Source: an uncultured Alphaproteobacteria bacterium (GTDB lineage: Bacteria; Pseudomonadota; Alphaproteobacteria; HIMB59; GCA-002718135). Taken from it: a stretch of DNA of 64,000 bases. Position 1 is the first letter of the stretch; each line of letters opens with the position of its first letter. Shown one piece after another: positions 1 through 64,000 of this stretch. The position numbers and the translations under genes were made by a program. The notes beneath the pieces are model-generated. The model worked only from the letters and a program-made list of their open reading frames with translations. It was not told the DNA's origin and did no database searches. The stretch covers positions 66,687 to 130,686 of the forward strand of contig CACBLW010000001.1 of the NCBI GenBank assembly GCA_902540265.1. Reading direction: 5' to 3'.

Positions 1-577
1 CCTTGTAGGAATGATGGCTGCTATGGCATCAAAAAGTGGAACTATTGGTTTCGTTGGTGGAATGGACATTCCTTTAATTAGAAAATTTCAGGGTGGTTAT
101 GAACAAGGTGCACAATATGTAAATCCAGATATTACTGTTTTAGCAAATATGACTGGAACTACAAACGAGGCATGGAACAACCCAACTAAAGGTGCTGAGC
201 TAACAAAGGCCCAAATAGATGGTGGCGCTGATGTTGTTTATCAAGCTGCAGGTGGAACTGGAATTGGTGTTTTACAGGCTGCTGCCGATGCTGGAATTAT
301 GGGTATTGGCGTTGACTCAAACCAAAACTGGATGCATCCAGGTACCATGCTTACTTCAATGTTGAAGAGATTAGATTTAACTATCTTCGAGCAAGCACAA
401 AATGTAGCAAAAGGTTCTTTTGAATCAGGAATTAATATCCTCGGACTTTCAGAAGGAATGCTTGGCTATGCAACTGAAGACGGAATGGTAACTTCTGAAA
501 TGGCTGCTGCTGCTGATGCAGCTGCTGCAGATATTGCGAGTGGTGCATTAGTTGTTGCTGATTGGTCACAAGAATAA
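1..577 (+). CDS. BMP/PnrA-family ABC substrate-binding protein (nucleoside-type), 5'-truncated by the window edge
   Basis: The reading frame is open from base 2 (..LVGMMAAMASKSGTIGFVGGMDIPLIRKF..). The GFVGGMDIP motif is typical of the BMP family. It is followed by the matching double-ATPase and two permeases. Confidence 0.8.
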   Translation, partial: LVGMMAAMASKSGTIGFVGGMDIPLIRKFQGGYEQGAQYVNPDITVLANMTGTTNEAWNNPTKGAELTKAQIDGGADVVYQAAGGTGIGVLQAAADAGIMGIGVDSNQNWMHPGTMLTSMLKRLDLTIFEQAQNVAKGSFESGINILGLSEGMLGYATEDGMVTSEMAAAADAAAADIASGALVVADWSQE

Positions 578-594
578 TTAAAATATAAACAATT

Positions 595-633
595 GGCGAG
601 ACCAAAGATTGATAAATAATTTATGGTCTCGCC
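595..633 (+). promoter_or_regulatory. Intercistronic hairpin covering the start codon of the ATPase gene
   Basis: GGCGAGACC (595-603) is the exact reverse complement of GGTCTCGCC (625-633), with a 21-nt loop. The ATG at 623-625 runs into the 3' arm. Confidence 0.5.
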
Positions 634-2143
634 TATCTTAGAGCTTACAAATATAAATAAATCTTTTGGCCACGTTCAGGCCAATAAAAATATTAATCTT
701 AAAATTAATAAAGGAACAATTCACGGTATAATTGGGGAAAACGGTGCTGGTAAATCTACCCTAATGAGTATAGTTTTTGGTCTTTATCAGGCGAATTCAG
801 GTTCTATTAAAATTAATGGTAAAGAAATAAACCTAAGATCACCAAGAGACTCTATAGTAAATGGTATTGGAATGGTTCATCAACATTTTATGTTGGTCGA
901 AAATTTTACAGTATTAGAAAATATTATACTTGGTTTTGAAGGTGAAACAGTTTTTGGAGAAAAACTTGCTAATGCAAAAAAAGATTTAGAAGAACTTTGT
1001 AAAACTTATAATTTCAATATTGATCTTGATGCAACAATAGCAGATCTATCAGTTGGGTTCCGACAAAGAGTAGAAATATTAAAATCTTTATACAGAGGGG
1101 CAGAAATTCTAATCTTAGATGAGCCTACTGGCGTGCTTACACCACAGGAAGTTGATGAATTATTCAAAATTCTTAGATCATTAAAAGAAGAAGGAAAAAC
1201 AATTGTATTAATTACACATAAATTAATTGAAATCATGGATCTAACCAGCGAAGTTTCAGTTATGCGTCAAGGTGAAATGGTTGGACATACAAAAACACAA
1301 GATACAAACAAAGAGCAGCTAGCTGAAATGATGGTTGGAAGAAGTGTCTTGCTGAGAGTCGACAAAAAAGAAATAAAAAAAGGAGAAGTTATTTTTAAAG
1401 TTAACAATCTTTCAGTTAAAGATGATTTAGATGTTATACGTGTTAAAAATATTAATTTGGAAATCCGTTCTGGTGAAATTTTAGGTATTGCAGGTGTAAC
1501 TGGAAATGGACAAACTGAATTATTAGAAGCACTTTCAGGAATTAGAAAAGTGGAATCAGGAAATATTCAATTATTCGGTGAAAAAATATCTGACCAAGAC
1601 AATTTTCTTAATCCAAGAATGCTAAAAGAGAAAGGCCTGGCGCATGTCCCAGAGGACAGACAAAGAATGGGCTTAATAAGTGATTTTAAAGCTCACGAAA
1701 ATTTGATTTTTGGATATCATGATCAAGAACCTTTTTCGAAATCTGCAGTTTTAAATAATAAAGAAATTACAGAATATTCAAGTAAGATAATGCAAGAATA
1801 TGATGTTAGACCAAACTCACCAAATTTAATAACATCAAATTTTTCTGGAGGTAATCAACAGAAAATTATTTTAAGTAGAGAACTAAATGAAAATCCAAAA
1901 GTTCTTTTAGTAGGTCAACCAACAAGAGGTGTAGATATTGGTGCAATTGAATTTATTCATCAAAGACTTATTGATATGCGAGACAGAGGAGCAGCAATAT
2001 TATTAGCGTCCGTTGAGTTAGATGAAATATTGTCCTTATCTGATAGGATTATTGTTATGTTTGATGGTAAAATTGTTGGAGAAAAAGAAAATAAAAATGT
2101 TACTGACCGTGAACTAGGATTACTTATGGCCGGTGTTGCGTAA
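623..2143 (+). CDS. ABC transporter ATP-binding protein with duplicated ATPase domains (nucleoside/sugar type)
   Basis: 506 aa. Two Walker A motifs (GENGAGKST, GVTGNGQTE) and two signature-like motifs (LSVGFRQR, FSGGNQQK). It sits in the BMP transporter operon. Confidence 0.9.
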   Translation: MVSPILELTNINKSFGHVQANKNINLKINKGTIHGIIGENGAGKSTLMSIVFGLYQANSGSIKINGKEINLRSPRDSIVNGIGMVHQHFMLVENFTVLENIILGFEGETVFGEKLANAKKDLEELCKTYNFNIDLDATIADLSVGFRQRVEILKSLYRGAEILILDEPTGVLTPQEVDELFKILRSLKEEGKTIVLITHKLIEIMDLTSEVSVMRQGEMVGHTKTQDTNKEQLAEMMVGRSVLLRVDKKEIKKGEVIFKVNNLSVKDDLDVIRVKNINLEIRSGEILGIAGVTGNGQTELLEALSGIRKVESGNIQLFGEKISDQDNFLNPRMLKEKGLAHVPEDRQRMGLISDFKAHENLIFGYHDQEPFSKSAVLNNKEITEYSSKIMQEYDVRPNSPNLITSNFSGGNQQKIILSRELNENPKVLLVGQPTRGVDIGAIEFIHQRLIDMRDRGAAILLASVELDEILSLSDRIIVMFDGKIVGEKENKNVTDRELGLLMAGVA

Positions 2144-3264
2144 TGAGTAACATAGTAGTTGATAAATCCAAGGTACCATGGTGGGTGTCTAACGTTATCG
2201 TACCTTTAGTAAACTTAACATTAGCATTACTAGTATCAGGTCTGTTTATTTTTATAGCAGGTGAAAATCCAATTGAAGCAGTTAAGTTAATTATTTTTGG
2301 TTCGTTCGGTTATATCCAAGGTTTTGCATATACACTTTATTATACTACAAATTTTATTTTCACTGGACTTGCATTTGCTGTAGCTTTTCATTGTAGACTT
2401 TTCAACATTGGGGGAGAAGGTCAGGCATATATAGGCGGCTTAGGTGTTTTTTTAGTAGCTATAAATTTAAGTTTTCTTCCAATTCCAATTGTCTGGCTTT
2501 TATCAATTTGTGGAGCTTTCTTGTTTGGAGCAGCTTGGGCTTACATACCAGCTTATCTTCAATCAAAAAGAGGAAGCCACGTTGTAATCACAACAATCAT
2601 GTTCAATTTTATAGCCTCTTCATTAATGATTTTTTTACTAGTAGATGTAATTAGAGATACCAATCAGATGGCCCCACATACTGTTAAACTACCTGAAGCA
2701 ATCTGGCTTCCCAGTTTTGAAGCATTTTCTGGTATCCTTGGCATAAAGATAAGATATTCTCCTCTTAATCTTACTTTTTTATTAGCTATTGCTTCTTTAT
2801 TCTTTGTTTGGTTTTTAGTATGGAAAACAAAATGGGGTTATGAGATGCGAGCTGTTGGTCACAATACTCAGGCAGCAATCTATGCAGGTATATCCCCCCA
2901 CAAAAATATAATTATAGCTATGTGCATTTCAGGAGGTCTAGCAGGGTTACTTGGTGTAAATGAAATTCTTGGAGTAAGTCACAAAATACAAGCCGGCTTT
3001 CCAGCTGGATATGGTTTTACTGGAATCGCCGTAGCTTTGATGGGTAGAAATCATCCAATTGGAATTTTACCCGCTGCATTTTTATTTGGAATTTTGTACC
3101 AAGGCGGTTCAGAAGTAACATTTGAGATGCCTAATATCACTAGATACATGTTTGTTGCTGTTCAAGGCTTGATAATTTTATTTAGCGGAGCGTTAGAAAA
3201 CTTATTCAGACCACAAATTGAAAGTTTTTTTGTAAGAAGACTTAATAAAGAGGTAAATGCATAA
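2143..3264 (+). CDS. ABC transporter permease (BMP/nucleoside system)
   Basis: 373 aa and polytopic hydrophobic. The start overlaps the upstream stop (TAATG). Confidence 0.85.
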   Translation: MSNIVVDKSKVPWWVSNVIVPLVNLTLALLVSGLFIFIAGENPIEAVKLIIFGSFGYIQGFAYTLYYTTNFIFTGLAFAVAFHCRLFNIGGEGQAYIGGLGVFLVAINLSFLPIPIVWLLSICGAFLFGAAWAYIPAYLQSKRGSHVVITTIMFNFIASSLMIFLLVDVIRDTNQMAPHTVKLPEAIWLPSFEAFSGILGIKIRYSPLNLTFLLAIASLFFVWFLVWKTKWGYEMRAVGHNTQAAIYAGISPHKNIIIAMCISGGLAGLLGVNEILGVSHKIQAGFPAGYGFTGIAVALMGRNHPIGILPAAFLFGILYQGGSEVTFEMPNITRYMFVAVQGLIILFSGALENLFRPQIESFFVRRLNKEVNA

Positions 3265-4235
3265 TGGAATTTTTGTCTGACATTGCTTCTTTAATTAATT
3301 CTACATTAAGAATATCAACCCCTTTAGTTTTTGCTGCCATGGCGGGTATATTTGCTGAACGTTCAGGTGTAATAGATTTTAGTTTAGAAGGCAAAATGCT
3401 TATGGCAGCTTTTGTTGCAGCTGTAGGTTCTTATTATTTAGGTAATCCGTGGCTCGGCTTATTATTAGCTATTATAGTATGTGTTTGTTTATCAATGTTA
3501 CATGGTTTTGCATCAGTAACACATAAAGGTGATCAAGTAGTATCATGCGTTGCTATAAATATTTTAATTATTGGTTTAACAACAGCTTTAGCAGCTGCGT
3601 GGTTTGGGCAAGCAGGTCTGACACCAACATTAAATGAAGAGCAACGTTTTCTAGAAATCAATTTACCTTTTGCAGACTCTGTAAGAGATATCCCAATTAT
3701 TGGAACACTTTATAGTGATATTTTAAGCGGCCATTATGTATTTGTTTATTTAGCTTATTTATCAGTCCCAATTGTTTTCTGGATTGTATTTAAAACTAGC
3801 TTTGGTTTACGTCTACGAGCTGTAGGTGAAAACCCAAGCGCTGTAGATACTGCTGGCATTAATGTTTTTGCTATGAGGTATAAGGCCCTTGCCGTTAATG
3901 GTGTACTAATTGCTTTTGCCGGTGCTCATTTATCAACTGCAGTTAATGCCAATTTTTTTAGAGAGATGTCTGCTGGCAGAGGTTACTTAGCATTAGCTGC
4001 AATGATTTTTGGAAAGTGGCATCCCAAAACAGCTTTGATCGCATGTTTATTATTTGGTTTCACAGATGCACTTCAAATTAGATTACAAGGTGTTGAGCTA
4101 CCAGCTATAGGAGAGATACCTGTTCAGTTAATACAAGCGATACCATACATATTGACAGTTGTATTACTTGCAGGTTTTGTTGGTAAAGCTATTGCGCCAA
4201 ACGCAATCGGCCAACCCTATATTAAAGAAAGATAA
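3264..4235 (+). CDS. ABC transporter permease (BMP/nucleoside system)
   Basis: 323 aa and polytopic. It is translationally coupled to the previous permease (TAATG overlap). Confidence 0.85.
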   Translation: MEFLSDIASLINSTLRISTPLVFAAMAGIFAERSGVIDFSLEGKMLMAAFVAAVGSYYLGNPWLGLLLAIIVCVCLSMLHGFASVTHKGDQVVSCVAINILIIGLTTALAAAWFGQAGLTPTLNEEQRFLEINLPFADSVRDIPIIGTLYSDILSGHYVFVYLAYLSVPIVFWIVFKTSFGLRLRAVGENPSAVDTAGINVFAMRYKALAVNGVLIAFAGAHLSTAVNANFFREMSAGRGYLALAAMIFGKWHPKTALIACLLFGFTDALQIRLQGVELPAIGEIPVQLIQAIPYILTVVLLAGFVGKAIAPNAIGQPYIKER

Positions 4236-4301
4236 TTATTATTTCATTTTAATAATTTTTAGTCTTTTGAAACCTATATAGTTAATAAAAAAGGAGTTAA
4301 T

Positions 4302-4595
4302 ATGTTGGTTAAATTAACACAAGATTTAAAAAATGGTTTTGGACCATGGAAAGAAATGCTTCTTGCAAATGGTCATAAACTTAAAGAACATGGAATGACT
4401 TGTATATTTGCAGCTACAGAAAAAGATAATGATAACAAGTTAACTGTTATTTTAGATTTTGCTACACCCGAGGGTATGATGGGTTTTAAAAATGATGAAG
4501 AATTAACACAAAGAAGAATTGAAGCTGGTGCTATGGTGGAAACTACAGTAATGACGCCGATGACTTCTGAAGCAGTCACGAATTTTTCAGGTTAG
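4302..4595 (+). CDS. Small hypothetical protein (97 aa)
   Basis: An AAGGAG Shine-Dalgarno sequence lies 5 nt upstream of the ATG. I cannot recognise a family by eye. Confidence 0.5.
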   Translation: MLVKLTQDLKNGFGPWKEMLLANGHKLKEHGMTCIFAATEKDNDNKLTVILDFATPEGMMGFKNDEELTQRRIEAGAMVETTVMTPMTSEAVTNFSG

Positions 4596-4613
4596 TTAAG
4601 AAAGGAAAAAGAT

Positions 4614-4934
4614 ATGAGTTTAATGGAAAGATACCAAAAAGCCATGAATGATAAAAATGAAGATGAAATGAACGATATCTTGCATGATGATTTTAAATTC
4701 ACAATGCATGCATCTGGAAATGTTTTATCAAAATCTGATGTAGTTAGTTGGGCTATGTCAGATGATATTAATTCTGATAAAGATAGAATTGTATATGAGA
4801 ATGACGAAATAGCCGTTCTTCATGCTTTTGTTACGTTTAGTGACGGCAACACACAGGCAGTAATGTCTGTTTTTAAAATTGAAAATGGTAAAATTGTTTC
4901 TTTAGAAACAGGTGCAACGAATATGCCAAAATAA
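4614..4934 (+). CDS. Small hypothetical protein, possibly NTF2/SnoaL-like fold (106 aa)
   Basis: The call rests on size and the C-terminal beta-rich pattern (AVLHAFVTFSDGNTQAVMSVFKIENGKIV). A GAAAGGA RBS lies upstream. The fold assignment is tentative. Confidence 0.4.
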   Translation: MSLMERYQKAMNDKNEDEMNDILHDDFKFTMHASGNVLSKSDVVSWAMSDDINSDKDRIVYENDEIAVLHAFVTFSDGNTQAVMSVFKIENGKIVSLETGATNMPK

Positions 4935-4939
4935 AAAAA

Positions 4940-4960
4940 AGTGGAACTTTAAGTTCCACT
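4940..4960. terminator. Bidirectional rho-independent terminator between the small-protein genes and katG
   Basis: GTGGAAC (4941-4947) pairs with GTTCCAC (4953-4959) around a 5-nt loop. An A8 run lies upstream and a T4 run downstream. Confidence 0.6.
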
Positions 4961-4982
4961 TTTAAAATAATTAAAACTAATT

Positions 4983-7118
<2,136 letters not shown>

Positions 7119-7178
7119 TTAGAACCTCCGTTTTATATTGCTAATATATAAAGAATTTAAATTAAAGAAAAGTGAAAA

Positions 7179-7583
7179 TTATAAGTCTATTCTGAATTTT
7201 TCAGGTCGCCACGTCGCAGGGGCAAGCTCAAAATCATTAAATTCGAAAGCAGGTGCGACAGTGCATCCAATTAAACTAAATGAACCAGAAGATCTCATCG
7301 CAAACCATGTGTTTGCTGTTACGGTATAAATATAATTATGATCTGACCCTAGAGAAAAAACTTCATAATTAACTCCGTCACTTGATGTGAAAACTTCTAG
7401 AGGATCTCCAGAATAAAAATGTAATATTTCATTTTTACTTAATCGATGCCAATGGGATTTCTCACCTTTTTTTAATAAGTAATAAATTTGACTAACATTA
7501 TCGTTCTTAAAATTTTCAATATAATGCCCTCCTTCAGGGTGACTAATCATATTGAGTTTTTTAATTAAATTATCTGCTTCCAC
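7179..7583 (-). CDS. Cupin-fold protein, DUF985-like
   Basis: 134 aa. The N-terminal HPEGGHYIE motif is characteristic of the DUF985/cupin_5 family. Confidence 0.7.
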   Translation of the reverse strand: MEADNLIKKLNMISHPEGGHYIENFKNDNVSQIYYLLKKGEKSHWHRLSKNEILHFYSGDPLEVFTSSDGVNYEVFSLGSDHNYIYTVTANTWFAMRSSGSFSLIGCTVAPAFEFNDFELAPATWRPEKFRIDL

Positions 7584-8174
7584 TTAGATTAAATGACCAA
7601 GTTTACTTCTCTTAGTTGAGATATATTTTTCATTATACTTATTGGTGTCTGAGAAAATAGGAACTCTTTGATTTACTTTGATACCCATATTTTCAAGCGC
7701 TTTTATTTTTTTTGGATTATTGGTCATCAAATCTAATTCTTTGATTGCCAAATATTTTACCATTCCAGCAATATTTTCATATGTTCTTTCATCATCTTTA
7801 AAACCTAGTTGATGATTAGCCTCAACAGTGTCTAGTCCCTTGTCTTGTAAACTATATGCTTTAATTTTATTTGAAAGACCAATGCCTCTTCCTTCTTGTT
7901 GAAGATAAAAAATAACCCCTCTTCCAACCTGAGCAATTTGTTTTAATGATTCAGTTAGTTGGAATCTACAATCACATCTCATACTAAAAAAAGATTCCCC
8001 TGTAATACACTGCGAATGAACTCTTGATAAAACTGGCTCATCAGTAAGCAAGTCACCCATACATATTGCTAAATGATCTTTTGATTCATTTTCATCTGTA
8101 AAGGCATGTACAGTGAACTCTCCAATATCTGTTGGAAGTTTGCTAGTTTCAATAAACTTTAATTTATCTGACAT
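7584..8174 (-). CDS. ribA: GTP cyclohydrolase II (monofunctional)
   Basis: 196 aa. It has the Zn-Cys cluster pattern SQCITGE..CDCRFQL and the QQEGRGIGL motif. Confidence 0.9.
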   Translation of the reverse strand: MSDKLKFIETSKLPTDIGEFTVHAFTDENESKDHLAICMGDLLTDEPVLSRVHSQCITGESFFSMRCDCRFQLTESLKQIAQVGRGVIFYLQQEGRGIGLSNKIKAYSLQDKGLDTVEANHQLGFKDDERTYENIAGMVKYLAIKELDLMTNNPKKIKALENMGIKVNQRVPIFSDTNKYNEKYISTKRSKLGHLI

Positions 8175-8647
8175 TATAGTTTAGTAGGATTTGGGACGCC
8201 TTTATATACTTCTTCAGGATCAAAAACTTTTTCATTCTCTTCAAATTTAAGAACAACTTTAGAACTAGTATTATCCAAAGGAATACTTCTATAAAAACAT
8301 GACCTATATCCTACATGACAGCTAGCACCACCTTTGACATCAACCCTTAACCAAACACAATCTTGATCATCATCAATTCTTATTTCTTTTATCTTCTGCG
8401 TTAATCCACTTGTTTTACCTTTGTGCCAAAGGGTATTTCTGCTTCTAGAAAAATAAACAGCTTCACCCAAACTTATAGTTTTCTTAAAGGCTTCTTCATT
8501 CATATATCCTTGCATAAGTAGTTCACCAGATGAAAAATCTGTTGTTACAACGGGTATTAGACCATTTGAATCAAATTTCGGAGCAAGTTCATTTGACTCT
8601 TCAACTTGTTCTATAGATTTTCTTTTTTCAAATTGAATGTTATTCAT
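8174..8647 (-). CDS. hisI: Phosphoribosyl-AMP cyclohydrolase (monofunctional)
   Basis: 157 aa. Motifs [15 protein letters not shown] and [11 protein letters not shown] are present. Confidence 0.9.
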
Positions 8648-9641
8648 TTTTTAATTTTTCAGCAACTTCTAATGCAAAGTAAGTCAGTATACCATTTGCC
8701 CCAGCTCTTTTAAAAGATAAAAGAGATTCCATTACAACTTTTTCATTAAGCCAACCTTTATTAATTGACTCTTTTATCATCGAATATTCACCGGATACTT
8801 GGTAGGCAAAAGTTGGAACTTTAAATTCTGATTTTATTCTAGAAATAATATCAAGATAAGGCATACCAGGTTTAACCATTACCATATCTGCACCTTCCCT
8901 TATATCTAATCCAACTTCTCTAATAGCTTCATCACTGTTTGATGGATCCATTTGATATGTTAATTTACCATCTTTACCCAAATTAGAACCAGAACCTATA
9001 GCATCTCTAAAAGGTCCATAAAAACCCGAAGCATATTTTGCAGCATAAGAGAGAATAAGGGTATCTGCTAAATTGTTTGAATCTAATACAGTTCTTATTC
9101 TTCCCACTCTTCCATCCATCATATCCGACGGGGCGATTACATCACAACCAGCATTCGCTTGGACTAGAGCCTGCTGTTCCAAAACCTCCAAAGTTTTATC
9201 ATTATCTATTTTATCATTTATAACTAAACCATCATGCCCATGGTCCGTAAAAGGATCTAACGCAACATCACATACAATACCAATATTTGGAAAATCTTTT
9301 TTGATACTTTTAATTGATCTGCATACCAAATTGTTTTCATCTACAGCTAAACTTCCCTCAGAATTTTTAAGGCCACTTTCAATTTGCGGAAAAATTGCAA
9401 TAGCAGGAATATTAAATGTAACAGCTTTTTCTACTTCACTTAAAAGTTTATCAATAGAGTATCTGCTTATACCAGGCATCGAATTAATAGGATCATCAAC
9501 CTTGTTTCCCTCGCATACAAATAGAGGCAAGATTAAATCATTAACACTAAGTGTATTTTCAGCAACTAAACGGCGAGAAAATTCTTTCATTCTATTACGT
9601 CTAAGTCTTGTACTTGGAAACTTACCTTGCATGTTATTCAT
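8640..9641 (-). CDS. hemB: Porphobilinogen synthase (delta-aminolevulinate dehydratase)
   Basis: 333 aa. The N-terminus RLRRNR, ..PSDMMDGRV.., [11 protein letters not shown] and [11 protein letters not shown] are all typical of HemB. Confidence 0.93.
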
Positions 9642-9644
9642 TTT

Positions 9645-11570
9645 TTATTCTATTGGTGATTTTGCTTCTTTAGATAAGCTAGTAACAATATCTTCTAATT
9701 TAAAGATCTTTGTTTCAGAGGATCCAATTCTTCTAACAGATACTGTTTTATCTTCAGCTTCTTTTTTTCCAACAGCAATAATTGCTGGCACTTTACTATT
9801 ACTGTGTTCACGTATTTTATAACCAATTTTTTCATTACGTGTATCTATTTCCGCCCTAATTCCTTTTGATACTAATGCTTTTTGTACCTCATAAGCATAC
9901 TCATCTGTATCAGATGTAATTGTAGCAACTACAGCTTGCAATGGTGAAAGCCAAAACGGAAGATGGCCAGCATAATGTTCAATTAGAATGCCAGTGAATC
10001 TCTCTAAGGAACCAAATAGAGCTCTATGCAACATGACTGGTATTTTTTTATTACCATCTTCTCCAATATAAGTAGCACCCAATCTTCCAGGTAAATTTAA
10101 ATCTACTTGCAGTGTACCGCATTGCCAGTCTCTGCCAATTGCATCACGTAAAACAAACTCTAATTTTGGACCGTAAAATGCACCTTCTCCTGGGTTGAGT
10201 GAATACTCAAGACCTGTTGCTTCCATGGCTTGCATTAATGCAGCCTCAGCTTTATCCCAAATAGCATCATCTCCCACACGTTTTTCAGGGCGATCAGAAA
10301 ATTTGATTCTAACATTATCGAAACCAAAGTCCTTATAGATACTAAGTATCAAATCACATACCGTTTTACTCTCTTGTGTAATTTGATCTTCTGTACAAAA
10401 TATATGTGCATCATCTTGTGTGAATGCTCTCACCCTCATTAATCCATGAAGAGCACCTGATGGTTCATAACGATGTACTTTTCCGAATTCAGATAATAGA
10501 AAAGGTAAGTCTCTATAACTTTTTAATCCTTGTTTAAAAATTTCTACAGCTCCAGGGCAATTCATTGGTTTAATAGCATAAATTTTATCGTCTTTTGCTT
10601 CAGTTCTAAACATCATGTCACTAAATTTGTCCCAGTGACCAGACGTTTCCCATAGAGACTTATCCATCATGTCTGGCGTATTAGTTTCTACGTAACCTGC
10701 TTTGTCTTGTCTGTTTCGCATATAATTTATTAACGACTGGAATAATGTCCAACCCTTAGGGTGCCAAAACACCGCTCCAGGGGCCTCTTCCTGAAAATGA
10801 AATAAATCCATTTCTCTTCCTAGTTTTCGGTGATCTCTTTTTTCTGCTTCTGCAATTTGTAAAAGGTGTTGTTCAAGATCCTTTTCTGTTGCCCAGGCCG
10901 TTCCATAAATTCTTGTTAGCATTGCATTAGATGAGTCACCTCGCCAGTAAGCACCAGCAACTTTCATTAATTTAAATGCTTTACCAATTTGTTTTGTTGA
11001 AACCATATGAGGACCTCTGCACAAGTCTAACCAATCACCTTGTTTGTAAATGCTGATTTCCTCACTATCAGGCAGATCATTAATTAATTCAACTTTATAA
11101 TCTTCACCTTTGTCTTTAAAATATTTTATTGATTCCTCTTTAGACCACACTTCTCTTATGAATTTTTTATTTCGTTGAATGATATCGTGCATCTTCTTTT
11201 CAATTTTTGGAAGATCAGCAACAGTAAAAGGTTCATCTCTTGCAAAATCATAATAGAAACCATTTTCAATTGCTGGACCAATTGTAACTTGTGTTCCAGG
11301 AAATAATTCTTGGACAGCTTCTGCCATTACATGAGCACAATCATGTCGAATTAATTCAAGTGCTTCCTCGCTATCTCTTTTTAAAATTGATACAGATGCA
11401 TCAGCATTAATAGGTAAACTAATATCTTTTATCTCATTATTAATTTTTATAGCGACTGATTCTTTGGCAAGAGATTTAGAAATTTGCGTTGCCAATTCAA
11501 GACCACTGATGCCTTTATCAACTTCTTTTTTATTTCCATCTGGAAACGTAATTATTATCTTTTCACTCAT
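9645..11570 (-). CDS. thrS: Threonine--tRNA ligase
   Basis: 641 aa with TGS, editing, class II core and anticodon domains. The motif RGPHMVST is present, and so are [11 protein letters not shown] and the rest of the catalytic core. Confidence 0.95.
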
Positions 11571-12952
11571 CTAGATTTACGCCAAATCGTTCCTTTATCA
11601 GTATCTTCTATTTCTATGCCTTTATCTTTTAATGTGTCCCTAATAGTATCTGCCAAATTAAAATTTTTACTGCGTCTAGCTTCATTACGTTCATTTATCA
11701 ACCTTTCAATTTCTTCAGCATTTTCAGTATCTTTTTGATTATAGCCTAACCAATTTCCTGGATCATCTTCAAGAATACCTAATATTTTACCGGCAGAAAG
11801 AAGATTTTTTTTGATTTCTTTTTTTCTTTCATCAGATGCAGATGAAGCATCATTTGCTTCTTCATTAAGTTTTGCAATGACTTTAGGTGTATTCAAATCA
11901 TCTAAAAATGACTCCATTATAGAATCAGAAGGTAAGTTAGAATCTATCTCAACTTCTGACAGCTCTAATAGAACTCTATAAAGTCGATCTATCATTTTGC
12001 TATTTTGTTCAATGATTTCTTCTGTCCAGTTCAATGGCTGTTTGTAGTGAGCTGACAACAATGTTAATCGCAAAACCTCTCCCTTGTATTTTTTATTGAG
12101 ATCATGAACGAGTCTAATATTGCCAATTGACTTTGACATTTTTTCTCCCTCAACATTAACAAATCCATTATGAAACCAATAAGTTGCAAAATCTTTAGGA
12201 TCTTTATTTTCAGATATAGAACAAGTTTGTGCTATTTCATTTTCATGATGCGGAAACACCAAGTCAATACCACCGCTATGGATATCAAAAGGAAGACCTA
12301 ATGATTTTTCTGACATAACGGAGCACTCTAAATGCCATCCTGGTCTTCCAAATCCCCAAGGTGAATCCCAACCAGGTAAGGGTGAGGGAGATGGTTTCCA
12401 TAAAATAAAATCTGCTGGATCTTTTTTGAACGGCGCTACTTCAACACGGCTTCCAGCTATTTGTTCATCTCTATTTCTTTTTGAAAGAATTCCATAATTA
12501 TCAAAACTTGGCACATGAAATAAAACATGACCCTCTTTTTCATAAGCTTTATTTTCATCAATTAATTTTTTTATCAACTCGATCATTTCTTTAATATGAT
12601 CAGTTGCCCTTGGTTGAATATCAGGAAGATTAACACCAAGTGCACTCATGTCATTATTGTAAATCTCTGTATATTTATTCGTGATAACACTAATGTCCTC
12701 ACCTGTTTCTTTAGAAGCTTCTATTATTTTGTCATCAATATCAGTGATATTAGATACATAGGTCACTTGTTTAAATTGTGTTTTTAATACACGGACCAAT
12801 AAATCATTTACAACTGCCATACGCGCATTACCTATGTGCGCAAAATTGTAAACAGTTGGACCGCAAGCATATATTCTTACATGATCTGGATTAACTGGTT
12901 TAAAAAATTCTTTTTTACCACTTAATGTGTTTTGTAACTGTAATGACATCAA
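11567..12952 (-). CDS. cysS: Cysteine--tRNA ligase
   Basis: 461 aa with HIGNAR (HIGH) and KMSKS motifs. Its stop overlaps the thrS start by 4 nt. Confidence 0.95.
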
Positions 12953-12960
12953 TATATTTT

Positions 12961-13383
12961 TTAATAATTAAGTTCTATTACCACGGGTTCGCCATGAACT
13001 AAAATGATTGCAGCTTTTTCAAATGATGGGGGACCTTTTGGTTGATAATTATTACTAAAGGCAAAACCTTCTTTTGGTCTCCAGAATAATCCAGTCTTTA
13101 ATTTTCCATCTGAATCTTCATCGTGATAGGCAACAATTGCTATTTTTCCTTCATGTATCTTACTCAAAGGAACTACAACCTCACCTTTTTGCACTCTTTT
13201 TCTAACGCTCTCAATTGCTAATTCTTCATCCAAAAAGCTCTCTTTTGAGTCATATATCTTAACATCAATGTAACCATCACCATGTTCTACATTTGGAAAA
13301 ATGATAGTTCCATGTGCAAAAAGACCTAAAGACCATGTGACTGTTAAGCAAAAAAAGAATATTTTAGTAAAAAAACTTTTCAT
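12961..13383 (-). CDS. Secreted DUF2141-family protein
   Basis: 140 aa with a signal peptide. The motif YHDEDSDGKL..GFAFSNN..GPPSFEKA matches the DUF2141 pattern. Confidence 0.7.
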   Translation of the reverse strand: MKSFFTKIFFFCLTVTWSLGLFAHGTIIFPNVEHGDGYIDVKIYDSKESFLDEELAIESVRKRVQKGEVVVPLSKIHEGKIAIVAYHDEDSDGKLKTGLFWRPKEGFAFSNNYQPKGPPSFEKAAIILVHGEPVVIELNY

Positions 13384-13411
13384 ATAAGTATCCTAATTAT
13401 AATAGAATCAA

Positions 13412-14617
13412 GTGCTGAACAATAAAGAATATCTAAATAGACTATATCAATCAGATAAACCTCTTATAATTTATAAAACTGATAAGGGTTATGACCTCTA
13501 TACTGATTTTTCTAGTAAAATTATTATTAATAAAAAAAATCTAAAATATTTTCTTAATATCCAATCAAAATCAAAAAAATCTAAGATTGAAGAATTGAAT
13601 TGTTATGTTGGTTTCTTTGGTTATAAACTTCTTTGTGAAAATATAGGAATAAAGTTTCCAAAACAGCAATCTAAAAATTTTCATAGTGGCGTATTTTACA
13701 AGCCACAAACTAAAATTAGTATTGGTAAAAAAATAATAATCAAAAGCATTAAAGCCAATTTTAGAAATATAAGTATAAATACAAAAAAATATTTACAGTT
13801 AAATAAAAAGTTTAATCTTAATTTATCTTTAAAGCAGTACTCTAAGATATTTAATGATTTCTCTAAAAATATTAAACAGGGAAAAACTTATCAAATTAAA
13901 ATAGCTCAAACATATTCGAAAAAAGGTAATATCAATTCTATTGATCTTTTTTGGAAGCTAATGAAAATGAATGAATCGCCTGAAAGTTTTCTTATCAGGG
14001 AAAAAGACTATAATATCGTAAGTTGTTCACCAGAGACACTCATATTAAAAAAAAATAACACAATTAGAACTAAACCTATTGCTGGAACATTAAGAAAAAC
14101 AAAGCAGTTAAATAAAAATAAAGCTCTCACATTCTTTAGAAGAAATGAAAAAGAAACTAAAGAACATAATATGATTGTTGATATGGAAAGAAATGATCTG
14201 TCTAAAATTTGTAAAACTGGATCTGTAAAAATAGATAAACTAAAAAAAGTTGAAGAATATCGAGATCTGTTTCATTACGTTACGACAATCAAGGGAGTTA
14301 TAAAAAATAAAATGAGTAACCATGATATAATTTCTTCTTTAATGCCAGGTGGTTCAGTCATTGGTTGTCCAAAAATTAGTACTATTCAACTTCTAAATAG
14401 AAAAGAAAAATTTGACAGAAATATTTATACAGGCAGTTTTGGAATTATACATTCAAATGGTAATATGCGATTTAACATAATGATTAGAACACTACTTAAC
14501 TTTAAAAATGATATTGAATTATCAGTTGCTAGTGGTGTGATCTTAGGTAGTACTGCAAAGAAAGAATATAATGAAAATTATATTAAAGCTAAATCACTTT
14601 TAGATCTTTTTAATTAA
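13412..14617 (+). CDS. pabB: Aminodeoxychorismate synthase component I (short, divergent chorismate-binding enzyme)
   Basis: 401 aa with a GTG start. Chorismate-binding motifs are present (CSPETLI, PIAGTLRK, EHNMIVDMERND, PGGSVIGCPK). It is followed by pabA and a PabC-like gene. Confidence 0.75.
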   Translation: MLNNKEYLNRLYQSDKPLIIYKTDKGYDLYTDFSSKIIINKKNLKYFLNIQSKSKKSKIEELNCYVGFFGYKLLCENIGIKFPKQQSKNFHSGVFYKPQTKISIGKKIIIKSIKANFRNISINTKKYLQLNKKFNLNLSLKQYSKIFNDFSKNIKQGKTYQIKIAQTYSKKGNINSIDLFWKLMKMNESPESFLIREKDYNIVSCSPETLILKKNNTIRTKPIAGTLRKTKQLNKNKALTFFRRNEKETKEHNMIVDMERNDLSKICKTGSVKIDKLKKVEEYRDLFHYVTTIKGVIKNKMSNHDIISSLMPGGSVIGCPKISTIQLLNRKEKFDRNIYTGSFGIIHSNGNMRFNIMIRTLLNFKNDIELSVASGVILGSTAKKEYNENYIKAKSLLDLFN

Positions 14618-15174
14618 TGATTTATCTCATAGATCACGAAGACTCATTCACATACAATTTAGCTCATCTACTAGATAGTATTGAGCCAACATTTGTTTCA
14701 AATTATTATGAAATAAATCAAACAAAACTAGAAAAATCTTCGACCATCGTTCTTTCACCAGGCCCTGGTGAACCAAAAGATTATCCATTAACAACTAAGA
14801 TTTACAATAAATATAAAGGAAAGAAAAAAATATTAGGAATATGTTTAGGTTTCCAGCAAATAGTTTTTTGTGAAGGAGCTAAAATAGTTCAACAAAAAAA
14901 TATTCTTCATGGTTATCAAAGTCATATTAAAGTTACTAACGATAAATCAATCTTTAAAAAAAATTTTAATTTTTTAGGAGGTCGATATCATTCCTTAAAA
15001 ATGGCTGAGCCATTTGTTTCTCAATCAATGATAATTACAATGCGCTGTGTAAAAACAAATGTAGCAATGGCGGTTGAAGATGATATTAATAAAGTCTATG
15101 GATTACAGTTTCACCCAGATTCATTTTTAACTCCACATGGAAAATATCTTATTAAAAAAATCCTTTCACGCTAA
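14617..15174 (+). CDS. pabA: Aminodeoxychorismate/anthranilate synthase component II (glutamine amidotransferase)
   Basis: 185 aa with a class I GATase pattern (ILGICLGFQ, QFHPDS). It is coupled to pabB by an ATGA-type overlap. Confidence 0.85.
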   Translation: MIYLIDHEDSFTYNLAHLLDSIEPTFVSNYYEINQTKLEKSSTIVLSPGPGEPKDYPLTTKIYNKYKGKKKILGICLGFQQIVFCEGAKIVQQKNILHGYQSHIKVTNDKSIFKKNFNFLGGRYHSLKMAEPFVSQSMIITMRCVKTNVAMAVEDDINKVYGLQFHPDSFLTPHGKYLIKKILSR

Positions 15175-15892
15175 GAATTTTAAATTACTTAAGTTCAATT
15201 CACTTTGGGGATACAAGGGTATCTTTACAACTATTAGACTATTTGGCAAAGAGCCAAATTTAATCTTAGTTGATCAGCATTTAAAAAAACTAAATAAAGA
15301 TTTAAGATATTTTGGCATTGATATTAAAATTTCAAAAAATCTTTTAACTAATTTTTTAAATAAATATTCTAAAATTAAAAATTACGACCACCTATTAAGA
15401 ATTGCAGTCACAAAAAAAATAATCTCATTATCTGTGCGTAAACGAAACAAAGATCATAAGTATTTTACTGCAAAGTTTTTTAGATTCCAGCGGGCTTTAC
15501 CTAATTTCAAAAACTTACAGTACAAAAAAATAATTTCTCTACAAAAAAAAATTAATTTACAAAAAGAAGAAATTCTTTTTTACTTTAACAATAAAATTTT
15601 AGAAGGTTCTACGACCAATTTAATTTTTGTAAACAGTAATAAATTATTCATTCCAAAAAATTACTATTATCATGGAATTACTCTAGAATACTTAATCAAA
15701 AATCTACCTTATAAAATTCATAGAACAGATATTAATATTTATAGTTTACATCAATTTAGTGAAATACTTTTAGTTGGCTCTGGCAAAGGTGTGGTTAGTA
15801 TTTCTTTTATTAAACAATTTAATTGGTATAGGTCTTCAATGAAAATGTATAATTTGTTATCAAAAAAATATTCAAAAATATTATTCAAATGA
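15137..15892 (+). CDS. pabC: Aminodeoxychorismate lyase-like, class IV aminotransferase fold
   Basis: 251 aa. The call rests on position between pabA and folP and on the pattern EGSTTNLIF..GITL. The sequence is very divergent and Lys/Asn-rich. Confidence 0.6.
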   Translation: MENILLKKSFHAKNFKLLKFNSLWGYKGIFTTIRLFGKEPNLILVDQHLKKLNKDLRYFGIDIKISKNLLTNFLNKYSKIKNYDHLLRIAVTKKIISLSVRKRNKDHKYFTAKFFRFQRALPNFKNLQYKKIISLQKKINLQKEEILFYFNNKILEGSTTNLIFVNSNKLFIPKNYYYHGITLEYLIKNLPYKIHRTDINIYSLHQFSEILLVGSGKGVVSISFIKQFNWYRSSMKMYNLLSKKYSKILFK

Positions 15893-16707
15893 AATTAGGA
15901 AATTATAATTTTAAACTATCTAGTCCAACGGTAATGGGAATATGTAATGTTACTCCAGACTCTTTTAGTGATGGTGGCAAGAGTTTTAAAAGTTCAGATG
16001 CACTAAAAAATATTAAAGAAATGCTAAAAAATGGAGCAAGTATTATTGATATTGGAGCAGAAAGTACAAGACCTGGCTCAGATCCATTAACACACAAAGA
16101 AGAAGTTAAAAGATTAGACCCGATATTAAAAAAATTGCCAAAAAATAAATTTATCATATCAGTTGATACTAATAAAATTGAAACACAAGAATATGCATTA
16201 AATATGGGAGCACATATTATAAATGATGTCTTCGGTGGCTCTGAAGATTTATTCTTTTTAACTAAAAAATTTAAAACGGGTTTAATTTTAATGCACACAC
16301 CTGCACCACCCAAAACTATGCAAAAGAAAATACACTCATATAATAATGTTGTACAAGATATAAAAAAAATATTTCTTCAGAAAATTAAACAATTAGAAAA
16401 AATAAAAATTCCTTCGTCCAAAGTTTGGTTTGACCCGGGTATTGGTTTTGGTAAAAATTTAAAACAAAATATAGAAATCATGCAAAAAATTAATCAGTTT
16501 AAATTTAAGGGATATGGATTGTTATTAGGATCATCTAGAAAAAGTTGGATCAACCTCATAGATAAGAGTGAAACAAATCAAAGATTGGGAGGTTCAATCG
16601 CTTCCGCATTATATTGTTATCAAAAAGGAGTTGATATATTTAGAGTTCACGACATAAAAGAAACGTCTCAATCATTAAAAATTTTTGAAAAACTATGTTT
16701 AAAGTAG
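15889..16707 (+). CDS. folP: Dihydropteroate synthase
   Basis: 272 aa. Motifs GICNVTPDSFSDGG, IIDIGAESTRPG, DPGIGFGK and GSSRKS are present. Confidence 0.9.
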   Translation: MKLGNYNFKLSSPTVMGICNVTPDSFSDGGKSFKSSDALKNIKEMLKNGASIIDIGAESTRPGSDPLTHKEEVKRLDPILKKLPKNKFIISVDTNKIETQEYALNMGAHIINDVFGGSEDLFFLTKKFKTGLILMHTPAPPKTMQKKIHSYNNVVQDIKKIFLQKIKQLEKIKIPSSKVWFDPGIGFGKNLKQNIEIMQKINQFKFKGYGLLLGSSRKSWINLIDKSETNQRLGGSIASALYCYQKGVDIFRVHDIKETSQSLKIFEKLCLK

Positions 16708-17039
16708 AAATTAAAAACTTATCCATCAGTGCAAATATAGGTATTACTGCTCAAGAGAGAAAGAAAAAACAGTTATTAAAGGTTACATTAGAATTTAGTT
16801 ATCCTGTTAAAAACTCACTAGATTTAAATAATATAAATAATGTTAAGGATTATTCATCTATTACAAAATATTTAAAAACTTTCATAAAGGAATCTCAATC
16901 ACATACTCTTGAACATTTAATTATAAAAACATCTAATGTTCTTGAAAAAGAATTTAAAATAAAAAAAGTTAAAATTACAATTAACAAAACAGCTGTAGCA
17001 AAAAAATATGGAGCTGAATCACTAAGTGTATCAAACTGA
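16695..17039 (+). CDS. folB: Dihydroneopterin aldolase
   Basis: 114 aa. The call rests on size, position between folP and folK, and the GITAQERKKKQ..V pattern. Confidence 0.7.
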   Translation: MFKVEIKNLSISANIGITAQERKKKQLLKVTLEFSYPVKNSLDLNNINNVKDYSSITKYLKTFIKESQSHTLEHLIIKTSNVLEKEFKIKKVKITINKTAVAKKYGAESLSVSN

Positions 17040-17526
17040 AACAATAATTGCACTTGGCTCAAATCAAGGTAATGCAGTATTTAATTTACGTTGTGCCGTT
17101 AGAGAGTTAGAAAATATAGGTAAAATAAAAAAATTTGCAAATATTTATATTTCTTCTCCTTATGGATATAAATCGCAAAGTAATTTTTTTAACACTGCTA
17201 TAAAACTATTAACCAATCTGCAGCCATTAGAATTAATAAATAATATTTATGAAATTGAAAAAAAATTAAAAAAAAATAAAAAGATTATCAATGGTCCAAG
17301 AAATATTGATTTAGATATTATTTTTTTTGGCAAACAAAAATTTAATAAAAAAAATTTAGTAATTCCTCACCCAAGAGCAGCTGAAAGAGACTTTGTATTA
17401 TATCCAATTCTTGACATTGATCCATTTTTCAGACATCCGATCGAAAAAAAATCAATAAAAGTATTATCGAAAGCGTTGCAAAATAAATATATTATTAAAC
17501 GATTATCCTACCGAAATTTGATTTAA
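17026..17526 (+). CDS. folK: 2-amino-4-hydroxy-6-hydroxymethyldihydropteridine pyrophosphokinase
   Basis: 166 aa with a GTG start. Motifs IALGSNQGN, GPRNIDLDIIFF, LVIPHPRA and ERDFVL are present. Confidence 0.85.
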   Translation: MYQTETIIALGSNQGNAVFNLRCAVRELENIGKIKKFANIYISSPYGYKSQSNFFNTAIKLLTNLQPLELINNIYEIEKKLKKNKKIINGPRNIDLDIIFFGKQKFNKKNLVIPHPRAAERDFVLYPILDIDPFFRHPIEKKSIKVLSKALQNKYIIKRLSYRNLI

Positions 17527-18153
17527 GAAATCTTTGAGTTTTGATTTAGAAATTAAATTTCTCTGATTTTTCAAACTTCTAGAAATATCTAATCCAAAAG
17601 GTGTTATTTGTTTTAGAATGTTGGAAACATTTTTTTTGTCTATACCACCACCAATATAAACTGGAATATTTTCACTTTTTATAAATTGTATTTGTTTAAT
17701 ACTTTTTCTCAATGAATACTTTTTAATACTCTTTTTTCTATAAACATTCATATCAAAATAAATAACATCAACAATTTTTCTAATTGATTCAATGTACTTT
17801 TTATCAAAATTTTCTGGATTAATTGCAATACCTATTTTTAATCTTCTAAATATTTTTTTTATTTTTAATAAATCTTTCTTGGGAAAATGATATGAACATG
17901 AAATTGTCTTTGGTTTTGTAAAATCTATTTGTTCTATTAGCTTGTCTAAAGATACATACCGAGTCAGAAGTACTGATTCTATCTTATAATTTTTACATTC
18001 TTTAATTAATGATTGTATTTTTTTATCACTAACTGTGTTTGGTCCATTTAAATTTTTACTTGCAAAACCCAATGATTTTATTTTATTTTTATGCGCCACT
18101 TCAACAGATTTCACATTTGTTATGCCACAAATTTTTAGAGGTATATTTTTCAT
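17503..18153 (-). CDS. Phosphoribosylanthranilate isomerase-like TIM-barrel protein
   Basis: 216 aa with an N-terminal KICGIT motif and a C-terminal GGGIDKKNV..P.GLDISRSL pattern like TrpF. It converges on folK and the 3' ends overlap by 24 nt. Confidence 0.65.
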   Translation of the reverse strand: MKNIPLKICGITNVKSVEVAHKNKIKSLGFASKNLNGPNTVSDKKIQSLIKECKNYKIESVLLTRYVSLDKLIEQIDFTKPKTISCSYHFPKKDLLKIKKIFRRLKIGIAINPENFDKKYIESIRKIVDVIYFDMNVYRKKSIKKYSLRKSIKQIQFIKSENIPVYIGGGIDKKNVSNILKQITPFGLDISRSLKNQRNLISKSKLKDFLNQISVG

Positions 18154-18205
18154 TAAATTTTATTTTTAAAAATTATAAATATATGTAAACTATTTTTTTT
18201 TATAT

Positions 18206-19642
18206 ATGTCATTAAATTTTTATAGACGAGTAGCGTTTGGCCTGTCGCCAAATGAAAAACCAGATAAAGATCCTCTTAATTGGGCAATAAATCAATTAGA
18301 TACCATACCTGATCTCTTGTGGCCTGGAAAAATTCCAACAGAAAAAGATTTAAGAAAAAAATATGGTGAATGGGTGTACGGAGATAGAGAGGTTTTAAGA
18401 AAAAAATTTAAAAATGATAAACATGCGTATAGAAAAGCAAAAGATGAATTAAGAATAAAAACTGGTGAAAGATATTTTGAATTAAATGAACATGCTATTC
18501 GTCATTTTCAAACAAAGTATTCCAAACAACCTGTTTTCGAGCGTTTCTGGCTTTTTTGGGGAAATCATTTTGCAATAAGTGAAAAAGATTTTCTAGCAGA
18601 GTTTAGTACTGGACCCTATCAACGTGAAATTATTAGACCTAACATGGTTAAAACTTTTGAAGAGATGGTTCAGTCAGTAACTACTTCATGGTGTATGATT
18701 CATCATCTTGATAATTCAGAATCTTTTGGCCCCAATTCTAAAAAAGGAATGGAGTGGGGAGAGACTATAAACGAAAATCATGCAAGAGAATTATTAGAGT
18801 TACATACAGTTTCTCCTAATGCTGGATATACTCAGGAAGATGTTATTCAGTTAGCCTATATCATGACAGGTTGGGCGCACAAATGGGATAGAAAAAATTT
18901 AGAAACCGGCGATATATGGTTTGATCAAGAAATGCATCAAAAAGGAGATAAAATAGTTTTAGGAGTTAAATATAAAAATGACGCAAAAAGAGAACTTGCT
19001 AAAGTAATTCATGATTTGGCAACACACCCAATCTGCATAAAATTTGTTTCAACAAAATTATGTAGGCATTTTATTACAGATGAACCAACAGATGAAATGA
19101 TAAAACCCGTAATAGAAGCATGGAACAAATCCAATGGAAACTTAATTGAAATTCATAAAGCAGTTATAACGCAAGCTTATAAATATAATGAGAATACACA
19201 TAAATTTCATCCACCTGAAATATGGTTAATGCAACTATCTAGAATGTTTGATTTAAATATTCCGCTTTCTTTTGAAAAAATGAATTATACTTTTAAGTCA
19301 AAGCCAAATAATAGACAAAGACAATTATCATGGATACTTAGAGAAATAGGTCATTCACCTTATCGTGCCAAACAACCTAATGGTTGGAGTGATTTGGAGG
19401 TAGATTGGGTATCACCAGAATTATTATTACGTCGCTTTTGGTTTGCTTCAGTTGAACTTCCCATGCTCGTTAAATCTGGAAACAGATCCCATGGTTTTAT
19501 TTTATCTTGTCTTAAAAATAATTTTGAAGATCATGAAAATATGGCATCACTTATTGAGAATTTTAGATTTGGCATATCAGATTATGATTTAGGCCAAAAG
19601 TATGGAGTCATTTGTAATCTACCTGGAGTATTAAAAGTATGA
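18206..19642 (+). CDS. DUF1800-family protein
   Basis: 478 aa. The pattern FWLFWGNHFA..ENHARELLELHT is typical of DUF1800. It is paired with DUF1501 downstream through an ATGA overlap. Confidence 0.7.
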   Translation: MSLNFYRRVAFGLSPNEKPDKDPLNWAINQLDTIPDLLWPGKIPTEKDLRKKYGEWVYGDREVLRKKFKNDKHAYRKAKDELRIKTGERYFELNEHAIRHFQTKYSKQPVFERFWLFWGNHFAISEKDFLAEFSTGPYQREIIRPNMVKTFEEMVQSVTTSWCMIHHLDNSESFGPNSKKGMEWGETINENHARELLELHTVSPNAGYTQEDVIQLAYIMTGWAHKWDRKNLETGDIWFDQEMHQKGDKIVLGVKYKNDAKRELAKVIHDLATHPICIKFVSTKLCRHFITDEPTDEMIKPVIEAWNKSNGNLIEIHKAVITQAYKYNENTHKFHPPEIWLMQLSRMFDLNIPLSFEKMNYTFKSKPNNRQRQLSWILREIGHSPYRAKQPNGWSDLEVDWVSPELLLRRFWFASVELPMLVKSGNRSHGFILSCLKNNFEDHENMASLIENFRFGISDYDLGQKYGVICNLPGVLKV

Positions 19643-20790
19643 ACTGCACAAGAAGAAATTTTTTAATTGGAGGATCAACAACACTATTTCTTTCAGGATA
19701 TTTTCCAAAAATTAGTTTTGCCTCAATGCAGAAAAAAAATCTAATTATCATATCACTTCGTGGAGGAATGGATGGTCTAACAGCTGTTCCTGTTATTGGA
19801 GATAAACGTCTCAAAAAATTGAGAAAAAAACTCATTCTGGAAGATGTTCTTAATCTAAACAGTGACTTTGGTCTTCACCCTAAATTAGAAATTTTTCATA
19901 AACTTTGGCAAAAAAATCAAGCGGCATTTGTTCATGCAACAAATATTCCTTACACAGGCAGATCACATTTTGATGGGCAAAATTTAATGGAAACTGGAGC
20001 ACACATTCCATACAAAGAAAAAACAGGATGGCTAGGTAGGGGATTACTAGCTTCAAATATTATAGGAAAAGGTCTAGCAATATCTTTACCAATGCCACTT
20101 TTATTAAGAGGTGTGCCACAGAATAATAATTTCTTCCCATCACCAGATTTTGTAGAAACAAAGTTAATAGATCAAATTTATAATGAATTTAAGGGTGAGC
20201 ATAACGAGCTAATTAAATCCACACTTGATACAATTAGACAAAGACCATTGTCTATGCAAATAGCTACTGACTCTGATGATAGAAAAAAACTTGCTCTTGA
20301 AGCTGCTAAACAATTAAAAGATCAAAGTGGTCCTCGAGTTGCTGTATTTGATTTAGATGGTTTTGATACCCATGCTGCTCAAGGAGGTGTTGATGGAGCG
20401 CATGCTGATGAACTAGAAGAGGTAAATAAAATTGTTACTATTTTACATGAAAATCTTGGCCAAGCATTTGATAATACACTAATTCTTACTCTCACTGAAT
20501 TTGGCCGAACTATAAAACAAAATGGAGGCTATGGAACTGAGCACGGATATGGAAGTGCAATACTAATGGCTGGAGGCTTGTTAAAAAAATCTCAAGTTTA
20601 TACAGATTGGCCTGGACTAAAAAAGAAAGAATTGTTTGAGGGAAGAGATCTAAATTCGACTGTTGATTCCAGGGCTGTATATAATTCTGCAATGTCAATT
20701 TGTTTTAACCAAGATCCAGAATTTTTACGTAAAGAAGTTTTTTGGGGAGATCAACTTCCTGATTTGTCTCAAGAATTGTTTAAGATTTAG
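19639..20790 (+). CDS. DUF1501-family protein, Tat-exported and alkaline-phosphatase/sulfatase-like
   Basis: 383 aa with a twin-arginine signal (TRRNFLIGGS). Motifs GGMDGL, GFDTHA and TEFGRT are characteristic of DUF1501. Confidence 0.75.
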   Translation: MNCTRRNFLIGGSTTLFLSGYFPKISFASMQKKNLIIISLRGGMDGLTAVPVIGDKRLKKLRKKLILEDVLNLNSDFGLHPKLEIFHKLWQKNQAAFVHATNIPYTGRSHFDGQNLMETGAHIPYKEKTGWLGRGLLASNIIGKGLAISLPMPLLLRGVPQNNNFFPSPDFVETKLIDQIYNEFKGEHNELIKSTLDTIRQRPLSMQIATDSDDRKKLALEAAKQLKDQSGPRVAVFDLDGFDTHAAQGGVDGAHADELEEVNKIVTILHENLGQAFDNTLILTLTEFGRTIKQNGGYGTEHGYGSAILMAGGLLKKSQVYTDWPGLKKKELFEGRDLNSTVDSRAVYNSAMSICFNQDPEFLRKEVFWGDQLPDLSQELFKI

Positions 20791-20816
20791 AAATAAATAA
20801 TTTTTTTAGTAATTTC

Positions 20817-21233
20817 ATGTTAAACAAGAATATGGTTTCAGAAAATTTTGATAGTTTATTCAAGGCTGCAAAAAAAGTTAGAGAGCAAGCTCATGTGCCT
20901 TATTCAAATTTTAAAGTAGGAGCAGCTTTTCTAACAGAAGATAGTAAAATTATTACTGGTTGTAATGTTGAAAATGCTGCCTATCCTCAATCCCAGTGTG
21001 CCGAAGCAACTGCAATTGGAAATATGATATCTAATGGAAACAAAAAAATTTTAGAAGTTGTGGTTATAGGTTCAGGTGAATTATTATGCTCACCCTGTGG
21101 TGGTTGTAGACAGAGGTTAAGAGAATTTGCTACTTTAGATACTAAGATTCATATGTGTAATGAAAATGGTCATATGAAAACATCTACGCTCGAAGAATTG
21201 CTTCCAGATTCTTTTGGCCCAGAGAATCTTTAA
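20817..21233 (+). CDS. cdd: Cytidine deaminase (homotetrameric type)
   Basis: 138 aa with Zn motifs CAEATAI and CSPCGGCRQ. Confidence 0.9.
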   Translation: MLNKNMVSENFDSLFKAAKKVREQAHVPYSNFKVGAAFLTEDSKIITGCNVENAAYPQSQCAEATAIGNMISNGNKKILEVVVIGSGELLCSPCGGCRQRLREFATLDTKIHMCNENGHMKTSTLEELLPDSFGPENL

Positions 21234-22063
21234 TGTTACCCTCGGCAAAAAAATTTTTAGAAATAACAAATAATACTTCACCCGATATTGCCGTAATTTT
21301 AGGAAGTGGACTAACTAATTTTTTTGAAGAAAAAGATATTCAAGAATCAATTTCATATGAACAGTTAGCTGATTTTCCACAGCCAACTGTCAAAGGTCAC
21401 GCAGGTAAATTAGTTTTAGGAAAAATAAATAATTTAAATGTTGTTTGTATGTATGGAAGATCACATATTTATGAGGGGCATAATCCTCAAAGTTTAGCTT
21501 CACCCATAAGAGTATTGAAGGACATTGGGTCTAAATTATTAGTTGTTACAAATGCAGCAGGGAGTTTAGATGAAGCTATGCCGGCTGGCAGTCTAATGGC
21601 AATTAAAGATCATATTAACTGGAGTGGTTTCAATCCACTTATTGGACCCAATGCTGAAGAGTATGGCCCTCGTTTTCATGATATGAGTGATGGGTATCAC
21701 AAGTTTTATAGAGATCAGTTAATACAAGTCGCTAAAAAAATAGATCAAAAAATTTATGAAGGTATCTATTGTATGTACTCAGGACCAAATTTTGAAACTC
21801 CTGCTGAAATCAATGCCTTAAAAGTAATAGGTGGAAATGCAGTTGGAATGTCTACAGTACCAGAAGTTTTAGTTGCTAATCATTGCGGACTTCCCGTTAT
21901 TGGTATCAGCGTAATCACCAACTTAGCTGCTGGTATGAATAAAACAAAATTAAGTCATCAGGAAACTTTAGAGAATGCAAGTTTAGCAGAGAACAATGTT
22001 TTAAATTTAATTAAACAATTTATACAAGAAGTTCAATTCGATGATACCTCAAGAGATAATTAG
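21233..22063 (+). CDS. punA: Purine nucleoside phosphorylase (PunA/inosine-guanosine type)
   Basis: 276 aa. Motifs GHAGKLVLG, GRSHIYEG, YSGPNFETPAE and AVGMSTVPE are present. Confidence 0.85.
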   Translation: MLPSAKKFLEITNNTSPDIAVILGSGLTNFFEEKDIQESISYEQLADFPQPTVKGHAGKLVLGKINNLNVVCMYGRSHIYEGHNPQSLASPIRVLKDIGSKLLVVTNAAGSLDEAMPAGSLMAIKDHINWSGFNPLIGPNAEEYGPRFHDMSDGYHKFYRDQLIQVAKKIDQKIYEGIYCMYSGPNFETPAEINALKVIGGNAVGMSTVPEVLVANHCGLPVIGISVITNLAAGMNKTKLSHQETLENASLAENNVLNLIKQFIQEVQFDDTSRDN

Positions 22064-23351
22064 AAAAAAAAGAGACAACAAAGATCTATCAAAAGAAGAT
22101 ATCAACTTTTTTGTAGACGGTTTAACAAATGGATCTTTTTCAGATGCACAAATTGCAGCAATGAGCATGGCAATATTTTCAAATGGAATGACTCCTGAAG
22201 AAACTGTTTGTTTAACTGAAGCGATGACGAACTCAGGCGATACACTAAATTGGTCTGAGATTGTAGATTCTGAGTTGGTTTGTGATAAGCACTCAACTGG
22301 TGGTGTTGGAGACAAGACGAGCGTTATTTTAGCACCAATACTCGCAGCTTGTGGACTGTATGTACCTATGATTTCAGGTAGAGGTTTGGGTCATACCGGT
22401 GGTACTCTAGATAAATTTGATTCAATACCTGGGTACAATACAAAGCCTGATTTAGAAACTTTTAAAAATGTTGTAAAAGACGTTGGTTGTGCAATTATTG
22501 GTCAAACCTCTAACTTAGCACCAGCTGATAAAAAATTATATTCTATAAGGGATATTGTAGGTACAGTAGAATCTTTACCTTTAATAACATCATCTATTCT
22601 TTCAAAAAAAATTGCAAGCGGTCTTTCATCTTTAGTACTTGATGTGAAAGTTGGTAATGGATCTTTTAATAGCACTATTGATATAGCAAGAGATTTATCC
22701 AACTCCTTAGTAAGAGTCGCTAAAGGAGCAGGTTTACATTGTGAAGCACTATTAACGGATATGAATCAGGTCCTAGGTAAAAGTGCTGGTCATACACTGG
22801 AGATATTAGAATGCATAAAATATATTAAAAATGATTTTAAAGATCATCGATTAGAGAAGATCACTAATGAATTAATATCTTCGCTATTAGTAAACATTTA
22901 TAAAATTTCAAAAGAAGAGGCTTATAATAAAATTAATACTGTTATTAATAATGGACTAGCTGCAGAAAAATTTGAAATGATGGTTGCAGCCTTGGGTGGA
23001 CCAAAAAATATTTTAACATCTTATGAAAAAGATCTAACCAATACATCTATTCAAAAAGATATATTTTCTATTGAGGGTGGGTGGATAGAAAATATTCATA
23101 CCAGAGAATTAGGCCTTATACTTATTGAACTTGGAGGCGGTAGAAAACAGGTTACCGATAAAATAAATTATGGAGTTGGATATGATAATGTTCTCAATAT
23201 AGGCGATGAAGTAAATTCCTCAACTCCTCTGTTAAGTTTATACTCAAGTAAAAATATAGATGATAATTTAATAAATAAAATAAAAGGCTGTTTCATTATT
23301 TCAGATAAAAAAACTCAAAAACTATCTGAAATATTTGAAACCATAAATTAA
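22041..23351 (+). CDS. deoA: Thymidine/pyrimidine-nucleoside phosphorylase
   Basis: 436 aa. Motifs QEIIRKKRD, DKHSTGGVGDK and GRGLGHTGGTLDK are present. Confidence 0.92.
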   Translation: MIPQEIIRKKRDNKDLSKEDINFFVDGLTNGSFSDAQIAAMSMAIFSNGMTPEETVCLTEAMTNSGDTLNWSEIVDSELVCDKHSTGGVGDKTSVILAPILAACGLYVPMISGRGLGHTGGTLDKFDSIPGYNTKPDLETFKNVVKDVGCAIIGQTSNLAPADKKLYSIRDIVGTVESLPLITSSILSKKIASGLSSLVLDVKVGNGSFNSTIDIARDLSNSLVRVAKGAGLHCEALLTDMNQVLGKSAGHTLEILECIKYIKNDFKDHRLEKITNELISSLLVNIYKISKEEAYNKINTVINNGLAAEKFEMMVAALGGPKNILTSYEKDLTNTSIQKDIFSIEGGWIENIHTRELGLILIELGGGRKQVTDKINYGVGYDNVLNIGDEVNSSTPLLSLYSSKNIDDNLINKIKGCFIISDKKTQKLSEIFETIN

Positions 23352-24007
23352 TGAGCACTCAAACTGAAATTAATGAAGCACTAGTGCAATACTTACAAAG
23401 CGTAGGTTACCGAGAAGATAAAACAATTACTGAACTAGAAAATGAAACTTTAAAACTTGGTAGTGTTTCCCAAATGCAGATTGCAAAAGAACAAGGTCAG
23501 TTTTTAGAAATGATAACTAAAATTTCTAATGCTAAAAACTGTTTAGAAATTGGAAGGTTTACAGGGATGAGCACTTTGTTTTTGGCTAGAGGTATACCTG
23601 AATCGGGGAAAATCGTAACTGTTGATAATTCAGATGAATTTTTATCCTTAGCAAAAAAATATTGGGAATTAGATAATATGAGCTCCAAAATTGAATCGAT
23701 TATTGGAGATGGTGTTGAGGTAATGCAAAGCATGATAGACCGTAAACAGTGTTATGATTTAATTTTTATAGATGCTGATAAAAATAATTACCCAAATTAT
23801 TACGAACTGTCGCTAAAACTATTAGTTTCTAATGGAATAATAATTATTGATAATATGCTTTGGCACGGTGATGTGGCAGATGAAACTAAACAAGACTCTC
23901 AAACAAAAACTATACGTGATTTAAATTTAAAAATACAAAATGACACAAGGGTGGAATTCTCTCTTCTGCCTTTATCTGATGGATTATCGTTTATAAGAAA
24001 GAAATAA
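23351..24007 (+). CDS. Class I SAM-dependent O-methyltransferase (caffeoyl-CoA OMT-like, family 3)
   Basis: 218 aa. Motifs LEIGRFTGMST and IFIDADKNNYPNYYE are present. Its start overlaps the deoA stop (TAATG). Confidence 0.8.
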   Translation: MSTQTEINEALVQYLQSVGYREDKTITELENETLKLGSVSQMQIAKEQGQFLEMITKISNAKNCLEIGRFTGMSTLFLARGIPESGKIVTVDNSDEFLSLAKKYWELDNMSSKIESIIGDGVEVMQSMIDRKQCYDLIFIDADKNNYPNYYELSLKLLVSNGIIIIDNMLWHGDVADETKQDSQTKTIRDLNLKIQNDTRVEFSLLPLSDGLSFIRKK

Positions 24008-24013
24008 CAAAGA

Positions 24014-24041
24014 CTTGAATTAAACACAATCATCCCCACAT
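24014..24041 (+). promoter_or_regulatory. RpoH (sigma32)-type heat-shock promoter for hsp20
   Basis: CTTGAA (24014-24019), a 14-nt spacer, then CCCCACAT (24034-24041). This compares with the consensus CTTGAA-N13-15-CCCCATNT. It lies about 65 nt upstream of the hsp20 ATG. Confidence 0.55.
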
Positions 24042-24104
24042 AATATTTGTCTGTATGCCATTGTGGGTGCGGGCAAAATAAACTTGCTTAATAAAGGAGT
24101 TATT

Positions 24105-24542
24105 ATGACTAGAAACCTATCCGTTTGGAATTCTCTAAGACCATTCTCTGTTGGATTTGACTCAATTTTTGATGAATTTGATAGAATGTTGGAGTCTACG
24201 GAAAGATACAATACAAATTATCCACCTTACAATATTCATAGAGTTGATGAGCATAACTATAAAATTGAAGTTGCTCTCGCCGGATATAGTAAAGAAGATA
24301 TTGAGATTGAATTAAAAGAAAACAATCTAACTGTTAGAAATAAACCTAAAGAAAAAGTGGTTAATGAAAATGGTAATGGTGTAATCCATAAAGGAATATC
24401 AACAAGACAGTTTGAAAGATCGTTCACAATTTCAGAAGACATCAAAGTTAAAGATGCTGAATTGAAGAATGGACTTTTAGCGATTGATTTGGAGAGAATT
24501 ATTCCAGAAGAAAAAAAAGCTAGACTAATTTCAATAAAGTAG
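24105..24542 (+). CDS. ibpA: Small heat-shock protein (Hsp20/IbpA family)
   Basis: The alpha-crystallin domain is present (PPYNI..Y.IEVALAGYSKEDIEI, FERSF.I). I prefer the ATG at 24105, which has an AAGGAG 5 nt upstream, over the GTG at 24063 in the ORF track. Confidence 0.9.
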   Translation: MTRNLSVWNSLRPFSVGFDSIFDEFDRMLESTERYNTNYPPYNIHRVDEHNYKIEVALAGYSKEDIEIELKENNLTVRNKPKEKVVNENGNGVIHKGISTRQFERSFTISEDIKVKDAELKNGLLAIDLERIIPEEKKARLISIK

Positions 24543-24551
24543 TTTTGGATA

Positions 24552-24578
24552 GGGGCCCAAAGTGGCCCCAACATTTTT
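24552..24578 (+). terminator. Rho-independent terminator of hsp20
   Basis: GGGGCC (24552-24557) pairs with GGCCCC (24564-24569) around a 6-nt loop. A T5 run follows at 24574-24578. Confidence 0.65.
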
Positions 24579-24699
24579 AACTTTAAATTTAGAATAAATC
24601 TAATTTTATGAATTTTAACAACACTGATATTAAAAAAAAATTCATATAGATCTATATTCGTATTCTGATAATTTTTAATAAGATTCTTAATCATAGAAC

Positions 24700-24722
24700 G
24701 TGGAGATATTTATTATCTCCAC
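24700..24722 (+). promoter_or_regulatory. 5'-leader hairpin immediately upstream of the Fe3+-binding protein gene
   Basis: GTGGAGATA (24700-24708) is the exact reverse complement of TATCTCCAC (24714-24722), with a 5-nt loop. It is followed by A10, GG and the ATG at 24739. Confidence 0.4.
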
Positions 24723-24738
24723 AAAAAAAAAAGGTTAT

Positions 24739-25752
24739 ATGAAAATTATTTTTAGATTACTACTAATACTAATTGCATCCACCATTTCACTAAACTTGTT
24801 TGCCAAAGAGGTTAATGTTTATTCATACAGGCAGCCAATTTTAATAGATCCTTTCTTTGAGGAATTTACAAAATCGACTGGTATAAAGGTAAATGTTTTA
24901 CATGCAAAAAAAGGATTACTAGAAAGAGTTCTAGCTGAAGGTGAAGATACACCTGCTGACTTGGTATTAACAGTTGATATAGCAAGGTTAAACCAATTTG
25001 TTGAAAAGGATATTTTGCAACCAATTAACTCAGATATTTTGAATATGAATATTCCAAATCATTTAAGAGACAGTAATAATAAATGGTTTGCACTTTCAAA
25101 GAGAGCTAGAATTGTTGCAATATCAAAAGAAAGATTATCTACAGACTCAATTAAAAGAATAGAAGATTTATCTGATCCAAAATGGAAAGGTAAAATTTGT
25201 ACAAGACCTGGCAGCCATGACTACAATAGATCACTTTTAGCTTCAATAATTGCTGCAAATGGAGAAGTTATTGCTGAAGAATGGGCTGCAGGCGTTGTGG
25301 CAAATTTAGCACGTAAACCTGAGGGTAATGATAGAGCTCAAGCAAAAGCAATTTATGAAGGTGTCTGTGATATTGCTGTAATGAATACATATTACTTTGG
25401 AAAAATGAAATTTAATGAAAAGAATCCAGAACAAAAAGAGTGGGCTAACTCAATAGAGTTAGTTTTTACTAATCAAAAAGACAGAGGGAATCACATTAAT
25501 GTTGCTGGCGGAGGTGTAATTAAGTACTCTAAAAATAAAGACAATGCAATTGCACTACTTGAATTTCTTACTCAGCCAAAAGCACAAGTCCTTTACAGTT
25601 CTATAAACTATGAATATCCGGTTAACCCAGATATGCAATTAACTGATGAGTTAAAATCATGGGGCGAGTTTAAAGAAGATAAACTGCCTGTTGAAAAACT
25701 TGCAGAACTTGCTCCCGTAGCCCAGAAAATCATTGATAGAGTAGGCTGGTAA
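24739..25752 (+). CDS. fbpA: Fe3+ ABC transporter periplasmic binding protein (FbpA/AfuA/SfuC-like)
   Basis: The sequence after the signal peptide (MKIIFRLLLILIAS..) looks like the FbpA family (VNVYSYRQP.., TRPGSHDYNRSL, MNTYYFG). I moved the start to the ATG at 24739, because the upstream GTG lies inside the leader hairpin. Confidence 0.85.
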   Translation: MKIIFRLLLILIASTISLNLFAKEVNVYSYRQPILIDPFFEEFTKSTGIKVNVLHAKKGLLERVLAEGEDTPADLVLTVDIARLNQFVEKDILQPINSDILNMNIPNHLRDSNNKWFALSKRARIVAISKERLSTDSIKRIEDLSDPKWKGKICTRPGSHDYNRSLLASIIAANGEVIAEEWAAGVVANLARKPEGNDRAQAKAIYEGVCDIAVMNTYYFGKMKFNEKNPEQKEWANSIELVFTNQKDRGNHINVAGGGVIKYSKNKDNAIALLEFLTQPKAQVLYSSINYEYPVNPDMQLTDELKSWGEFKEDKLPVEKLAELAPVAQKIIDRVGW

Positions 25753-25769
25753 ATTATAGGTTAACTGTT

Positions 25770-27365
25770 TTGATAAATTTTAATTTATGGTCAAATTCTG
25801 TGGCGATAATTGCTTTAGTAATTATCGCTCCTATTTTTTCAATATTTTATTACGCGATCTTAGGCGATACGTCACTATGGCCACATTTATTTTCAACTGT
25901 TTTGCCCAGATATCTGACCAATACAATAATTTTAATGTTTGGTGTTGGAGGATTAAGTTTAGTCTTTGGTTTAACTACTGCCTGGATAGTGACAAGATAT
26001 AATTTTTTTGGGAAAAAATTTTTTGAATGGATGTTATTATTACCAGCTGCTGTCCCAGCTTATATTATTGCCTATACTTATACCGACTTTTTTGAATATG
26101 CTGGTCCTCTTCAATCATTGTTAAGAGACATATTTGGTTGGACAAGCACGAAAGATTACTGGTTTCCAAATGTGCGATCAATGGGAGGTGCAATTTTAGT
26201 AATGTCCTCTGTATTGTATCCATATGTATATTTAATGACTAGAGCATCATTTATAACGACACCTATATCTTTTTTTCAAACTAGTTCTATTTACGGAAGG
26301 AATTCCTTCTTCAATGTTGCTATTCCATTTGGTCGTCCAGGTATAATTGCAGGTTTGGCCTTAGTACTAATGGAAACAATTTCTGATTTTGGGACAGTTG
26401 ATTATTTTGCAATTGAAACATTAACCCTAGGTGTATTTAATGTTTGGCTAGGAATGAATAGTCTATCTGGCGCATCACAGATTTCTAGTATTTTATTTAT
26501 GATTGTTATAGTACTTTTAACTTTAGAGTATTTGGGTAGGCGTAGCAGAAAATTTCATGAAAAGTACAGTGGTGCATCTTATACACCAACCCAAACAGTT
26601 TCTGGTATTAAAAATTCACTATTGTTTTTAATTTGTCTAATACCTTTAAGTCTTGGTTTTATAATACCTGTTTCAATTTTATTGAATTTTGTAATTAAAG
26701 GTTATTCTATAATAAATTTTATTGAAATTTTTCAAATAACACTATCAAGCATATCTTTAGCATTTATTTCTTCATCATTCATTATGTTGCTCTCCTTATT
26801 AATGATTATAGTTGGAGCATATAAATCAAATAATTTCCAAAAAATTTTAATATTTTTTGCTTCTTCTGGTTACGCTTTTCCAGGAACAATTCTTGCTGTT
26901 GGAATAGTGGTATTTGTCGGGTGGCTTAATGATTTAATTTATTTTCGTATGAGTTATGCTGTTGGTGGATTTATAATTTTATTATTTGCGTATAGTATTA
27001 GATTTTTAGCTGTTGGCAATGGAGCTATTACATCAGGTATTTCAAGAATTCATCCAAACTTATTAGACGCATCAAGAACAATGGGCGTGAGTTTTTTCAA
27101 AAGCATAAGAAAAATTATATTACCCTTGCTGTATACAAATTTATTAGTTGGAGGAATATTAGTTTTTGTAGACATCTTAAAAGAACTTCCAATAACCCTT
27201 TTATTAAGACCATTTAATTTTGAGACACTAGCAACCTATGTTTATCAATATGCCTCTGATGAAATGTTGGAGGAGTCAGCATTTGCAGCTCTAATTATTG
27301 TTATTACTGGATTAGGACCGGTAATTTTTCTTAACAGAACAATAACTAAATCAATAAAAAACTAA
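25770..27365 (+). CDS. fbpB: Fe3+ ABC transporter permease (fused two-domain FbpB type)
   Basis: 531 aa and polytopic, with a duplicated permease architecture directly downstream of fbpA. The TTG start is uncertain. Confidence 0.8.
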   Translation: MINFNLWSNSVAIIALVIIAPIFSIFYYAILGDTSLWPHLFSTVLPRYLTNTIILMFGVGGLSLVFGLTTAWIVTRYNFFGKKFFEWMLLLPAAVPAYIIAYTYTDFFEYAGPLQSLLRDIFGWTSTKDYWFPNVRSMGGAILVMSSVLYPYVYLMTRASFITTPISFFQTSSIYGRNSFFNVAIPFGRPGIIAGLALVLMETISDFGTVDYFAIETLTLGVFNVWLGMNSLSGASQISSILFMIVIVLLTLEYLGRRSRKFHEKYSGASYTPTQTVSGIKNSLLFLICLIPLSLGFIIPVSILLNFVIKGYSIINFIEIFQITLSSISLAFISSSFIMLLSLLMIIVGAYKSNNFQKILIFFASSGYAFPGTILAVGIVVFVGWLNDLIYFRMSYAVGGFIILLFAYSIRFLAVGNGAITSGISRIHPNLLDASRTMGVSFFKSIRKIILPLLYTNLLVGGILVFVDILKELPITLLLRPFNFETLATYVYQYASDEMLEESAFAALIIVITGLGPVIFLNRTITKSIKN

Positions 27366-27368
27366 AAC

Positions 27369-28415
27369 TTAATTCTTAAATATGTAAGCCTGATCATTAT
27401 CAATTTCTATCTCCACTGCAGATGATTGTTTAGGATTAAAGTCAGCAGGCATGTGGCTATGAACATGAACAACTTCATTATTATTATCTAACACAGATAA
27501 ATGGATAAAACTAAATGACCCCATTAATTTTGATGCCATAACGGTTCCCTTAATTCCATTAACTGGTGTTGGTTGTTTGTTGAGTTTTACGCCTTGAGGT
27601 CTTATGTGTACCACAACTTTTTCACCTTCTAAATTTCCAGGTGTTTTAATTTTCCCAACCGGTGTGTGAATGTGTGATTCTTTAACAACACCTTCAAATT
27701 TATTTGTTTCACCAAAAAAACCTGTAACATATGAATTTTTTGGATTGTTATAGAGATCATTTGGAGTTCCTGATTGTACAATCGAACCTGATTTATCAAA
27801 AATATTTATATGATTTGAGATAAACATTGCTTCGAAAGGATCATGAGTGACTATAATTACAGACACATTTGATTTTTGTAATAGATGCAGCGTATCATCT
27901 CTCACCTCTTCTCGAAGGCTTAAATCTAAACTTGAAAAAGGCTCATCTAATAAAAGTAAATCGGGTTGTGAAATTATAGATCGTGCAAGTGCAACTCTTT
28001 GTTGTTCACCACCACTTAACTCGTGTGGGTATTTATCTAGTGAATTAGGTAATTTTATTAGTTCAATAATTTCATTAACATTATTAGTTGAATTCTTAGC
28101 ATTAGTTGGAAATCTCAAATTTTCTTTTACTGTCAAATGTGGGAATAAAGCGTAATCTTGAAATAAAAAACCAATTTTTCTTTTTTCTGTAGGTAAGTGT
28201 TTTGCAGTACTACTTACTTCTTCACCATTAATAATAATTTTACCTGACTGTACTTTTTCAAGACCTGCTATGAGCTTTAATAAAGTAGTTTTTCCACTAC
28301 CTGACGGTCCCAAAATACAAGAGATACTATCTTTATTGAGATTAAAATTAATATTATTTAAAATTTTTTTATTATTAATCGAATGAGTAAGATCTTTAAC
28401 TTCAACAGCAATCAT
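27369..28415 (-). CDS. ABC transporter ATP-binding protein (FbpC/PotA type with C-terminal TOBE-like domain)
   Basis: 348 aa with Walker A GPSGSGKTT, signature LSGGEQQRV and Walker B LLLLDEP. It converges on fbpB, with stops 3 nt apart. Confidence 0.85.
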   Translation of the reverse strand: MIAVEVKDLTHSINNKKILNNINFNLNKDSISCILGPSGSGKTTLLKLIAGLEKVQSGKIIINGEEVSSTAKHLPTEKRKIGFLFQDYALFPHLTVKENLRFPTNAKNSTNNVNEIIELIKLPNSLDKYPHELSGGEQQRVALARSIISQPDLLLLDEPFSSLDLSLREEVRDDTLHLLQKSNVSVIIVTHDPFEAMFISNHINIFDKSGSIVQSGTPNDLYNNPKNSYVTGFFGETNKFEGVVKESHIHTPVGKIKTPGNLEGEKVVVHIRPQGVKLNKQPTPVNGIKGTVMASKLMGSFSFIHLSVLDNNNEVVHVHSHMPADFNPKQSSAVEIEIDNDQAYIFKN

Positions 28416-28436
28416 AAAATACCTATTACACTAAAA

Positions 28437-29348
28437 TTAAACTTGGGGAAATTTATCTAAAATTTCACTTTCCCATTCAAGAAACTTTTTTGATCTATTA
28501 TCAGGACTTGGATGTGATCCCATAAATTCAGGCACCCTTCCTTCTTGACCTGCCATCATTCTTTGCCATAATTTAGCAGGTTCTTTAATATTAAATCCAG
28601 CAAGATTCATAAATCCCATACCTAAATAATCAGCTTCACTTTCCATTTTTCTACTAAATGGAAGAAAAATACCATACTTAACCACTGAGTTGTAAACATT
28701 ACCACCTACGTTACCAACTCTAAAAGATTTATTTAAAAGTTCAGCGTATTTACTTCGCGATATTCCAATTGTTGCCATTTGCATCATAGATGCTTGGGTT
28801 AATTTTTCAACAGTGTGTCTAGCAAATGCATGCGCAATTTCATGGCCCATCACTGCAGCAATCCCGTCATCATTTTTGCAAACAGGAAGTATACCAGTGT
28901 AGAAAGCAATTTTTCCACCAGGCATACACCAAGCATTTTTTGTTTCAGACTCAATTAAAGCAAATTGCCAATTGAAATTTTCTACAGGATTTTTTTCACG
29001 CTTATTAAGATAAAATGTATCTAGAGAGGTATAAATTTCTTTTCCAATTTCTTCAATTTTTTTAGATTCATCTGTGTTATCTAATAAAATTTTATCTTCT
29101 TTAGCTTTTGATAAAAATTTTGAATATGTTTTCTCAACTTCTTGATTTAAAGATCTTTCATTGGGATAAATTTTTGGAGTACCAAGAACACCACCTCCCA
29201 TTAAAATTATAGGTAGATTGCTATCATATAAATTTAACTGACTTCGATTTGTTAATGGTACTTGTGTACAAGAAGGTAAAATCATCGAACCACATAAAGA
29301 GCAACTTGCGCCAAAAACAAAGCTTCTTCTGTTTATTCTTGCTTCCAT
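28437..29348 (-). CDS. M48-family Zn metallopeptidase, probable lipoprotein
   Basis: 303 aa with an HEIAHAFARH (HExxH) motif, a downstream SEADYLG motif and an N-terminal signal with Cys. Confidence 0.8.
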   Translation of the reverse strand: MEARINRRSFVFGASCSLCGSMILPSCTQVPLTNRSQLNLYDSNLPIILMGGGVLGTPKIYPNERSLNQEVEKTYSKFLSKAKEDKILLDNTDESKKIEEIGKEIYTSLDTFYLNKREKNPVENFNWQFALIESETKNAWCMPGGKIAFYTGILPVCKNDDGIAAVMGHEIAHAFARHTVEKLTQASMMQMATIGISRSKYAELLNKSFRVGNVGGNVYNSVVKYGIFLPFSRKMESEADYLGMGFMNLAGFNIKEPAKLWQRMMAGQEGRVPEFMGSHPSPDNRSKKFLEWESEILDKFPQV

Positions 29349-29377
29349 ATTATTATTATATAGGTAATTTTATTTAT

Positions 29378-30358
29378 ATGAATATTTTTAATTCAGTTAA
29401 AAAAGCAGAAATTCATGTTCATTTAGAAGCAACCATAACGCCAGATTTATGTAAGAAATTTGCCAAACGTAATAATTATGAAATACCTGAAGAAATGTTT
29501 GGCTCAAAGTATGCATACCAATGGGATGATTTTTATGATTTTATAAAAAAATATGACATCATTACTTCTGTCATACATACGCCAGAAGATTATTTTGAAT
29601 TAACGTATGAATATTTAAAAGATTGTGCAGCTAACAATGTTCTTTATGTCGAAGCGATGATTTCCTCAACTCATGCTAAAGAAAAAGGGATGACCTATCA
29701 TTCTTTTATTGAAGGAGTCTATGAAGCTTCCAAAAAAGCTGAAGAAGATTTTGGTATTGTTTCACGTTATATAATGAATGGGATCAGACATTTAGGACCA
29801 GAGTCAGTACAAGGAACTGCAGAGGAAGTTTTAAATAATCCCCATCCTTGTTTAGTTGGTTTTGGTCTGGCTGGGGATGAATTGCATTTTCCTCCAAACT
29901 TATTTGTTGAAACATTTGATATGCTAAAAAAAGAAAATTTTCCAATTACGGTTCATGCAGGTGAATGGGATGGTCCTGTAAATATAAGAAATGCTATTAA
30001 CCTTCTGCATCCAACAAGATTAGGCCATGGTGTTCGATCAATAGAGGATCCTGATTTAGTTAAAGAAATAATTGATAAAGATATTATTCTAGAAACTTGT
30101 CCAACAAGTAATATTGCAACTAAAATTTATAAAGATTATGTAGATCATCCTGTGAAAACATTATTTGATCAAGGGGTAAAAGTAACAGTGAATTCTGATG
30201 ACCCTCCTTTTTTTAATGCAACGATAAACGGTGAATACAAAGTCATGGAAAATTTAGGCTTAAATGAAAAGGAACTAACCTCCCTTACTCATAACGCAGT
30301 TAAATATTCTTTTTGTGATGAAGAAAATAAAACTAAATTATTAGCTAAATTAAACTAG
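29378..30358 (+). CDS. add: Adenosine deaminase
   Basis: KAEIHVHLEA, TVHAGE and VNSDDP motifs are present. I use the ATG at 29378, because the ORF-track extension from 29249 overlaps the M48 gene. Confidence 0.9.
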   Translation: MNIFNSVKKAEIHVHLEATITPDLCKKFAKRNNYEIPEEMFGSKYAYQWDDFYDFIKKYDIITSVIHTPEDYFELTYEYLKDCAANNVLYVEAMISSTHAKEKGMTYHSFIEGVYEASKKAEEDFGIVSRYIMNGIRHLGPESVQGTAEEVLNNPHPCLVGFGLAGDELHFPPNLFVETFDMLKKENFPITVHAGEWDGPVNIRNAINLLHPTRLGHGVRSIEDPDLVKEIIDKDIILETCPTSNIATKIYKDYVDHPVKTLFDQGVKVTVNSDDPPFFNATINGEYKVMENLGLNEKELTSLTHNAVKYSFCDEENKTKLLAKLN

Positions 30359-31319
30359 ACAATTTTACTAAAGGTCTTGCACCATAATGCGAAATAATTT
30401 CCGCAGCAGCAATTGATGCATAATTACCGCATTCATCCATTGCTTTCCCTTTAGAATAACCAAATAAAAAACCAGCTGCAAATAAATCTCCAGCTCCAGT
30501 TGTATCTACAACTTTTTCTACTTTTTTTGCAGCAACTTCAGTGATGTCATTACCAGAAACAATAACTGATCCACTACTTCCTTTGGTAATAGCAGCAATT
30601 ATATTTAATGATTTTGCATATTCTAAACCTTCTTCAAAACTTTCTGTTTGTGCCATTGCTTTGATTTCATCTTCATTAGCAAAAAGAATATCAACATTCT
30701 CAGTTATTAATTCTTTAAAAGAGTCTCTGTGTCTATCAACACAAAAAAGGTCAGATAAAGTAAATGCAATTTTTTGATTATCGGCTTTGCAAATATCCAC
30801 CATTTTTTTCATAGCTTTTTTTGCATTTTCATTGTCCCACAAGTAGCCTTCCAAATATGCAATCTTATGATTTTTAATATCATCCTCTTTTATATCTTGA
30901 GGTCCTATTAATGTTCCAGCACCAAGAAAAGTACACATTGTTCTAGTTCCATCTTCTTCAACAAAAATTGTACAACATCCAGTTGAAATATCAGGAGATG
31001 TAAATCCCAATGGAAATTTTAGTCCTTCCCGGATCATATCTTTTTGAAGGTATACTCCAATTTCATCATTTTTAATTTTTCCAATAAAACTTCCATTACC
31101 GCCAAAAGAGGTAATACCAAACATGGAGTTACCAAGGGAACCTCCACCAGCCATCTCTCTGATGGAATAACTTTCATGCAAATTATTTTTTAAATTTTCA
31201 TCAATAAGATTCATAGAATCTCTATTAATTTCATGTTTTTCAATTTCACTTTGATTGGAAGGAATTATGGCATCTACCATAGCATTTCCAATTCCAACTA
31301 CGTCTAATTTATCACTCAT
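30345..31319 (-). CDS. PfkB-family kinase, adenosine kinase-like
   Basis: 324 aa with a GGG..N anion hole and the C-terminal DTTGAGDLFAAGF motif. It lies next to add. Confidence 0.75.
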   Translation of the reverse strand: MSDKLDVVGIGNAMVDAIIPSNQSEIEKHEINRDSMNLIDENLKNNLHESYSIREMAGGGSLGNSMFGITSFGGNGSFIGKIKNDEIGVYLQKDMIREGLKFPLGFTSPDISTGCCTIFVEEDGTRTMCTFLGAGTLIGPQDIKEDDIKNHKIAYLEGYLWDNENAKKAMKKMVDICKADNQKIAFTLSDLFCVDRHRDSFKELITENVDILFANEDEIKAMAQTESFEEGLEYAKSLNIIAAITKGSSGSVIVSGNDITEVAAKKVEKVVDTTGAGDLFAAGFLFGYSKGKAMDECGNYASIAAAEIISHYGARPLVKLSSLI

Positions 31320-32200
31320 TTTTGTTTAATAATTATTGGTACTAATTGTACTATAATGACTCCAACAAATATTGCAAGGCATCCAAGTATTTTTTGTGTG
31401 TCTAAAACTTGATTTAAAAGTATCCAACCTGCTATTGCAGCAAAGACTGACTCCATTGATAAAATAATAGCAGCAGGAGCAGGATTAGCTTTATGTTGAG
31501 CAATAATTTGAAGTGTATATCCAATGCCAGCAGAAAAAATACCTGTATATAAAATTTCAAACCATTCAATTTGCATATTGGAGAGCTTTGGTTCCTCCCA
31601 CATAAAAGCTAAGATCATAGATAAAATAAAAACAATTAAGTACTGAATACTTCCAAATAAAAAAGGACTGTTAAGTTCTTTCATAAAAATATCGATACAA
31701 ATAATATGTAAGGCAAAAAATAAAGCAGCAATAAACAAGAGTGAATCTGATTGTTGAATTTCAACTGATTGATTAGAGGACAAAAGATATGATCCATACA
31801 AACAAAGTAAAATGGCAATCCAGATAATCCAGTGTACCTGTTTTTTAATTATGAATCTTGAAATTATACCAACAAAGGGAACGTAAAGAGTGCTAAGAAA
31901 AGCAGCATTTGATATTAATGATTTTTGTAAAGCGTATTGTTGAAGACCCATACCACCAAAAAGAAAAAAACCTGTAGCTAAACAAAGATAAATTTTTTTT
32001 CTATCACTTAATATTTTAACAATATTTTGTTGTTCTAGATAAATCGCAAATGGAATTACTGTTAAAAAAGCAAAAAAGAATCTTCCAAAGCTAAAAGTAA
32101 AAGGACCTATGGCTCCCATTCCAGTAGTTTGACTGACAAAAGCTGTTCCCCATATAAGTGAGGCAATTAACATGAGTATGTTAGCTCTTGTATGACTCAT
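31316..32200 (-). CDS. DMT-superfamily (EamA) transporter
   Basis: 294 aa, 10-TM-like, with a duplicated EamA pattern. Confidence 0.8.
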   Translation of the reverse strand: MSHTRANILMLIASLIWGTAFVSQTTGMGAIGPFTFSFGRFFFAFLTVIPFAIYLEQQNIVKILSDRKKIYLCLATGFFLFGGMGLQQYALQKSLISNAAFLSTLYVPFVGIISRFIIKKQVHWIIWIAILLCLYGSYLLSSNQSVEIQQSDSLLFIAALFFALHIICIDIFMKELNSPFLFGSIQYLIVFILSMILAFMWEEPKLSNMQIEWFEILYTGIFSAGIGYTLQIIAQHKANPAPAAIILSMESVFAAIAGWILLNQVLDTQKILGCLAIFVGVIIVQLVPIIIKQK

Positions 32201-32221
32201 AAAAATATTTGATTACTTATT

Positions 32222-34012
32222 TTATTGTTTATCTTTATTAATCCACCAAGACTCAATTACAATTCCGTAAAGTGGAATTTCATCTGGGTATTCAAAAAAA
32301 TCCCAATAAGCAATTCTGTCTTTGTTGCTATGATAAAGAGGAACAACATAGTGACCCCATAACAATACTCTATCAAGTGCGTGGATCGCCGTTGTCAATT
32401 CTTCTCTATTTGTTGCACTAATTAGTTTTTCAATTAATGCATCAACTGCTGGACTATTGATACCAGGATAATTTCTGCTTCCATCTTTTTGACCAACTTC
32501 TGATCCCCAATAAAATTGTTGCTCATTTCCTGGGCTTAAACTGACTCCCCAATATCTTTTAATCATATCAAAATCATAACTTAACAAACGTTCTTGATAC
32601 TGTGATGAATCAACAGTTCTTACGTCCATTGTAATGCCAAGTTTTTTTAAATTACTTTGATAGGCTAAGGCAATTTTCTCATCAGATGGACTGACAATCA
32701 AGAACTCAAACTTGAATTCTTTTCCATCTTTTACCAGTTTTCCATTTTCAACAAACCATCCCTCTTTTTCAAGTATTTCTTTTGCTTTCAATAAATTTTT
32801 ACGGTCATTACCACTGCCATCCGTAATAGGTGGAGTAAATGTTTCCGTAAATACCTCTGCTGGAATTTCATCTTTCCATACATTCAACAATTCTAACTCA
32901 TTTTTTGATGGTAAGCCTGAAGAAGCTAATGGTGAATTATCAAAATAACTATCTGTTCTCACATAAGCATTTTGATATATCGTTTTATTAATCCATTCAT
33001 GATCATAGGCATAACTTAAAGCAAGTCTTACATTTCTATTATTAAATATGTCACGTCTTGTATTCATCACAAGACCATTCATTCCAACAGGTCTATCGTT
33101 ATTCATTTCTGTCAATATTACTTCACCATTCTGGACAGCTTTGAAATCATATTCTGATAACCAACGTTTAACATTGTACTCTCTTCTAAAGTCGTATTCA
33201 CCAACCTTAAAAGCTTCAACTAAGACATTTGAGTCTTTGTAATAATCATAAATAATTGTATCAAAATTATAGAGACCTTTATTTACCGGTAAATCTTTTG
33301 CCCAATAATTTTCAACGCGTTTGTATTTTATTTGACGTCCTGGATCGAGACTATCAACTTGGTATGGACCACTGCCTAGAGGAATATCTAAAAATGTTTT
33401 TGTAACATCAAGATTTTCATAAAACTTTTTTGGAATGATCGGAAGAAAGCCTGCAATAATAAGAGGTAATTCTTTATCTTCATTATTTTCAAAAATCATT
33501 TTTATTCCATCATTTCCAATCAATTCAGTTTTAATAACTTTGCCATAAGTTTTTTTCTGATTTGGAGTACCTTTTGTTTGAAACGTTTCTAGACTAAACA
33601 ATACATCATCGCGTGTTATTGGTGAGCCATCATGAAAGGTTGCATTTGCATTTAAATAAAAAGTTATAGATGATCTATCTTCAGGCAATTCTACTTTTTC
33701 AGCTATTAAACCATAGAGAGAGAATGCTTCATCCCATACTCTTCTCATTAACGTATCATTAACATACCCAAGTCCAGCAGCTTTAGAACCTTTAAATGCT
33801 ACTCTATTAAGATTATCAAAAGAACCATATGATCCAAATTTTACCGTCCCACCTTTAGGTGCATTTGGGTTTACATAATCTAGATTTTCAAAATCACTGG
33901 CATACTTTGGTGTTCCATGCATTGCAATACCGTGAACTTTTTCACTGTACGCATGTTTGTTAAGTGCAATTATTGAAGTTAAAATGGCAAATGCGATTAG
34001 AAATTTTTTCAT
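32222..34012 (-). CDS. ABC substrate-binding protein, family 5 (peptide/YejA-like), orphan
   Basis: 596 aa with a signal peptide and family-5 SBP architecture (..FHDGSPIT.DDV..). No cognate permease lies adjacent. Confidence 0.8.
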   Translation of the reverse strand: MKKFLIAFAILTSIIALNKHAYSEKVHGIAMHGTPKYASDFENLDYVNPNAPKGGTVKFGSYGSFDNLNRVAFKGSKAAGLGYVNDTLMRRVWDEAFSLYGLIAEKVELPEDRSSITFYLNANATFHDGSPITRDDVLFSLETFQTKGTPNQKKTYGKVIKTELIGNDGIKMIFENNEDKELPLIIAGFLPIIPKKFYENLDVTKTFLDIPLGSGPYQVDSLDPGRQIKYKRVENYWAKDLPVNKGLYNFDTIIYDYYKDSNVLVEAFKVGEYDFRREYNVKRWLSEYDFKAVQNGEVILTEMNNDRPVGMNGLVMNTRRDIFNNRNVRLALSYAYDHEWINKTIYQNAYVRTDSYFDNSPLASSGLPSKNELELLNVWKDEIPAEVFTETFTPPITDGSGNDRKNLLKAKEILEKEGWFVENGKLVKDGKEFKFEFLIVSPSDEKIALAYQSNLKKLGITMDVRTVDSSQYQERLLSYDFDMIKRYWGVSLSPGNEQQFYWGSEVGQKDGSRNYPGINSPAVDALIEKLISATNREELTTAIHALDRVLLWGHYVVPLYHSNKDRIAYWDFFEYPDEIPLYGIVIESWWINKDKQ

Positions 34013-34080
34013 AGATATATCCTATCAAAAAAAAGACAGATTTGTAATGAAATATAAATTTAAAAAATTATATAAATAGA

Positions 34081-34488
34081 ATGCAAACCCTTAAATTAAT
34101 TTCGGTACTTATAACATTATGTATTGGACATAGTATTCATGCAGCAGAAGTTGATATTTTTAAAGGTATGAAACTATATGCTGAAAATTGTGCAGGGTGT
34201 CATATGGGTAATTTAGCAGGTCATGAAGAGTGGGATAAATCGTTAGATGAAGATGGTCATAGAAGAGCACCTCCTCTTAATGGCACTGGGCACACTTGGC
34301 ACCACTCTCCTGCACAATTATTTCATGTTATAAAATATGGTTTTAAAAAATCAAATCCTGATTATGAAGGTAAAATGCTTGGTAATGATGCGTTATCAGA
34401 TGAAGATGTTTGGTCTATTCTTGAATTTATCAAAAGTACATGGCCAGAAAAAATACTAAATAAATATAACTCCCATTTTAAAAGCTAA
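34081..34488 (+). CDS. Monohaem c-type cytochrome
   Basis: 135 aa with a signal peptide and a single CAGCH haem-binding motif. Confidence 0.75.
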   Translation: MQTLKLISVLITLCIGHSIHAAEVDIFKGMKLYAENCAGCHMGNLAGHEEWDKSLDEDGHRRAPPLNGTGHTWHHSPAQLFHVIKYGFKKSNPDYEGKMLGNDALSDEDVWSILEFIKSTWPEKILNKYNSHFKS

Positions 34489-34539
34489 GATTATTAAAGC
34501 AAATCTTCAATTTTAATATTTAAGATATATATTATTATT

Positions 34540-35457
34540 ATGAAAATTTTAGGATCTGAAATCACACCCTATAAGACATATTTAAATAGACGTAAGTTTA
34601 TAAAAGGATCTTTAGCTAGCGCCATGCTAGCAACGGTTACCTCATCAGCATTTGCAAACCACGATAGTGATCTTTCAATTTATACTAAAAATCTAAATGA
34701 AAACGACAAACTTAATTCTTACGAAGAAATCACAACGTACAATAATTTTTATGAATTTGGGACTCATAAAAAACATCCGCATTTAAACTCTGGAAATTTT
34801 AAACCTAGACCATGGACAATAAAAATAGATGGTCTCGTGAAAAAACCTCAAACATTTGACTTAGAAAAAATTTTATCAAATGTAACAATAGAAGATAGGG
34901 TTTATCGATTGAGATGTGTTGAAGCATGGTCCATGGTTATTCCTTGGCAAGGTTTTCAGTTATCCGAACTTATAAAAATGGCTGAACCTTTAAGTTCAGC
35001 AAAGTATGTTCAATTTGTAACTGTGTTCAGACCGGAAGAAATGCCAGGTCAGCAAAAGAGAACAATTATTTGGCCATATAGAGAAGGGCTTCGAATGGAT
35101 GAGGCAATGAATCCTCTAACAATATTAGCAACTGGATTGTATGGCCATGAAATGCCTAATCAAAATGGTGCACCCATAAGATTAGTTGTTCCATGGAAGT
35201 ATGGTTTCAAATCAATTAAATCAATTGTGGAAATTAGATTTTTAGATACTCAACCTGAAACATCCTGGGAAACTTTAGCTCCTTGGGAATATGGTTTTTA
35301 TGCCAATGTTAATCCTAAAGTAAACCATCCAAGATGGAGTCAAGGAACAGAAAGACGAATTGGAGAGTTTAAAAGAAGAGAAACACTAATGTTTAATGGC
35401 TATGAAAAAGAAGTAGCACATCTCTATAAAGATTTAGATTTGACTAAATTTTATTAA
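34540..35457 (+). CDS. msrP: Protein-methionine-sulfoxide reductase catalytic subunit (molybdopterin, YedY)
   Basis: 305 aa with a Tat signal (NRRKFIKG). Motifs YNNFYEFG, RLRCVEAWS and NGAPIRLVVPWKYGFKS are present. Confidence 0.9.
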   Translation: MKILGSEITPYKTYLNRRKFIKGSLASAMLATVTSSAFANHDSDLSIYTKNLNENDKLNSYEEITTYNNFYEFGTHKKHPHLNSGNFKPRPWTIKIDGLVKKPQTFDLEKILSNVTIEDRVYRLRCVEAWSMVIPWQGFQLSELIKMAEPLSSAKYVQFVTVFRPEEMPGQQKRTIIWPYREGLRMDEAMNPLTILATGLYGHEMPNQNGAPIRLVVPWKYGFKSIKSIVEIRFLDTQPETSWETLAPWEYGFYANVNPKVNHPRWSQGTERRIGEFKRRETLMFNGYEKEVAHLYKDLDLTKFY

Positions 35458-35460
35458 TGA

Positions 35461-36066
35461 ATGTTTTCAACAAGAAATTTTAATCGCAGTAAACCTGTTT
35501 TATTTATTTTAATTCTATTTCCTAGTCTACTCTGGGCGTACCAATTTGTTACTGGGAATCTTGGAGTAAATCCAATTGAAAAACTAATGGATGAGTTAGG
35601 TCTAATGGCACTTAGATTAATAATAATAACTCTTATGATTACTACTCTATCAAATATTAAACCTTTAAAATCGATAGTTGTATTACGAAGAATGATTGGA
35701 CTTTTTGCTTTCTTTTATGTTTGTTTGCATTTCTCCACTTATATAGTTTTAGATCATTTTTTAGATATGAAATTTATCATACAAGATATTATAAAAAGAC
35801 CATTTATAACTTTTGGTTTTATAAGTTTTCTTTTTTTAATCCCACTTGCTAGCACTTCAACAAACAATATGATTAAACGATTAGGTTTTAAATTATGGAA
35901 GAAAATTCATTATTTAATTTACCCAGTAGCCATTCTGGCTAGTATGCATTTTTATGTTTTAGTTCGTGCTGATAAAACTGAACCAGTCATTTATATGGGA
36001 ATAATTATCCTCTTATTACTTCACAGAATATTTAAAAGACTTACTCGTCCTCAGTTGGCTCAGTAA
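35461..36066 (+). CDS. msrQ: Protein-methionine-sulfoxide reductase haem-binding membrane subunit (YedZ)
   Basis: 201 aa with 5-6 TM segments and conserved His residues. It lies directly downstream of msrP. Confidence 0.85.
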   Translation: MFSTRNFNRSKPVLFILILFPSLLWAYQFVTGNLGVNPIEKLMDELGLMALRLIIITLMITTLSNIKPLKSIVVLRRMIGLFAFFYVCLHFSTYIVLDHFLDMKFIIQDIIKRPFITFGFISFLFLIPLASTSTNNMIKRLGFKLWKKIHYLIYPVAILASMHFYVLVRADKTEPVIYMGIIILLLLHRIFKRLTRPQLAQ

Positions 36067-37279
36067 CGGGGTTCATTTCCATACCGGCAGGACTAATATT
36101 TCGTGGTAAAGGATTATATTGTGATTCAAGATCTCGAGGTTTAGTTCTTTGAGTCATTCTATACAAACCAAAAAGTCCTAGTAGTCCGTGTATTAAAAAT
36201 AAATAGATATAAAAACCTACCGCTCCCAAAATTTCCATGAAAGTAGAAACAAACAAAGGTCCGATAATTGATCCAATACCAATAAGTATACCAAAGGTTG
36301 CACTTGCTGATACTATCTCATTAGGTTGTAAGAAGTCATTTGTATGAGCAACTGTAAGTGAATACATTGGTAAACATGCAACTGAAAAAAGACCAGTAAA
36401 AATCAAGAATAATGTTAGCGGCATAAAGTTTGCAAAAACAAAAAATAAACTTAAACCTGAAGCCATAAAAGAAACACCAATAAGAATAACACGTCTATCA
36501 ATTCTATCCGACAAATATCCAATAGGCCATTGAGATAGGGCACCAGCTGATGTTATAATCATCATATACAGAGAAATTTCAAATAAGCTTAAATTAATAG
36601 ATGAAGCATAAATTGCACCGTACCCAAAAACTGCACTATGCGATAAACCAGTTGCTAAGGCACCAACAAAACCTAAAGGTGAAACAGTATAAAATTCTCT
36701 TAAAGAAAAAAATTTAGGACTTTCTGTATTAGGTTGTTCTGTTGAAGATAAAAGAATAGGAAGAAGTGCGAATGATAGTAAGATTGATACTAAAATAAAT
36801 AAATCAACTTTAGCAGGATCACCTAAATTTAATAAAAATTGCCCTGCTCCAACAAACACAAAAGTAATAATCATATAAACGGAAAGTAATTGACCGCGAG
36901 TTTGATTAGTTGATTTTTCATTCAACCAGCTCTCCATAATGACATAAATTCCAGCAAGACTTAAACCAGTTAATATTCGTATAAACATCCATGAATAAGG
37001 ATGCACAAATACTGAGTGTAATAATATAGCGATAGAAGCAAGCGATGCTAAAGCGGCAAAAACTCTTATGTGACCAACACGTTGTAAAAAACTTGGAATT
37101 GTTAACGCGCCAGTTAAGTATCCAACGTAATAACCAGCTATAATAAGTCCTGATGCAAAAAAACTAAAACCCTCTAAAACAGAACGAACACCAATTAGTG
37201 TTCCTTGCAAACCGTGACCAAGACTAATTAAAGCAAAGCCAAAAAAAAGGGCCCAAGTGTTTTGTAGTACCTTAAACAT
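36041..37279 (-). CDS. MFS transporter
   Basis: 412 aa with 12 TM segments. Its 3' end overlaps msrQ convergently. Confidence 0.8.
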   Translation of the reverse strand: MFKVLQNTWALFFGFALISLGHGLQGTLIGVRSVLEGFSFFASGLIIAGYYVGYLTGALTIPSFLQRVGHIRVFAALASLASIAILLHSVFVHPYSWMFIRILTGLSLAGIYVIMESWLNEKSTNQTRGQLLSVYMIITFVFVGAGQFLLNLGDPAKVDLFILVSILLSFALLPILLSSTEQPNTESPKFFSLREFYTVSPLGFVGALATGLSHSAVFGYGAIYASSINLSLFEISLYMMIITSAGALSQWPIGYLSDRIDRRVILIGVSFMASGLSLFFVFANFMPLTLFLIFTGLFSVACLPMYSLTVAHTNDFLQPNEIVSASATFGILIGIGSIIGPLFVSTFMEILGAVGFYIYLFLIHGLLGLFGLYRMTQRTKPRDLESQYNPLPRNISPAGMEMNPVTEPTEDE

Positions 37280-37301
37280 CTTCTAAATTTTTATTGAAAT
37301 T

Positions 37302-37655
37302 TTAGTATTCTTCTTCGCCGTCGTCTTTAGGCTTAATACCTTCAGCTATTGGATCAATTTCTGTTTCGTCTTCTAATAAAACAGTATCATCCTCAAGATT
37401 GTCTTCATTGTTATCTACATCAAAACTATCAATATCAAGATCATCATCTTTTTCTTTTGGTTTTGGAGGAATTGGATTTGCGAGAGGCGCCGCATTTGTA
37501 CTTCCTGGTTTTCTACCTCTACGTGGTCTGGCTAAGGTTGTTACCTCAATTTCTTTACCACATTCAGGACAATCCATTTTATCTAAATTAAGATCATAAT
37601 ATTGTATCTTATTACACGGACACGTTCTTTTTAAACCCCAAGATTCTTTGTACAT
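37302..37655 (-). CDS. TIGR02300-type zinc-ribbon protein with acidic tail (alphaproteobacterial FYDLN family)
   Basis: WGLKRTCPCNKIQYYDLN..CPECG is followed by a basic and then a poly-acidic tail. I take the start at M16 (ATG at 37655) by comparison with the family N-terminus. Confidence 0.7.
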   Translation of the reverse strand: MYKESWGLKRTCPCNKIQYYDLNLDKMDCPECGKEIEVTTLARPRRGRKPGSTNAAPLANPIPPKPKEKDDDLDIDSFDVDNNEDNLEDDTVLLEDETEIDPIAEGIKPKDDGEEEY

Positions 37656-37657
37656 TT

Positions 37658-37819
37658 CTACTCTTCTTTTCTTATAAATATTTTGCCGCAATAACCACAA
37701 ACAATTTTGTTCTCATTATTGAAGGTATAATAAACTGCGGGATGTCCTAAACCATCTTCACCACCATCGCAAGAGATAGTTTCGGTTTTTGGATCTACTT
37801 CCACAATATCCTCAGTCAT
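37658..37819 (-). CDS. Unlisted 53-aa zinc-finger (CHCC-type) protein
   Basis: My own translation of the minus strand gives MTEDIVEVDPKTETISCDGGEDGLGHPAVYYTFNNENKIVCGYCGKIFIRKEE*. The C..HP..Y...CxYCG pattern resembles zf-CHCC / NDUFS6-like proteins. Its stop lies 2 nt before the next ATG. It falls below the ORF-track size cutoff. Confidence 0.6.
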   Translation of the reverse strand: MTEDIVEVDPKTETISCDGGEDGLGHPAVYYTFNNENKIVCGYCGKIFIRKEE

Positions 37820-37863
37820 AAAAATTATATAAAATTTTCGTGCAAAAAGTCTATATTTTTTCC

Positions 37864-38712
37864 TTATAGAATTTGAAAATAAACAACCGAAATACCACTC
37901 ACTATTAAAATAGAAGGTATTATTCGAGATTTTGCATTCTTCTCAAATAAAAAAAGCATTCCAATAATTGCAGCAAACACAATGCTTATTTCTCTAATAC
38001 TAGAGACATAAGCTATTTCTATAAATTGCATACTCCAAACAACAATTGCGTAACTACTTGTTGCAAAGACACCAGCAGCAATCCCCGATATAAAAGTGTA
38101 CGTTTCTTTTTTTCGTAAACCATCTTTTGAGATCAAACCAATAATTAGTAAAGGTATTCCATTAAGTGTGAAGAGCCAGTAAATATAGGAAAAACCATTT
38201 TCAGAAAGCCTAACCCCAACCCCGTCAACTAAAGTGTAAGCAGTAATTAGAATAGCCGTTGATATCGCGAGAGCAAAACCTCTAAAGTTAAAAGATAAAT
38301 TTTTAGCATAAGAAATTAAAAATAATCCAATACAAACAATTAATATTCCAACAAAACCAGCAACACTAATATCAGAACTTAAAAATAAAATACTAATGAT
38401 TGCTACAAACAAACATGAACTTCCTCTAGAAATTGGATATATGTAAGAGAGATCACCGTACCTATAAGAATAAATTACATTTAATCTATAAATGACATGA
38501 ATGATAACGGTTGCAATTAAAAAATACCAAACCTCTAAAGTTGGAAATGGAACAGTAAATGTTAAAGGTAAAAAAATAGTAACTTCTAAGACAGATGTTA
38601 TACCCATTAAAGATAATGGGTTCTTACTTGATTTTATTATAGCACTCCAAACTGCATGACATAGAGCAGAAACAAGAATTAAGATAAAAATAAAATTTAC
38701 TGACAATGTCAT
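37864..38712 (-). CDS. DMT/EamA-like membrane transporter
   Basis: 282 aa and polytopic. It lies 14 nt downstream of the ABC permease gene on the same strand. Confidence 0.7.
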   Translation of the reverse strand: MTLSVNFIFILILVSALCHAVWSAIIKSSKNPLSLMGITSVLEVTIFLPLTFTVPFPTLEVWYFLIATVIIHVIYRLNVIYSYRYGDLSYIYPISRGSSCLFVAIISILFLSSDISVAGFVGILIVCIGLFLISYAKNLSFNFRGFALAISTAILITAYTLVDGVGVRLSENGFSYIYWLFTLNGIPLLIIGLISKDGLRKKETYTFISGIAAGVFATSSYAIVVWSMQFIEIAYVSSIREISIVFAAIIGMLFLFEKNAKSRIIPSILIVSGISVVYFQIL

Positions 38713-38726
38713 CAGTAGATAAGAAT

Positions 38727-39620
38727 TTACTTCATGCCTGTCAAAGTAATTCCTTCAATAAATCGTTTTTGCGCGATTATAAAAGCAACAATAAGAGGAA
38801 CTGTTACTGTAACTATCGATGCCATCATTGGACCAAATTCGTCACTATCAATTCCACCTCTAAATTCTCTTATACCAAGCGGCGGAGTAAAGAGATCTCT
38901 ATTTCCTGTTATTACCATACGAGGCCAGAAATAATCATTCCAGTGTGCAACAACTGAGAATATTGCAAAAGCAAGTAATGCTGGTATTGCAGTTGGAAGC
39001 ATTACTTTCCATACGATTGCGTACTCTCCCATGCCGTCCATCCTGGCGGCATCAATTAATTCATCAGGCACAGTCATAAAAAATTGCCGCATTAAAAAAA
39101 TTCCAAACACCGATATGGTCCAGGGAAGTATCAAGGCGGAATAGGTGTCAACTAATCCTGCCTGGGCCAACATAACATACAATGGAAGCGCAATTCCATG
39201 AACTGGAATGAGCAAGCAAAATAAAACCATTGAGAAAACAAATTCTCGCCCGTAAAACCGTAACTTAGCGAGTGCATACGCGCACGGTAAGGCGACTAAA
39301 ACCTGAATAATGAAGATTGATAAAGTAACAATGACACCATTCATTAAGTATCTAGGAATAGGCGCTTTTTCAAAAGCAAACCAATAGTTGTATTGATATG
39401 GCTTCATTGTACATGTTTCTTCTGAATAACCAGTTTTAACACATACAGGAAACGTTTGAGTTTCTTGCGCACCAATAAGACCACCAGAAATTGATTGGAT
39501 TTCTTGCTGAGATTTTAATGACATTGAAACCATCATATAAAAAGGGAGCATCACTACGATAGCACCAATAATTAAGATTGCATGCTTCCAACCTTCCCCA
39601 ATATATTGTTTAGCTTCCAT
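38727..39620 (-). CDS. CUT1-family ABC permease (UgpE/MalG-like)
   Basis: 297 aa with the EAA loop DAARMDGMGEYAIVWKVMLP. Confidence 0.85.
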   Translation of the reverse strand: MEAKQYIGEGWKHAILIIGAIVVMLPFYMMVSMSLKSQQEIQSISGGLIGAQETQTFPVCVKTGYSEETCTMKPYQYNYWFAFEKAPIPRYLMNGVIVTLSIFIIQVLVALPCAYALAKLRFYGREFVFSMVLFCLLIPVHGIALPLYVMLAQAGLVDTYSALILPWTISVFGIFLMRQFFMTVPDELIDAARMDGMGEYAIVWKVMLPTAIPALLAFAIFSVVAHWNDYFWPRMVITGNRDLFTPPLGIREFRGGIDSDEFGPMMASIVTVTVPLIVAFIIAQKRFIEGITLTGMK

Positions 39621-40576
39621 TAATAATGAACCCTCTTCTCAATGACATATCTTTGGAAAAACGTTAACACAAGAATAAATCCAATAAAGACAACAGTGAT
39701 TGCTGCACCGATACTTGTTAAGTTTTGTTGAATAGCTTTTTCAAAGATTGCATACATCATGACATATGTTGTTTTTGATGGACCACCTTTAGTAAGTATT
39801 TCGATAGTATCAAATACCTGAAATGTTCTAATGGTAGTAATAGTCACAACAAACAACGTTGTTGGACCAAGCATTGGCCATGTAACAAGTTTAAATTGCT
39901 CCCATGTAGATTTAGCACCATCCATTTCTGCAGCTTGGTATAACTCTCTTGGTATACTTGTTAAGCCAGCTAAATATAAAACCATGTTAAAACCAAAAGC
40001 CTGCCAAATTCCTATGAAACATACTGTCCAAATCGCAGTATTTTTTTGCTTTAACCAATATGGAAAATCCATGTTGTTTGCACATGCTACAGCATACCAA
40101 CTTTCTTGTGAGTCTACCCATGGCAACCAATGAAAACCAAGAATGAATTCCCTAACTCCCCCACACCCATTTGCTAAAAAACTATTTACAATTCCTAATG
40201 TTGGATGAAGAGTAAATTCCCATGCAATTGCCATTGCAAGAAGAGTTGCCATAACTGGAAGAAAGAAAATTGTTTTATATATATCAGCGCCAAATCTTAG
40301 TGAATTTAAGAGCATAGCAGCACATAATCCAAGTACAACAGAAATTGGAACGACAACAATAACATACGTCGCTGTGGCCCAAATCATTTTGACATATGTT
40401 TTTCGATTGAACATTTTGTCATAATTTTCTAGTCCAACCCACTCGAATGTTTTGTTTCCTAAATTATAGTCAGTAAAAGAAATTCCTCCTGCAAGAAAAA
40501 GAGGAAAGATTAAAATAATTATCATCAGTATGATTGCTGGTGCAATAAACCATATGTGAGCTTTTGAATTATGCAT
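39620..40576 (-). CDS. CUT1-family ABC permease (UgpA/MalF-like)
   Basis: 318 aa with the EAA loop QAAEMDGAKSTWEQFKLVTWPML. Confidence 0.85.
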   Translation of the reverse strand: MHNSKAHIWFIAPAIILMIIILIFPLFLAGGISFTDYNLGNKTFEWVGLENYDKMFNRKTYVKMIWATATYVIVVVPISVVLGLCAAMLLNSLRFGADIYKTIFFLPVMATLLAMAIAWEFTLHPTLGIVNSFLANGCGGVREFILGFHWLPWVDSQESWYAVACANNMDFPYWLKQKNTAIWTVCFIGIWQAFGFNMVLYLAGLTSIPRELYQAAEMDGAKSTWEQFKLVTWPMLGPTTLFVVTITTIRTFQVFDTIEILTKGGPSKTTYVMMYAIFEKAIQQNLTSIGAAITVVFIGFILVLTFFQRYVIEKRVHY

Positions 40577-41702
40577 TAGTAAATTGAACTCTCATTCCTA
40601 CTTGATTAAATAGTAATGCTTTATCTGAAACTCTTTTAATATTCACACTAGAACCGTTTGAAATTTGGTGTGTCAATTGTGGCAAGCCCCTTACAATTAT
40701 TTTATTTGAACCGTCTTCAATATTTACATGAAAGAAAATATCTGAACCTAAATTTTCTCTATATGCAACTGTTCCACTAAATGTATTTTCATTACTTTCA
40801 TTTGTAATTTCTAAATGTTCTGGTCGAATACCAATATGTAAATCTGTATTACTTTCAGAACTTTTTCTTTTTAAATTAACGTTGAGAAAACTTACTGTCC
40901 CACTTGAGTCCGAAGTTCCTTTAAATATATTTATTTTTGGACTTCCAACAAACTGAGCCACACTTAATGAGGAAGGATTGTCATATACTTCTTGAGGTGT
41001 ATCAAGTTGTAATAAATTTCCATCAATCATAACAGCCATTCTAGAAGACATAGTTAATGCTTCTGCTTGATCATGTGTAACGTACACAAAAGTAGTTTTA
41101 AGTGAATTATGAAGTTCAGATAGTTCAGATCGCATGTGAACTCTCAAAGCAGCATCTAAATTTGAAAGAGGTTCATCCATTAAAAAGGCAACAGGCTCTC
41201 TAACCATAGCACGACCAAGAGCAACTCTTTGTCTTTGACCACCTGACAATTGTCCAGGTTTTCTATCTAATAGTTCTGAAATTTTTAGAGTTTCAGAAGT
41301 TTTATTTACTAATTGATTTATAGATTCTGTTTTCTCTTTTTTGCTTGGTGAAAAATTACCAATTAAGGGAAGTCTTTCAAATGCATTATAATCTCTAAGT
41401 CTTAATGGAGTTTCCAAATTTCTTCTTACTGTAAGATGAGGATAAAGAGCATATGACTGGAATACCATTGCCAAATCTCTTTCACTGGCTCTAACTCTAT
41501 TTACATTTTTATTATCTATTAATACATCACCTGAAGTCTGCTGTTCCAATCCTGCAATTATTCTAAGTAATGTAGATTTACCACAACCAGATGGACCAAC
41601 TAACGTTAAGAATTCTCCATCGTTTATATCAACATTCAAATTATTCAGTACTTGGGTAGACCCAAATGACTTTGAAATATTTTTAAGTGATATTGTCCCC
41701 AC
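40569..41702 (-). CDS. ABC ATPase, UgpC/MalK type with C-terminal regulatory domain
   Basis: 377 aa with GPSGCGKST, LSGGQRQRV and FLMDEPLSNLD motifs. It has a GTG start with a GGGGGA RBS. Confidence 0.9.
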   Translation of the reverse strand: MGTISLKNISKSFGSTQVLNNLNVDINDGEFLTLVGPSGCGKSTLLRIIAGLEQQTSGDVLIDNKNVNRVRASERDLAMVFQSYALYPHLTVRRNLETPLRLRDYNAFERLPLIGNFSPSKKEKTESINQLVNKTSETLKISELLDRKPGQLSGGQRQRVALGRAMVREPVAFLMDEPLSNLDAALRVHMRSELSELHNSLKTTFVYVTHDQAEALTMSSRMAVMIDGNLLQLDTPQEVYDNPSSLSVAQFVGSPKINIFKGTSDSSGTVSFLNVNLKRKSSESNTDLHIGIRPEHLEITNESNENTFSGTVAYRENLGSDIFFHVNIEDGSNKIIVRGLPQLTHQISNGSSVNIKRVSDKALLFNQVGMRVQFTNA

Positions 41703-41878
41703 TCATTCCCCCTGTATCTTAACTTTAATCTACAAAATTTTATTAAATTTGAGAATATTTTAAATCTATTTATTTCAGTTTTATTTCAATTTTATTAACA
41801 AATATTCAAATTATGATTGAGTTTAACTAGCAGATAACTATAAATTCGTATTTTTAATAATATATATTAGTTGAATTC

Positions 41879-43120
41879 GTGTCCGATAATTTAGAAATTA
41901 ATAAAAGAGAATATCCAAGCTCTTTCTCAAAAACTGCTATTGTTATATGCCTTGATGGTAGTCAAAAAGAGTATCTCGAAGAAGCATCAAAATCTAATCT
42001 TACACCAAATCTTGATAAATTAATTGCAAGTGGTGAAAACCTACTTGTTCACAGCGCTATTCCAAGTTTTACAAATCCAAATAACATTTCGATTGTAACA
42101 GGCCAACCAAGTTCTGTACACGGTATATGCGGAAACTTCTTTTATACACCTGAGACGGGTGAAGAAGTAATGATGAATGACCCAAAATATATGCGAGCAC
42201 CAACTATTTTTGAAAAATTTTACAATTCTGGTTCTAAAATTGCTCTTGTTACTGCAAAAGACAAGTTGAGAACACTTTTAGGAAACGGATTAAGTTTTGA
42301 TGATGAGAGAGCTATTTGTTTTTCTGCTGAAAAATCTGATCAAGCAACAAAAGATCTCAATGGTATAGATAATGTAAACGATTGGTTGGGGATGCCAGTT
42401 CCAGAAGTATATTCTGAAGGACTTTCTGAATTTGTAATGGCTGCAGGCGTAAAACTTCTTGAGGAGTTTAAACCAAATATTATGTATTTATCGACTACGG
42501 ATTATATTCAACACAAATATGCACCGGGAAATGAAACAGCAAATAAATTTTATGCAATGTTTGATAAATATATTGGACTTTTAAATAAGGAGAATGTTTC
42601 TATAATCATCACAGCAGATCACGGAATGAAACCAAAATCAAAAGAAGATGGTTCACCTAATGCAATATTTTTACAAGATTATTTAGATAAAAAATTTGAA
42701 CCAAACATGGCTAAAGTCATCCTACCAATTACAGATCCATATGTCGTTCATCATGGTTCACTTGGTTCTTTTGCAACAATTTATTTAGAAGACAAGAGCA
42801 GGGTAGATTCAGTTGTAAATGCTATTAAAGAAATAAAAGATATAGAAGTTGTTTTAACAAAAGATGAAGGATGCTCTACTTATAATTTACCTCCTGATAG
42901 AATGGGGGATATTATATGTATGTCTTCAGAATTTATGACTATTGGTTCATCGGAAGATAAACACAATCTTTCTGGATTAAATGAACCTTTACGTTCTCAT
43001 GGAGGACTCCATGAAAGAGAAGTTCCATTCATATCAAATTTAAAATTACAAAACTTAGATACTAGAAAACAATTATATAACTATGATGCATTTTATTATG
43101 CAATAAATGGAGCCCTATGA
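41879..43120 (+). CDS. phnA: Phosphonoacetate hydrolase
   Basis: 413 aa. The N-terminal region ([53 protein letters not shown]) closely matches my recollection of the characterised Pseudomonas fluorescens 23F PhnA. Confidence 0.9.
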
Positions 43121-44559
43121 TGCACAAAAAAATGATTAATGAAGCAATGCGTATTGCTGGAGAAAAAGTTACTTCAGATAAAACAATAAATGTTGAGTAC
43201 CCTTTTACAGGTGAAGTAATCGGAACTGTTCCTGCCGGTACTGTAGAGCATGCAAGAAAGGCTTTAGATATTGCTGCAAATTACCAACCTAAACTTACAA
43301 GATACGAGAGACAAAAAATTCTTCAAACTGCTGCAGAAGTACTTGTTAAAAGAAAAGAAGAAATTTCTGATATTATTACTTTAGAACTTGGTATTTCAAA
43401 ACAAGATTCTTTATACGAAGTAGGAAGAGCTTTTGATGTCTTTTCTTTAACGGCTCAACTTTGTATTCTTGATGATGGAGAAATATTTTCTTGTGATTTA
43501 ACTCCACATGGAAAAGCGAGAAAAATATTTACCATAAGAGAGCCCTTAACGGCAATTTCAGCAATCACTCCATTTAATCACCCTTTGAATATGGTAGCGC
43601 ATAAAATTGCTCCTTCAATTGCAACTAATAATTGTACAGTATGTAAGCAGACAGAATTAACACCTTTAACAGCAATGGTACTCGCTGATGTTTTATATGA
43701 AGCAGGTCTGCCACCAGAAATGTTTTCAGTTGTAACTGGATGGCCTCAAGACATTGGATCAGAAATGATCAAAAATCCAAATATTGATCTCATTACTTTT
43801 ACAGGTAGTGTAGGTGTAGGAAAATTAATTGCTGAACAAGCTGGATACAAAAGAACAGTTCTTGAGCTAGGTGGTAATGATCCATTAATTGTTTTAAATG
43901 ACTTAGATGCTGATGATCTTAAAAAAGCTGTTGAGCTAGCTGTTACGGGAGCAACGAAAAATTCTGGTCAACGTTGTACAGCTGTTAAAAGAATACTGGT
44001 TCAAGAATCTATTGCAGATCAATTTGTTGAAATGGCTCTTGAGCGTGCTAAGAAAATTAAATTTGGTGATCCTATGAATATGGAAACAGACTTAGGTACA
44101 GTTGTTAATGCTCAAGCTGCAGAACTTTTTGATAAAAGAGTTTCTATGGCTGAAGAAGACGGTGCAAAAATTTTATATCACCCTGGAAGAAAGGGTGCTT
44201 TGTTACCTCCAATAGTTGTAGATCATGTTGATCCTAAAAGTGAATTAGTTTTAGAAGAAACATTTGGTCCAGTTATCCCAATCATTCGTGTGCCTAATGA
44301 CGATGAAGCTGTAATGAAAATATCTAATTCAACCGCATTCGGATTATCATCTGGTGTATGTACAAATAACTTCATGCGAGCAAAAAAATATATTCAAGGT
44401 TTAAATGTTGGCACTGTAAATATTTGGGAGGTTCCAGGTTATAGAATTGAAATGTCTCCTTTTGGAGGAATTAAAGATTCAGGTCTTGGTTACAAAGAGG
44501 GTGTTATTGAAGCAATGAAAAGTTTTACTAATGTAAAAACCTTTTCGCTACCTTGGTAA
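43117..44559 (+). CDS. phnY: Aldehyde dehydrogenase, phosphonoacetaldehyde dehydrogenase-like
   Basis: 480 aa ALDH (ELGGNDP, catalytic GQRCTA, EETFGPV). It overlaps the phnA stop by 4 nt. The substrate is inferred from context. Confidence 0.8.
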
Positions 44560-44695
44560 ATAAACCAGTTTTTCTCTAATTTTTTTATTTCTGTGGAAAA
44601 ATAAGCTTATTTTTTAGTAATATTTTCGTAATAAAATTGTAACCTTTTGAGGCTACGTGTTAGATTAATTATTATATTTGAATCGGAGGGATTAA

Positions 44696-45949
44696 ATGAA
44701 AAAATTAATTACAGGATTGGCTGCCGTATTAGCTTTTGGTTTTTATGGTTCTGTTAATTCAGCTAAGTCTATTGAAATAGAAGTAGCTTATCCTTATTCA
44801 GGATTATTCGATGTAACGTTTCAAGCTATTATGCCAGAGTTTGAAAAAGCACATCCAGATATTCAAGTTAAATTTAGAGCAACTTATGAAAACTATGAGG
44901 ATGCAACTGCAACAATCTTCAGAGAGTCTACTTCAGGTAATTTACCAGATGTAACAATGCAAGGTCTTAACAGACAAGCACCTCTAGTTGACAAAGGTAT
45001 TGCTAAGTCTTTAGAGCCATTTATTGCAAAAGAAGCTGCTTTTGAAAAAGATGGTTACCATTCTGCTATGTTAAGTCTTTCAACATTCGGTGGTGAAGTT
45101 TATGGATTACCATTTTCTGTATCAACGCCAGTTGGATATTATAATATGGATTTATTAGCTGAAGCAGGTGTAAATAGTATTCCAACTAACTGGGACGAAG
45201 TTATTGCAGCATGTAATAAATTGGAAGCAGCAGGTAAAGGAACTCTATACTTTGGTTGGAACATCACAGGTAACTGGTTCCACCAAGCATTAATGCACAC
45301 TCAGAATGTTCCAATGGTTAAAGATGGAGCTGTAAATATGGGTGGTGATGCAGGACTTGCAACGTTAGAGCAAATGAAAGCAATCATGAGCGGATGTAAT
45401 ATGCCAAACTATTCAATTGCTGATGGTCAAGCTGCGTTTAACGCAGGTACTATTGGTATGATGTTCTGGTCTACTTCAAGCTTGGGTTCAGTTAATGCTG
45501 CAAAGGCAGACTTTGTTTTAAAAACTGCACCATTCCCTGGAATGGCTGGAGTTAACAATGGAACACCAGCAAGATTACCAGCAGGTGGAAACGCTGCAAT
45601 GTTAGTGTCTACATCTGATGATCCAGCAAGAGTTGATGCTGCATGGACTTTCTTAAAGTTCATTACATCAGGTATCGGTGCTGCATTAGTTGCTGAAACA
45701 ACTGGATATGTTCCACCAAACAAAGCAGCGAATGAATTATTAGGAGATTTCTATAGTAAAAACCCTAATAAACTTACTGCTGTTGAACAACTTCCACTTC
45801 TTGCAGATTGGTTTGCATATCCTGGAGAAAATGGATTAGCTGTTACACAGGTAATCTATGATTACACAGAAGAAATTGCTACAGGCGACGCTGATGATAT
45901 GGGTGATCTCCAAGAAGAAATGATGGAAGAAATAAACGATCTTATGTAA
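44696..45949 (+). CDS. Periplasmic substrate-binding protein, family 1 (UgpB/CUT1-like)
   Basis: 417 aa with a signal peptide, a GGAGGG RBS and its own strong terminator. It is the likely partner of the divergently encoded permeases and ATPase. Confidence 0.85.
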   Translation: MKKLITGLAAVLAFGFYGSVNSAKSIEIEVAYPYSGLFDVTFQAIMPEFEKAHPDIQVKFRATYENYEDATATIFRESTSGNLPDVTMQGLNRQAPLVDKGIAKSLEPFIAKEAAFEKDGYHSAMLSLSTFGGEVYGLPFSVSTPVGYYNMDLLAEAGVNSIPTNWDEVIAACNKLEAAGKGTLYFGWNITGNWFHQALMHTQNVPMVKDGAVNMGGDAGLATLEQMKAIMSGCNMPNYSIADGQAAFNAGTIGMMFWSTSSLGSVNAAKADFVLKTAPFPGMAGVNNGTPARLPAGGNAAMLVSTSDDPARVDAAWTFLKFITSGIGAALVAETTGYVPPNKAANELLGDFYSKNPNKLTAVEQLPLLADWFAYPGENGLAVTQVIYDYTEEIATGDADDMGDLQEEMMEEINDLM

Positions 45950-45980
45950 TTTGAGATTATTTATTATTAACTTTTTATTA

Positions 45981-46012
45981 CAGCGGCTTTATAAAAGCCG
46001 CTGTTTTATTTT
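45981..46012 (+). terminator. Rho-independent terminator after the binding-protein gene
   Basis: CAGCGGCTTT (45981-45990) pairs with AAAGCCGCTG (45994-46003) around a 3-nt loop, followed by TTTTATTTT. Confidence 0.75.
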
Positions 46013-46036
46013 AAATTTAAATGGGAGTAAAAATAG

Positions 46037-47116
46037 ATGCCTCTTAAAACAACTACAATAGGTGCTTATCCAAAACCGAAACAAACACCTATTCAAGATT
46101 GGTTTTTAGGGACAAAATCAGAAGAAGAGAGAAAAGCGTCAAAAGGATTATTATCAAATTGGTCACCTGGCGCATATGAAAAAGCATTAGAGTCTGCAGG
46201 TGCAGATGCTGAAAAATTATTTTTAGCAGCAATTAAAGAAGTTATAACTGATCAAGTAAATGCGGGTATTGATGTTCCAACAGATGGAGAAGTCAGACGT
46301 GAGAGTTACGTATTATATCAATGTCGATTTTTAAATGGTGTAAGTTTTAAGGAAGTTACACATAAGTCAGTAAGACAAGGCGCGTTCGAAGCTGACCTTC
46401 CAACTATTGTTGCACCAATTTCAAGTAAAGAAATACGTATGTATTTAGACTGGAAGAGTGCACAACAATTTACAAAAAACCCAGTTAAAATTACGCTACC
46501 TGGACCAATGACAATTACAGATTCAATTGCTAACAATTACTATGATGACATGAAAAAACTTGGTTTTGATTTAGCATTAGCTCTCAATAAAGAAATTAAG
46601 GCACTTGTGGATGCAGGTTGTCAGTATATTCAAATTGATGAACCAGTATTTGCTAGAAAACCCGATGAAGCTCATTCATATGGTATGGAAAATTTAGAAA
46701 GAATGATGCATGGTATTCCTAAAGAAGTGCAACGCGTTTGCCATATTTGTTGTGGTTATCCTAACTCATTAGACTCAGAAGGGTATAAAAAGGCTGATCT
46801 AGATGCTTATGATAGAATTGCATCACTGGTAGATGATTCAACTATTGATGAAGTATCTTTAGAAGATTCACATAGGCATAATGATTTAAATCTTTTAGAA
46901 AAATTTACTAAAACAAAAGTAATTTTTGGATTTATTGATATTGCAAAAAGTAGAATGGAGTCTGTTGAAGAGGTAAGAGTTCGTATCAAAGATTCACTTG
47001 AACATATTGATGAACACCGCTTAATAGCTGCACCAGATTGTGGTTTAGGTTTCTTTACACGAGAACAAGCAATTGAGAAAATGACAATTCTAACTAAAGC
47101 GGCAAAATCAATTTAA
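46037..47116 (+). CDS. Cobalamin-independent methionine-synthase-II-like Zn alkyltransferase (MetE C-terminal-domain family)
   Basis: 359 aa. TIGAYPKP, DGEVRRESY and IQIDEP motifs are present. Putative Zn ligands are CHICCGY (HxC) and APDCGLGF. Confidence 0.75.
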   Translation: MPLKTTTIGAYPKPKQTPIQDWFLGTKSEEERKASKGLLSNWSPGAYEKALESAGADAEKLFLAAIKEVITDQVNAGIDVPTDGEVRRESYVLYQCRFLNGVSFKEVTHKSVRQGAFEADLPTIVAPISSKEIRMYLDWKSAQQFTKNPVKITLPGPMTITDSIANNYYDDMKKLGFDLALALNKEIKALVDAGCQYIQIDEPVFARKPDEAHSYGMENLERMMHGIPKEVQRVCHICCGYPNSLDSEGYKKADLDAYDRIASLVDDSTIDEVSLEDSHRHNDLNLLEKFTKTKVIFGFIDIAKSRMESVEEVRVRIKDSLEHIDEHRLIAAPDCGLGFFTREQAIEKMTILTKAAKSI

Positions 47117-47120
47117 GGTA

Positions 47121-48233
47121 ATGTGGAATTATTTTAATCCTGTTGAAATTATCTTTGGAGAAAATAGATTTACAGAAGTACATGATGCTCTTAAAAATAA
47201 GAACTACATCATAATCACTCATCCAGAGGAAATTTTTAAAAAATATAGCGATGAATTAAAATCTTCTTCAAATCCACCTTTATCCATTATGACCGATGTT
47301 CAGCCTAATCCAGATTATAAGGATATTTTAGAACTACAAAATAAATTTTCTTCAATCAATGAATCGGTAGATTATATTTTAGCTATAGGTGGTGGCTCTG
47401 TTACAGACACAGCTAAAGCAATTGCTGCATTTAAAGATAAACAAGAATATCTAACAGATTTCGTTCGTAATAAGAAAAATCCAAGAGTCGAAAATCCAAT
47501 CAAGATTATTGCAATACCTACAACTTCAGGAACATCAAGTGAGCTTACGTGTTGGGCCACAATTTGGGATAAAGAAAAAAACAATAAATTATCTTTGGCG
47601 CATAAATCTCTTTATGCAGAAAAAGCAATTATCGATCCATCTATTATGGTTGATAAACCTTTAGGCTTGACCATTTCAACAGGTTTAGATGCTCTCTCTC
47701 ATTCAATGGAAAGTATTTGGAATATTAATGCAAACCCAATTTCTGCTTCTCATGCAATACAAGCATCAAAATTAGTATTAGAAAATTTACCACTTCTCGC
47801 TAAAGATTTAAGAAGCGTTGAATTACGTTCAAACATTGCACTGGCATGCGTTCATGCTGGCTTAGCGTTTTCCAATACAAAAACTGCTATTGCGCACAAT
47901 CTATCATACCCTGTGACGCTCAATTACGGCATTCAACATGGTATTGCTTGTTCATTTACTTTACCCATGATTACTAAAAGTATGGTTGGAATTGATAGTG
48001 TCGCTGAAGAAAGACTAAAGTTAATTTTTAACGATAACCTTGAAAATGCCGCAAATCATCTGAGTGAATTTATGCGTTCTTTAGAGGTTCCTCTTAACTT
48101 AAATGAAATAAAAGTTCCTGTTCAAGAATGGAATAATATAGTAGATGATGCGTTTTTAGGGGAACGAGGTAAAAACTTTATTGGCAATAAAGAAGCCTTC
48201 ATCTCTTCTGCTAAATCAATGGGACTTTATTAG
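47121..48233 (+). CDS. Iron-containing (group III) alcohol dehydrogenase; candidate phosphonoacetaldehyde reductase / 2-hydroxyethylphosphonate dehydrogenase
   Basis: 370 aa. Motifs FNPVEIIFGEN, AIGGGSVTDTAK, GLDALSHSME and AIAHNLSYP are present. The substrate is inferred from the phosphonate context only. Confidence 0.8.
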   Translation: MWNYFNPVEIIFGENRFTEVHDALKNKNYIIITHPEEIFKKYSDELKSSSNPPLSIMTDVQPNPDYKDILELQNKFSSINESVDYILAIGGGSVTDTAKAIAAFKDKQEYLTDFVRNKKNPRVENPIKIIAIPTTSGTSSELTCWATIWDKEKNNKLSLAHKSLYAEKAIIDPSIMVDKPLGLTISTGLDALSHSMESIWNINANPISASHAIQASKLVLENLPLLAKDLRSVELRSNIALACVHAGLAFSNTKTAIAHNLSYPVTLNYGIQHGIACSFTLPMITKSMVGIDSVAEERLKLIFNDNLENAANHLSEFMRSLEVPLNLNEIKVPVQEWNNIVDDAFLGERGKNFIGNKEAFISSAKSMGLY

Positions 48234-48235
48234 TA

Positions 48236-49342
48236 ATGAAAAAAAATTTCAGGTTTTATGATAACAGACAAAAATACTTATTATTTGTCACAACAACAAA
48301 TGAAAAAAATCAAATTGCTGATGCGATACGCCCTCACATAAATAAAATTAAACCTCAAAAACCTGGCATAAAAATATTTGATGCTGGTATGGGTGATGGT
48401 TCCTTACTTATGAATGTTATGCGTCAGTGCCACGAGGCTAAGCCTAACGTACCTTTATTAGTTTGCACAAAAGAAATAAGCATAGAAGATGTAAGATTAG
48501 GTTTAGAAAAATTACCCGATAGGTTTGTTGAACATAAGAATACGGTTTTTGTCATTTCAAATCTACACTACGCTGAAGCTGCAAACCTAAAATCAAAAAA
48601 TGAAGTTAAACAGAAAAAAATTAATTGGAATATTATTAAATTAAAAGGAGATACCTCTCTTGAATTTGCCCAACAATTAAGAAAACAAAATGAATTTTTA
48701 GAAAAAAAATGGAATATAGAAATTAATAAAAAGTCAGGTAACCATACTTATAAAGAGCCTTCAGTCATGGTTATCTACCGCGAAGATCAAGAATTTAATG
48801 TAAATGAATTAATACCTACCAAAAAAAAATCAGATAATAAATTTGATCTTATTATTGCTTCACAGCCTTATCGTTCAAGAATCACAGCAGAAAAGAAATC
48901 AAAATATGTCATCGAACCAATGATTAGAGCGTTAAAATCAAAAGGGAAATTATTAACTATTCATGCTTCAGGAAAAGATCCTGCTAATGAAATAATTCGT
49001 AAAATTTGGCCAAAAGAGGACCCATTTCCTTCTCTTGGAAATAGTATCATTTCTTATCTTAAGAAAAATTTAGATAAAGATTTATTAAGAAGATTATCTT
49101 TTGGAGAAAAAAGAATTATTAAATGTAAATTGAGAGCTCTACCAACAGAAATCAGCGGAGGTATAGCGACATCATTAGTTTTTTCTGCTTGGAATGCCTC
49201 CATATATGTCAATCAAATGGATGACGACAAAGTAATGAAAGTAGAAAAAACTAAAAACTATGAAAAAATTGTTCAAAACATTGTTGCTAAAAATAAAGGT
49301 CTTTATTTTAACAATGAAATATTTGTAATCGAAAAAAAATAA
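48236..49342 (+). CDS. Hypothetical protein with Rossmann methyltransferase-like motif
   Basis: 368 aa. IFDAGMGDGS resembles SAM motif I, and DLIIASQPY and GKLLTIH resemble later motifs, with a long insertion between them. I recognise no characterised homolog. Confidence 0.45.
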   Translation: MKKNFRFYDNRQKYLLFVTTTNEKNQIADAIRPHINKIKPQKPGIKIFDAGMGDGSLLMNVMRQCHEAKPNVPLLVCTKEISIEDVRLGLEKLPDRFVEHKNTVFVISNLHYAEAANLKSKNEVKQKKINWNIIKLKGDTSLEFAQQLRKQNEFLEKKWNIEINKKSGNHTYKEPSVMVIYREDQEFNVNELIPTKKKSDNKFDLIIASQPYRSRITAEKKSKYVIEPMIRALKSKGKLLTIHASGKDPANEIIRKIWPKEDPFPSLGNSIISYLKKNLDKDLLRRLSFGEKRIIKCKLRALPTEISGGIATSLVFSAWNASIYVNQMDDDKVMKVEKTKNYEKIVQNIVAKNKGLYFNNEIFVIEKK

Positions 49343-49346
49343 TTTT

Positions 49347-50135
49347 TTATTTAAACCAATTAACTTCTGTTTTTAAAAAATCCTCTGTATGAATAATTAA
49401 GGCGTCAGATCGAATTATTGCAACATTATAATTTGTATCTGTATTAGCCGTTCCTAAACGATATTCATTTGAAAAGTTAGGTATTAGAGGAGACCAAGTA
49501 CTTCTTGGGGAGGAAAAAGTAATACCACAATAAGAGCCAGAACTTGTAATGTGTTGATGACCAAAAAAAATATGTTTTATTATATTATTATTTTTAGTTA
49601 AAATTTGTTGAAACTCTTTTTTTTGTTGTAATCCTATTCCATCACTTTCCTCTTTTACTAATGCCAGTGGATTATGATGCATAAAGATGTACGTATCCGT
49701 ATTAGTCTTACTTAAAATATTATTTAACCATTCTTGCCTCTCTTCACAATAATGTCCTTGGTGAGTGTTAATCAGATTAGTATCTATAAAAATTAAACGT
49801 TTATTATCTATATCCTTAAAGTATTGAATAAATCCATTTGGATCGGTTTCAATATCAGGAAAGTTTATTTTAAATTCATCTCTGTTATCATGATTACCTA
49901 TAATTAGTTGAGGATTTAAATTCTTCGGCAGACCTGCTTCATCAATTATTTTTAAAAATAACTGATAAGAATCTTTATCACCTAAGTCTGTAATATCACC
50001 TGTGATGGCAAATAAATCTGCATCACCATGATTATTTTTTATATGAGTTAATGCTTTTTTAAATTTACTGACAGGATCTATGCCATGAATCTTATCAATA
50101 TAAATATGAGGGTCTGAAAGGTGAATAATTTTCAT
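49347..50135 (-). CDS. Calcineurin-like metallophosphoesterase / phosphodiesterase
   Basis: 262 aa. Motifs HLSDPH, GDITDLGD, GNHDNR, MHHNP and GHQH are present. Confidence 0.8.
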   Translation of the reverse strand: MKIIHLSDPHIYIDKIHGIDPVSKFKKALTHIKNNHGDADLFAITGDITDLGDKDSYQLFLKIIDEAGLPKNLNPQLIIGNHDNRDEFKINFPDIETDPNGFIQYFKDIDNKRLIFIDTNLINTHQGHYCEERQEWLNNILSKTNTDTYIFMHHNPLALVKEESDGIGLQQKKEFQQILTKNNNIIKHIFFGHQHITSSGSYCGITFSSPRSTWSPLIPNFSNEYRLGTANTDTNYNVAIIRSDALIIHTEDFLKTEVNWFK

Positions 50136-50155
50136 TATTAAATATAAATTTATAA

Positions 50156-50788
50156 TTAGATCGCAGTTTTAAAATAAATATACTTATTAAATTCCTCTTT
50201 TAAGTCGATGCTAACTCTTGCATGTACTTTACCTTGTTTTCCTTGAAACGATTGTTTTTCTGTAACTGGAAACACCCCTTCATGCCAAATATTTGGATGA
50301 ATATACAAACCTTTTGATCCGTCACAATAAAATGCTTTAAAATGTTCTGGTTCAATGTCGTCTGTAGGTAAGGCTAAAGGACAAATAAATGGTTTATTTT
50401 CTTCAGGAAAGAAAAGCTGACCTCCATCAGGATGATAATTTGCATGCCATAAAAAAATTTTTGTTGGATCTGAATATTTATCTTTTTGTAATTCTTGATC
50501 AGGATTATTGGCATAACCCAGTATATATTTTCCATCTACCTCATAATCGCTCTTATGTTGAACAGCATTATTTTGTCCATAAAGAACATCACCTTGCCAC
50601 CAGGTATCAAAAGAACCTTCGGTAGTTCCACCTTCATTACCAGTTCCCTCTTCTATGTCGCGCCATCCTTGTTTTGGCCAAGTAACAATTTCAATATCAC
50701 TATTTTCAAAACTATCGATTAAATATCCGTATCCCTTAAGATTTTCATTTGTTGCTTTAACTAATGGTATTTCAATTTCTTTTGTCAT
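50156..50788 (-). CDS. Ureidoglycolate-lyase (AllA)-like cupin-fold protein
   Basis: 210 aa. HPDGGQLFFP..KPFICPLAL..FKAFYCDGSKGLYIHPNIWHEGVF parallels the AllA-family core as I remember it. The function here is unknown. Confidence 0.55.
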   Translation of the reverse strand: MTKEIEIPLVKATNENLKGYGYLIDSFENSDIEIVTWPKQGWRDIEEGTGNEGGTTEGSFDTWWQGDVLYGQNNAVQHKSDYEVDGKYILGYANNPDQELQKDKYSDPTKIFLWHANYHPDGGQLFFPEENKPFICPLALPTDDIEPEHFKAFYCDGSKGLYIHPNIWHEGVFPVTEKQSFQGKQGKVHARVSIDLKEEFNKYIYFKTAI

Positions 50789-50795
50789 TATTTTG

Positions 50796-51893
50796 TTAGT
50801 TTAATGTTAATCCCAATTCAGTAACGACTTCTTTTACAGCTTTTATCGTATCCATCATGTCTTGTTCATCTAAATTACCAATACACCCAATTCTAAAAGT
50901 TTCTGCCACTGTTAGTTTTCCTGGATAAATTAAAAAATCTTTTTCACTAAGAGCATTATAAAATTTCTCAAAGTTAAATTTAGGATCATTAGGTTGTTTA
51001 AACGTAATAATAATTGGTGCTTGTAAATTATCAGGAAGTAGTTGCTCAAATCCCAACTCTTTCATTCCATTACAAATAATTTCACAATTTTTTTTATATC
51101 TTTTACCTCTTCCTTTTACACCGCCTTGTTCTTTATGTTCTTCAATAGCTTGGTTGAATGCAGCTAATACGTGTGTTGGAGGTGTAAATCGCCATTGTTT
51201 ATTTTTTTCCATTGCTTGCCATTGATCATACAAGTCTAGACTTAGTGAGTGACTATTGCCTTTTGCATTTTGAATAACTTCATTTTTAACAAGAATGAAA
51301 CCAACACCTGGCACACCTTCTAAGCATTTGTTTGATGAAGCGGCTACAGCATCAAAAGTAATTGTTTTAGAACTTAAGGGTAATGCACCAAAGGCACTCA
51401 TTGCATCGATGAATAACGATAAATTTTTCCCCTCAACCAATTTTGCAATGTCTTCAATAGGATTTAAAATACCCGATGTCGTTTCACAATATACAGCAAA
51501 GACGTGTGTTAAGTTGTTGCTATCAATTAAGTCTTCAATTTTATTGATGTCATGTACTTCATTTTCAGCAACTTCATATTCAATAAAATCTCTCCCTAAA
51601 TATGTGCACATTTTTTTCATTCTTTGTCCGTAAGCACCATTGATCAGAATCAGAATTTTAGAATCTTTTTGAGTAAGAGAGCTTACCATCGACTCTACGG
51701 CAAAAGTTCCACTTCCCTGCATTGGAACACATTGATATTTATCTTCACCGTCTATTAATTTAACAAGGGAATCTCTAATTGATGCATTGAGATCAATAAA
51801 TTTTGTATCTCTCGAACCCCAATCATGAAGCATAGCCTCTTTTGTTGACATCGATGTCGTGAGAGGACCAGGGGTTAATAATTTTTTATCCAT
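50796..51893 (-). CDS. phnW: 2-aminoethylphosphonate--pyruvate transaminase
   Basis: 365 aa. The N-terminus LLTPGPLTTSMSTKEAMLHDWGSRD is typical of PhnW. A class V aminotransferase core with an SNKCLEG Lys region is present. Confidence 0.9.
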   Translation of the reverse strand: MDKKLLTPGPLTTSMSTKEAMLHDWGSRDTKFIDLNASIRDSLVKLIDGEDKYQCVPMQGSGTFAVESMVSSLTQKDSKILILINGAYGQRMKKMCTYLGRDFIEYEVAENEVHDINKIEDLIDSNNLTHVFAVYCETTSGILNPIEDIAKLVEGKNLSLFIDAMSAFGALPLSSKTITFDAVAASSNKCLEGVPGVGFILVKNEVIQNAKGNSHSLSLDLYDQWQAMEKNKQWRFTPPTHVLAAFNQAIEEHKEQGGVKGRGKRYKKNCEIICNGMKELGFEQLLPDNLQAPIIITFKQPNDPKFNFEKFYNALSEKDFLIYPGKLTVAETFRIGCIGNLDEQDMMDTIKAVKEVVTELGLTLN

Positions 51894-51981
51894 TAAATAT
51901 TTACTTAATAAATATTATTATAAATTTGATCAATCTTATTAAAGTTGGAATTGAATTTATTTTCTAATAAGTTAATTATAA

Positions 51982-52557
51982 ATGAAAATGGAAGAAAATA
52001 TTGTAGACTATCTCTTACATCTTTTGAAAACAAAAGGTGCTGATATTCAATATGGTAATGAGGATGTGACACAGCTTGAGCACGCACTCCAATGCGCTGA
52101 ACTTGCTGAAAAAAATAAATTACCAGGACCAACAATTGCTGCAGCATTACTGCATGATGTTGGCCACCTTATCTATGAGGACGGCGATCCCATTCATGAA
52201 GGGAAAGATGGTCATCATGAAAATTTAGGTGCTGATTTTTTAAAAAAATATTTTGGTGAGGATGTTATTTTACCAATTAGAGCACATGTTGACTCAAAAA
52301 GATATTTATCAAGTGTTGAAGAAGGTTATTATGATAGTCTATCAGAAGCATCGAAACTTTCGTTAAAAGTTCAAGGTGGTCCTTTCACAAAAGAAGAAGC
52401 AGATGCGTTTATAAGCAAACCTTTTATGGATGAAGCAGTAGAGCTTAGAAGATTTGATGATTTAGCAAAAATTCTAGATAAAAAAACTCCCGATGTTGAA
52501 CATTTCCGTCCCTATTTAGAAGAAGCAAGAGAGTCTTTTTTAGCTAAACAAGCGTAA
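51982..52557 (+). CDS. phnZ: HD-domain phosphonate oxygenase-like protein (PhnZ family)
   Basis: 191 aa. QLEHALQCA, AALLHDVGH, HHENLGADFL and HVDSKRYL align with the diiron ligand blocks of PhnZ as I remember them. Confidence 0.75.
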   Translation: MKMEENIVDYLLHLLKTKGADIQYGNEDVTQLEHALQCAELAEKNKLPGPTIAAALLHDVGHLIYEDGDPIHEGKDGHHENLGADFLKKYFGEDVILPIRAHVDSKRYLSSVEEGYYDSLSEASKLSLKVQGGPFTKEEADAFISKPFMDEAVELRRFDDLAKILDKKTPDVEHFRPYLEEARESFLAKQA

Positions 52558-53082
52558 ATGCAATTAAGCAACTATGATTTTATTGACTCTAAGTCATTTG
52601 CAGGAAAAATTATATTAACTTCTTTCCCAGGTCTTAACTCTAATGGTTTATTTGAAGAAACAATTTTAGCAAACGAATTAGAAATATTTAAAAATAATAA
52701 TTGTAGTTCTATTACTTCTTTTGTTGAAGATAGCGAATTTGAAAAATTGTGTGATAAAACTTTGTTTGTCAAAAATATTTATGAACATAAATTACATTGG
52801 TACCATTTACCCATTTATGACATGGGAGCACCAGATAAAGATTTTAAATATAAATGGGAAACAACAAAAGTTTTATTAAAGAACGAATTGATAGATGGTA
52901 AAAATATAGTCTTACATTGTCGTGGAGGAAAAGGAAGAGCTGGCACTATAGCTGCTATTTTACTTGTTGAATTTAATTATGAAAAACAAGAAGCTATTGA
53001 TTTAGTGCGATCAAGAAGAAAAGGAGCTATTGAGTCAAAAATCCAAGAAGATTTTATTTTTTCTTATCGAGCAGTTAATTAA
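52558..53082 (+). CDS. Dual-specificity / PTP-like CX5R phosphatase
   Basis: 174 aa with the active-site loop HCRGGKGRAGT. Its start abuts the phnZ-like stop (TAAATG). Confidence 0.7.
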   Translation: MQLSNYDFIDSKSFAGKIILTSFPGLNSNGLFEETILANELEIFKNNNCSSITSFVEDSEFEKLCDKTLFVKNIYEHKLHWYHLPIYDMGAPDKDFKYKWETTKVLLKNELIDGKNIVLHCRGGKGRAGTIAAILLVEFNYEKQEAIDLVRSRRKGAIESKIQEDFIFSYRAVN

Positions 53083-54131
53083 AAAGAGACCGTTAAATTA
53101 AAAATATTTTCTAGAATAAATAAAACAATTAAAGAAATTAAAGCTGCAATTATAGGTAGCGTCATCCAACCCAAAGAAATTCTACCTGCAATTGACCATT
53201 GAACCTCTTTTCCTCCTTTTAAAAGACCAATTCCAATTACGCCGCCGACAACAGCTTGGGAACTTGATACTGGTACCAAAGGTATAGAGGGAAGATTTAT
53301 AGATTGTAAAAAAGCACTTATACCCTGGGATGCAAATAAAAATAAAACAATAGAATGCGATATAACAACAATAAATGCTGCCACTGGTGTCATTTTTAAG
53401 AGATCATTACCCACGGTAAACATAACTCTTTTCGAGTAAGTAAAAACACCAACAGCTATTGCTAAACCACCCAGCAGAAATAATTGTTCTTTTGAGGAAA
53501 AGACAAATAAATTTCCAATAGTAACATCAGTAAACGGTGATATAGGTACGAAGACACCCATTACATTGGCAATATTGTTTGCACCTAAACTATAAGCACC
53601 AAAAGCACCCGCTAAAAGTAAAGCTGTTCTTGTATAGGCATCAAGTCTGAGAATATGTAACTTTCTATTGAGTATAACTCTTTTTGTAAAAGTAAATAAA
53701 CCCATTGCAATAACTCCTGCAATGATAGGGCAGAGTATCCATGTTCCTAAAATAGTAATTAAAACTTGAAGATTAGTTGAAGATCCCGTGTATAAATTCC
53801 AACCAACAATTGCTCCAACAATCGCTTGCGTTGTTGAAACAGGCAAGCCAACTTTGGTCATTAAATAAACGGATATGCCTGCAGCCACACATGCTGCAAA
53901 GGCACCAGGTAATGCATTAATAGCACCTAACTTACCTAAAGTTTCTGTTGTTCCTGCTCCACTAATAATTGCACCTAGAATAACAAAGACACTACAAATT
54001 ATTGCTGCACTTGTGAAACTAACCATTCGTGTTCCAACTGCAGTTCCAAAAACATTTGCTGCATCATTGGCACCAAGTGACCAACCTAAAAAAAAACCAC
54101 CAAATAAAAAAATTAGAATTGTAATTTCCAT
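53079..54131 (-). CDS. pit: Inorganic phosphate transporter, PiT (PHO4) family
   Basis: 350 aa. The motif GANDAANVFGTAVG occurs at the N-terminus and GANNIANVMG in the repeat. The protein is polytopic. Confidence 0.9.
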   Translation of the reverse strand: MEITILIFLFGGFFLGWSLGANDAANVFGTAVGTRMVSFTSAAIICSVFVILGAIISGAGTTETLGKLGAINALPGAFAACVAAGISVYLMTKVGLPVSTTQAIVGAIVGWNLYTGSSTNLQVLITILGTWILCPIIAGVIAMGLFTFTKRVILNRKLHILRLDAYTRTALLLAGAFGAYSLGANNIANVMGVFVPISPFTDVTIGNLFVFSSKEQLFLLGGLAIAVGVFTYSKRVMFTVGNDLLKMTPVAAFIVVISHSIVLFLFASQGISAFLQSINLPSIPLVPVSSSQAVVGGVIGIGLLKGGKEVQWSIAGRISLGWMTLPIIAALISLIVLFILENIFNLTVSF

Positions 54132-54137
54132 TGAAAA

Positions 54138-54800
54138 TTAAACGGAACGTTTAATAGCGTAAATTTGAACCTCGTCAGCTATGTCTTCTGCTTGATCACA
54201 AATACGATCAATTTTTTCTACAAAATATCGAAGATGCATTTTTTGATCTAGAGGTAATTCAGAATCAAAAATTCTTCTTGCAAGTGAACTAAATTTTATA
54301 TCAGATTCTTTTTCATAAAAAGTTACTTTATGAGCATTATCTCTAACAGATTTAATATCTCTAAAAAATGATCGGACAGTCAAACAAAGTGACTCAACAC
54401 AATTTACAACAGTCTCTGTTAACTCAATAAGATCTTCATGAAATTCTTTTGGAAAATTAGGTTTTTGAATAGAGAAGTGATAGCAATTTCCTTGGTACAT
54501 TCCAATTAATTCGTCGATGTGTTCTAGAAGTCGTAACACATCACTTCTTGCATCTGGGATTAGTGTTTCTTCATAAAGAGTATGCTCAACATCTTTTGTA
54601 ATTTTGTCGGCCTTACTTTCCATTTCTTTAACTTTTTCAACCATTTCCTCAAATTTACCATTGGCGGAATGATTGAGATAAGTTGGAACTATCGATTTAA
54701 ATACCAAACCTACTTCAGAGACAATATCAACAAACTCATCAATTTCTCTTTCAAGCTTTTTGGTATCACCAAATAATGATGCACTTTTTAATCCAAACAT
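54138..54800 (-). CDS. DUF47 / PhoU-like Pit accessory protein (TIGR00153 type)
   Basis: 220 aa and helical. It lies upstream of pit in the canonical pairing. Confidence 0.8.
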   Translation of the reverse strand: MFGLKSASLFGDTKKLEREIDEFVDIVSEVGLVFKSIVPTYLNHSANGKFEEMVEKVKEMESKADKITKDVEHTLYEETLIPDARSDVLRLLEHIDELIGMYQGNCYHFSIQKPNFPKEFHEDLIELTETVVNCVESLCLTVRSFFRDIKSVRDNAHKVTFYEKESDIKFSSLARRIFDSELPLDQKMHLRYFVEKIDRICDQAEDIADEVQIYAIKRSV

Positions 54801-54923
54801 GGCGTGCTTATAGAACTTTTCAAAAAAAAAGAAAGAAATGTTAAATTTTTGTTACAATTTGATTAATATCTTTATCTTTAAGTAAAGTGTAATATTCGCA
54901 ATCTATAGAATTTAGGAGAAGAT

Positions 54924-55151
54924 ATGACAGATTTATCAATTAATAGAATTAAGTGGTTTAGCACCGCGTTAATTTTATCAGGAATATTATTAACCAATTT
55001 AAATGCGTATCCAATTAACATAATTATTCACGGTACAGGTGCTGTTGGTTGGTCAATTGTTGGTTATATGACAAAAGATAGAGCTCTGCTCACAAACTTT
55101 GGTTTACAACTCCCACTATTTATTTTTGGATATATTTATTTGCTAACATGA
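54924..55151 (+). CDS. Small 3-TM membrane protein (75 aa)
   Basis: A GGAGAAG RBS is present and there are three hydrophobic segments. Its stop overlaps the arsC-like start (ATGA). Confidence 0.45.
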   Translation: MTDLSINRIKWFSTALILSGILLTNLNAYPINIIIHGTGAVGWSIVGYMTKDRALLTNFGLQLPLFIFGYIYLLT

Positions 55152-55567
55152 AAAATAAAAATATTCTTTTTATGTGTGTTGCTAATTCAGCAAGAAGTCA
55201 AATGGCTGAAGGAATTGCAAAAAAATTATATCCTAATTGCATTATTCAAAGTGCAGGATCAGTGCCCAAAGAAGTTAATCCTAATGCTATCGAGGTTATG
55301 GGTGAAATCGATATTGATATATCAAAACATTATTCAAAAGATTTTGAAAGCTTAGACAACAAATTTAGAGATGAATTAAATACCGTTTTTACGCTTTGTA
55401 AAGAAGAGGTATGTCCAGTTTTAAATTCCAAAGCTCAGATATTTTCAATACCATTTGATGATCCGGCATCAGATCATTTTAGTTCAAACCAATTAGATAA
55501 ATTTAGAGAAGTAAGAGATTCAATTTTTGATAAATTGAAAGAACTAAAAAATTTATTTGAGAATTAA
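55148..55567 (+). CDS. arsC: LMW-PTP-fold arsenate reductase-like protein
   Basis: 139 aa with the P-loop CVANSARS (CX5R) and a second Cys pair, LCKEEVCP, as in thioredoxin-coupled ArsC. Assignment as ArsC rather than LMW-PTP is not certain. Confidence 0.65.
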   Translation: MKNKNILFMCVANSARSQMAEGIAKKLYPNCIIQSAGSVPKEVNPNAIEVMGEIDIDISKHYSKDFESLDNKFRDELNTVFTLCKEEVCPVLNSKAQIFSIPFDDPASDHFSSNQLDKFREVRDSIFDKLKELKNLFEN

Positions 55568-55704
55568 TGAAGTTAAAAATTAATTAAATTTATAAAAATT
55601 TAATATTCCATTAATCTATTTGTAAACAATAAAATTTAAATGTTTCTTACCACTCACAGTATTATTTCCTCCTGCTAATTACCAATAATTGTGAGTGGGA
55701 TTAA
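55508..55704 (+). repeat. Direct repeat copy A (last 20 codons of the arsC-like gene plus a downstream hairpin element)
   Basis: It aligns end to end with 58520-58715, at roughly 80-85% identity by my hand alignment. The first 20 nt are identical, and so are several 15-20-nt blocks. Confidence 0.85.
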
Positions 55705-55778
55705 TTTTTTATTTCTCCTTTTTCGAGTACTTTAACAATTGTTTAACATTATAAAATTAAGAATTTAAAGTAAATTTT

Positions 55779-56621
55779 ATGAAAATTAATAAACCAGCGC
55801 TTACCTTTTCTAACTCCGAAGTTAATCCTGTTGGAAAGATTATTATTCAATTAACCGAATTGGGAACGGGTAAAATTAAGTTACGTAAGTTGTATGAGGA
55901 TTATTTAAGAGAAAATTTACCTCCAGAGAATTTTTGGCATGATGCAATTGAAAGATTAGGTCTCCGTATTCAGACACATTATCATTCTAAAAGTAATATT
56001 CCTAAAAATGGCAAACTTGTCGTAATCGCTAACCATGCATTTGGAATAGCTGATGGTCTTACAATATGCTCTTTAATTAGTAAAATTAGACAAGATTACA
56101 AAATTATTACGCATAAAGTTTTACAAGGAGCAGATCTTATTAAGAATAAAATTATTCCTCTTGATTTTTCAAAAAATAGAAATGCTTTAATAAATAATAT
56201 CGCTGCACGTAAAGAATGCGAAGAACACTTAAGAAATAATGGGGCACTAATCATTTTTCCATCAGGATCAGTTTCAACGAAACCAAAATTAAAAAAAGGA
56301 ATCAAAGCAATAGATCGTGAATGGAAACAATTTACTTCAAAAATAATAATGAAAACTCAATCACCTGTCCTCCCAATTTTTTTTGAAGGACAAAATAGCG
56401 AACTTTTTCATGTTGCTGATAAAATTGGGCAAGTCTTTCGATATTCTTTAATGATATATGAACTTAAAAGAAGAATGGGAAAAAAAATTGATGTTCATAT
56501 TGGACAAAGAATACCCTTTGAAACCATAAAAGAAATTGGCAATCTTATTGAGATTACAAAATTTTTAAGGAATAGCACTTATAGATTAGATCCAAGTAAT
56601 AAAAACTCAATATTTAATTAA
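55779..56621 (+). CDS. PlsC-superfamily acyltransferase (aminolipid/lysolipid O-acyltransferase-like)
   Basis: 280 aa with ANHAFGIADG (acyltransferase His-Asp block) and FPSGSVS (FPEG-like block). Confidence 0.7.
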   Translation: MKINKPALTFSNSEVNPVGKIIIQLTELGTGKIKLRKLYEDYLRENLPPENFWHDAIERLGLRIQTHYHSKSNIPKNGKLVVIANHAFGIADGLTICSLISKIRQDYKIITHKVLQGADLIKNKIIPLDFSKNRNALINNIAARKECEEHLRNNGALIIFPSGSVSTKPKLKKGIKAIDREWKQFTSKIIMKTQSPVLPIFFEGQNSELFHVADKIGQVFRYSLMIYELKRRMGKKIDVHIGQRIPFETIKEIGNLIEITKFLRNSTYRLDPSNKNSIFN

Positions 56622-56699
56622 TACTTCTGTAAAAAAAAAATTTAGTTAATGTAATTGAAATAAAATTTTAACAAATTCTTTCTATTATTTATTAATAAA

Positions 56700-57506
56700 A
56701 TGAAAGATCAGCAATCAGTTTCATATTATAGAACTATATGGATATCTGATCTTCATCTTGGAACAGAAAATAGCAAGAGTGAAATGCTTCTTGAATTTTT
56801 GAGATCAACAGATTCAAAATATTTATTTTTAGTTGGCGATATTATTGATGCATGGAGAATGAAAAAAAAAATTTATTGGCATCAAACTCATAATGACATT
56901 ATCCAGAAGATTTTGCGTAAAGCAAGAAAAGGTACAAAAGTAATATTTATCCCAGGTAATCATGACGAACTTGTGAAAAGTTACACAAGTTTTTCACTAG
57001 GGAATATATCAATAAAAAATAAGTTTACACACAAATTAGCTGATGGAAGAAATGCCCTTGTTTTACATGGTGATGAATTTGATGCAGTTATATTAAACGC
57101 TAAATGGCTGGCAAGTATTGGGTCATCTCTATACGAATTTATATTAAAGTTGAATAACTATCTAAATTTTGTCAGAAGAAAACTAGGTCTATCTTATTGG
57201 TCATTATCTCAATTTCTCAAACATCAAACAAAAAGAGCCACGAATTTTATTTCTAACTTTGAGTTTGCCGTATCTGATAGTGCTAAAAGAGCAAATGCTG
57301 ATGTTGTTGTGTGCGGCCATATTCATAAGCCCATTATAAAAAAATTAAATGGAGTTTTATATTGCAATGATGGTGATTGGGTTGAGAGTTGTTCTGCGCT
57401 AGTGGAAAATAATGAGGGACAATTATCCCTTATTGACTGGTCAATTGAAAGAGAAAAAATTTTTCAACATAAACATAACAAACTAGCAGAAAGTGTATTA
57501 GTGTGA
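56700..57506 (+). CDS. plcP: LpxH-like metallophosphoesterase, PlcP-type phospholipase C candidate
   Basis: 268 aa. Motifs ISDLHLG, VGDIID, GNHD and GHIH are present. It is directly coupled to a GT4 glycosyltransferase, as in the published plcP-agt phosphate-stress lipid-remodelling pair. Confidence 0.75.
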   Translation: MKDQQSVSYYRTIWISDLHLGTENSKSEMLLEFLRSTDSKYLFLVGDIIDAWRMKKKIYWHQTHNDIIQKILRKARKGTKVIFIPGNHDELVKSYTSFSLGNISIKNKFTHKLADGRNALVLHGDEFDAVILNAKWLASIGSSLYEFILKLNNYLNFVRRKLGLSYWSLSQFLKHQTKRATNFISNFEFAVSDSAKRANADVVVCGHIHKPIIKKLNGVLYCNDGDWVESCSALVENNEGQLSLIDWSIEREKIFQHKHNKLAESVLV

Positions 57507-58498
57507 AAAAATTAGCGATCATTACCGATGCTTGGCTTCCCCAAGTTAATGGTGTGGTAAATACATACCAACATATTAATCCATTTTTAAAACAAAAGTA
57601 TCAAATTGAAGTACTCCACCCAATGATGTTTACTAATTTTAGTTATCCTTGGTATAAGGAAATAAAAATAGCAATTAATACAAAAAAAATAACAGAAAAA
57701 TTTTTTGGTGATTATGATCCAGATGTTATACATATTGCCACTGAAGGACCAGTTGGAATTGCGGGGAAAAAATTCTGTGAGAATAATAAGTTGAGATATA
57801 CAACCTCTTTTCATACGAGATTTCCAGAATATATAGAGCAAAGAATAATGATACCAAAAATAATTGGGTACTCTTTTTTAAAAAATTTTCATAAAAATGC
57901 ATGTAATGTATTGGTCCCAACAATATCTATGCGTAACGAATTAACTAAATATCAATTTCAAAATCTTAAAATTTGGTCAAGGGGAGTTAATACTGAATTA
58001 TTTAATCCTTTAAAAAGAAAAAAGGGAATGAAAAAGTATATTGTTTACATTGGTAGGGTTTCATTAGAAAAAAACATCGAAGCGTTTTTAGAAATAAGAA
58101 CTAAGATGCATAAAATTGTTGTTGGAGATGGTCCAGAAAAGCAACGATTACAAAATAAATATCCACATGTGTCTTTCGTTGGGATGAAAAAAGGTCAAGA
58201 CCTAGCAAACTATTATGCAAATGCTGAAGCATTGGTATTCCCATCCAAAACAGATACATTTGGAAATGTAATTTTAGAGTCTTTAGCCTCTGGCACACCA
58301 GTGGCTGCTTACCCAGTAACAGGTCCTAAAGATATTTTAAAAAACTCATTAATTGATAGCCTTGATAATAATATTGAAAACTCACTTAATAAAGCCTTAA
58401 AGATTGATAGAAAAGATTGTAGAAAATTTGCAATGCAATTTACTTGGGATAAATGTGCAAATCAATTTCTATCAAATGTTGTAAATGCAAAAAATTAA
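57503..58498 (+). CDS. agt: GT4 glycosyltransferase (glycosyl-diacylglycerol synthase, Agt-like)
   Basis: 331 aa. PQVNGV, GRVSLEKN and the FPS.TDTFGNV.LE (EX7E-like) motif are present. It overlaps the plcP stop by 4 nt. Confidence 0.8.
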   Translation: MKKLAIITDAWLPQVNGVVNTYQHINPFLKQKYQIEVLHPMMFTNFSYPWYKEIKIAINTKKITEKFFGDYDPDVIHIATEGPVGIAGKKFCENNKLRYTTSFHTRFPEYIEQRIMIPKIIGYSFLKNFHKNACNVLVPTISMRNELTKYQFQNLKIWSRGVNTELFNPLKRKKGMKKYIVYIGRVSLEKNIEAFLEIRTKMHKIVVGDGPEKQRLQNKYPHVSFVGMKKGQDLANYYANAEALVFPSKTDTFGNVILESLASGTPVAAYPVTGPKDILKNSLIDSLDNNIENSLNKALKIDRKDCRKFAMQFTWDKCANQFLSNVVNAKN

Positions 58499-58519
58499 TT
58501 TTAAAATTATAGTTACTAA

Positions 58520-58715
58520 GAAGTAAGAGATTCAATTTTCAAAAATTGAAGGAACTAAAAAATTTATTTGAAAACCAATAAATTAAAAAATTAGTTTAAT
58601 TTATAAAAATTTAATATTCTATTAACACGTCTGTAAAAAATAAAATTTAATTACATCTTACCACTCGCAGTATTATTTCTTCCTGCTTATGTCCAATTAT
58701 TGTGAGTGGGATTAA
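58520..58715 (+). repeat. Direct repeat copy B (decayed arsC 3'-end relic plus hairpin element)
   Basis: It has the same order and orientation as copy A. The coding-derived part reads EVRDSIFKN* and has no upstream ORF. Confidence 0.85.
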
Positions 58716-58724
58716 ATTCCATTT

Positions 58725-60824
58725 TCAAATTTTTAAATTAGACTTAGCTCTAGATTTGAGTTTTGCTGAACCCCTCCCAGACAAGCTTGGATTTTTGATA
58801 AAAAAATTGTGAGAGGAAAATTTTTTTTCTTTGCTTGATATTTCTTTTTTCTGATAATTGCCATTACTCAACATTTGCCAAGAATTTGTATTATCTGCCA
58901 TACTGGCAATTAAGATCTGATTTAATATTTGTTCATGTACAGTTTCATTTTCAATAGGGATGAATGTTTCAACCCGCCTATCTAGATTTCTTTGCATTAA
59001 ATCGGCAGAAGAAATAAACAAGATATTTTTTCTATGAGGGAATTTATGACCGTTATAAAAACAATATATTCTCGTATGTTCTAAAAAACGACCAATTATA
59101 CTTTTAACAACTATATTTTCCGATAGATTTTCTTTACCAGGTATTAGAGAGCAAATTCCTCTTATCAACAATTCAATTTTTACATTTTTTTGAGATGCTT
59201 TATAAAATTCATCAATAATTTGTTTATCAACAAGAGAATTACACTTACATACTATTCCAGATGGTTTATTTTTTCCAGCATTTGTAATTTCATTTCTAAT
59301 TAGTTCATTTAATTTGTTTCTTGCAGTTATTGGAGAATATACTATTTTTTTTATTGTGGTTGGTTCTGAATAACTAGTTAAATAATTAAACATTTTTGCA
59401 GCATCATTTGTTAATGTTTTGTCACAGGTGAAGTAAGATAAATCCATATAAACTCTTGCATTTCTTGGGTGATAATTACCTGTTCCATAATGTGCGTAAT
59501 TTACAACAGAATTCATTTGCTTCCTTGTTACAAGTGTAATTTTTGCATGAGTCTTCATATCAATATTGCCAAAAACAACTTGCGCTCCAGCTAATTCTAA
59601 TTCTTTTGCCCATTTTAAGTTACGCTCTTCATCAAAACGTGCTTGCAACTCTATAATGACAGTTACTAATTTTCCTTTTTGTGCTGCTCTAACTAAACTT
59701 GCTTCTATTGGTGAGTCATCAGTAGTTCGGTATAAAGTATGTTTTATTGATAAGACTTTTGGGTCATCTGCAGCTTGATCAATAAACTGAGTCACTACTT
59801 CAAAAGATTCAAAAGGGTGATGAATAACAATATCTTTATTTGCTATAGCTTTAAAATAATCATTTTTAAAATCTTTAATTCTTTCAGGAAATCGTACCTT
59901 AAATTTTGGAAAAAATAATTTTTTAAAATCTTTCAAAAAAATTGACTCTATACTCGAAAGATTAACGGGTATTGGCAGTTTATATGTATTTACATCCTTA
60001 TAGTTAAGTTTTTTATTTATGAATTTAATTAAGTGACTAGATATACTTTCATCAAAATCAATTCTTATTACCTCTTGTCTTCTTCTCTCAAAAATAGCTT
60101 TTTGAAATACTAAAAATAAATCTTCTCCCTCACCACCTAATTCTAATTCACTATTCCTAATTGGTCTAAAAACACCTTTATCCAAAACCCTATCACACTG
60201 GAAAATTTCTTTTAGAGAAATAAGTAGGGCTGTCTCCATAGATACAAAACGTGTTTTTTTACCAGGTAATTTAATAAATTTTTCTAATCCCTCTGGCACT
60301 CTCAGTATTCCATAAAAAGTTTTTTTATTATTTATTAAACGACATACTAAGGTTGTTTCTTTATTTGGTATAAAAGGAAATGGGTGAGATGGATCAATAA
60401 TAATTGGCGTTAAAACTCCCCAATTATTTTCTTCTAAATAATTTTTAATAAATGTTTTATCTTTTGTTTTCAGTGTTTTTTCTACATCTATATGGATTTT
60501 GTTTTCTGAAAGCTCTCTTAGTAAATCTATCCATATTGATTTTATATTTGAAATCATCTTCGATGTTTCTTTATCTATCAGCTTGAGTTGTTGTTGTGGT
60601 GTTAATCCATCAAAACTTTTATTTCGTGAAAATTTTTGAACATTCAATCCTGCTACTCTAACCATAAAAAATTCATCTAAATTAGAGAATGCTATTGATA
60701 AAAATCTAACCCTTTCTAAAAGTGGAATTTTACTATCAGATGTCTGACTTAAGACTCTTTCATTGAATTTTAGCCAAGACAATTCCCTGTTTGCATAGTT
60801 ATAAGTGGTATTTTTTTTTAACAT
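58725..60824 (-). CDS. ppk: Polyphosphate kinase 1
   Basis: 699 aa. The N-terminus is NRELSWLKFNERVL. The sequence has the PPK1 four-domain length, and HAKI and related blocks are present. Confidence 0.95.
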   Translation of the reverse strand: MLKKNTTYNYANRELSWLKFNERVLSQTSDSKIPLLERVRFLSIAFSNLDEFFMVRVAGLNVQKFSRNKSFDGLTPQQQLKLIDKETSKMISNIKSIWIDLLRELSENKIHIDVEKTLKTKDKTFIKNYLEENNWGVLTPIIIDPSHPFPFIPNKETTLVCRLINNKKTFYGILRVPEGLEKFIKLPGKKTRFVSMETALLISLKEIFQCDRVLDKGVFRPIRNSELELGGEGEDLFLVFQKAIFERRRQEVIRIDFDESISSHLIKFINKKLNYKDVNTYKLPIPVNLSSIESIFLKDFKKLFFPKFKVRFPERIKDFKNDYFKAIANKDIVIHHPFESFEVVTQFIDQAADDPKVLSIKHTLYRTTDDSPIEASLVRAAQKGKLVTVIIELQARFDEERNLKWAKELELAGAQVVFGNIDMKTHAKITLVTRKQMNSVVNYAHYGTGNYHPRNARVYMDLSYFTCDKTLTNDAAKMFNYLTSYSEPTTIKKIVYSPITARNKLNELIRNEITNAGKNKPSGIVCKCNSLVDKQIIDEFYKASQKNVKIELLIRGICSLIPGKENLSENIVVKSIIGRFLEHTRIYCFYNGHKFPHRKNILFISSADLMQRNLDRRVETFIPIENETVHEQILNQILIASMADNTNSWQMLSNGNYQKKEISSKEKKFSSHNFFIKNPSLSGRGSAKLKSRAKSNLKI

Positions 60825-60884
60825 AATTTTTTTTTATATTTTTTAGGTATAAAAAAAACATGTTCATAAAAAATTCATATTTCT

Positions 60885-61343
60885 TTAATAATTTTTATTT
60901 TTTGGTTTTAAAATTTTATCAATAGTCCAGCTATTTTTAAAGGATATTATAGCAAAAGCACAGGTTGGAAAATGTTCAATATTTGAATTACATAAAATAT
61001 TAATTGATTCTATCAAACTAGGGTTGTGTCCAATGATAAGAGTATTTTTTTTTAATTTTTTAATTTTTCTTACAAGTATATTTGGTGGGCATTCATAAAT
61101 ATCGTTATCAATTGTAAATTTTACTGAGCGATCAAATGAATTAGAAATTATATCATATGTGCTAGTTGTTCTTTTAGAAGGAGAACATATTATCTGATTA
61201 ATTTGAAATTTTCTTTTATCTAATATTTTAGAAAATTGTTTTGCGTTTCTCATACCTCTTTTATTCAGCGGCCTATCAATGTCATCAAGTTCTAAATTAT
61301 CCCAACTAGATTTGGCGTGACGTAATAAATAGACTTGTAGCAT
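60885..61343 (-). CDS. Histidine-phosphatase superfamily protein (SixA-like)
   Basis: 152 aa. Motifs LLRHAKS, RPLNKRG and GHNPS are present. Confidence 0.7.
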   Translation of the reverse strand: MLQVYLLRHAKSSWDNLELDDIDRPLNKRGMRNAKQFSKILDKRKFQINQIICSPSKRTTSTYDIISNSFDRSVKFTIDNDIYECPPNILVRKIKKLKKNTLIIGHNPSLIESINILCNSNIEHFPTCAFAIISFKNSWTIDKILKPKNKNY

Positions 61344-61375
61344 TCGAGTTTAATACTTTAGATGTATACATTTCC

Positions 61376-62281
61376 ATGGCTAAAAAGAAAAATAAAAATC
61401 CCATAACAGTTATTGATCTAGGCTCTAATACATTTAGACTAGTTATATACGCGCAAGCTATTCATCCTTTTCCAATACTTTATCAAAAAAGAGAATTCTT
61501 AAAATTAGGTGAAAGTATTAAAATAGGTAAACTCCCATCGATAAAAATAAAAGAAGCTATAAAATGCTTAGAAGAATATATTAAGATTGCAAAAGATTAT
61601 GAGTCCTCAGATATTCATATAATTGCAACGGCCGCAATTCGTGAAACAATAAATGGAAAAGAAATTATTGAACCCTTCAAGAAAAAAAAGTCAGTTAGAG
61701 TAGAAGTGCTCTCACCAAAAAATGAGGCTAAATGCGGATCCCTAGGTGTAATTAGTTCAATAAAAAATCCAATCGGTTTAGTTGCTGACTTGGGAGGTGG
61801 AAGTTTAGAACTTAGTACTATAAAAAATGAAAACATACTTGAAACTAAAAGTTTAAAAATTGGCATCTTAAGAAGTGAATCTGATATGTACAAAACTACT
61901 AAAATTAAATTTGATAATTTTTTATTTTCTAAATTTAAAAACCAATCTCTTAAATTTTCTAAAAACGTAGGAAATATTTATGTTATTGGAGGCATGTGGC
62001 GCAATCTTGCAAAACTTCATTTGCACCTAAATGGAATCAAGAAAAATAAATTACATGGGTACATGATACCATTTTCAGAGTTAGAAATATTTTATCACAA
62101 ATTATATTCTATGGAAAAAAAACAAATTCAAAAATTGAATGTTGTCCAACCCAATCGATTAGATAAATTAAAATTATCTACATATATTTTATTTAGCCTT
62201 GCTTCATTTTATAACATTAAAAATATTATTTTTGTAAGATATGGAATCCGTGAAGGCTACTTGTACAATATGTTGAACTAA
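61376..62281 (+). CDS. ppx: Ppx/GppA-family phosphatase (short, N-terminal domains only)
   Basis: 301 aa. The start VIDLGSNTFRLVIY and ADLGGGSLEL are present, and the fold is ASKHA-like. Confidence 0.8.
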   Translation: MAKKKNKNPITVIDLGSNTFRLVIYAQAIHPFPILYQKREFLKLGESIKIGKLPSIKIKEAIKCLEEYIKIAKDYESSDIHIIATAAIRETINGKEIIEPFKKKKSVRVEVLSPKNEAKCGSLGVISSIKNPIGLVADLGGGSLELSTIKNENILETKSLKIGILRSESDMYKTTKIKFDNFLFSKFKNQSLKFSKNVGNIYVIGGMWRNLAKLHLHLNGIKKNKLHGYMIPFSELEIFYHKLYSMEKKQIQKLNVVQPNRLDKLKLSTYILFSLASFYNIKNIIFVRYGIREGYLYNMLN

Positions 62282-62940
62282 TTTTTAAAAAACAATCTAA
62301 CAATAACTGTAGCAATAAGAGCACCAATAATCTGAGCTAAAATAAAACCTAGAACACTTGATGGACTTATCCCACTAAAGCTATCTGTAAACATTCTTCC
62401 TATAGTTACTGCTGGATTTGCAAAACTTGTTGATGAAGTAAACCAATATCCTGCGGTAATAAATAGAGCTACACCAATAGCTATTCTTTCCTTGTTTACC
62501 TCTTTTAATATAAAAATAGTTAATAATAATCCAACAGTTGCAATTATTTCTGAAAAGAATTTAAATACCCCAACTCTTTCATTGAGTGACCATTCAATTA
62601 TAGGATATTCAAAATACCAATTTGCAGTTAAACAACCAAATATAGCAGCAATAATCTGAGTAATAATAAAAATTATTCCGTAATTAATAGGAATATTTTT
62701 TTGGATAATATCACTTAATACAACAGCAGGATTAAAGTACGCTCCTGAGATATTAATAAACATAGAAATAATTACATATAAAATGGCACCTGTTGCGATA
62801 GTGTTTCCTAGTAATATTATACCAAGGTCATTTGACATTAACTCTCCCATAATTCCACTACCTACAACTGTTAGTACAAGAAAATATGTCCCGATAAATT
62901 CTGCTAGTATTTTTTGTCTTAAAGAAAATGTCACTATCAA
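62278..62940 (-). CDS. MIP-family channel (aquaglyceroporin, AqpS/arsenite-channel-like)
   Basis: 220 aa with two NPA boxes (YFNPAV, FTSSTSFANPAVT). Confidence 0.85.
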   Translation of the reverse strand: MIVTFSLRQKILAEFIGTYFLVLTVVGSGIMGELMSNDLGIILLGNTIATGAILYVIISMFINISGAYFNPAVVLSDIIQKNIPINYGIIFIITQIIAAIFGCLTANWYFEYPIIEWSLNERVGVFKFFSEIIATVGLLLTIFILKEVNKERIAIGVALFITAGYWFTSSTSFANPAVTIGRMFTDSFSGISPSSVLGFILAQIIGALIATVIVRLFFKN

Positions 62941-62954
62941 ATTACCCTAAATAA

Positions 62955-63956
62955 CTAAACGTTTACCATGAATTCTAAAAATTCATTCACACATTTGTCC
63001 CAAGTTAATTTAAGAGTAAAATTTCTACAATCAACTCTTTTTACTTTAAGTGCCTTCTTAACTGATTGTAACAAGTTATAATCTAAAGTGTTAATCTTTT
63101 CATCTGTTAACACATCTATGGGCCCGGTTACTGGATATGCAGCAATTGGTGTTCCACTAGCCAATGCTTCAAGTATTACATTTCCTAAAGTGTCTGTTTT
63201 AGAAGGAAAGACAAATACATCTGCGTTTGCATAATATTTCGCTAGTTCATCTCCAGTTTTTACACCGACAAAATTTACTTCAGGATATTTATTAATATAT
63301 TTTTGTAATTCGGGACCATCACCCACAACAGTTTTATTATAATTTCCTTTAAGTTTTAAAAATTCTTCAATATTTTTTTCAATTGCTACTCTACCAACAT
63401 AAGTCAGTTGTCTATCTTTACTGTTTGTGTCTCTTTTATTTGGATTAAATAATTCTGTATCAACACCTCTATTCCAAACTACTAAATTTTTAAAATCATA
63501 TTTTTTTAACTCATTTAGCATTGAAACTGATGGAACAAGAACTCTTTCTGAATCACTATGTAGTCTTCTTAATATGGAGTATGTAAATCTCTTTGGGATA
63601 AAAGCTCTTTGCTTCATGTAGTCAGGAAAACGGGTGTGAAAGGAAGAAGTGTATTGTAGTTTATTTTTAAGACAGTACTTACGACCAGCAAAACCTACTG
63701 GACCTTCAGTCATTATATGAACAATATCTGGATTAAATTCTTTAAAAAATTTTTCAGTAACTTTTTTAGTATTGTAAGAAATTTTTATTTCTTTGTACCT
63801 AGGATAACTAAAATTATTAAACATCTCAGGATGTAATATTTTAATTTCAAAACCTTTTTTTTCTAGAATAGGTATAACGCTTTGAAATGTCGTAACTACG
63901 CCATTTACCTGAGGAACCCACGCATCACTAATTAACGCGATTTTTTTAGGCTGCAT
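62955..63956 (-). CDS. GT4 glycosyltransferase, paralog of the agt-like gene at 57503
   Basis: 333 aa and collinear with the 57503-58498 product. More than half the residues are identical by eye (DAW.PQVNGVV, TSFHTRFP, VGDGPE, FPSKTDT.GNVILE.LASGTP.AAYPVTGP). Confidence 0.8.
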   Translation of the reverse strand: MQPKKIALISDAWVPQVNGVVTTFQSVIPILEKKGFEIKILHPEMFNNFSYPRYKEIKISYNTKKVTEKFFKEFNPDIVHIMTEGPVGFAGRKYCLKNKLQYTSSFHTRFPDYMKQRAFIPKRFTYSILRRLHSDSERVLVPSVSMLNELKKYDFKNLVVWNRGVDTELFNPNKRDTNSKDRQLTYVGRVAIEKNIEEFLKLKGNYNKTVVGDGPELQKYINKYPEVNFVGVKTGDELAKYYANADVFVFPSKTDTLGNVILEALASGTPIAAYPVTGPIDVLTDEKINTLDYNLLQSVKKALKVKRVDCRNFTLKLTWDKCVNEFLEFMVNV

Positions 63957-64000
63957 CCTCTTTTATTTTTCGTCTTTCTTCTAAAGAAATTAATTTTAAT

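Follow-up and report, generated by a model that had tools for sequence, protein, structure and literature searches.

Gene content of the locus

The window, i.e. the whole 64-kb stretch of DNA analysed here, carries a SAR11 phosphorus island with phnA-phnY, a gene for a PhpC-type dehydrogenase read as acting on HEP, phnW, transporter genes, PiT/PhoU_div and ppk. A look-up with the exact sequence of the HD-domain protein described below matched no record; GORG SAR11 single-cell genomes with 99% identity place the source. At its centre lie a gene for a PhnZ-family HD-domain protein (the HD protein) and, directly downstream, a gene for a putative CX5R phosphatase. The features of the region are as follows.

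37864-38712, minus strand: EamA-family membrane protein, phosphonate-associated DUF6 type (PF00892; TIGR03340 with 142 bits, less than the cut-off)
38727-41702, minus strand: Ugp-like ABC transporter, two permeases and an ATPase (profile matches)
41879-43120, plus strand: PhnA, phosphonoacetate hydrolase (TIGR02335, 467.5 bits against a cut-off of 407.55)
43117-44559, plus strand: PhnY, phosphonoacetaldehyde dehydrogenase (TIGR03250, 798 bits against 635.65)
44696-45949, plus strand: ABC substrate-binding protein of the UgpB/SBP_bac_1/8 type (profile matches)
46037-47116, plus strand: MetE-like protein, cobalamin-independent methionine synthase catalytic domain (PF01717, 122 bits)
47121-48233, plus strand: PhpC-type iron-containing alcohol dehydrogenase, read as HEP dehydrogenase (TIGR03405, 364 bits, below the cut-off of 423.7)
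48236-49342, plus strand: conserved 368-aa protein with a weak SAM-methyltransferase signature (PF13847, E 9e-4 only; no NCBIfam match)
49347-50135, minus strand: calcineurin-like metallophosphoesterase, SpdA/CpdA-like phosphodiesterase (PF00149; NF050112, 175 bits, below cut-off)
50156-50788, minus strand: cupin of the AllA (ureidoglycolate lyase) family, directly downstream of phnW (PF04115, AllA profile match, Foldseek)
50796-51893, minus strand: PhnW, 2-aminoethylphosphonate:pyruvate transaminase (TIGR02326, 459.6 bits against 400.8; NF010006, 511.5 bits)
51894-51981, no strand: divergent AT-rich intergenic region of 88 bp between phnW and the HD gene, presumed promoter region of both operons
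51982-52557, plus strand: PhnZ-family HD-domain protein, predicted diiron oxygenase (TIGR03276, E 6e-60; PDB matches to TmpB and PhnZ; ligands mapped)
52558-53082, plus strand: PRL/KAP/SsoPTP-like CX5R phosphatase of 174 aa (PF22784, PDB matches, AF2/Foldseek)
53079-54800, minus strand: PiT (PHO4) phosphate transporter with PhoU_div (DUF47), convergent with the HD-phosphatase pair (PF01384, 207 bits; PF01865, 82 bits)

PhnW, PhnY and PhnA each exceed the curated equivalog cut-offs, and the 368-aa protein was found in 73 of the 88 sources. The spacing between phnW and the HD gene is 88 bp in 56 loci, and its sequence is only patchily conserved across subclades. The aligned intergenic regions gave no clear Pho-box-like motif. 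A promoter scan returned 11 promoter-like sites, which is not above the shuffled expectation of 8.2 +/- 2.9 and is uninformative in such AT-rich DNA. No Rfam match and no tRNA were found in the window.

The HD protein belongs to the PhnZ/TmpB family

The open reading frame of 191 aa with the His/Asp ligand blocks of PhnZ was confirmed as the preliminary description had given it. Its first ATG (51982) is not conserved among relatives, several of which have their start where the second ATG lies (51988, MEEN...); therefore, the true start is probably at 51988, giving a protein of 189 aa. The best PDB match is TmpB (6NPA), which aligns over the full length with 39% identity (E 4e-33), and PhnZ (4MLM) aligns end to end with 37% identity (E 4e-29). 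The iron ligands H34, H58, D59, H80, H104 and D161 of PhnZ correspond to H34, H58, D59, H79, H102 and D159 of the HD protein, the YxxE loop (Y24/E27 in PhnZ) is present as Y24-G-N-E27, and H62 of PhnZ is likewise matched in the alignment. The PhnZ residues K108, S126, T129, Q133 and R158, which we take to be phosphonate-binding, align with K106, S124, S127, Q131 and R156.

The 14 mapped positions, i.e. six ligands, two YxxE-loop residues, H62 and the five of the phosphonate-binding set, are invariant among 88 SAR11 homologues (56 unique). All six diiron ligands, whose conservation had been named as a point on which the assignment would stand or fall, are thus present throughout. In 29 diverse HD relatives, too, nothing varies at the ligands, at the YxxE loop, at H62 or, within the phosphonate-binding set, at K, S, Q and R. 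The dN/dS values of the HD gene range from 0.03 to 0.12.

Against curated family models the scores fall below the cut-offs. The protein covers positions 2-176 of the 179 of TIGR03276 (Phn-HD) with 201.8 bits (E 6e-60), about 13 bits short of the curated cut-off of 214.6, and it scores 155.7 bits against the TmpB equivalog NF049941 and 154 bits against the PhnZ1 HMP dioxygenase equivalog NF052439, both below the cut-off of 300. In Pfam it matches only the generic HD domain, with 32 bits. This last result would suit an ordinary HD phosphohydrolase that is no oxygenase at all, and PhnZ itself was first annotated as an HD phosphohydrolase. We regard this explanation as very improbable, because the protein has the full six-ligand diiron motif H...HD...H...H...D and the substrate-gating YxxE loop specific to PhnZ and TmpB (Y24/E27 in PhnZ, Y30/E33 in TmpB) as defined and described previously (PMC8177086), matches the PhnZ family model with the above E value, and aligns end to end with two structurally proven oxygenases. 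At the level of sequence the HD protein is a genuine PhnZ/TmpB-type HD-domain oxygenase by family, and it would be expected to have oxygenase activity.

The SAR11 HD proteins form a clade of their own

Pairwise identity is 37% between the SAR11 HD clade and PhnZ, 39% between the clade and TmpB, and 35% between PhnZ and TmpB. Since the SAR11 clade is as far from PhnZ and TmpB as these are from each other, a substrate can not be transferred to it by orthology. The phylogenetic placement proposed in the preliminary description was carried out as a neighbour-joining tree of 149 HD domains without support values. In this tree the SAR11 proteins form their own long-stemmed clade, but the tree is star-like and assigns no substrate. 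Judged by these comparisons, the SAR11 HD proteins make up a PhnZ subfamily of their own; no biochemically characterised member of it was found in the literature.

Outside SAR11, HD relatives are fused to PhyH, TauD, HAD/PhnX, Zn-ADH, PhnN-like and MFS domains. In one of them (P0254) the HD domain is joined to a PhnX part (E 7e-71), and this fusion together with an HD-Zn-ADH fusion provides independent support for PhnZ homologues working beside a hydrolytic pathway. The HD-HAD fusions were also considered as a parallel case of oxygenase-phosphatase pairing, but at least one of them is clearly PhnX, a C-P hydrolase, and another is ambiguous. A scan of viral contigs gave only two HD relatives, both distant (37-38%), hence the HD-phosphatase pair is not obviously phage-borne.

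The downstream gene encodes a predicted CX5R phosphatase

The phosphatase gene starts directly after the stop codon of the HD gene (GCG TAA ATG, a gap of 0 nt), and at its own stop it shares 4 nt with the convergent PiT gene. The loop VLHCRGGKGRAGT (HCRGGKGRAGT), on which the preliminary assignment was based, is present. The protein scores 48.7 bits against PF22784 (cut-off 27) and has SsoPTP and PRL-1 as PDB sequence matches. With its AF2 model (pLDDT 91), Foldseek gave TM values of 0.71-0.77 for PRL-1 and KAP, and E values of 2e-9 to 3e-7 for PRL-1, KAP and SsoPTP. The P-loop reads H120-C121-RGGKG-R127-AG-T130, and its C, R and T occur in all 85 full-length homologues. The predicted general acid D88 (PIYDMGAP), which aligns to the PIPDGGVP loop of SsoPTP, is invariant in 86 of 86 sequences, and a second cysteine, C65, which aligns to C49 of PRL-1, is kept in 84 of the 86. 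The 247 homologues matched are apparently confined to the same marine lineage as the HD protein. An arsenate reductase or redox enzyme was considered because of the nearby PiT and LMW-PTP/ArsC-like genes and the conserved extra cysteines, and was rejected as the main assignment on account of the invariant general-acid Asp and of some homologues in which another residue takes the place of C65.

The HD and phosphatase genes are a conserved pair

The two genes are adjacent in 83 of 86 SAR11 loci, with a gap of 0-6 nt in 78; in the remaining three loci they are split by a transporter cassette of 4.9 kb, and the phosphatase gene there follows an ABC permease gene. Identity between alleles falls to 74% for the HD protein and 72% for the phosphatase, synonymous sites are saturated (dS about 1 or more in most comparisons), and both genes are under purifying selection. 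The pair is intact where cassettes are inserted upstream, between phnW and the HD gene (L078, L082, L083), or downstream, between the phosphatase and PiT genes (L075, L085-L087). Wherever the surroundings of a phosphatase homologue were inspected, an HD gene was found no more than 5 kb away. In 74 loci the phosphatase gene also adjoins PiT, the two genes converging with overlapped stop codons, but where PiT has moved away or is missing (L053-L055, L057, L058, L075, L085) the phosphatase gene stays with the HD gene. As all these loci come from one order, shared ancestry inflates the counts.

The two genes had been called fused in expression. Given the conservation of adjacency and gap, they very probably belong to one operon, and they are probably translationally coupled. 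No terminator was found in a scan of this region, a scan which is uninformative in AT-rich DNA. In the literature searched, no tyrosine or dual-specificity phosphatase was found in connection with SAR11 or phnZ, and the pair appears to be undescribed before.

No partner hydroxylase is encoded nearby

No gene for PhnY* or TmpA was noticed in the window initially, and Pfam as well as tblastn/HMM searches bear this out. Among all window ORFs of at least 180 aa there is no Pfam match to PhyH, TauD or any 2OG-Fe(II) family, and no class-III aminotransferase (PbfA) was found among the window ORFs scanned. When the hydroxylase domains of the HD-fusion proteins were used as tblastn/HMM queries, nothing was detected in the window and 92 related loci (1.72 Mb), the best E value being about 1; this absence applies to the 64-kb window and these loci, not to the rest of the genome. 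Nor does Pfam recognise an Fe/2-oxoglutarate hydroxylase among accessory genes in 87 related loci.

The HD gene thus has no partner hydroxylase nearby, as its description as an orphan PhnZ implied, but presenting this as unexplained was an overstatement: phnZ without phnY* is an ordinary arrangement and is already published. In one survey, a phnZ homologue without phnY* occurs in 24 of 75 phnWAY clusters, never alongside pbfA, and lone phnZ inside phnWAY/phnWX clusters is read as separate processing or scavenging of R-HAEP (PMC8154272). In GOS data the frequencies are 9.4% for phnZ, 1.6% for phnY* and 11.2% for phnA, phnZ being about 6-fold commoner than phnY* in ocean metagenomes (PMC3266647). 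The surplus of phnZ is largely that of Pelagibacterales. This order contributes 45% of the marine phnZ sequences, and phnZ is often accompanied by phnA (PMC9381506). Published estimates put phnZ-like genes in anything from <1% to about 20% of cells, the figure varying with the inclusion or exclusion of uncharacterised clades (PMC10574752). HMP and MPn esters have been found in marine HMW DOM (PMC6581173).

Proposed role of the HD protein

Three origins of a hydroxylated substrate had been suggested: the environment, a non-canonical partner such as the cupin, and a route through the alcohol dehydrogenase. The first is the supported one, as the published lone-phnZ clusters are read as (R)-HAEP scavengers. 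We consider it reasonably likely that the HD protein is a stand-alone oxygenase acting on ready-made alpha-hydroxyphosphonates of seawater in an accessory C-P branch, with the phosphatase merely co-expressed. The alpha-hydroxyphosphonates would enter the cell already hydroxylated, and for this reason the HD protein would work without a dedicated Fe/2-oxoglutarate hydroxylase and would form an accessory C-P-cleaving branch beside the hydrolytic route. With a mixed-valent diiron centre, it would convert (R)-1-hydroxy-2-aminoethylphosphonate, the likeliest substrate, to glycine and Pi, or, as the main alternative, hydroxymethylphosphonate to formate and Pi. In the hydrolytic route, AEP (by PhnW) and HEP (by the PhpC-type dehydrogenase) would yield phosphonoacetaldehyde, which would be converted to phosphonoacetate by PhnY and further to acetate and Pi by PhnA. 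The role of the HD protein would be that of PbfA in other phnWAY clusters. Our best guess for the phosphatase is that it is another enzyme that releases phosphate in the cytoplasm, is expressed in response to phosphate starvation together with the HD protein and takes no part in the HD reaction. Points against this explanation, besides the scores below the model cut-offs, the distance of the clade from PhnZ and TmpB and the view of only 64 kb of the genome, are that no uptake system specific for R-HAEP or HMP was identified and that the tight, persistent linkage of the two genes is more than expected from mere co-regulation.

Alternative explanations

An unlikely alternative is that AEP, methylphosphonate or methylated AEP is hydroxylated inside the cell by a partner of the HD protein, either a canonical PhnY* or TmpA whose gene lies in another part of the genome, or a non-canonical one from the island, for instance the AllA-like cupin or the methyltransferase-like 368-aa protein. 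The characterised enzymes PhnZ, GmPhnZ, TmpB and PhoF all work with a hydroxylase (PMC10574752), many of the HD relatives are fused to PhyH or TauD domains, and our view is limited to 64 kb of the genome. The MetE-like protein, the 368-aa protein, the cupin and the metallophosphoesterase are conserved genes of the island that have no explanation so far, and the cupin has several invariant His, Asp and Glu residues. Its profile matches are to AllA structures only (E 7e-10), with the motifs HP.G.Q.F.P and H.N.WH in common, so that the His motifs are the AllA signature; its Foldseek matches at E <=1e-3 are five AllA chains and one DUF4867 chain, and TauD, PhyH, HepD and HppE are absent from its top 50 Foldseek matches (model pLDDT 76, moderate). 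Moreover, the cupin gene adjoins phnW in 80 of 80 loci, and the HD-phosphatase pair occurs without a cupin within 10 kb in two loci (L001, L078). The cupin thus belongs to the AllA family by Pfam, profile and fold and is tied to phnW, which leaves its proposed part as a hydroxylating partner without support. The absence of 2OG-oxygenase families from the window and 1.7 Mb of related loci, and the higher frequency of phnZ than of phnY* in ocean metagenomes, also argue against a partner. The speculative route from AEP through HEP to HMP via the alcohol dehydrogenase is unlikely too, as no HepD-like gene was found at the island and the PhpC-type enzyme would run from HEP to phosphonoacetaldehyde: a study of 2026 demonstrated this oxidation of HEP for PhpC-type Fe-ADHs encoded in catabolic clusters (PMC13576164). 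By analogy, the enzyme of the window is read as a HEP dehydrogenase whose product would feed PhnY-PhnA. Its assignment as PbfF, the NAD-dependent HAEP racemase, was ruled out because the PbfF family is pfam02826, and the name "PsrA" attached to an NCBIfam Fe-ADH model was traced to a Burkholderia lipid-peroxidation study and is uninformative for this enzyme.

The persistence of the gene pair raises the question of whether the phosphatase takes part in the same chemistry. By taking off a phosphate or splitting a phosphonate/phosphate ester, for example, it might free an alpha-hydroxyphosphonate that the HD protein then oxidises. Debris of phosphonolipids or polysaccharides could supply the starting compound, a phosphonate carrying a phosphate or an ester group. 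The adjacency with short gaps despite the divergence of both proteins, the survival of the pair through cassette insertions on either side, the proximity of all examined phosphatase homologues to HD genes and their apparent confinement to the same marine lineage favour such a two-step module. Conversely, the two genes are separated in the three loci with the transporter cassette, no fusion of HD and PTP domains occurs among the HD relatives outside SAR11, the products of PhnZ (glycine or formate, and Pi) require no phosphatase, and the linkage, seen in a single order, is possibly inherited rather than selected. We know of no natural substrate that needs both activities. We hold the two-step module to be improbable, and quite as improbable its more specific form, a SAR11-specific module for a substrate class so far unrecognised, esterified or phosphorylated alpha-hydroxyphosphonates of marine phosphonolipids or phosphonoglycans, which would involve an unprecedented PTP-fold de-esterification or dephosphorylation. 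Alternatively, the phosphatase may have no chemical link to the HD protein and be a regulatory protein phosphatase or transporter regulator, for instance of PiT/PhoU_div, its position reflecting nothing but common membership of a starvation island. PRL phosphatases bind CNNM transporters, the nearest structures (PRL-1/2/3, KAP and archaeal PTPs) are all protein-directed or regulatory, the PRL-like C65 is nearly always kept, and PiT is abutted in most loci. We nevertheless think a regulatory role unlikely, as the phosphatase gene keeps with the HD gene rather than with PiT, the phosphatase and PiT genes are convergent and not co-transcribed, and neither a cognate kinase nor a CBS-domain protein was seen nearby.

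Implications

In ocean metagenomes, phnZ-like genes rank with the most abundant genes of phosphonate catabolism, and Pelagibacterales hold the largest share of marine phnZ reference sequences. The HD protein of the window is a member of a SAR11 clade as distant from the characterised enzymes as those are from one another. Its substrate, whether (R)-HAEP, HMP or another compound, would settle what share of the marine "phnZ" signal represents recycling of AEP-derived phosphorus, whether the carbon ends as glycine or formate, and which dissolved phosphonates SAR11 uses. The conserved downstream phosphatase offers a cheap and testable lead to the physiological substrate. If the SAR11-specific form of the two-step module were true, it would explain a large share of the oceanic "phnZ" signal, which current pathway models would then be misassigning to AEP oxidation.

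Comparison with known systems

The small CX5R phosphatases PRL (PTP4A), KAP/CDKN3 and archaeal SsoPTP/Tk-PTP share with the phosphatase of the window the HCX5R(S/T) P-loop, the upstream general-acid Asp and the fold (TM 0.65-0.77), and the second cysteine is PRL-like. The identity to these proteins is only 20-30%, and the phosphatase differs from PRL, KAP and SsoPTP in being bacterial, in being encoded in a phosphonate/phosphate island directly after a predicted diiron oxygenase, and in the basic R122 and K125 of its P-loop.

The phnWAY/phnWX clusters of Zangelmi et al. 2021 resemble the window in combining PhnW, PhnY, PhnA and a lone PhnZ homologue without PbfA. The role proposed for that homologue is the same, i.e. 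disposal of R-HAEP, which is poorly handled by PhnW-based routes, with PbfA as the functional analogue. That survey deals with complete genomes, and the passages of it considered here describe no SAR11-specific cluster and no phosphatase. Compared with the clusters described there, the island of the window adds a PhpC-type HEP dehydrogenase (as read here), an AllA-like cupin, a MetE-like protein and a metallophosphoesterase.

PhnZ of the uncultured bacterium HF130_AEPn_1 (4MLM/4MLN), an (R)-1-hydroxy-2-aminoethylphosphonate oxygenase, is like the HD protein in length class and marine origin, but it falls in a separate clade and has T129 where the HD protein has Ser. Its gene adjoins that of PhnY*, whereas the HD gene has no hydroxylase gene beside it and is followed by the CX5R phosphatase gene. 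TmpB of Leisingera caerulea (6NPA), an (R)-1-hydroxy-2-(trimethylammonio)ethylphosphonate oxygenase, has the ligand set and the YxxE loop in common with the HD protein, but the gene for its partner TmpA (TauD and GBBH_N) is absent from the window and the related loci. PhnZ1 of Gimesia maris and Prochlorococcus MIT9301, the HMP dioxygenase of the methylphosphonate oxidative pathway, is of the same family and comes with a methylphosphonate-specific PhnY*, unlike the HD protein of the window, which has no such partner encoded nearby. HMP would be plausible as a substrate already present in seawater, and GmPhnZ splits both R-HAEP and HMP (PMC10574752).

Organisation of the two genes and of the surrounding island

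The preliminary description placed two ORFs end to end with a TAA-ATG junction, and exactly this layout was recovered:

51982-52557, + strand, PhnZ-like HD-domain protein (HD), 191 aa
52558-53082, + strand, CX5R phosphatase (PTP), 174 aa, with its own ATG immediately after the TAA stop of HD

Several relatives lack the first ATG of HD (51982) and start instead at the position matching 51988 (MEEN...); over window positions 51982-51990, the N-termini of the relatives read MRMEEN, MKMEEN or MEEN. The second ATG, at 51988, is therefore the likely start, and the true product probably has 189 aa. The stop codon of PTP overlaps that of the convergent PHO4/PiT gene by 4 nt. Both genes lie in a SAR11 phosphorus island, which runs from about 37.8 kb of the window onward in this order:

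EamA/phn_DUF6, then a Ugp-like ABC transporter
PhnA, PhnY (phosphonoacetaldehyde dehydrogenase), binding protein
MetE-like protein, PhpC-type Fe-ADH, 368-aa methyltransferase-like protein
on the opposite strand, metallophosphoesterase, AllA-like cupin, PhnW
HD, PTP, then convergent PiT and PhoU_div
DUF6552, LMW-PTP/ArsC-like protein, acyltransferase/metallophosphoesterase/glycosyltransferase cassette
Ppk, histidine phosphatase, Ppx, aquaporin-family protein, GT4 glycosyltransferase

PhnW, PhnY and PhnA all exceeded their curated equivalog cut-offs. The island repeatedly carries genes suggestive of methyl transfer and quaternary amines, as seen in the MetE-like protein (46037-47116) and the SAM-methyltransferase-like 368-aa protein (48236-49342). 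Among related loci, L075 carries two homocysteine-S-methyltransferase-domain genes inserted between PTP and PiT (11209-13459), and beside HD in L082 are genes for a choline-kinase-like protein and a binding protein of the OpuAC type (5730-9626). These genes may relate to N-methylated aminophosphonates.

A direct repeat of 199 nt (82% identical; 55525-55723 and 58536-58734) begins inside the LMW-PTP/ArsC-like ORF, at its 3' end, and contains a hairpin, CCACTCACAG...TTGTGAGTGG; it matched no Rfam family. Its copies bracket the 3-kb acyltransferase/metallophosphoesterase/GT4 cassette, which we take to resemble the PlcP-Agt lipid-renovation genes. Because this cassette occurs in either orientation relative to ppk among related SAR11 loci, recombination at the repeats is suggested. 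Elsewhere in the window, a DUF1800/DUF1501 gene pair (18206-20790) lies upstream of nucleoside-salvage genes.

HD is a member of the PhnZ family

An end-to-end match of HD to TIGR03276, the NCBIfam model named "phosphonate degradation HD-domain oxygenase", had an E value of 6e-60 and 201.8 bits, 13 bits below the curated cut-off. Against each of the equivalog models for TmpB and for Gimesia-type PhnZ1, HD scored about 155 bits, half of their cut-offs. Its only PDB matches were TmpB (6NPA, E 4e-33) and PhnZ (4MLM, E 4e-29). By alignment mapping, PhnZ residues H34, H58, D59, H80, H104 and D161 have identical counterparts in HD, as do Y24 and E27 of the YxxE loop, which separates PhnZ/TmpB from MIOX (PMC8177086), and H62, K108, S126, Q133 and R158; T129 is replaced by Ser. 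All 14 positions are invariant among 88 SAR11 homologues (56 distinct), so the His/Asp ligands proposed earlier are conserved on alignment. The dN/dS of HD is 0.03-0.12. By its ligands, YxxE loop and end-to-end alignments, HD is a PhnZ-family protein and a predicted oxygenase.

HD is 93-99% identical to counterparts in dozens of GORG single-cell genomes (uncultured Alphaproteobacteria, Pelagibacteraceae) and 74-80% identical to those of other Pelagibacterales. In a neighbour-joining tree of 149 sequences the SAR11 proteins form one long-stemmed group, with 37% identity to PhnZ and 39% to TmpB, which share 35% with each other; no characterised member of this clade was found in the literature. 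Distant relatives (37-38% identical) occur on two viral-collection contigs, L093 (6001-6531; IMG/VR GVMAG-M-3300023174-61, a giant-virus MAG) and L094 (2725-3300).

PTP belongs to the CX5R phosphatase family

PTP scored above the Pfam cut-off for PF22784 and aligned with SsoPTP and PRL-1, the general-acid loop included. Its predicted model (pLDDT 91) is nearest to PRL-1/2/3, KAP and archaeal PTPs (TM 0.65-0.77); C121, R127 and D88 are invariant among its homologues, and its dN/dS is 0.04-0.27. By sequence and predicted fold, PTP is a real CX5R enzyme, as first proposed. A word-indexed search of 5.8 billion proteins gave 247 matches, and the homologues seem confined to the same marine lineage.

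Conservation of the pair

We found no description of an HD-phosphatase pair in the literature. The window and 87 related loci gave 88 sources, of which 86 contain both genes and two show no PTP within the sequence examined. They sit side by side in 83 of these 86; the loci all belong to a single order, many of them being nearly identical, so the counts are not independent. The intergenic gap is 0 nt in 67 loci, 2 nt in 6, 3 nt in 4 and 6 nt in 1, and junction sequences differ between subclades. The pair is kept down to 74% (HD) and 72% (PTP) identity, and in most comparisons dS reaches about 1 or higher. It is intact where cassettes lie between phnW and HD (L082, L083), where no phnW lies within 10 kb (L078), and where cassettes separate PTP from PiT or PiT is missing (L075, L085-L087, L053-L058). 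HD also adjoins a PTP homologue in all six further metagenomic contexts.

In the remaining three sources the genes are split by a 4.9-kb EamA and ABC-transporter cassette. The same cassette, with its EamA gene, a binding protein of the SBP_bac_11/6 type, the ATPase and a fused permease of 555-567 aa, occurs at three junctions: between HD and PTP (L001, L073, L080), upstream of HD (L078, L083) and downstream of PTP (L085-L087). A DAO-family FAD oxidoreductase, probably of the PbfB/C/D type, is found with it in L078 and L083. An integrase gene (L002) or a fragment of one (L001) also lies upstream of HD.

Such adjacency could be read as a true two-step module of HD and PTP, which we consider improbable. 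The three split loci show that the genes can do without tight coupling, no HD-PTP fusion occurs in any relative outside SAR11, PhnZ chemistry releases Pi directly, and the restriction of the loci to one order also tells against it. Because of these points against a mechanistic link, we take co-expression of two predicted phosphate-releasing enzymes as the default.

Partner hydroxylase and source of the substrate

PhnZ and TmpB are usually partnered by the Fe/2-oxoglutarate hydroxylases PhnY* and TmpA. No match to PhyH, TauD or another 2OG-oxygenase family was obtained with Pfam for any window ORF of at least 180 aa. When the ORFs of the 87 related loci were clustered, the accessory clusters comprised transporters, DAO-family FAD oxidoreductase, SDR, choline-kinase-like, homocysteine-methyltransferase-like, GDPD, and Pst and Znu components, with no oxygenase among them. 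Independent queries, namely PhyH- and TauD-type domains that distant relatives carry joined to an HD domain, gave a best E of about 1 by tblastn and HMM against the window and 92 loci (1.72 Mb). The reported absence of PhnY*/TmpA from the window was thus borne out.

Three sources of substrate had been put forward, of which use of an environmental hydroxyphosphonate is the best supported. (R)-1-hydroxy-2-aminoethylphosphonate (R-HAEP) is a natural product (PMC8154272), marine high-molecular-weight DOM contains hydroxymethylphosphonate (HMP) and methylphosphonate esters (PMC6581173), and the Gimesia enzyme cleaves R-HAEP as well as HMP (PMC10574752). [quoted passage not shown]

The cupin (50156-50788, - strand), suggested as a non-canonical hydroxylase, matched ureidoglycolate lyase as its sole family. 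A profile of 27 homologues matched AllA structures only, with the HP-G-Q-F-P and H-N-WH motifs common to both, and the predicted model (pLDDT 76) resembles AllA and no oxygenase. It adjoins phnW, on its downstream side and with a 7-nt gap, in all 80 loci compared (window 50156-51893, - strand), and no cupin lies within 10 kb of HD-PTP in L001 and L078. Family, profile, fold and linkage leave the suggestion unsupported; the linkage points to an undescribed enzyme acting with PhnW. On the metagenomic contig L088 (3595-5340), phnW and the cupin were called as a single 581-aa Aminotran_5 and Ureidogly_lyase protein, which may be a real fusion or, since nearby genes on that contig are fragmented, an indel artefact.

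The third proposal, a route from AEP through HEP to HMP using the ADH, likewise found no support: it needs HepD, which is absent. A 2026 study found that PhpC homologues with a catabolic role act as HEP oxidisers that supply phosphonoacetaldehyde to PhnX or PhnY-PhnA (PMC13576164), and this better explains the PhpC-type ADH.

Comparison with other stand-alone phnZ genes

Among the 1,829 library representatives matched at E <=1e-10, the longer proteins comprised hydroxylase fusions (PhyH in 7 by Pfam, TauD and GBBH_N in 2) and hydrolytic-pathway fusions (HD-PhnX, PhnX E 7e-71; HD-Zn-ADH; PhnN-like). The latter indicate that PhnZ homologues have been recruited again and again beside hydrolytic pathways without a hydroxylase. 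The non-SAR11 fusions P0249, P0254, P0261, P0279 and P0333 have as partners PhnX, PbfG-type Zn-dependent ADH, PhnN-like kinases and a HAD domain of uncertain type, for which AlnB and a sugar phosphatase were the best PDB matches. This HD-HAD fusion could have paired an oxygenase with a phosphatase independently.

Two points of interest remain: the SAR11 PhnZ clade is abundant and has no characterised member that we could find, and directly behind its HD gene there is nearly always a lineage-restricted gene for a PRL-like phosphatase.

Zangelmi et al. 2021, surveying 19,425 complete genomes, reported phnZ homologues for 24 of 75 phnWAY and 15 of 1,186 phnWX clusters, never with pbfA, and argued that R-HAEP requires processing apart from AEP (PMC8154272). 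GOS-based shares of genomes are 9.4% for phnZ, 1.6% for phnY* and 11.2% for phnA (PMC3266647). Pelagibacterales account for 45% of marine phnZ sequences, with frequent phnZ-phnA co-occurrence (Lockwood et al. 2022, PMC9381506), and phnZ of strain HTCC7211 was listed by Grote et al. 2012 (PMC3448164). Murphy et al. 2021 divided phnZ into subclades, the characterised ones being rare (PMC8316502), and a 2023 review notes the resulting disagreement, <1% versus about 20% (PMC10574752). The preliminary description identified the phnZ gene correctly. The absence of PhnY* that it stressed is ordinary for this family, both in phnWAY clusters and among SAR11. Orphan phnZ genes had been documented before, and our tree and identity data for the SAR11 clade fit the published picture.

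What the first reader, a model, noticed from the sequence alone, without database searches (positions are those of the whole stretch)
55508..58715. 197-bp direct repeats (gene 3' end plus hairpin) bracket the acyltransferase-plcP-agt lipid-remodelling cassette
Seen in the sequence: 55508-55704 and 58520-58715 align over their whole length in the same orientation, at about 80-85% identity by hand. The first 20 nt are identical, and so are the blocks AAAAAATTTATTTGA, TTTATAAAAATTTAATATTC, CTTACCACTC and TTGTGAGTGGGATTAA. Copy A starts inside the last 20 codons of the intact arsC-like gene. Copy B carries the same codons, decays to a stop after nine codons (EVRDSIFKN*) and has no ORF upstream, so it is a relic gene end. 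Exactly three genes lie between the copies, all linked to phosphate-starvation membrane-lipid replacement. This is the scar expected from integration of a circular DNA at a gene's 3' end (attL/attR or Campbell-type), yet no integrase or transposase is present. The cassette may therefore be gained and lost by recombination between the repeats.
Basis: partly seen in the sequence, partly recalled or inferred. Interest (0 to 1): 0.7.

Follow-up and report, generated by a model that had tools for sequence, protein, structure and literature searches.

The report
Repeat-flanked phosphate-starvation gene cassette in SAR11
Two 197-base direct repeats flank three phosphate-starvation lipid genes in a SAR11-type marine bacterium, and closely related cells have lost the genes by ordinary recombination between the repeats, which shows at base level how a genome without mobile-element genes sheds accessory genes.

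Summary
Copy A (55507-55704) and copy B (58519-58715) are direct repeats, 169/197 identical with one indel. The local alignment scores 138, against a maximum of 28-30 for shuffled or random window sequence.

Each copy has three parts: the last 20 codons of the arsC-like gene (a decayed relic in B), an AT-rich spacer, and a 10-bp hairpin that is conserved with compensatory changes.

Six single-cell genomes have identical PPK proteins, and their ArsC-like proteins are identical or differ only at the C-terminus through the crossover. All six carry arsC, one hybrid repeat, then ppk, with no cassette. Their crossovers fall at three different places in the repeat. This is homologous recombination, not site-specific recombination, and no integrase lies within 10 kb.

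The site is a small flexible island with at least five occupancy states. The cassette is composite:
- The acyltransferase arrived separately from plcP2-agt2.
- Copy B came in with plcP2-agt2.
- A third partial repeat sits at 56594-56648.
- The cassette genes are paralogues of core genes; a second plcP-agt pair lies 4 kb away.

Loss is shown. Gain by Campbell-type integration of a circle is inferred. This is a clear new example of a known kind: SAR11 flexible islets turned over by homologous recombination.

The parts
55148..55567 (+). arsC-like low-molecular-weight phosphatase gene (139 aa). Its last 20 codons form the start of repeat copy A.
   Evidence: ORF. Pfam LMWPc, E 7e-14. NCBIfam arsC_pI258 family, 93 bits, below the cutoff of 174.
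55507..55704 (+). Repeat copy A. It comprises the arsC 3' end (55507-55567), an AT-rich spacer (55568-55649) and the hairpin (55650-55699).
   Evidence: It is nearly invariant in 12 related single-cell genomes.
55650..55699 (+). Hairpin A. The stem is CCACTCACAG/TTGTGAGTGG (10 bp). The loop is about 30 nt and contains UUUCCUCCU. A T-rich run follows.
   Evidence: RNA fold: -15.1 kcal/mol, z -3.2. Covariance model: 86.9 bits. The stem is 97-100% paired across lineages, with 3 pairs changed on both sides.
55731..55748 (+). Pho-box-like direct repeat TTTAACA-ATTG-TTTAACA, ending 30 nt before the acyltransferase ATG. It is the putative PhoB-dependent promoter element of the cassette.
   Evidence: The pattern TKTAAYA-N4-TKTAAYA occurs twice in the window, against 0.14 expected. 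The other site lies upstream of phoU_div-pitA. The same motif sits upstream of pstS in L010 and upstream of the 470-aa gene in L103/L104.
55779..56621 (+). Acyltransferase (280 aa), resembling the O-acyltransferases of ornithine and glycine lipid synthesis.
   Evidence: Pfam Acyltransf_2 and Acyltransferase. NCBIfam OlsF N-terminal half (144 bits) and GlsA (89 bits), both below cutoff. Close homologues are 83-100% identical, then there is a gap to 60-66%.
56594..56648 (+). Third, partial copy of the repeat spacer. It overlaps the last codons of the acyltransferase gene. No hairpin remains here.
   Evidence: the repeat finder D2. BLAST of the empty-site unit, positions 114-169, 82%, E 3e-9. In relative L105 the same position holds a full spacer plus hairpin.
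56700..57506 (+). plcP2, a PlcP-like metallophosphoesterase (268 aa). It is 70% identical to the core PlcP encoded about 4 kb away.
   Evidence: Pfam Metallophos. BLASTP against L001:18799-19611. All close homologues fall in one 90% cluster; the next are SAR11 PlcPs at 70-77%.
57503..58498 (+). agt2, an Agt/GTcp-like GT4 glycosyltransferase (331 aa) that overlaps plcP2 by 4 nt. It is 60% identical to the core Agt at 62955-63956.
   Evidence: Pfam Glyco_trans_1_4 and Glyco_transf_4. BLASTP. It contains GRVSLEKN and FPSKTDTFG, the two motifs named for GTcp in PMC8231724.
58519..58715 (+). Repeat copy B. It comprises the relic arsC 3' end with a 1-nt deletion (58519-58578), the spacer, and the hairpin (58661-58710).
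   Evidence: In relatives L103 and OZSS01000047 the relic still keeps the arsC reading frame.
58661..58710 (+). Hairpin B, 14 nt from the ppk stop codon. The A-to-G change in its 5' arm keeps a G.U pair only on the + strand.
   Evidence: The + strand folds at -16.7 kcal/mol, z -3.6. The - strand folds at -11.5 kcal/mol, z -0.9. Covariance model: 89 bits.
58725..60824 (-). ppk (polyphosphate kinase 1, 699 aa), the right-hand core flank, convergent with arsC.
   Evidence: All four PPK Pfam domains. The protein is 100% identical in the empty-site genome L010.
62955..64000 (-). Core agt (62955-63956) and the start of the core plcP, which runs off the window. This is the resident paralogous pair, present in occupied and empty genomes alike.
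   Evidence: The pair is present in every locus, including the empty ones.

Best explanation
**What it is.** The organism is a SAR11-type bacterium (31.5% GC; the nearest records are Pelagibacteraceae single-cell genomes). The short space between the convergent genes arsC-like and ppk is a small flexible genomic island inside the phosphate-acquisition region.

The resident sequence there is a roughly 290-bp unit. It consists of the arsC 3' end, an AT-rich spacer, a conserved hairpin that most likely ends the arsC transcript, and the ppk 3' end.

In the window, accessory genes for phosphorus-free membrane lipids sit between two copies of the left 197 bp of that unit. These genes are an aminolipid-type acyltransferase with a Pho-box-like promoter element, then plcP2-agt2.

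**What is shown.**
- RecA-type homologous recombination between the two copies deletes the cassette and leaves one hybrid copy.
- This has happened at least twice, and possibly three times, independently in the sampled population.

**What is inferred.**
- The duplication arose when plcP2-agt2 entered on a circular DNA that carried a copy of the whole unit. Such a circle is what the same pop-out reaction would release in another cell.
- That circle integrated by a single homologous crossover (Campbell type). This leaves a relic arsC end on the right and, in less-deleted relatives, a relic ppk end on the left.
- The acyltransferase entered separately. A later deletion removed a 470-aa gene and its terminator, fusing the three genes into one probable Pho-regulated operon that ends at hairpin B.

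No dedicated recombinase is involved.
For: **The repeat is real and the relic is real**.

**Empty sites with one hybrid copy.** They occur in six single-cell genomes: L010/L101, L093, L094, L095, L100 and L097. PPK was compared directly between the window and L010 and is 100% identical. All six were retrieved by exact PPK-protein look-up. The ppk DNA differs from the window by 1-2 bases in 2095.

**Three crossover positions**:
- inside AACTAAAAAATTTATTTGA (four genomes; arsC becomes 140 aa)
- inside AATTTATAAAAATTTAATATTC (L097)
- inside AGTATTATTTC in the hairpin (L010)

In 10 of the 12 occupied genomes both copies are almost uniform (0-2 differences per copy); L003_B, L096_B and L099_A are mosaic. 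The three hybrids therefore cannot all be ancestral.

**No recombinase.** No integrase or transposase Pfam family is recorded within 10 kb either side, and there is no tRNA.

**Other occupancy states of the same site.**
- Acyltransferase only, followed by a relic of the 470-aa gene, that gene's own hairpin, then ppk, with no copy B (L111).
- Four genes (L103, L104).
- Four genes plus a UgpBAEC-like transporter (OZSS01000047.1).
- A distant relative with PPK 75% identical is empty and keeps the hairpin (L013).

**Relic ppk end.** A 57-63-nt relic of the ppk 3' end lies upstream of plcP2 in L103, L104 and OZSS (89-93% identical). In metagenome contig L117 that relic is preceded by the hairpin-type junction CATTTTCAAA. 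A full-unit duplication around plcP2-agt2 predicts exactly this.

**Diversity pattern.** The cassette plus copy B differ by only 0.07-0.6% among 12 genomes, while the flanks differ by up to 4.7%. In five genomes the first difference is at 58720, 5 nt after repeat B, and ppk then diverges by about 1.4%. That places a recombination breakpoint at the repeat edge.

**Hairpin conservation.** It is conserved with compensatory changes, and it follows arsC even where the convergent neighbour is a MIP channel gene rather than ppk.

**Paralogy of the cargo**.
Against: - No circular or reciprocal junction (B-left joined to A-right) was found. The collections that could be scanned hold very few SAR11 contigs of this type: one metagenome contig and none in viral contigs. 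This absence is therefore weak evidence.
- The direction of events could not be polarised. Comparing copies A and B with outgroup units gave differences too small to decide (71-85% either way). The commonest empty allele (four genomes) could be the ancestral state rather than a deletion.
- The low-diversity tract around the cassette extends left to about 54.9 kb, beyond copy A. Spread between strains may therefore have used ordinary double crossovers in flanking genes rather than circle integration.
- The crossover in L010 lies in an identical tract of only 11 nt, which is short for RecA-dependent exchange.
- The hairpin's role as a terminator is not shown. The simple terminator scan did not flag it because its loop is long, and copy B lacks a clean T run.
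Confidence: 0.8

Rival explanations
1. The repeats are attL and attR of an integrative element moved by a site-specific recombinase encoded elsewhere in the genome or now lost. The hairpin would be the recombination site.
For: - The target gene's 3' end is duplicated, as with elements that integrate into gene ends.
- One empty-site crossover falls inside the hairpin (L010).
- Two different cassettes begin within about 10 nt of the 3' foot of the hairpin: the acyltransferase in the window and the Ugp transporter in OZSS.
Against: - There are three different crossover positions, spread over 140 nt of the repeat.
- No integrase, transposase or tRNA lies within 10 kb.
- Copies A and B differ by 14% along their whole length and have no shared core flanked by divergent arms.
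- Neither the repeat nor the cassette genes were found in viral contigs.
Confidence: 0.04
2. The duplication arose in place. The arsC-end/hairpin/ppk-end unit was tandemly duplicated, or illegitimate (microhomology) joins occurred when foreign linear DNA was inserted. No circular intermediate was involved, and the repeats are only substrates for loss.
For: - The left edges of homology are sharp and lie at arbitrary positions. Copy B begins 20 nt after the agt2 stop.
- The acyltransferase 3' end appears joined to the spacer at a shared ATAAAAA. This comes from comparison with the core acyltransferase gene, which lacks the spacer.
- The 470-aa gene was removed by non-repeat deletions in the window and in L111.
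Against: - A tandem duplication made in place would start with identical copies. A and B are 14% apart, while the cassette itself is under 0.6% diverse. This suggests one copy came from a diverged donor. Gene conversion and mosaic copies (L099_A, L003_B, OZSS_B) blur this argument.
- The paired relics, a ppk end on the left and an arsC end on the right of plcP2-agt2, are what a single crossover with a unit-bearing circle gives.
Confidence: 0.2
3. The repeat is a generic dispersed intergenic element (REP/MITE-like, or a common terminator family) that happens to occur twice here.
For: A spacer-plus-hairpin copy (78 bits) follows the acyltransferase gene in L105, in a different gene neighbourhood.
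Against: - The covariance model finds no other copy in the 64-kb window or in about 330 kb of other SAR11 loci.
- The motif searches find only the two copies.
- The repeat includes 60 nt of arsC coding sequence.
- It has no terminal inverted repeats or target-site duplication.
- The L105 copy travels with the same cassette gene.
Confidence: 0.04
4. The empty sites are assembly artefacts: the repeats collapsed in single-cell assemblies.
For: The genomes are amplified single-cell assemblies. The junctions fall in tracts that are identical in both copies, as collapse would produce.
Against: - The longest identical tracts are only 11-22 nt, and the copies are 14% apart.
- Six independent assemblies, on contigs of 20-374 kb, show it.
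- Four of them share one junction that also changes the ArsC protein to 140 aa.
- A distant MAG (L013) and a separate lineage (L112-L116) also lack the cassette.
Confidence: 0.02

Closest known systems
Small flexible genomic islands of SAR11 populations (Molina-Pardines et al. 2025, PMC11796062; Haro-Moreno et al. 2020, PMC7318151)
   Same: - Variable gene content sits at a fixed position between core genes of conspecific cells.
- There are no mobile-element genes.
- The cargo consists of one to a few genes that are paralogues of core genes.
- Exchange is attributed to homologous recombination.
- In four of their islands a partial repeat of the flanking tRNA marks a cassette insertion.
   Different: - Here the duplicated flank is the 3' end of a protein-coding gene plus its hairpin, not a tRNA.
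- The loss reaction is caught in the population with three crossover points.
- Nested relics of both convergent gene ends document stepwise stacking.
- Terms for the genes of this site (polyphosphate, arsenate, phospholipase, lipid) have no hits in that paper's main text.
Campbell-type integration and excision of circular DNA by a single homologous crossover (the textbook behaviour of non-replicating plasmids; from general knowledge)
   Same: - Direct repeats of the homology region flank the insert.
- Excision leaves one hybrid copy.
- The crossover can fall anywhere in the homology.
   Different: - No circular form has been seen.
- The homology is short (about 200-290 bp) and 14% diverged.
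- The event is natural, and the source of the circle is unknown.
Phosphate-related flexible genomic islands of HIMB59/AEGEAN-169 (PMC10734472) and the phosphate-gene richness of SAR11 HTCC7211 (PMC4796936)
   Same: The gene set is the same: SET-domain protein, glycerol facilitator, ppx, SixA-like phosphatase, ppk, low-molecular-weight phosphatase, LpxH-like/PlcP, GT4 glycosyltransferase, phoR and pstS. Island versions differ between strains.
   Different: Those studies describe gene-content versions, not junction sequences. Direct repeats are not mentioned in PMC10734472.
PlcP-Agt lipid-remodelling operon (Sebastian et al. 2016, PMC4796936; Wei et al. 2021, PMC8231724)
   Same: - A metallophosphoesterase gene is followed by, and overlaps, a GT4 glycosyltransferase gene.
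- The glycosyltransferase carries the GRVxxEKN and FPSxTDTFG motifs.
- The neighbourhood is phosphate-related.
   Different: - The cassette pair is a second copy, 70% and 60% identical to the pair next to phoR-pstS. Its activity is untested.
- It is preceded by an aminolipid-type acyltransferase.
- In the passages searched, those papers do not report two pairs in one genome (the term 'two copies' had 0 hits in PMC4796936 and 'paralog' 0 hits in PMC8231724).
Integron gene-cassette arrays
   Same: Several cassettes are stacked at one site, each followed by an imperfect hairpin-forming element.
   Different: - There is no IntI integrase.
- The crossover positions vary.
- At least two cassettes carry their own Pho-box-like promoter elements.
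- The hairpin is the resident gene's 3' structure, not an attC.

Membership tests
Site-specific integrative element (attL/attR) | A recombinase (integrase) gene within or next to the element | tested here: not met
   The precomputed Pfam families of all genes within 10 kb either side in L001-L010 include no integrase, transposase or resolvase. The three cassette ORFs are an acyltransferase, a Metallophos protein and a GT4.
Site-specific integrative element (attL/attR) | Recombination at one fixed core sequence | tested here: not met
   Six empty sites show three different crossover positions.
Site-specific integrative element (attL/attR) | Duplication of the 3' end of the target gene | tested here: met
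   Copy B holds a relic of the last 20 arsC codons.
Insert flanked by direct repeats and turned over by homologous recombination (Campbell-type) | Same-orientation repeats bracket the insert | tested here: met
   Copies at 55507-55704 and 58519-58715, 86% identical.
Insert flanked by direct repeats and turned over by homologous recombination (Campbell-type) | Empty alleles carry exactly one hybrid copy (left part of A, right part of B) | tested here: met
   L010/L101, L093, L094, L095, L097 and L100.
Insert flanked by direct repeats and turned over by homologous recombination (Campbell-type) | Crossovers distributed along the homology, in tracts of identity | tested here: met
   The three positions lie in identical tracts of 19, 22 and 11 nt.
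Insert flanked by direct repeats and turned over by homologous recombination (Campbell-type) | A circular excision product or reciprocal junction | tested here: inconclusive
   The degenerate 27-nt pattern would have matched a B-left/A-right junction. It found only one metagenome contig, which holds normal copies, and nothing in viral contigs. Raw reads cannot be searched with these tools.
SAR11 flexible genomic island | Presence/absence or content variation at a conserved position among near-identical genomes | tested here: met
   Five occupancy states lie between arsC and ppk. Flank identity is 95-99.9%.
SAR11 flexible genomic island | The cargo genes are paralogues of core genes | tested here: met
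   PlcP2 is 70% and Agt2 60% identical to the core pair. The acyltransferase is 84-85% identical to a gene in a core NmrA|acyl|ccmH context of other SAR11.
Intrinsic (rho-independent) terminator, for the hairpin | A stable stem conserved by covariation at the 3' end of a gene | tested here: met
   The stem is 10 bp and 97-100% paired. Three pairs have changes on both sides. It follows arsC in lineages with 68-100% ArsC identity.
Intrinsic (rho-independent) terminator, for the hairpin | A short loop and a U tract immediately after the stem | tested here: inconclusive
   The loop is about 30 nt, so the scan did not call it. Copy A is followed by GATTAATTTTTTATTT, copy B by GATTAAATTCCATTTTC.
PlcP-Agt lipid-remodelling operon | A metallophosphoesterase gene directly upstream of a GT4 gene that carries the GTcp motifs | tested here: met
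   The genes overlap by 4 nt. Pfam assignments. GRVSLEKN and FPSKTDTFG are present, compared with PMC8231724.
PlcP-Agt lipid-remodelling operon | Induction by phosphate starvation and production of glycolipids | not testable with these tools
   Only a Pho-box-like motif upstream of the acyltransferase supports regulation.
Integron cassette array | An IntI integrase and attI/attC sites | tested here: not met
   No integrase. Rfam and motif scans give no attC-like family match.

The most novel reading that the evidence does not exclude
The arsC-end/spacer/hairpin/ppk-end unit may act as a recombinase-free docking module. Under this reading, Pho-regulated cassettes in SAR11 populations are excised as circles by recombination between unit copies. 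They pass between cells and re-insert by a single homologous crossover at any copy of the unit. This would build and reshuffle cassette arrays in the way an integron does, but using only the host's general recombination system.

Three observations would be traces of that traffic: the stacked states seen here (acyltransferase; 470-aa protein; Ugp transporter; plcP2-agt2), the paired relics of both gene ends, and the very low diversity of the cassette compared with its flanks.
Probability: 0.2. Interest if true: 0.65.

Novelty: new member of a known kind. Interest (0 to 1): 0.45.

Why it matters
SAR11 is the most abundant heterotroph in the ocean. Its genomes are streamlined and almost free of mobile-element genes. 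Its ability to cope with phosphate scarcity nevertheless varies between strains.

This locus gives a base-level picture of how such variation is made and unmade. A roughly 200-bp duplicated gene end and hairpin lets a three-gene module for phosphorus-free lipids pop out by general recombination. Natural cells with and without the module coexist in a population whose flanking PPK protein is identical.

The locus also shows that some cells carry two plcP-agt pairs plus an aminolipid-type acyltransferase. That matters for reading plcP abundance in metagenomes as a phosphorus-stress marker.

Finally, the junction sequences are ready-made PCR and read-search targets for measuring how often the cassette is gained and lost in the sea.

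Tried and rejected
- **Rfam.** Nothing at gathering thresholds over the whole window. At E up to 5 over 55400-58900, only two chance snoRNA-like hits inside coding sequence. The hairpin belongs to no described RNA family.
- **tRNA or tmRNA as integration target.** None in the window.
- **Metagenome scan** with the 27-nt degenerate hairpin pattern: only one contig. This is too few for population counts or for finding a circular junction.
Only L013 was useful. In hindsight a DNA pattern or ArsC would have been a better query.
- **Viral contigs.** No copy of the hairpin and no PlcP2 relative, so there is no sign of a phage carrier.
- **Small ORF on the minus strand** starting after the AGGAGG of the loop. 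Rejected because the GTG start is GCG in copy B and the frame is absent in L013 (read).
- **Polarising which repeat copy is resident and which imported**, by comparison with L105, L013 and the internal partial copy. The differences were a few percent either way, so this is left open.
- **Look-up of the 140-aa ArsC allele** that marks junction type (i).
- **A second helix inside the loop** (ATTATT/AATAAT in copy A). It is broken in copy B, so it was not counted.

Full report
**1. The observation**

The window is AT-rich (31.5% GC). Around the finding it encodes, in order (ORFs, Pfam):

| Coordinates | Strand | Product |
|---|---|---|
| 53079-54131 | - | PitA |
| 54138-54800 | - | PhoU_div |
| 54924-55151 | + | DUF6552 protein |
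| 55148-55567 | + | LMWPc/arsC-like phosphatase |
| 55779-56621 | + | acyltransferase |
| 56700-57506 | + | metallophosphoesterase of the PlcP/LpxH type |
| 57503-58498 | + | GT4 glycosyltransferase |
| 58725-60824 | - | PPK1 |
| 60885-61343 | - | SixA-like phosphatase |
| 61376-62281 | + | Ppx |

The repeat finder reports the claimed pair in register. A gapped alignment gives 169 of 197 positions identical with one indel. The local score is 138, against maxima of 28 (500 shuffles) and 30 (about 2000 random 200-mers of the window). Motif searches and a covariance model find only these two copies in the 64 kb.

Copy A begins 61 nt before the arsC stop codon. Copy B carries the same codons with a 1-nt deletion, reads EVRDSIFKN*, and has no ORF upstream. 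The description is accurate.

One thing was missed. A third, partial copy of the spacer lies at 56594-56648 and overlaps the end of the acyltransferase gene (family D2, 82% over 56 nt).

**2. Anatomy of the repeat**

Each copy has three parts:
- 60 nt of arsC 3' coding sequence
- about 80 nt of AT-rich spacer
- a hairpin with a 10-bp stem (CCACTCACAG/TTGTGAGTGG) and a loop of about 30 nt containing UUUCCUCCU (CUUCCU in copy B)

As RNA, the + strand folds better than shuffles in both copies (z -3.2 and -3.6). The - strand of copy B does not (z -0.9). The reason is that the A-to-G change in copy B keeps a G.U pair only on the + strand.

Across lineages the stem stays 97-100% paired. Three pairs change on both sides, and every single-side change gives G.U on the + strand.

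The hairpin follows arsC in a distant MAG with PPK 75% identical (L013). It also follows arsC in a lineage with ArsC 68% identical, where the convergent neighbour is a MIP channel gene rather than ppk (L112-L116). It is therefore arsC's own 3' structure, most simply a transcript-end hairpin.

It matches no Rfam family. The simple terminator scan does not call it because the loop is long. Its function is inferred, not shown.

**3. Empty sites exist, with three different crossovers**

An exact-protein look-up of ArsC returned ten places in single-cell genome assemblies:
- Nine repeat the window's arrangement with both copies.
- The tenth (L010, GCA_902613415.1) has arsC followed directly by ppk, with one repeat copy.

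A look-up of PPK added five more empty genomes and three more occupied ones. PPK in L010 is 100% identical to the window's. The ppk DNA of the empty genomes differs from the window by 1-2 bases in 2095.

Aligning all copies shows that every single copy is A-like on the left and B-like on the right. The switch lies in three places:

| Type | Genomes | Crossover tract | Note |
|---|---|---|---|
| i | L093, L094, L095, L100 | AACTAAAAAATTTATTTGA | last arsC codons; ArsC becomes 140 aa |
| ii | L097 | AATTTATAAAAATTTAATATTC | |
| iii | L010 | AGTATTATTTC | at the 5' side of the hairpin loop |

Most of the twelve occupied genomes have almost uniform A and B copies. The three hybrids therefore cannot all be ancestral. 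At least two are independent deletions by recombination between the repeats.

Variable crossovers in tracts of identity are the signature of homologous recombination, not site-specific recombination. No integrase, transposase or tRNA lies nearby.

Assembly collapse is unlikely. The copies are 14% apart, their longest identical tracts are 11-22 nt, and six assemblies on long contigs agree.

**4. The site is a small island with several states, and the cassette is composite**

| State | Example | Content between arsC and ppk |
|---|---|---|
| Empty | L010, L093-L095, L097, L100; L013 (distant) | one unit only |
| Acyltransferase only | L111 (ArsC 86% identical) | full unit, Pho-box-like motif, acyltransferase, about 60 nt relic of a 470-aa gene, a different hairpin (GAAGCTGGATATATTCCAGC), then ppk; no copy B, no relic arsC end |
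| Three genes | the window and 12 SAGs | acyltransferase, plcP2, agt2 |
| Four genes | L103, L104 | acyltransferase, 470-aa secreted protein (no Pfam or NCBIfam match), plcP2, agt2 |
| Four genes plus transporter | OZSS01000047.1 | as above, plus a four-gene UgpBAEC-like transporter on the opposite strand, inserted within about 10 nt of the foot of hairpin A |

In the four-gene forms, a 57-63-nt relic of the ppk 3' end lies upstream of plcP2 (89-93% identical). So plcP2-agt2 is bracketed by a relic ppk end on its left and a relic arsC end on its right. This is what a single crossover between the resident unit and a circle carrying plcP2-agt2 plus one copy of that unit would produce.

In metagenome contig L117 the relic ppk end is preceded by the hairpin-type junction CATTTTCAAA, not by the other hairpin. 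This hints at the predicted allele with two full units.

In the window, the 470-aa gene, its hairpin and the relic ppk end have been deleted. The acyltransferase is left 78 nt from plcP2.

In another relative (L105) the acyltransferase and the 470-aa gene sit in an unrelated neighbourhood. There the acyltransferase is followed by a full spacer plus hairpin (78 bits) and by a relic resembling the ugpC 3' end. The spacer-hairpin module therefore travels with cassettes.

**5. The cargo**

PlcP2 is 70% and Agt2 60% identical to a second plcP-agt pair at 62955-64000 on the minus strand. That pair is present in every genome examined, empty or occupied, next to a MIP gene, a SET-domain gene, phoR and pstS.

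Agt2 keeps the GRVxxEKN and FPSxTDTFG motifs described for the characterised SAR11 enzyme GTcp (PMC8231724).

All close PlcP2 relatives fall in one 90% cluster. The next-nearest are SAR11 PlcPs at 70-77%.

The acyltransferase resembles the O-acyltransferase half of OlsF and also GlsA, both below curated cutoffs. Its nearest relatives outside the cassette group (84-85%) sit in a core context, NmrA|acyl|ccmH, without the hairpin.

The cassette is thus an accessory set of paralogues for phosphorus-free lipids. This fits the 'paralogism' described for SAR11 flexible genes (PMC11796062).

A direct repeat TTTAACA-ATTG-TTTAACA ends 30 nt before the acyltransferase start codon. The pattern T[GT]TAA[CT]A-N4-T[GT]TAA[CT]A occurs twice in the window against 0.14 expected. 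The other site is upstream of phoU_div-pitA. The same pattern lies upstream of pstS and of the 470-aa gene in relatives. It has the architecture of a Pho box. Regulation is inferred only.

**6. Signs of recent spread**

Relative to the window, the cassette differs by 2-16 bases in 2781 (0.07-0.6%) in all twelve occupied genomes. The flanks differ by up to 2.8% on the left and 4.7% on the right.

In five genomes copy B is identical to the window's. The first difference is at 58720, 5 nt after the repeat, and ppk is then about 1.4% divergent. That is a recombination breakpoint at the right edge of the repeat.

The low-diversity tract runs left to about 54.9 kb, beyond copy A. Transfer between strains may therefore have used ordinary flanking homology on that side.

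Mosaic A and B copies (L099_A, L003_B, L096_B, OZSS_B) show gene conversion or recombination within the repeats.

**7. What is shown and what is inferred**

Shown:
- the repeat and the relic
- presence/absence of the cassette among cells whose PPK protein is identical to the window's
- hybrid single copies with three crossover points
- absence of recombinase genes
- several occupancy states
- paired relics of both gene ends
- conservation of the hairpin

Inferred:
- the empty alleles of types (ii) and (iii) are deletions; type (i) may be ancestral
- the duplication arose by Campbell-type integration of a circle
- the hairpin ends transcripts
- the cassette is Pho-regulated and makes non-phosphorus lipids

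I could not polarise which copy is resident. I could not find a circular junction.

**8. Comparison with what is known**

The closest described phenomenon is the set of small flexible genomic islands of SAR11 populations. These lack mobile elements, carry paralogous cargo, are said to turn over by homologous recombination, and in four cases show a partial tRNA repeat marking a cassette insertion (PMC11796062).

Phosphate islands with the same gene set and several versions are described for HIMB59 (PMC10734472).

Deletion between direct repeats and Campbell-type integration are textbook reactions.

What is particular here:
- The duplicated flank is a protein-gene 3' end plus its hairpin.
- The loss reaction is documented with multiple crossovers in natural cells.
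- The nested relics show stepwise stacking of cassettes.

I therefore file it as a new member of a known kind.

**9. Verdict**

It needs correcting on the mechanism (homologous, not att-type) and on the unity of the cassette. Interest is moderate: 0.45.

Noticed in passing
window 62955-64000 (-); L001:17808-19611: A second plcP-agt pair lies about 4 kb from the cassette, next to a MIP channel gene, a SET-domain gene, phoR and pstS. It is 70% (PlcP) and 60% (Agt) identical to the cassette pair. It is present in all genomes examined, including those without the cassette.
   Followed up: partly
window 54839-54856 (-) and 55731-55748 (+); L010:18199-18216; L103:7901-7918; L083-L092 near 3417-3446: The direct-repeat motif T[GT]TAA[CT]A-N4-T[GT]TAA[CT]A has Pho-box architecture. 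It lies upstream of phoU_div-pitA, the cassette acyltransferase, pstS and the 470-aa gene. It occurs twice in the window against 0.14 expected. It is a candidate SAR11 PhoB site.
   Followed up: partly
L103:7951-9363, L104:7951-9363, L105:3504-4916, L012+L011 (6183-7613 of the joined sequence): A 470-476-aa protein with a signal-peptide-like N-terminus is acidic and rich in Gly, Asp and Asn. It has no Pfam or NCBIfam match. It is preceded by the Pho-box-like motif and travels with the acyltransferase. It is an uncharacterised candidate phosphate-starvation protein.
   Followed up: no
L103:5583-6373 compared with window 52558-55151: The pitA-phoU_div pair is itself variable. It is absent in L103, where the PTP-like gene abuts DUF6552. 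In L097 its region is only 86.7% identical to the window, with different genes upstream (aldehyde dehydrogenase, hydrolase).
   Followed up: no
L001:1985-4997 and L002:1-5012 compared with window about 44700-50135: There is a further content difference 5-10 kb to the left. L001 and L002 carry ABC-transporter genes (L002 also a GDPD-domain gene), where the window and most relatives have Meth_synt_2, Fe-ADH and an unannotated 368-aa gene. This is another small variable region.
   Followed up: no
window 58725-60824; L081, L083-L084, L087-L089, L092; L112-L116: This lineage's PPK1 is only about 47% identical to the PPK1 of other Pelagibacteraceae single-cell genomes returned by the genome scan. 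A lineage with ArsC 68% identical has no ppk-sixA-ppx block at this position, and arsC there converges on the MIP gene. The ppk block may itself be flexible.
   Followed up: no
window 55672-55680 and L013, L105, L111 hairpin loops: The hairpin loop keeps UUUCCUCCU, which resembles the anti-Shine-Dalgarno end of 16S rRNA, in copy A, L013, L105 and L111. It is absent from copy B (CUUCCU) and from the L112 lineage. Whether this has a function is unknown.
   Followed up: no
L105:2417-2452 and L105:3444-3476: A direct repeat of about 35 nt (AATTCATAAATTTTTAATAATACNCAAATAA) lies upstream of both the acyltransferase and the 470-aa gene in this contig. It may be a shared promoter region duplicated with the cassettes.
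   Followed up: no
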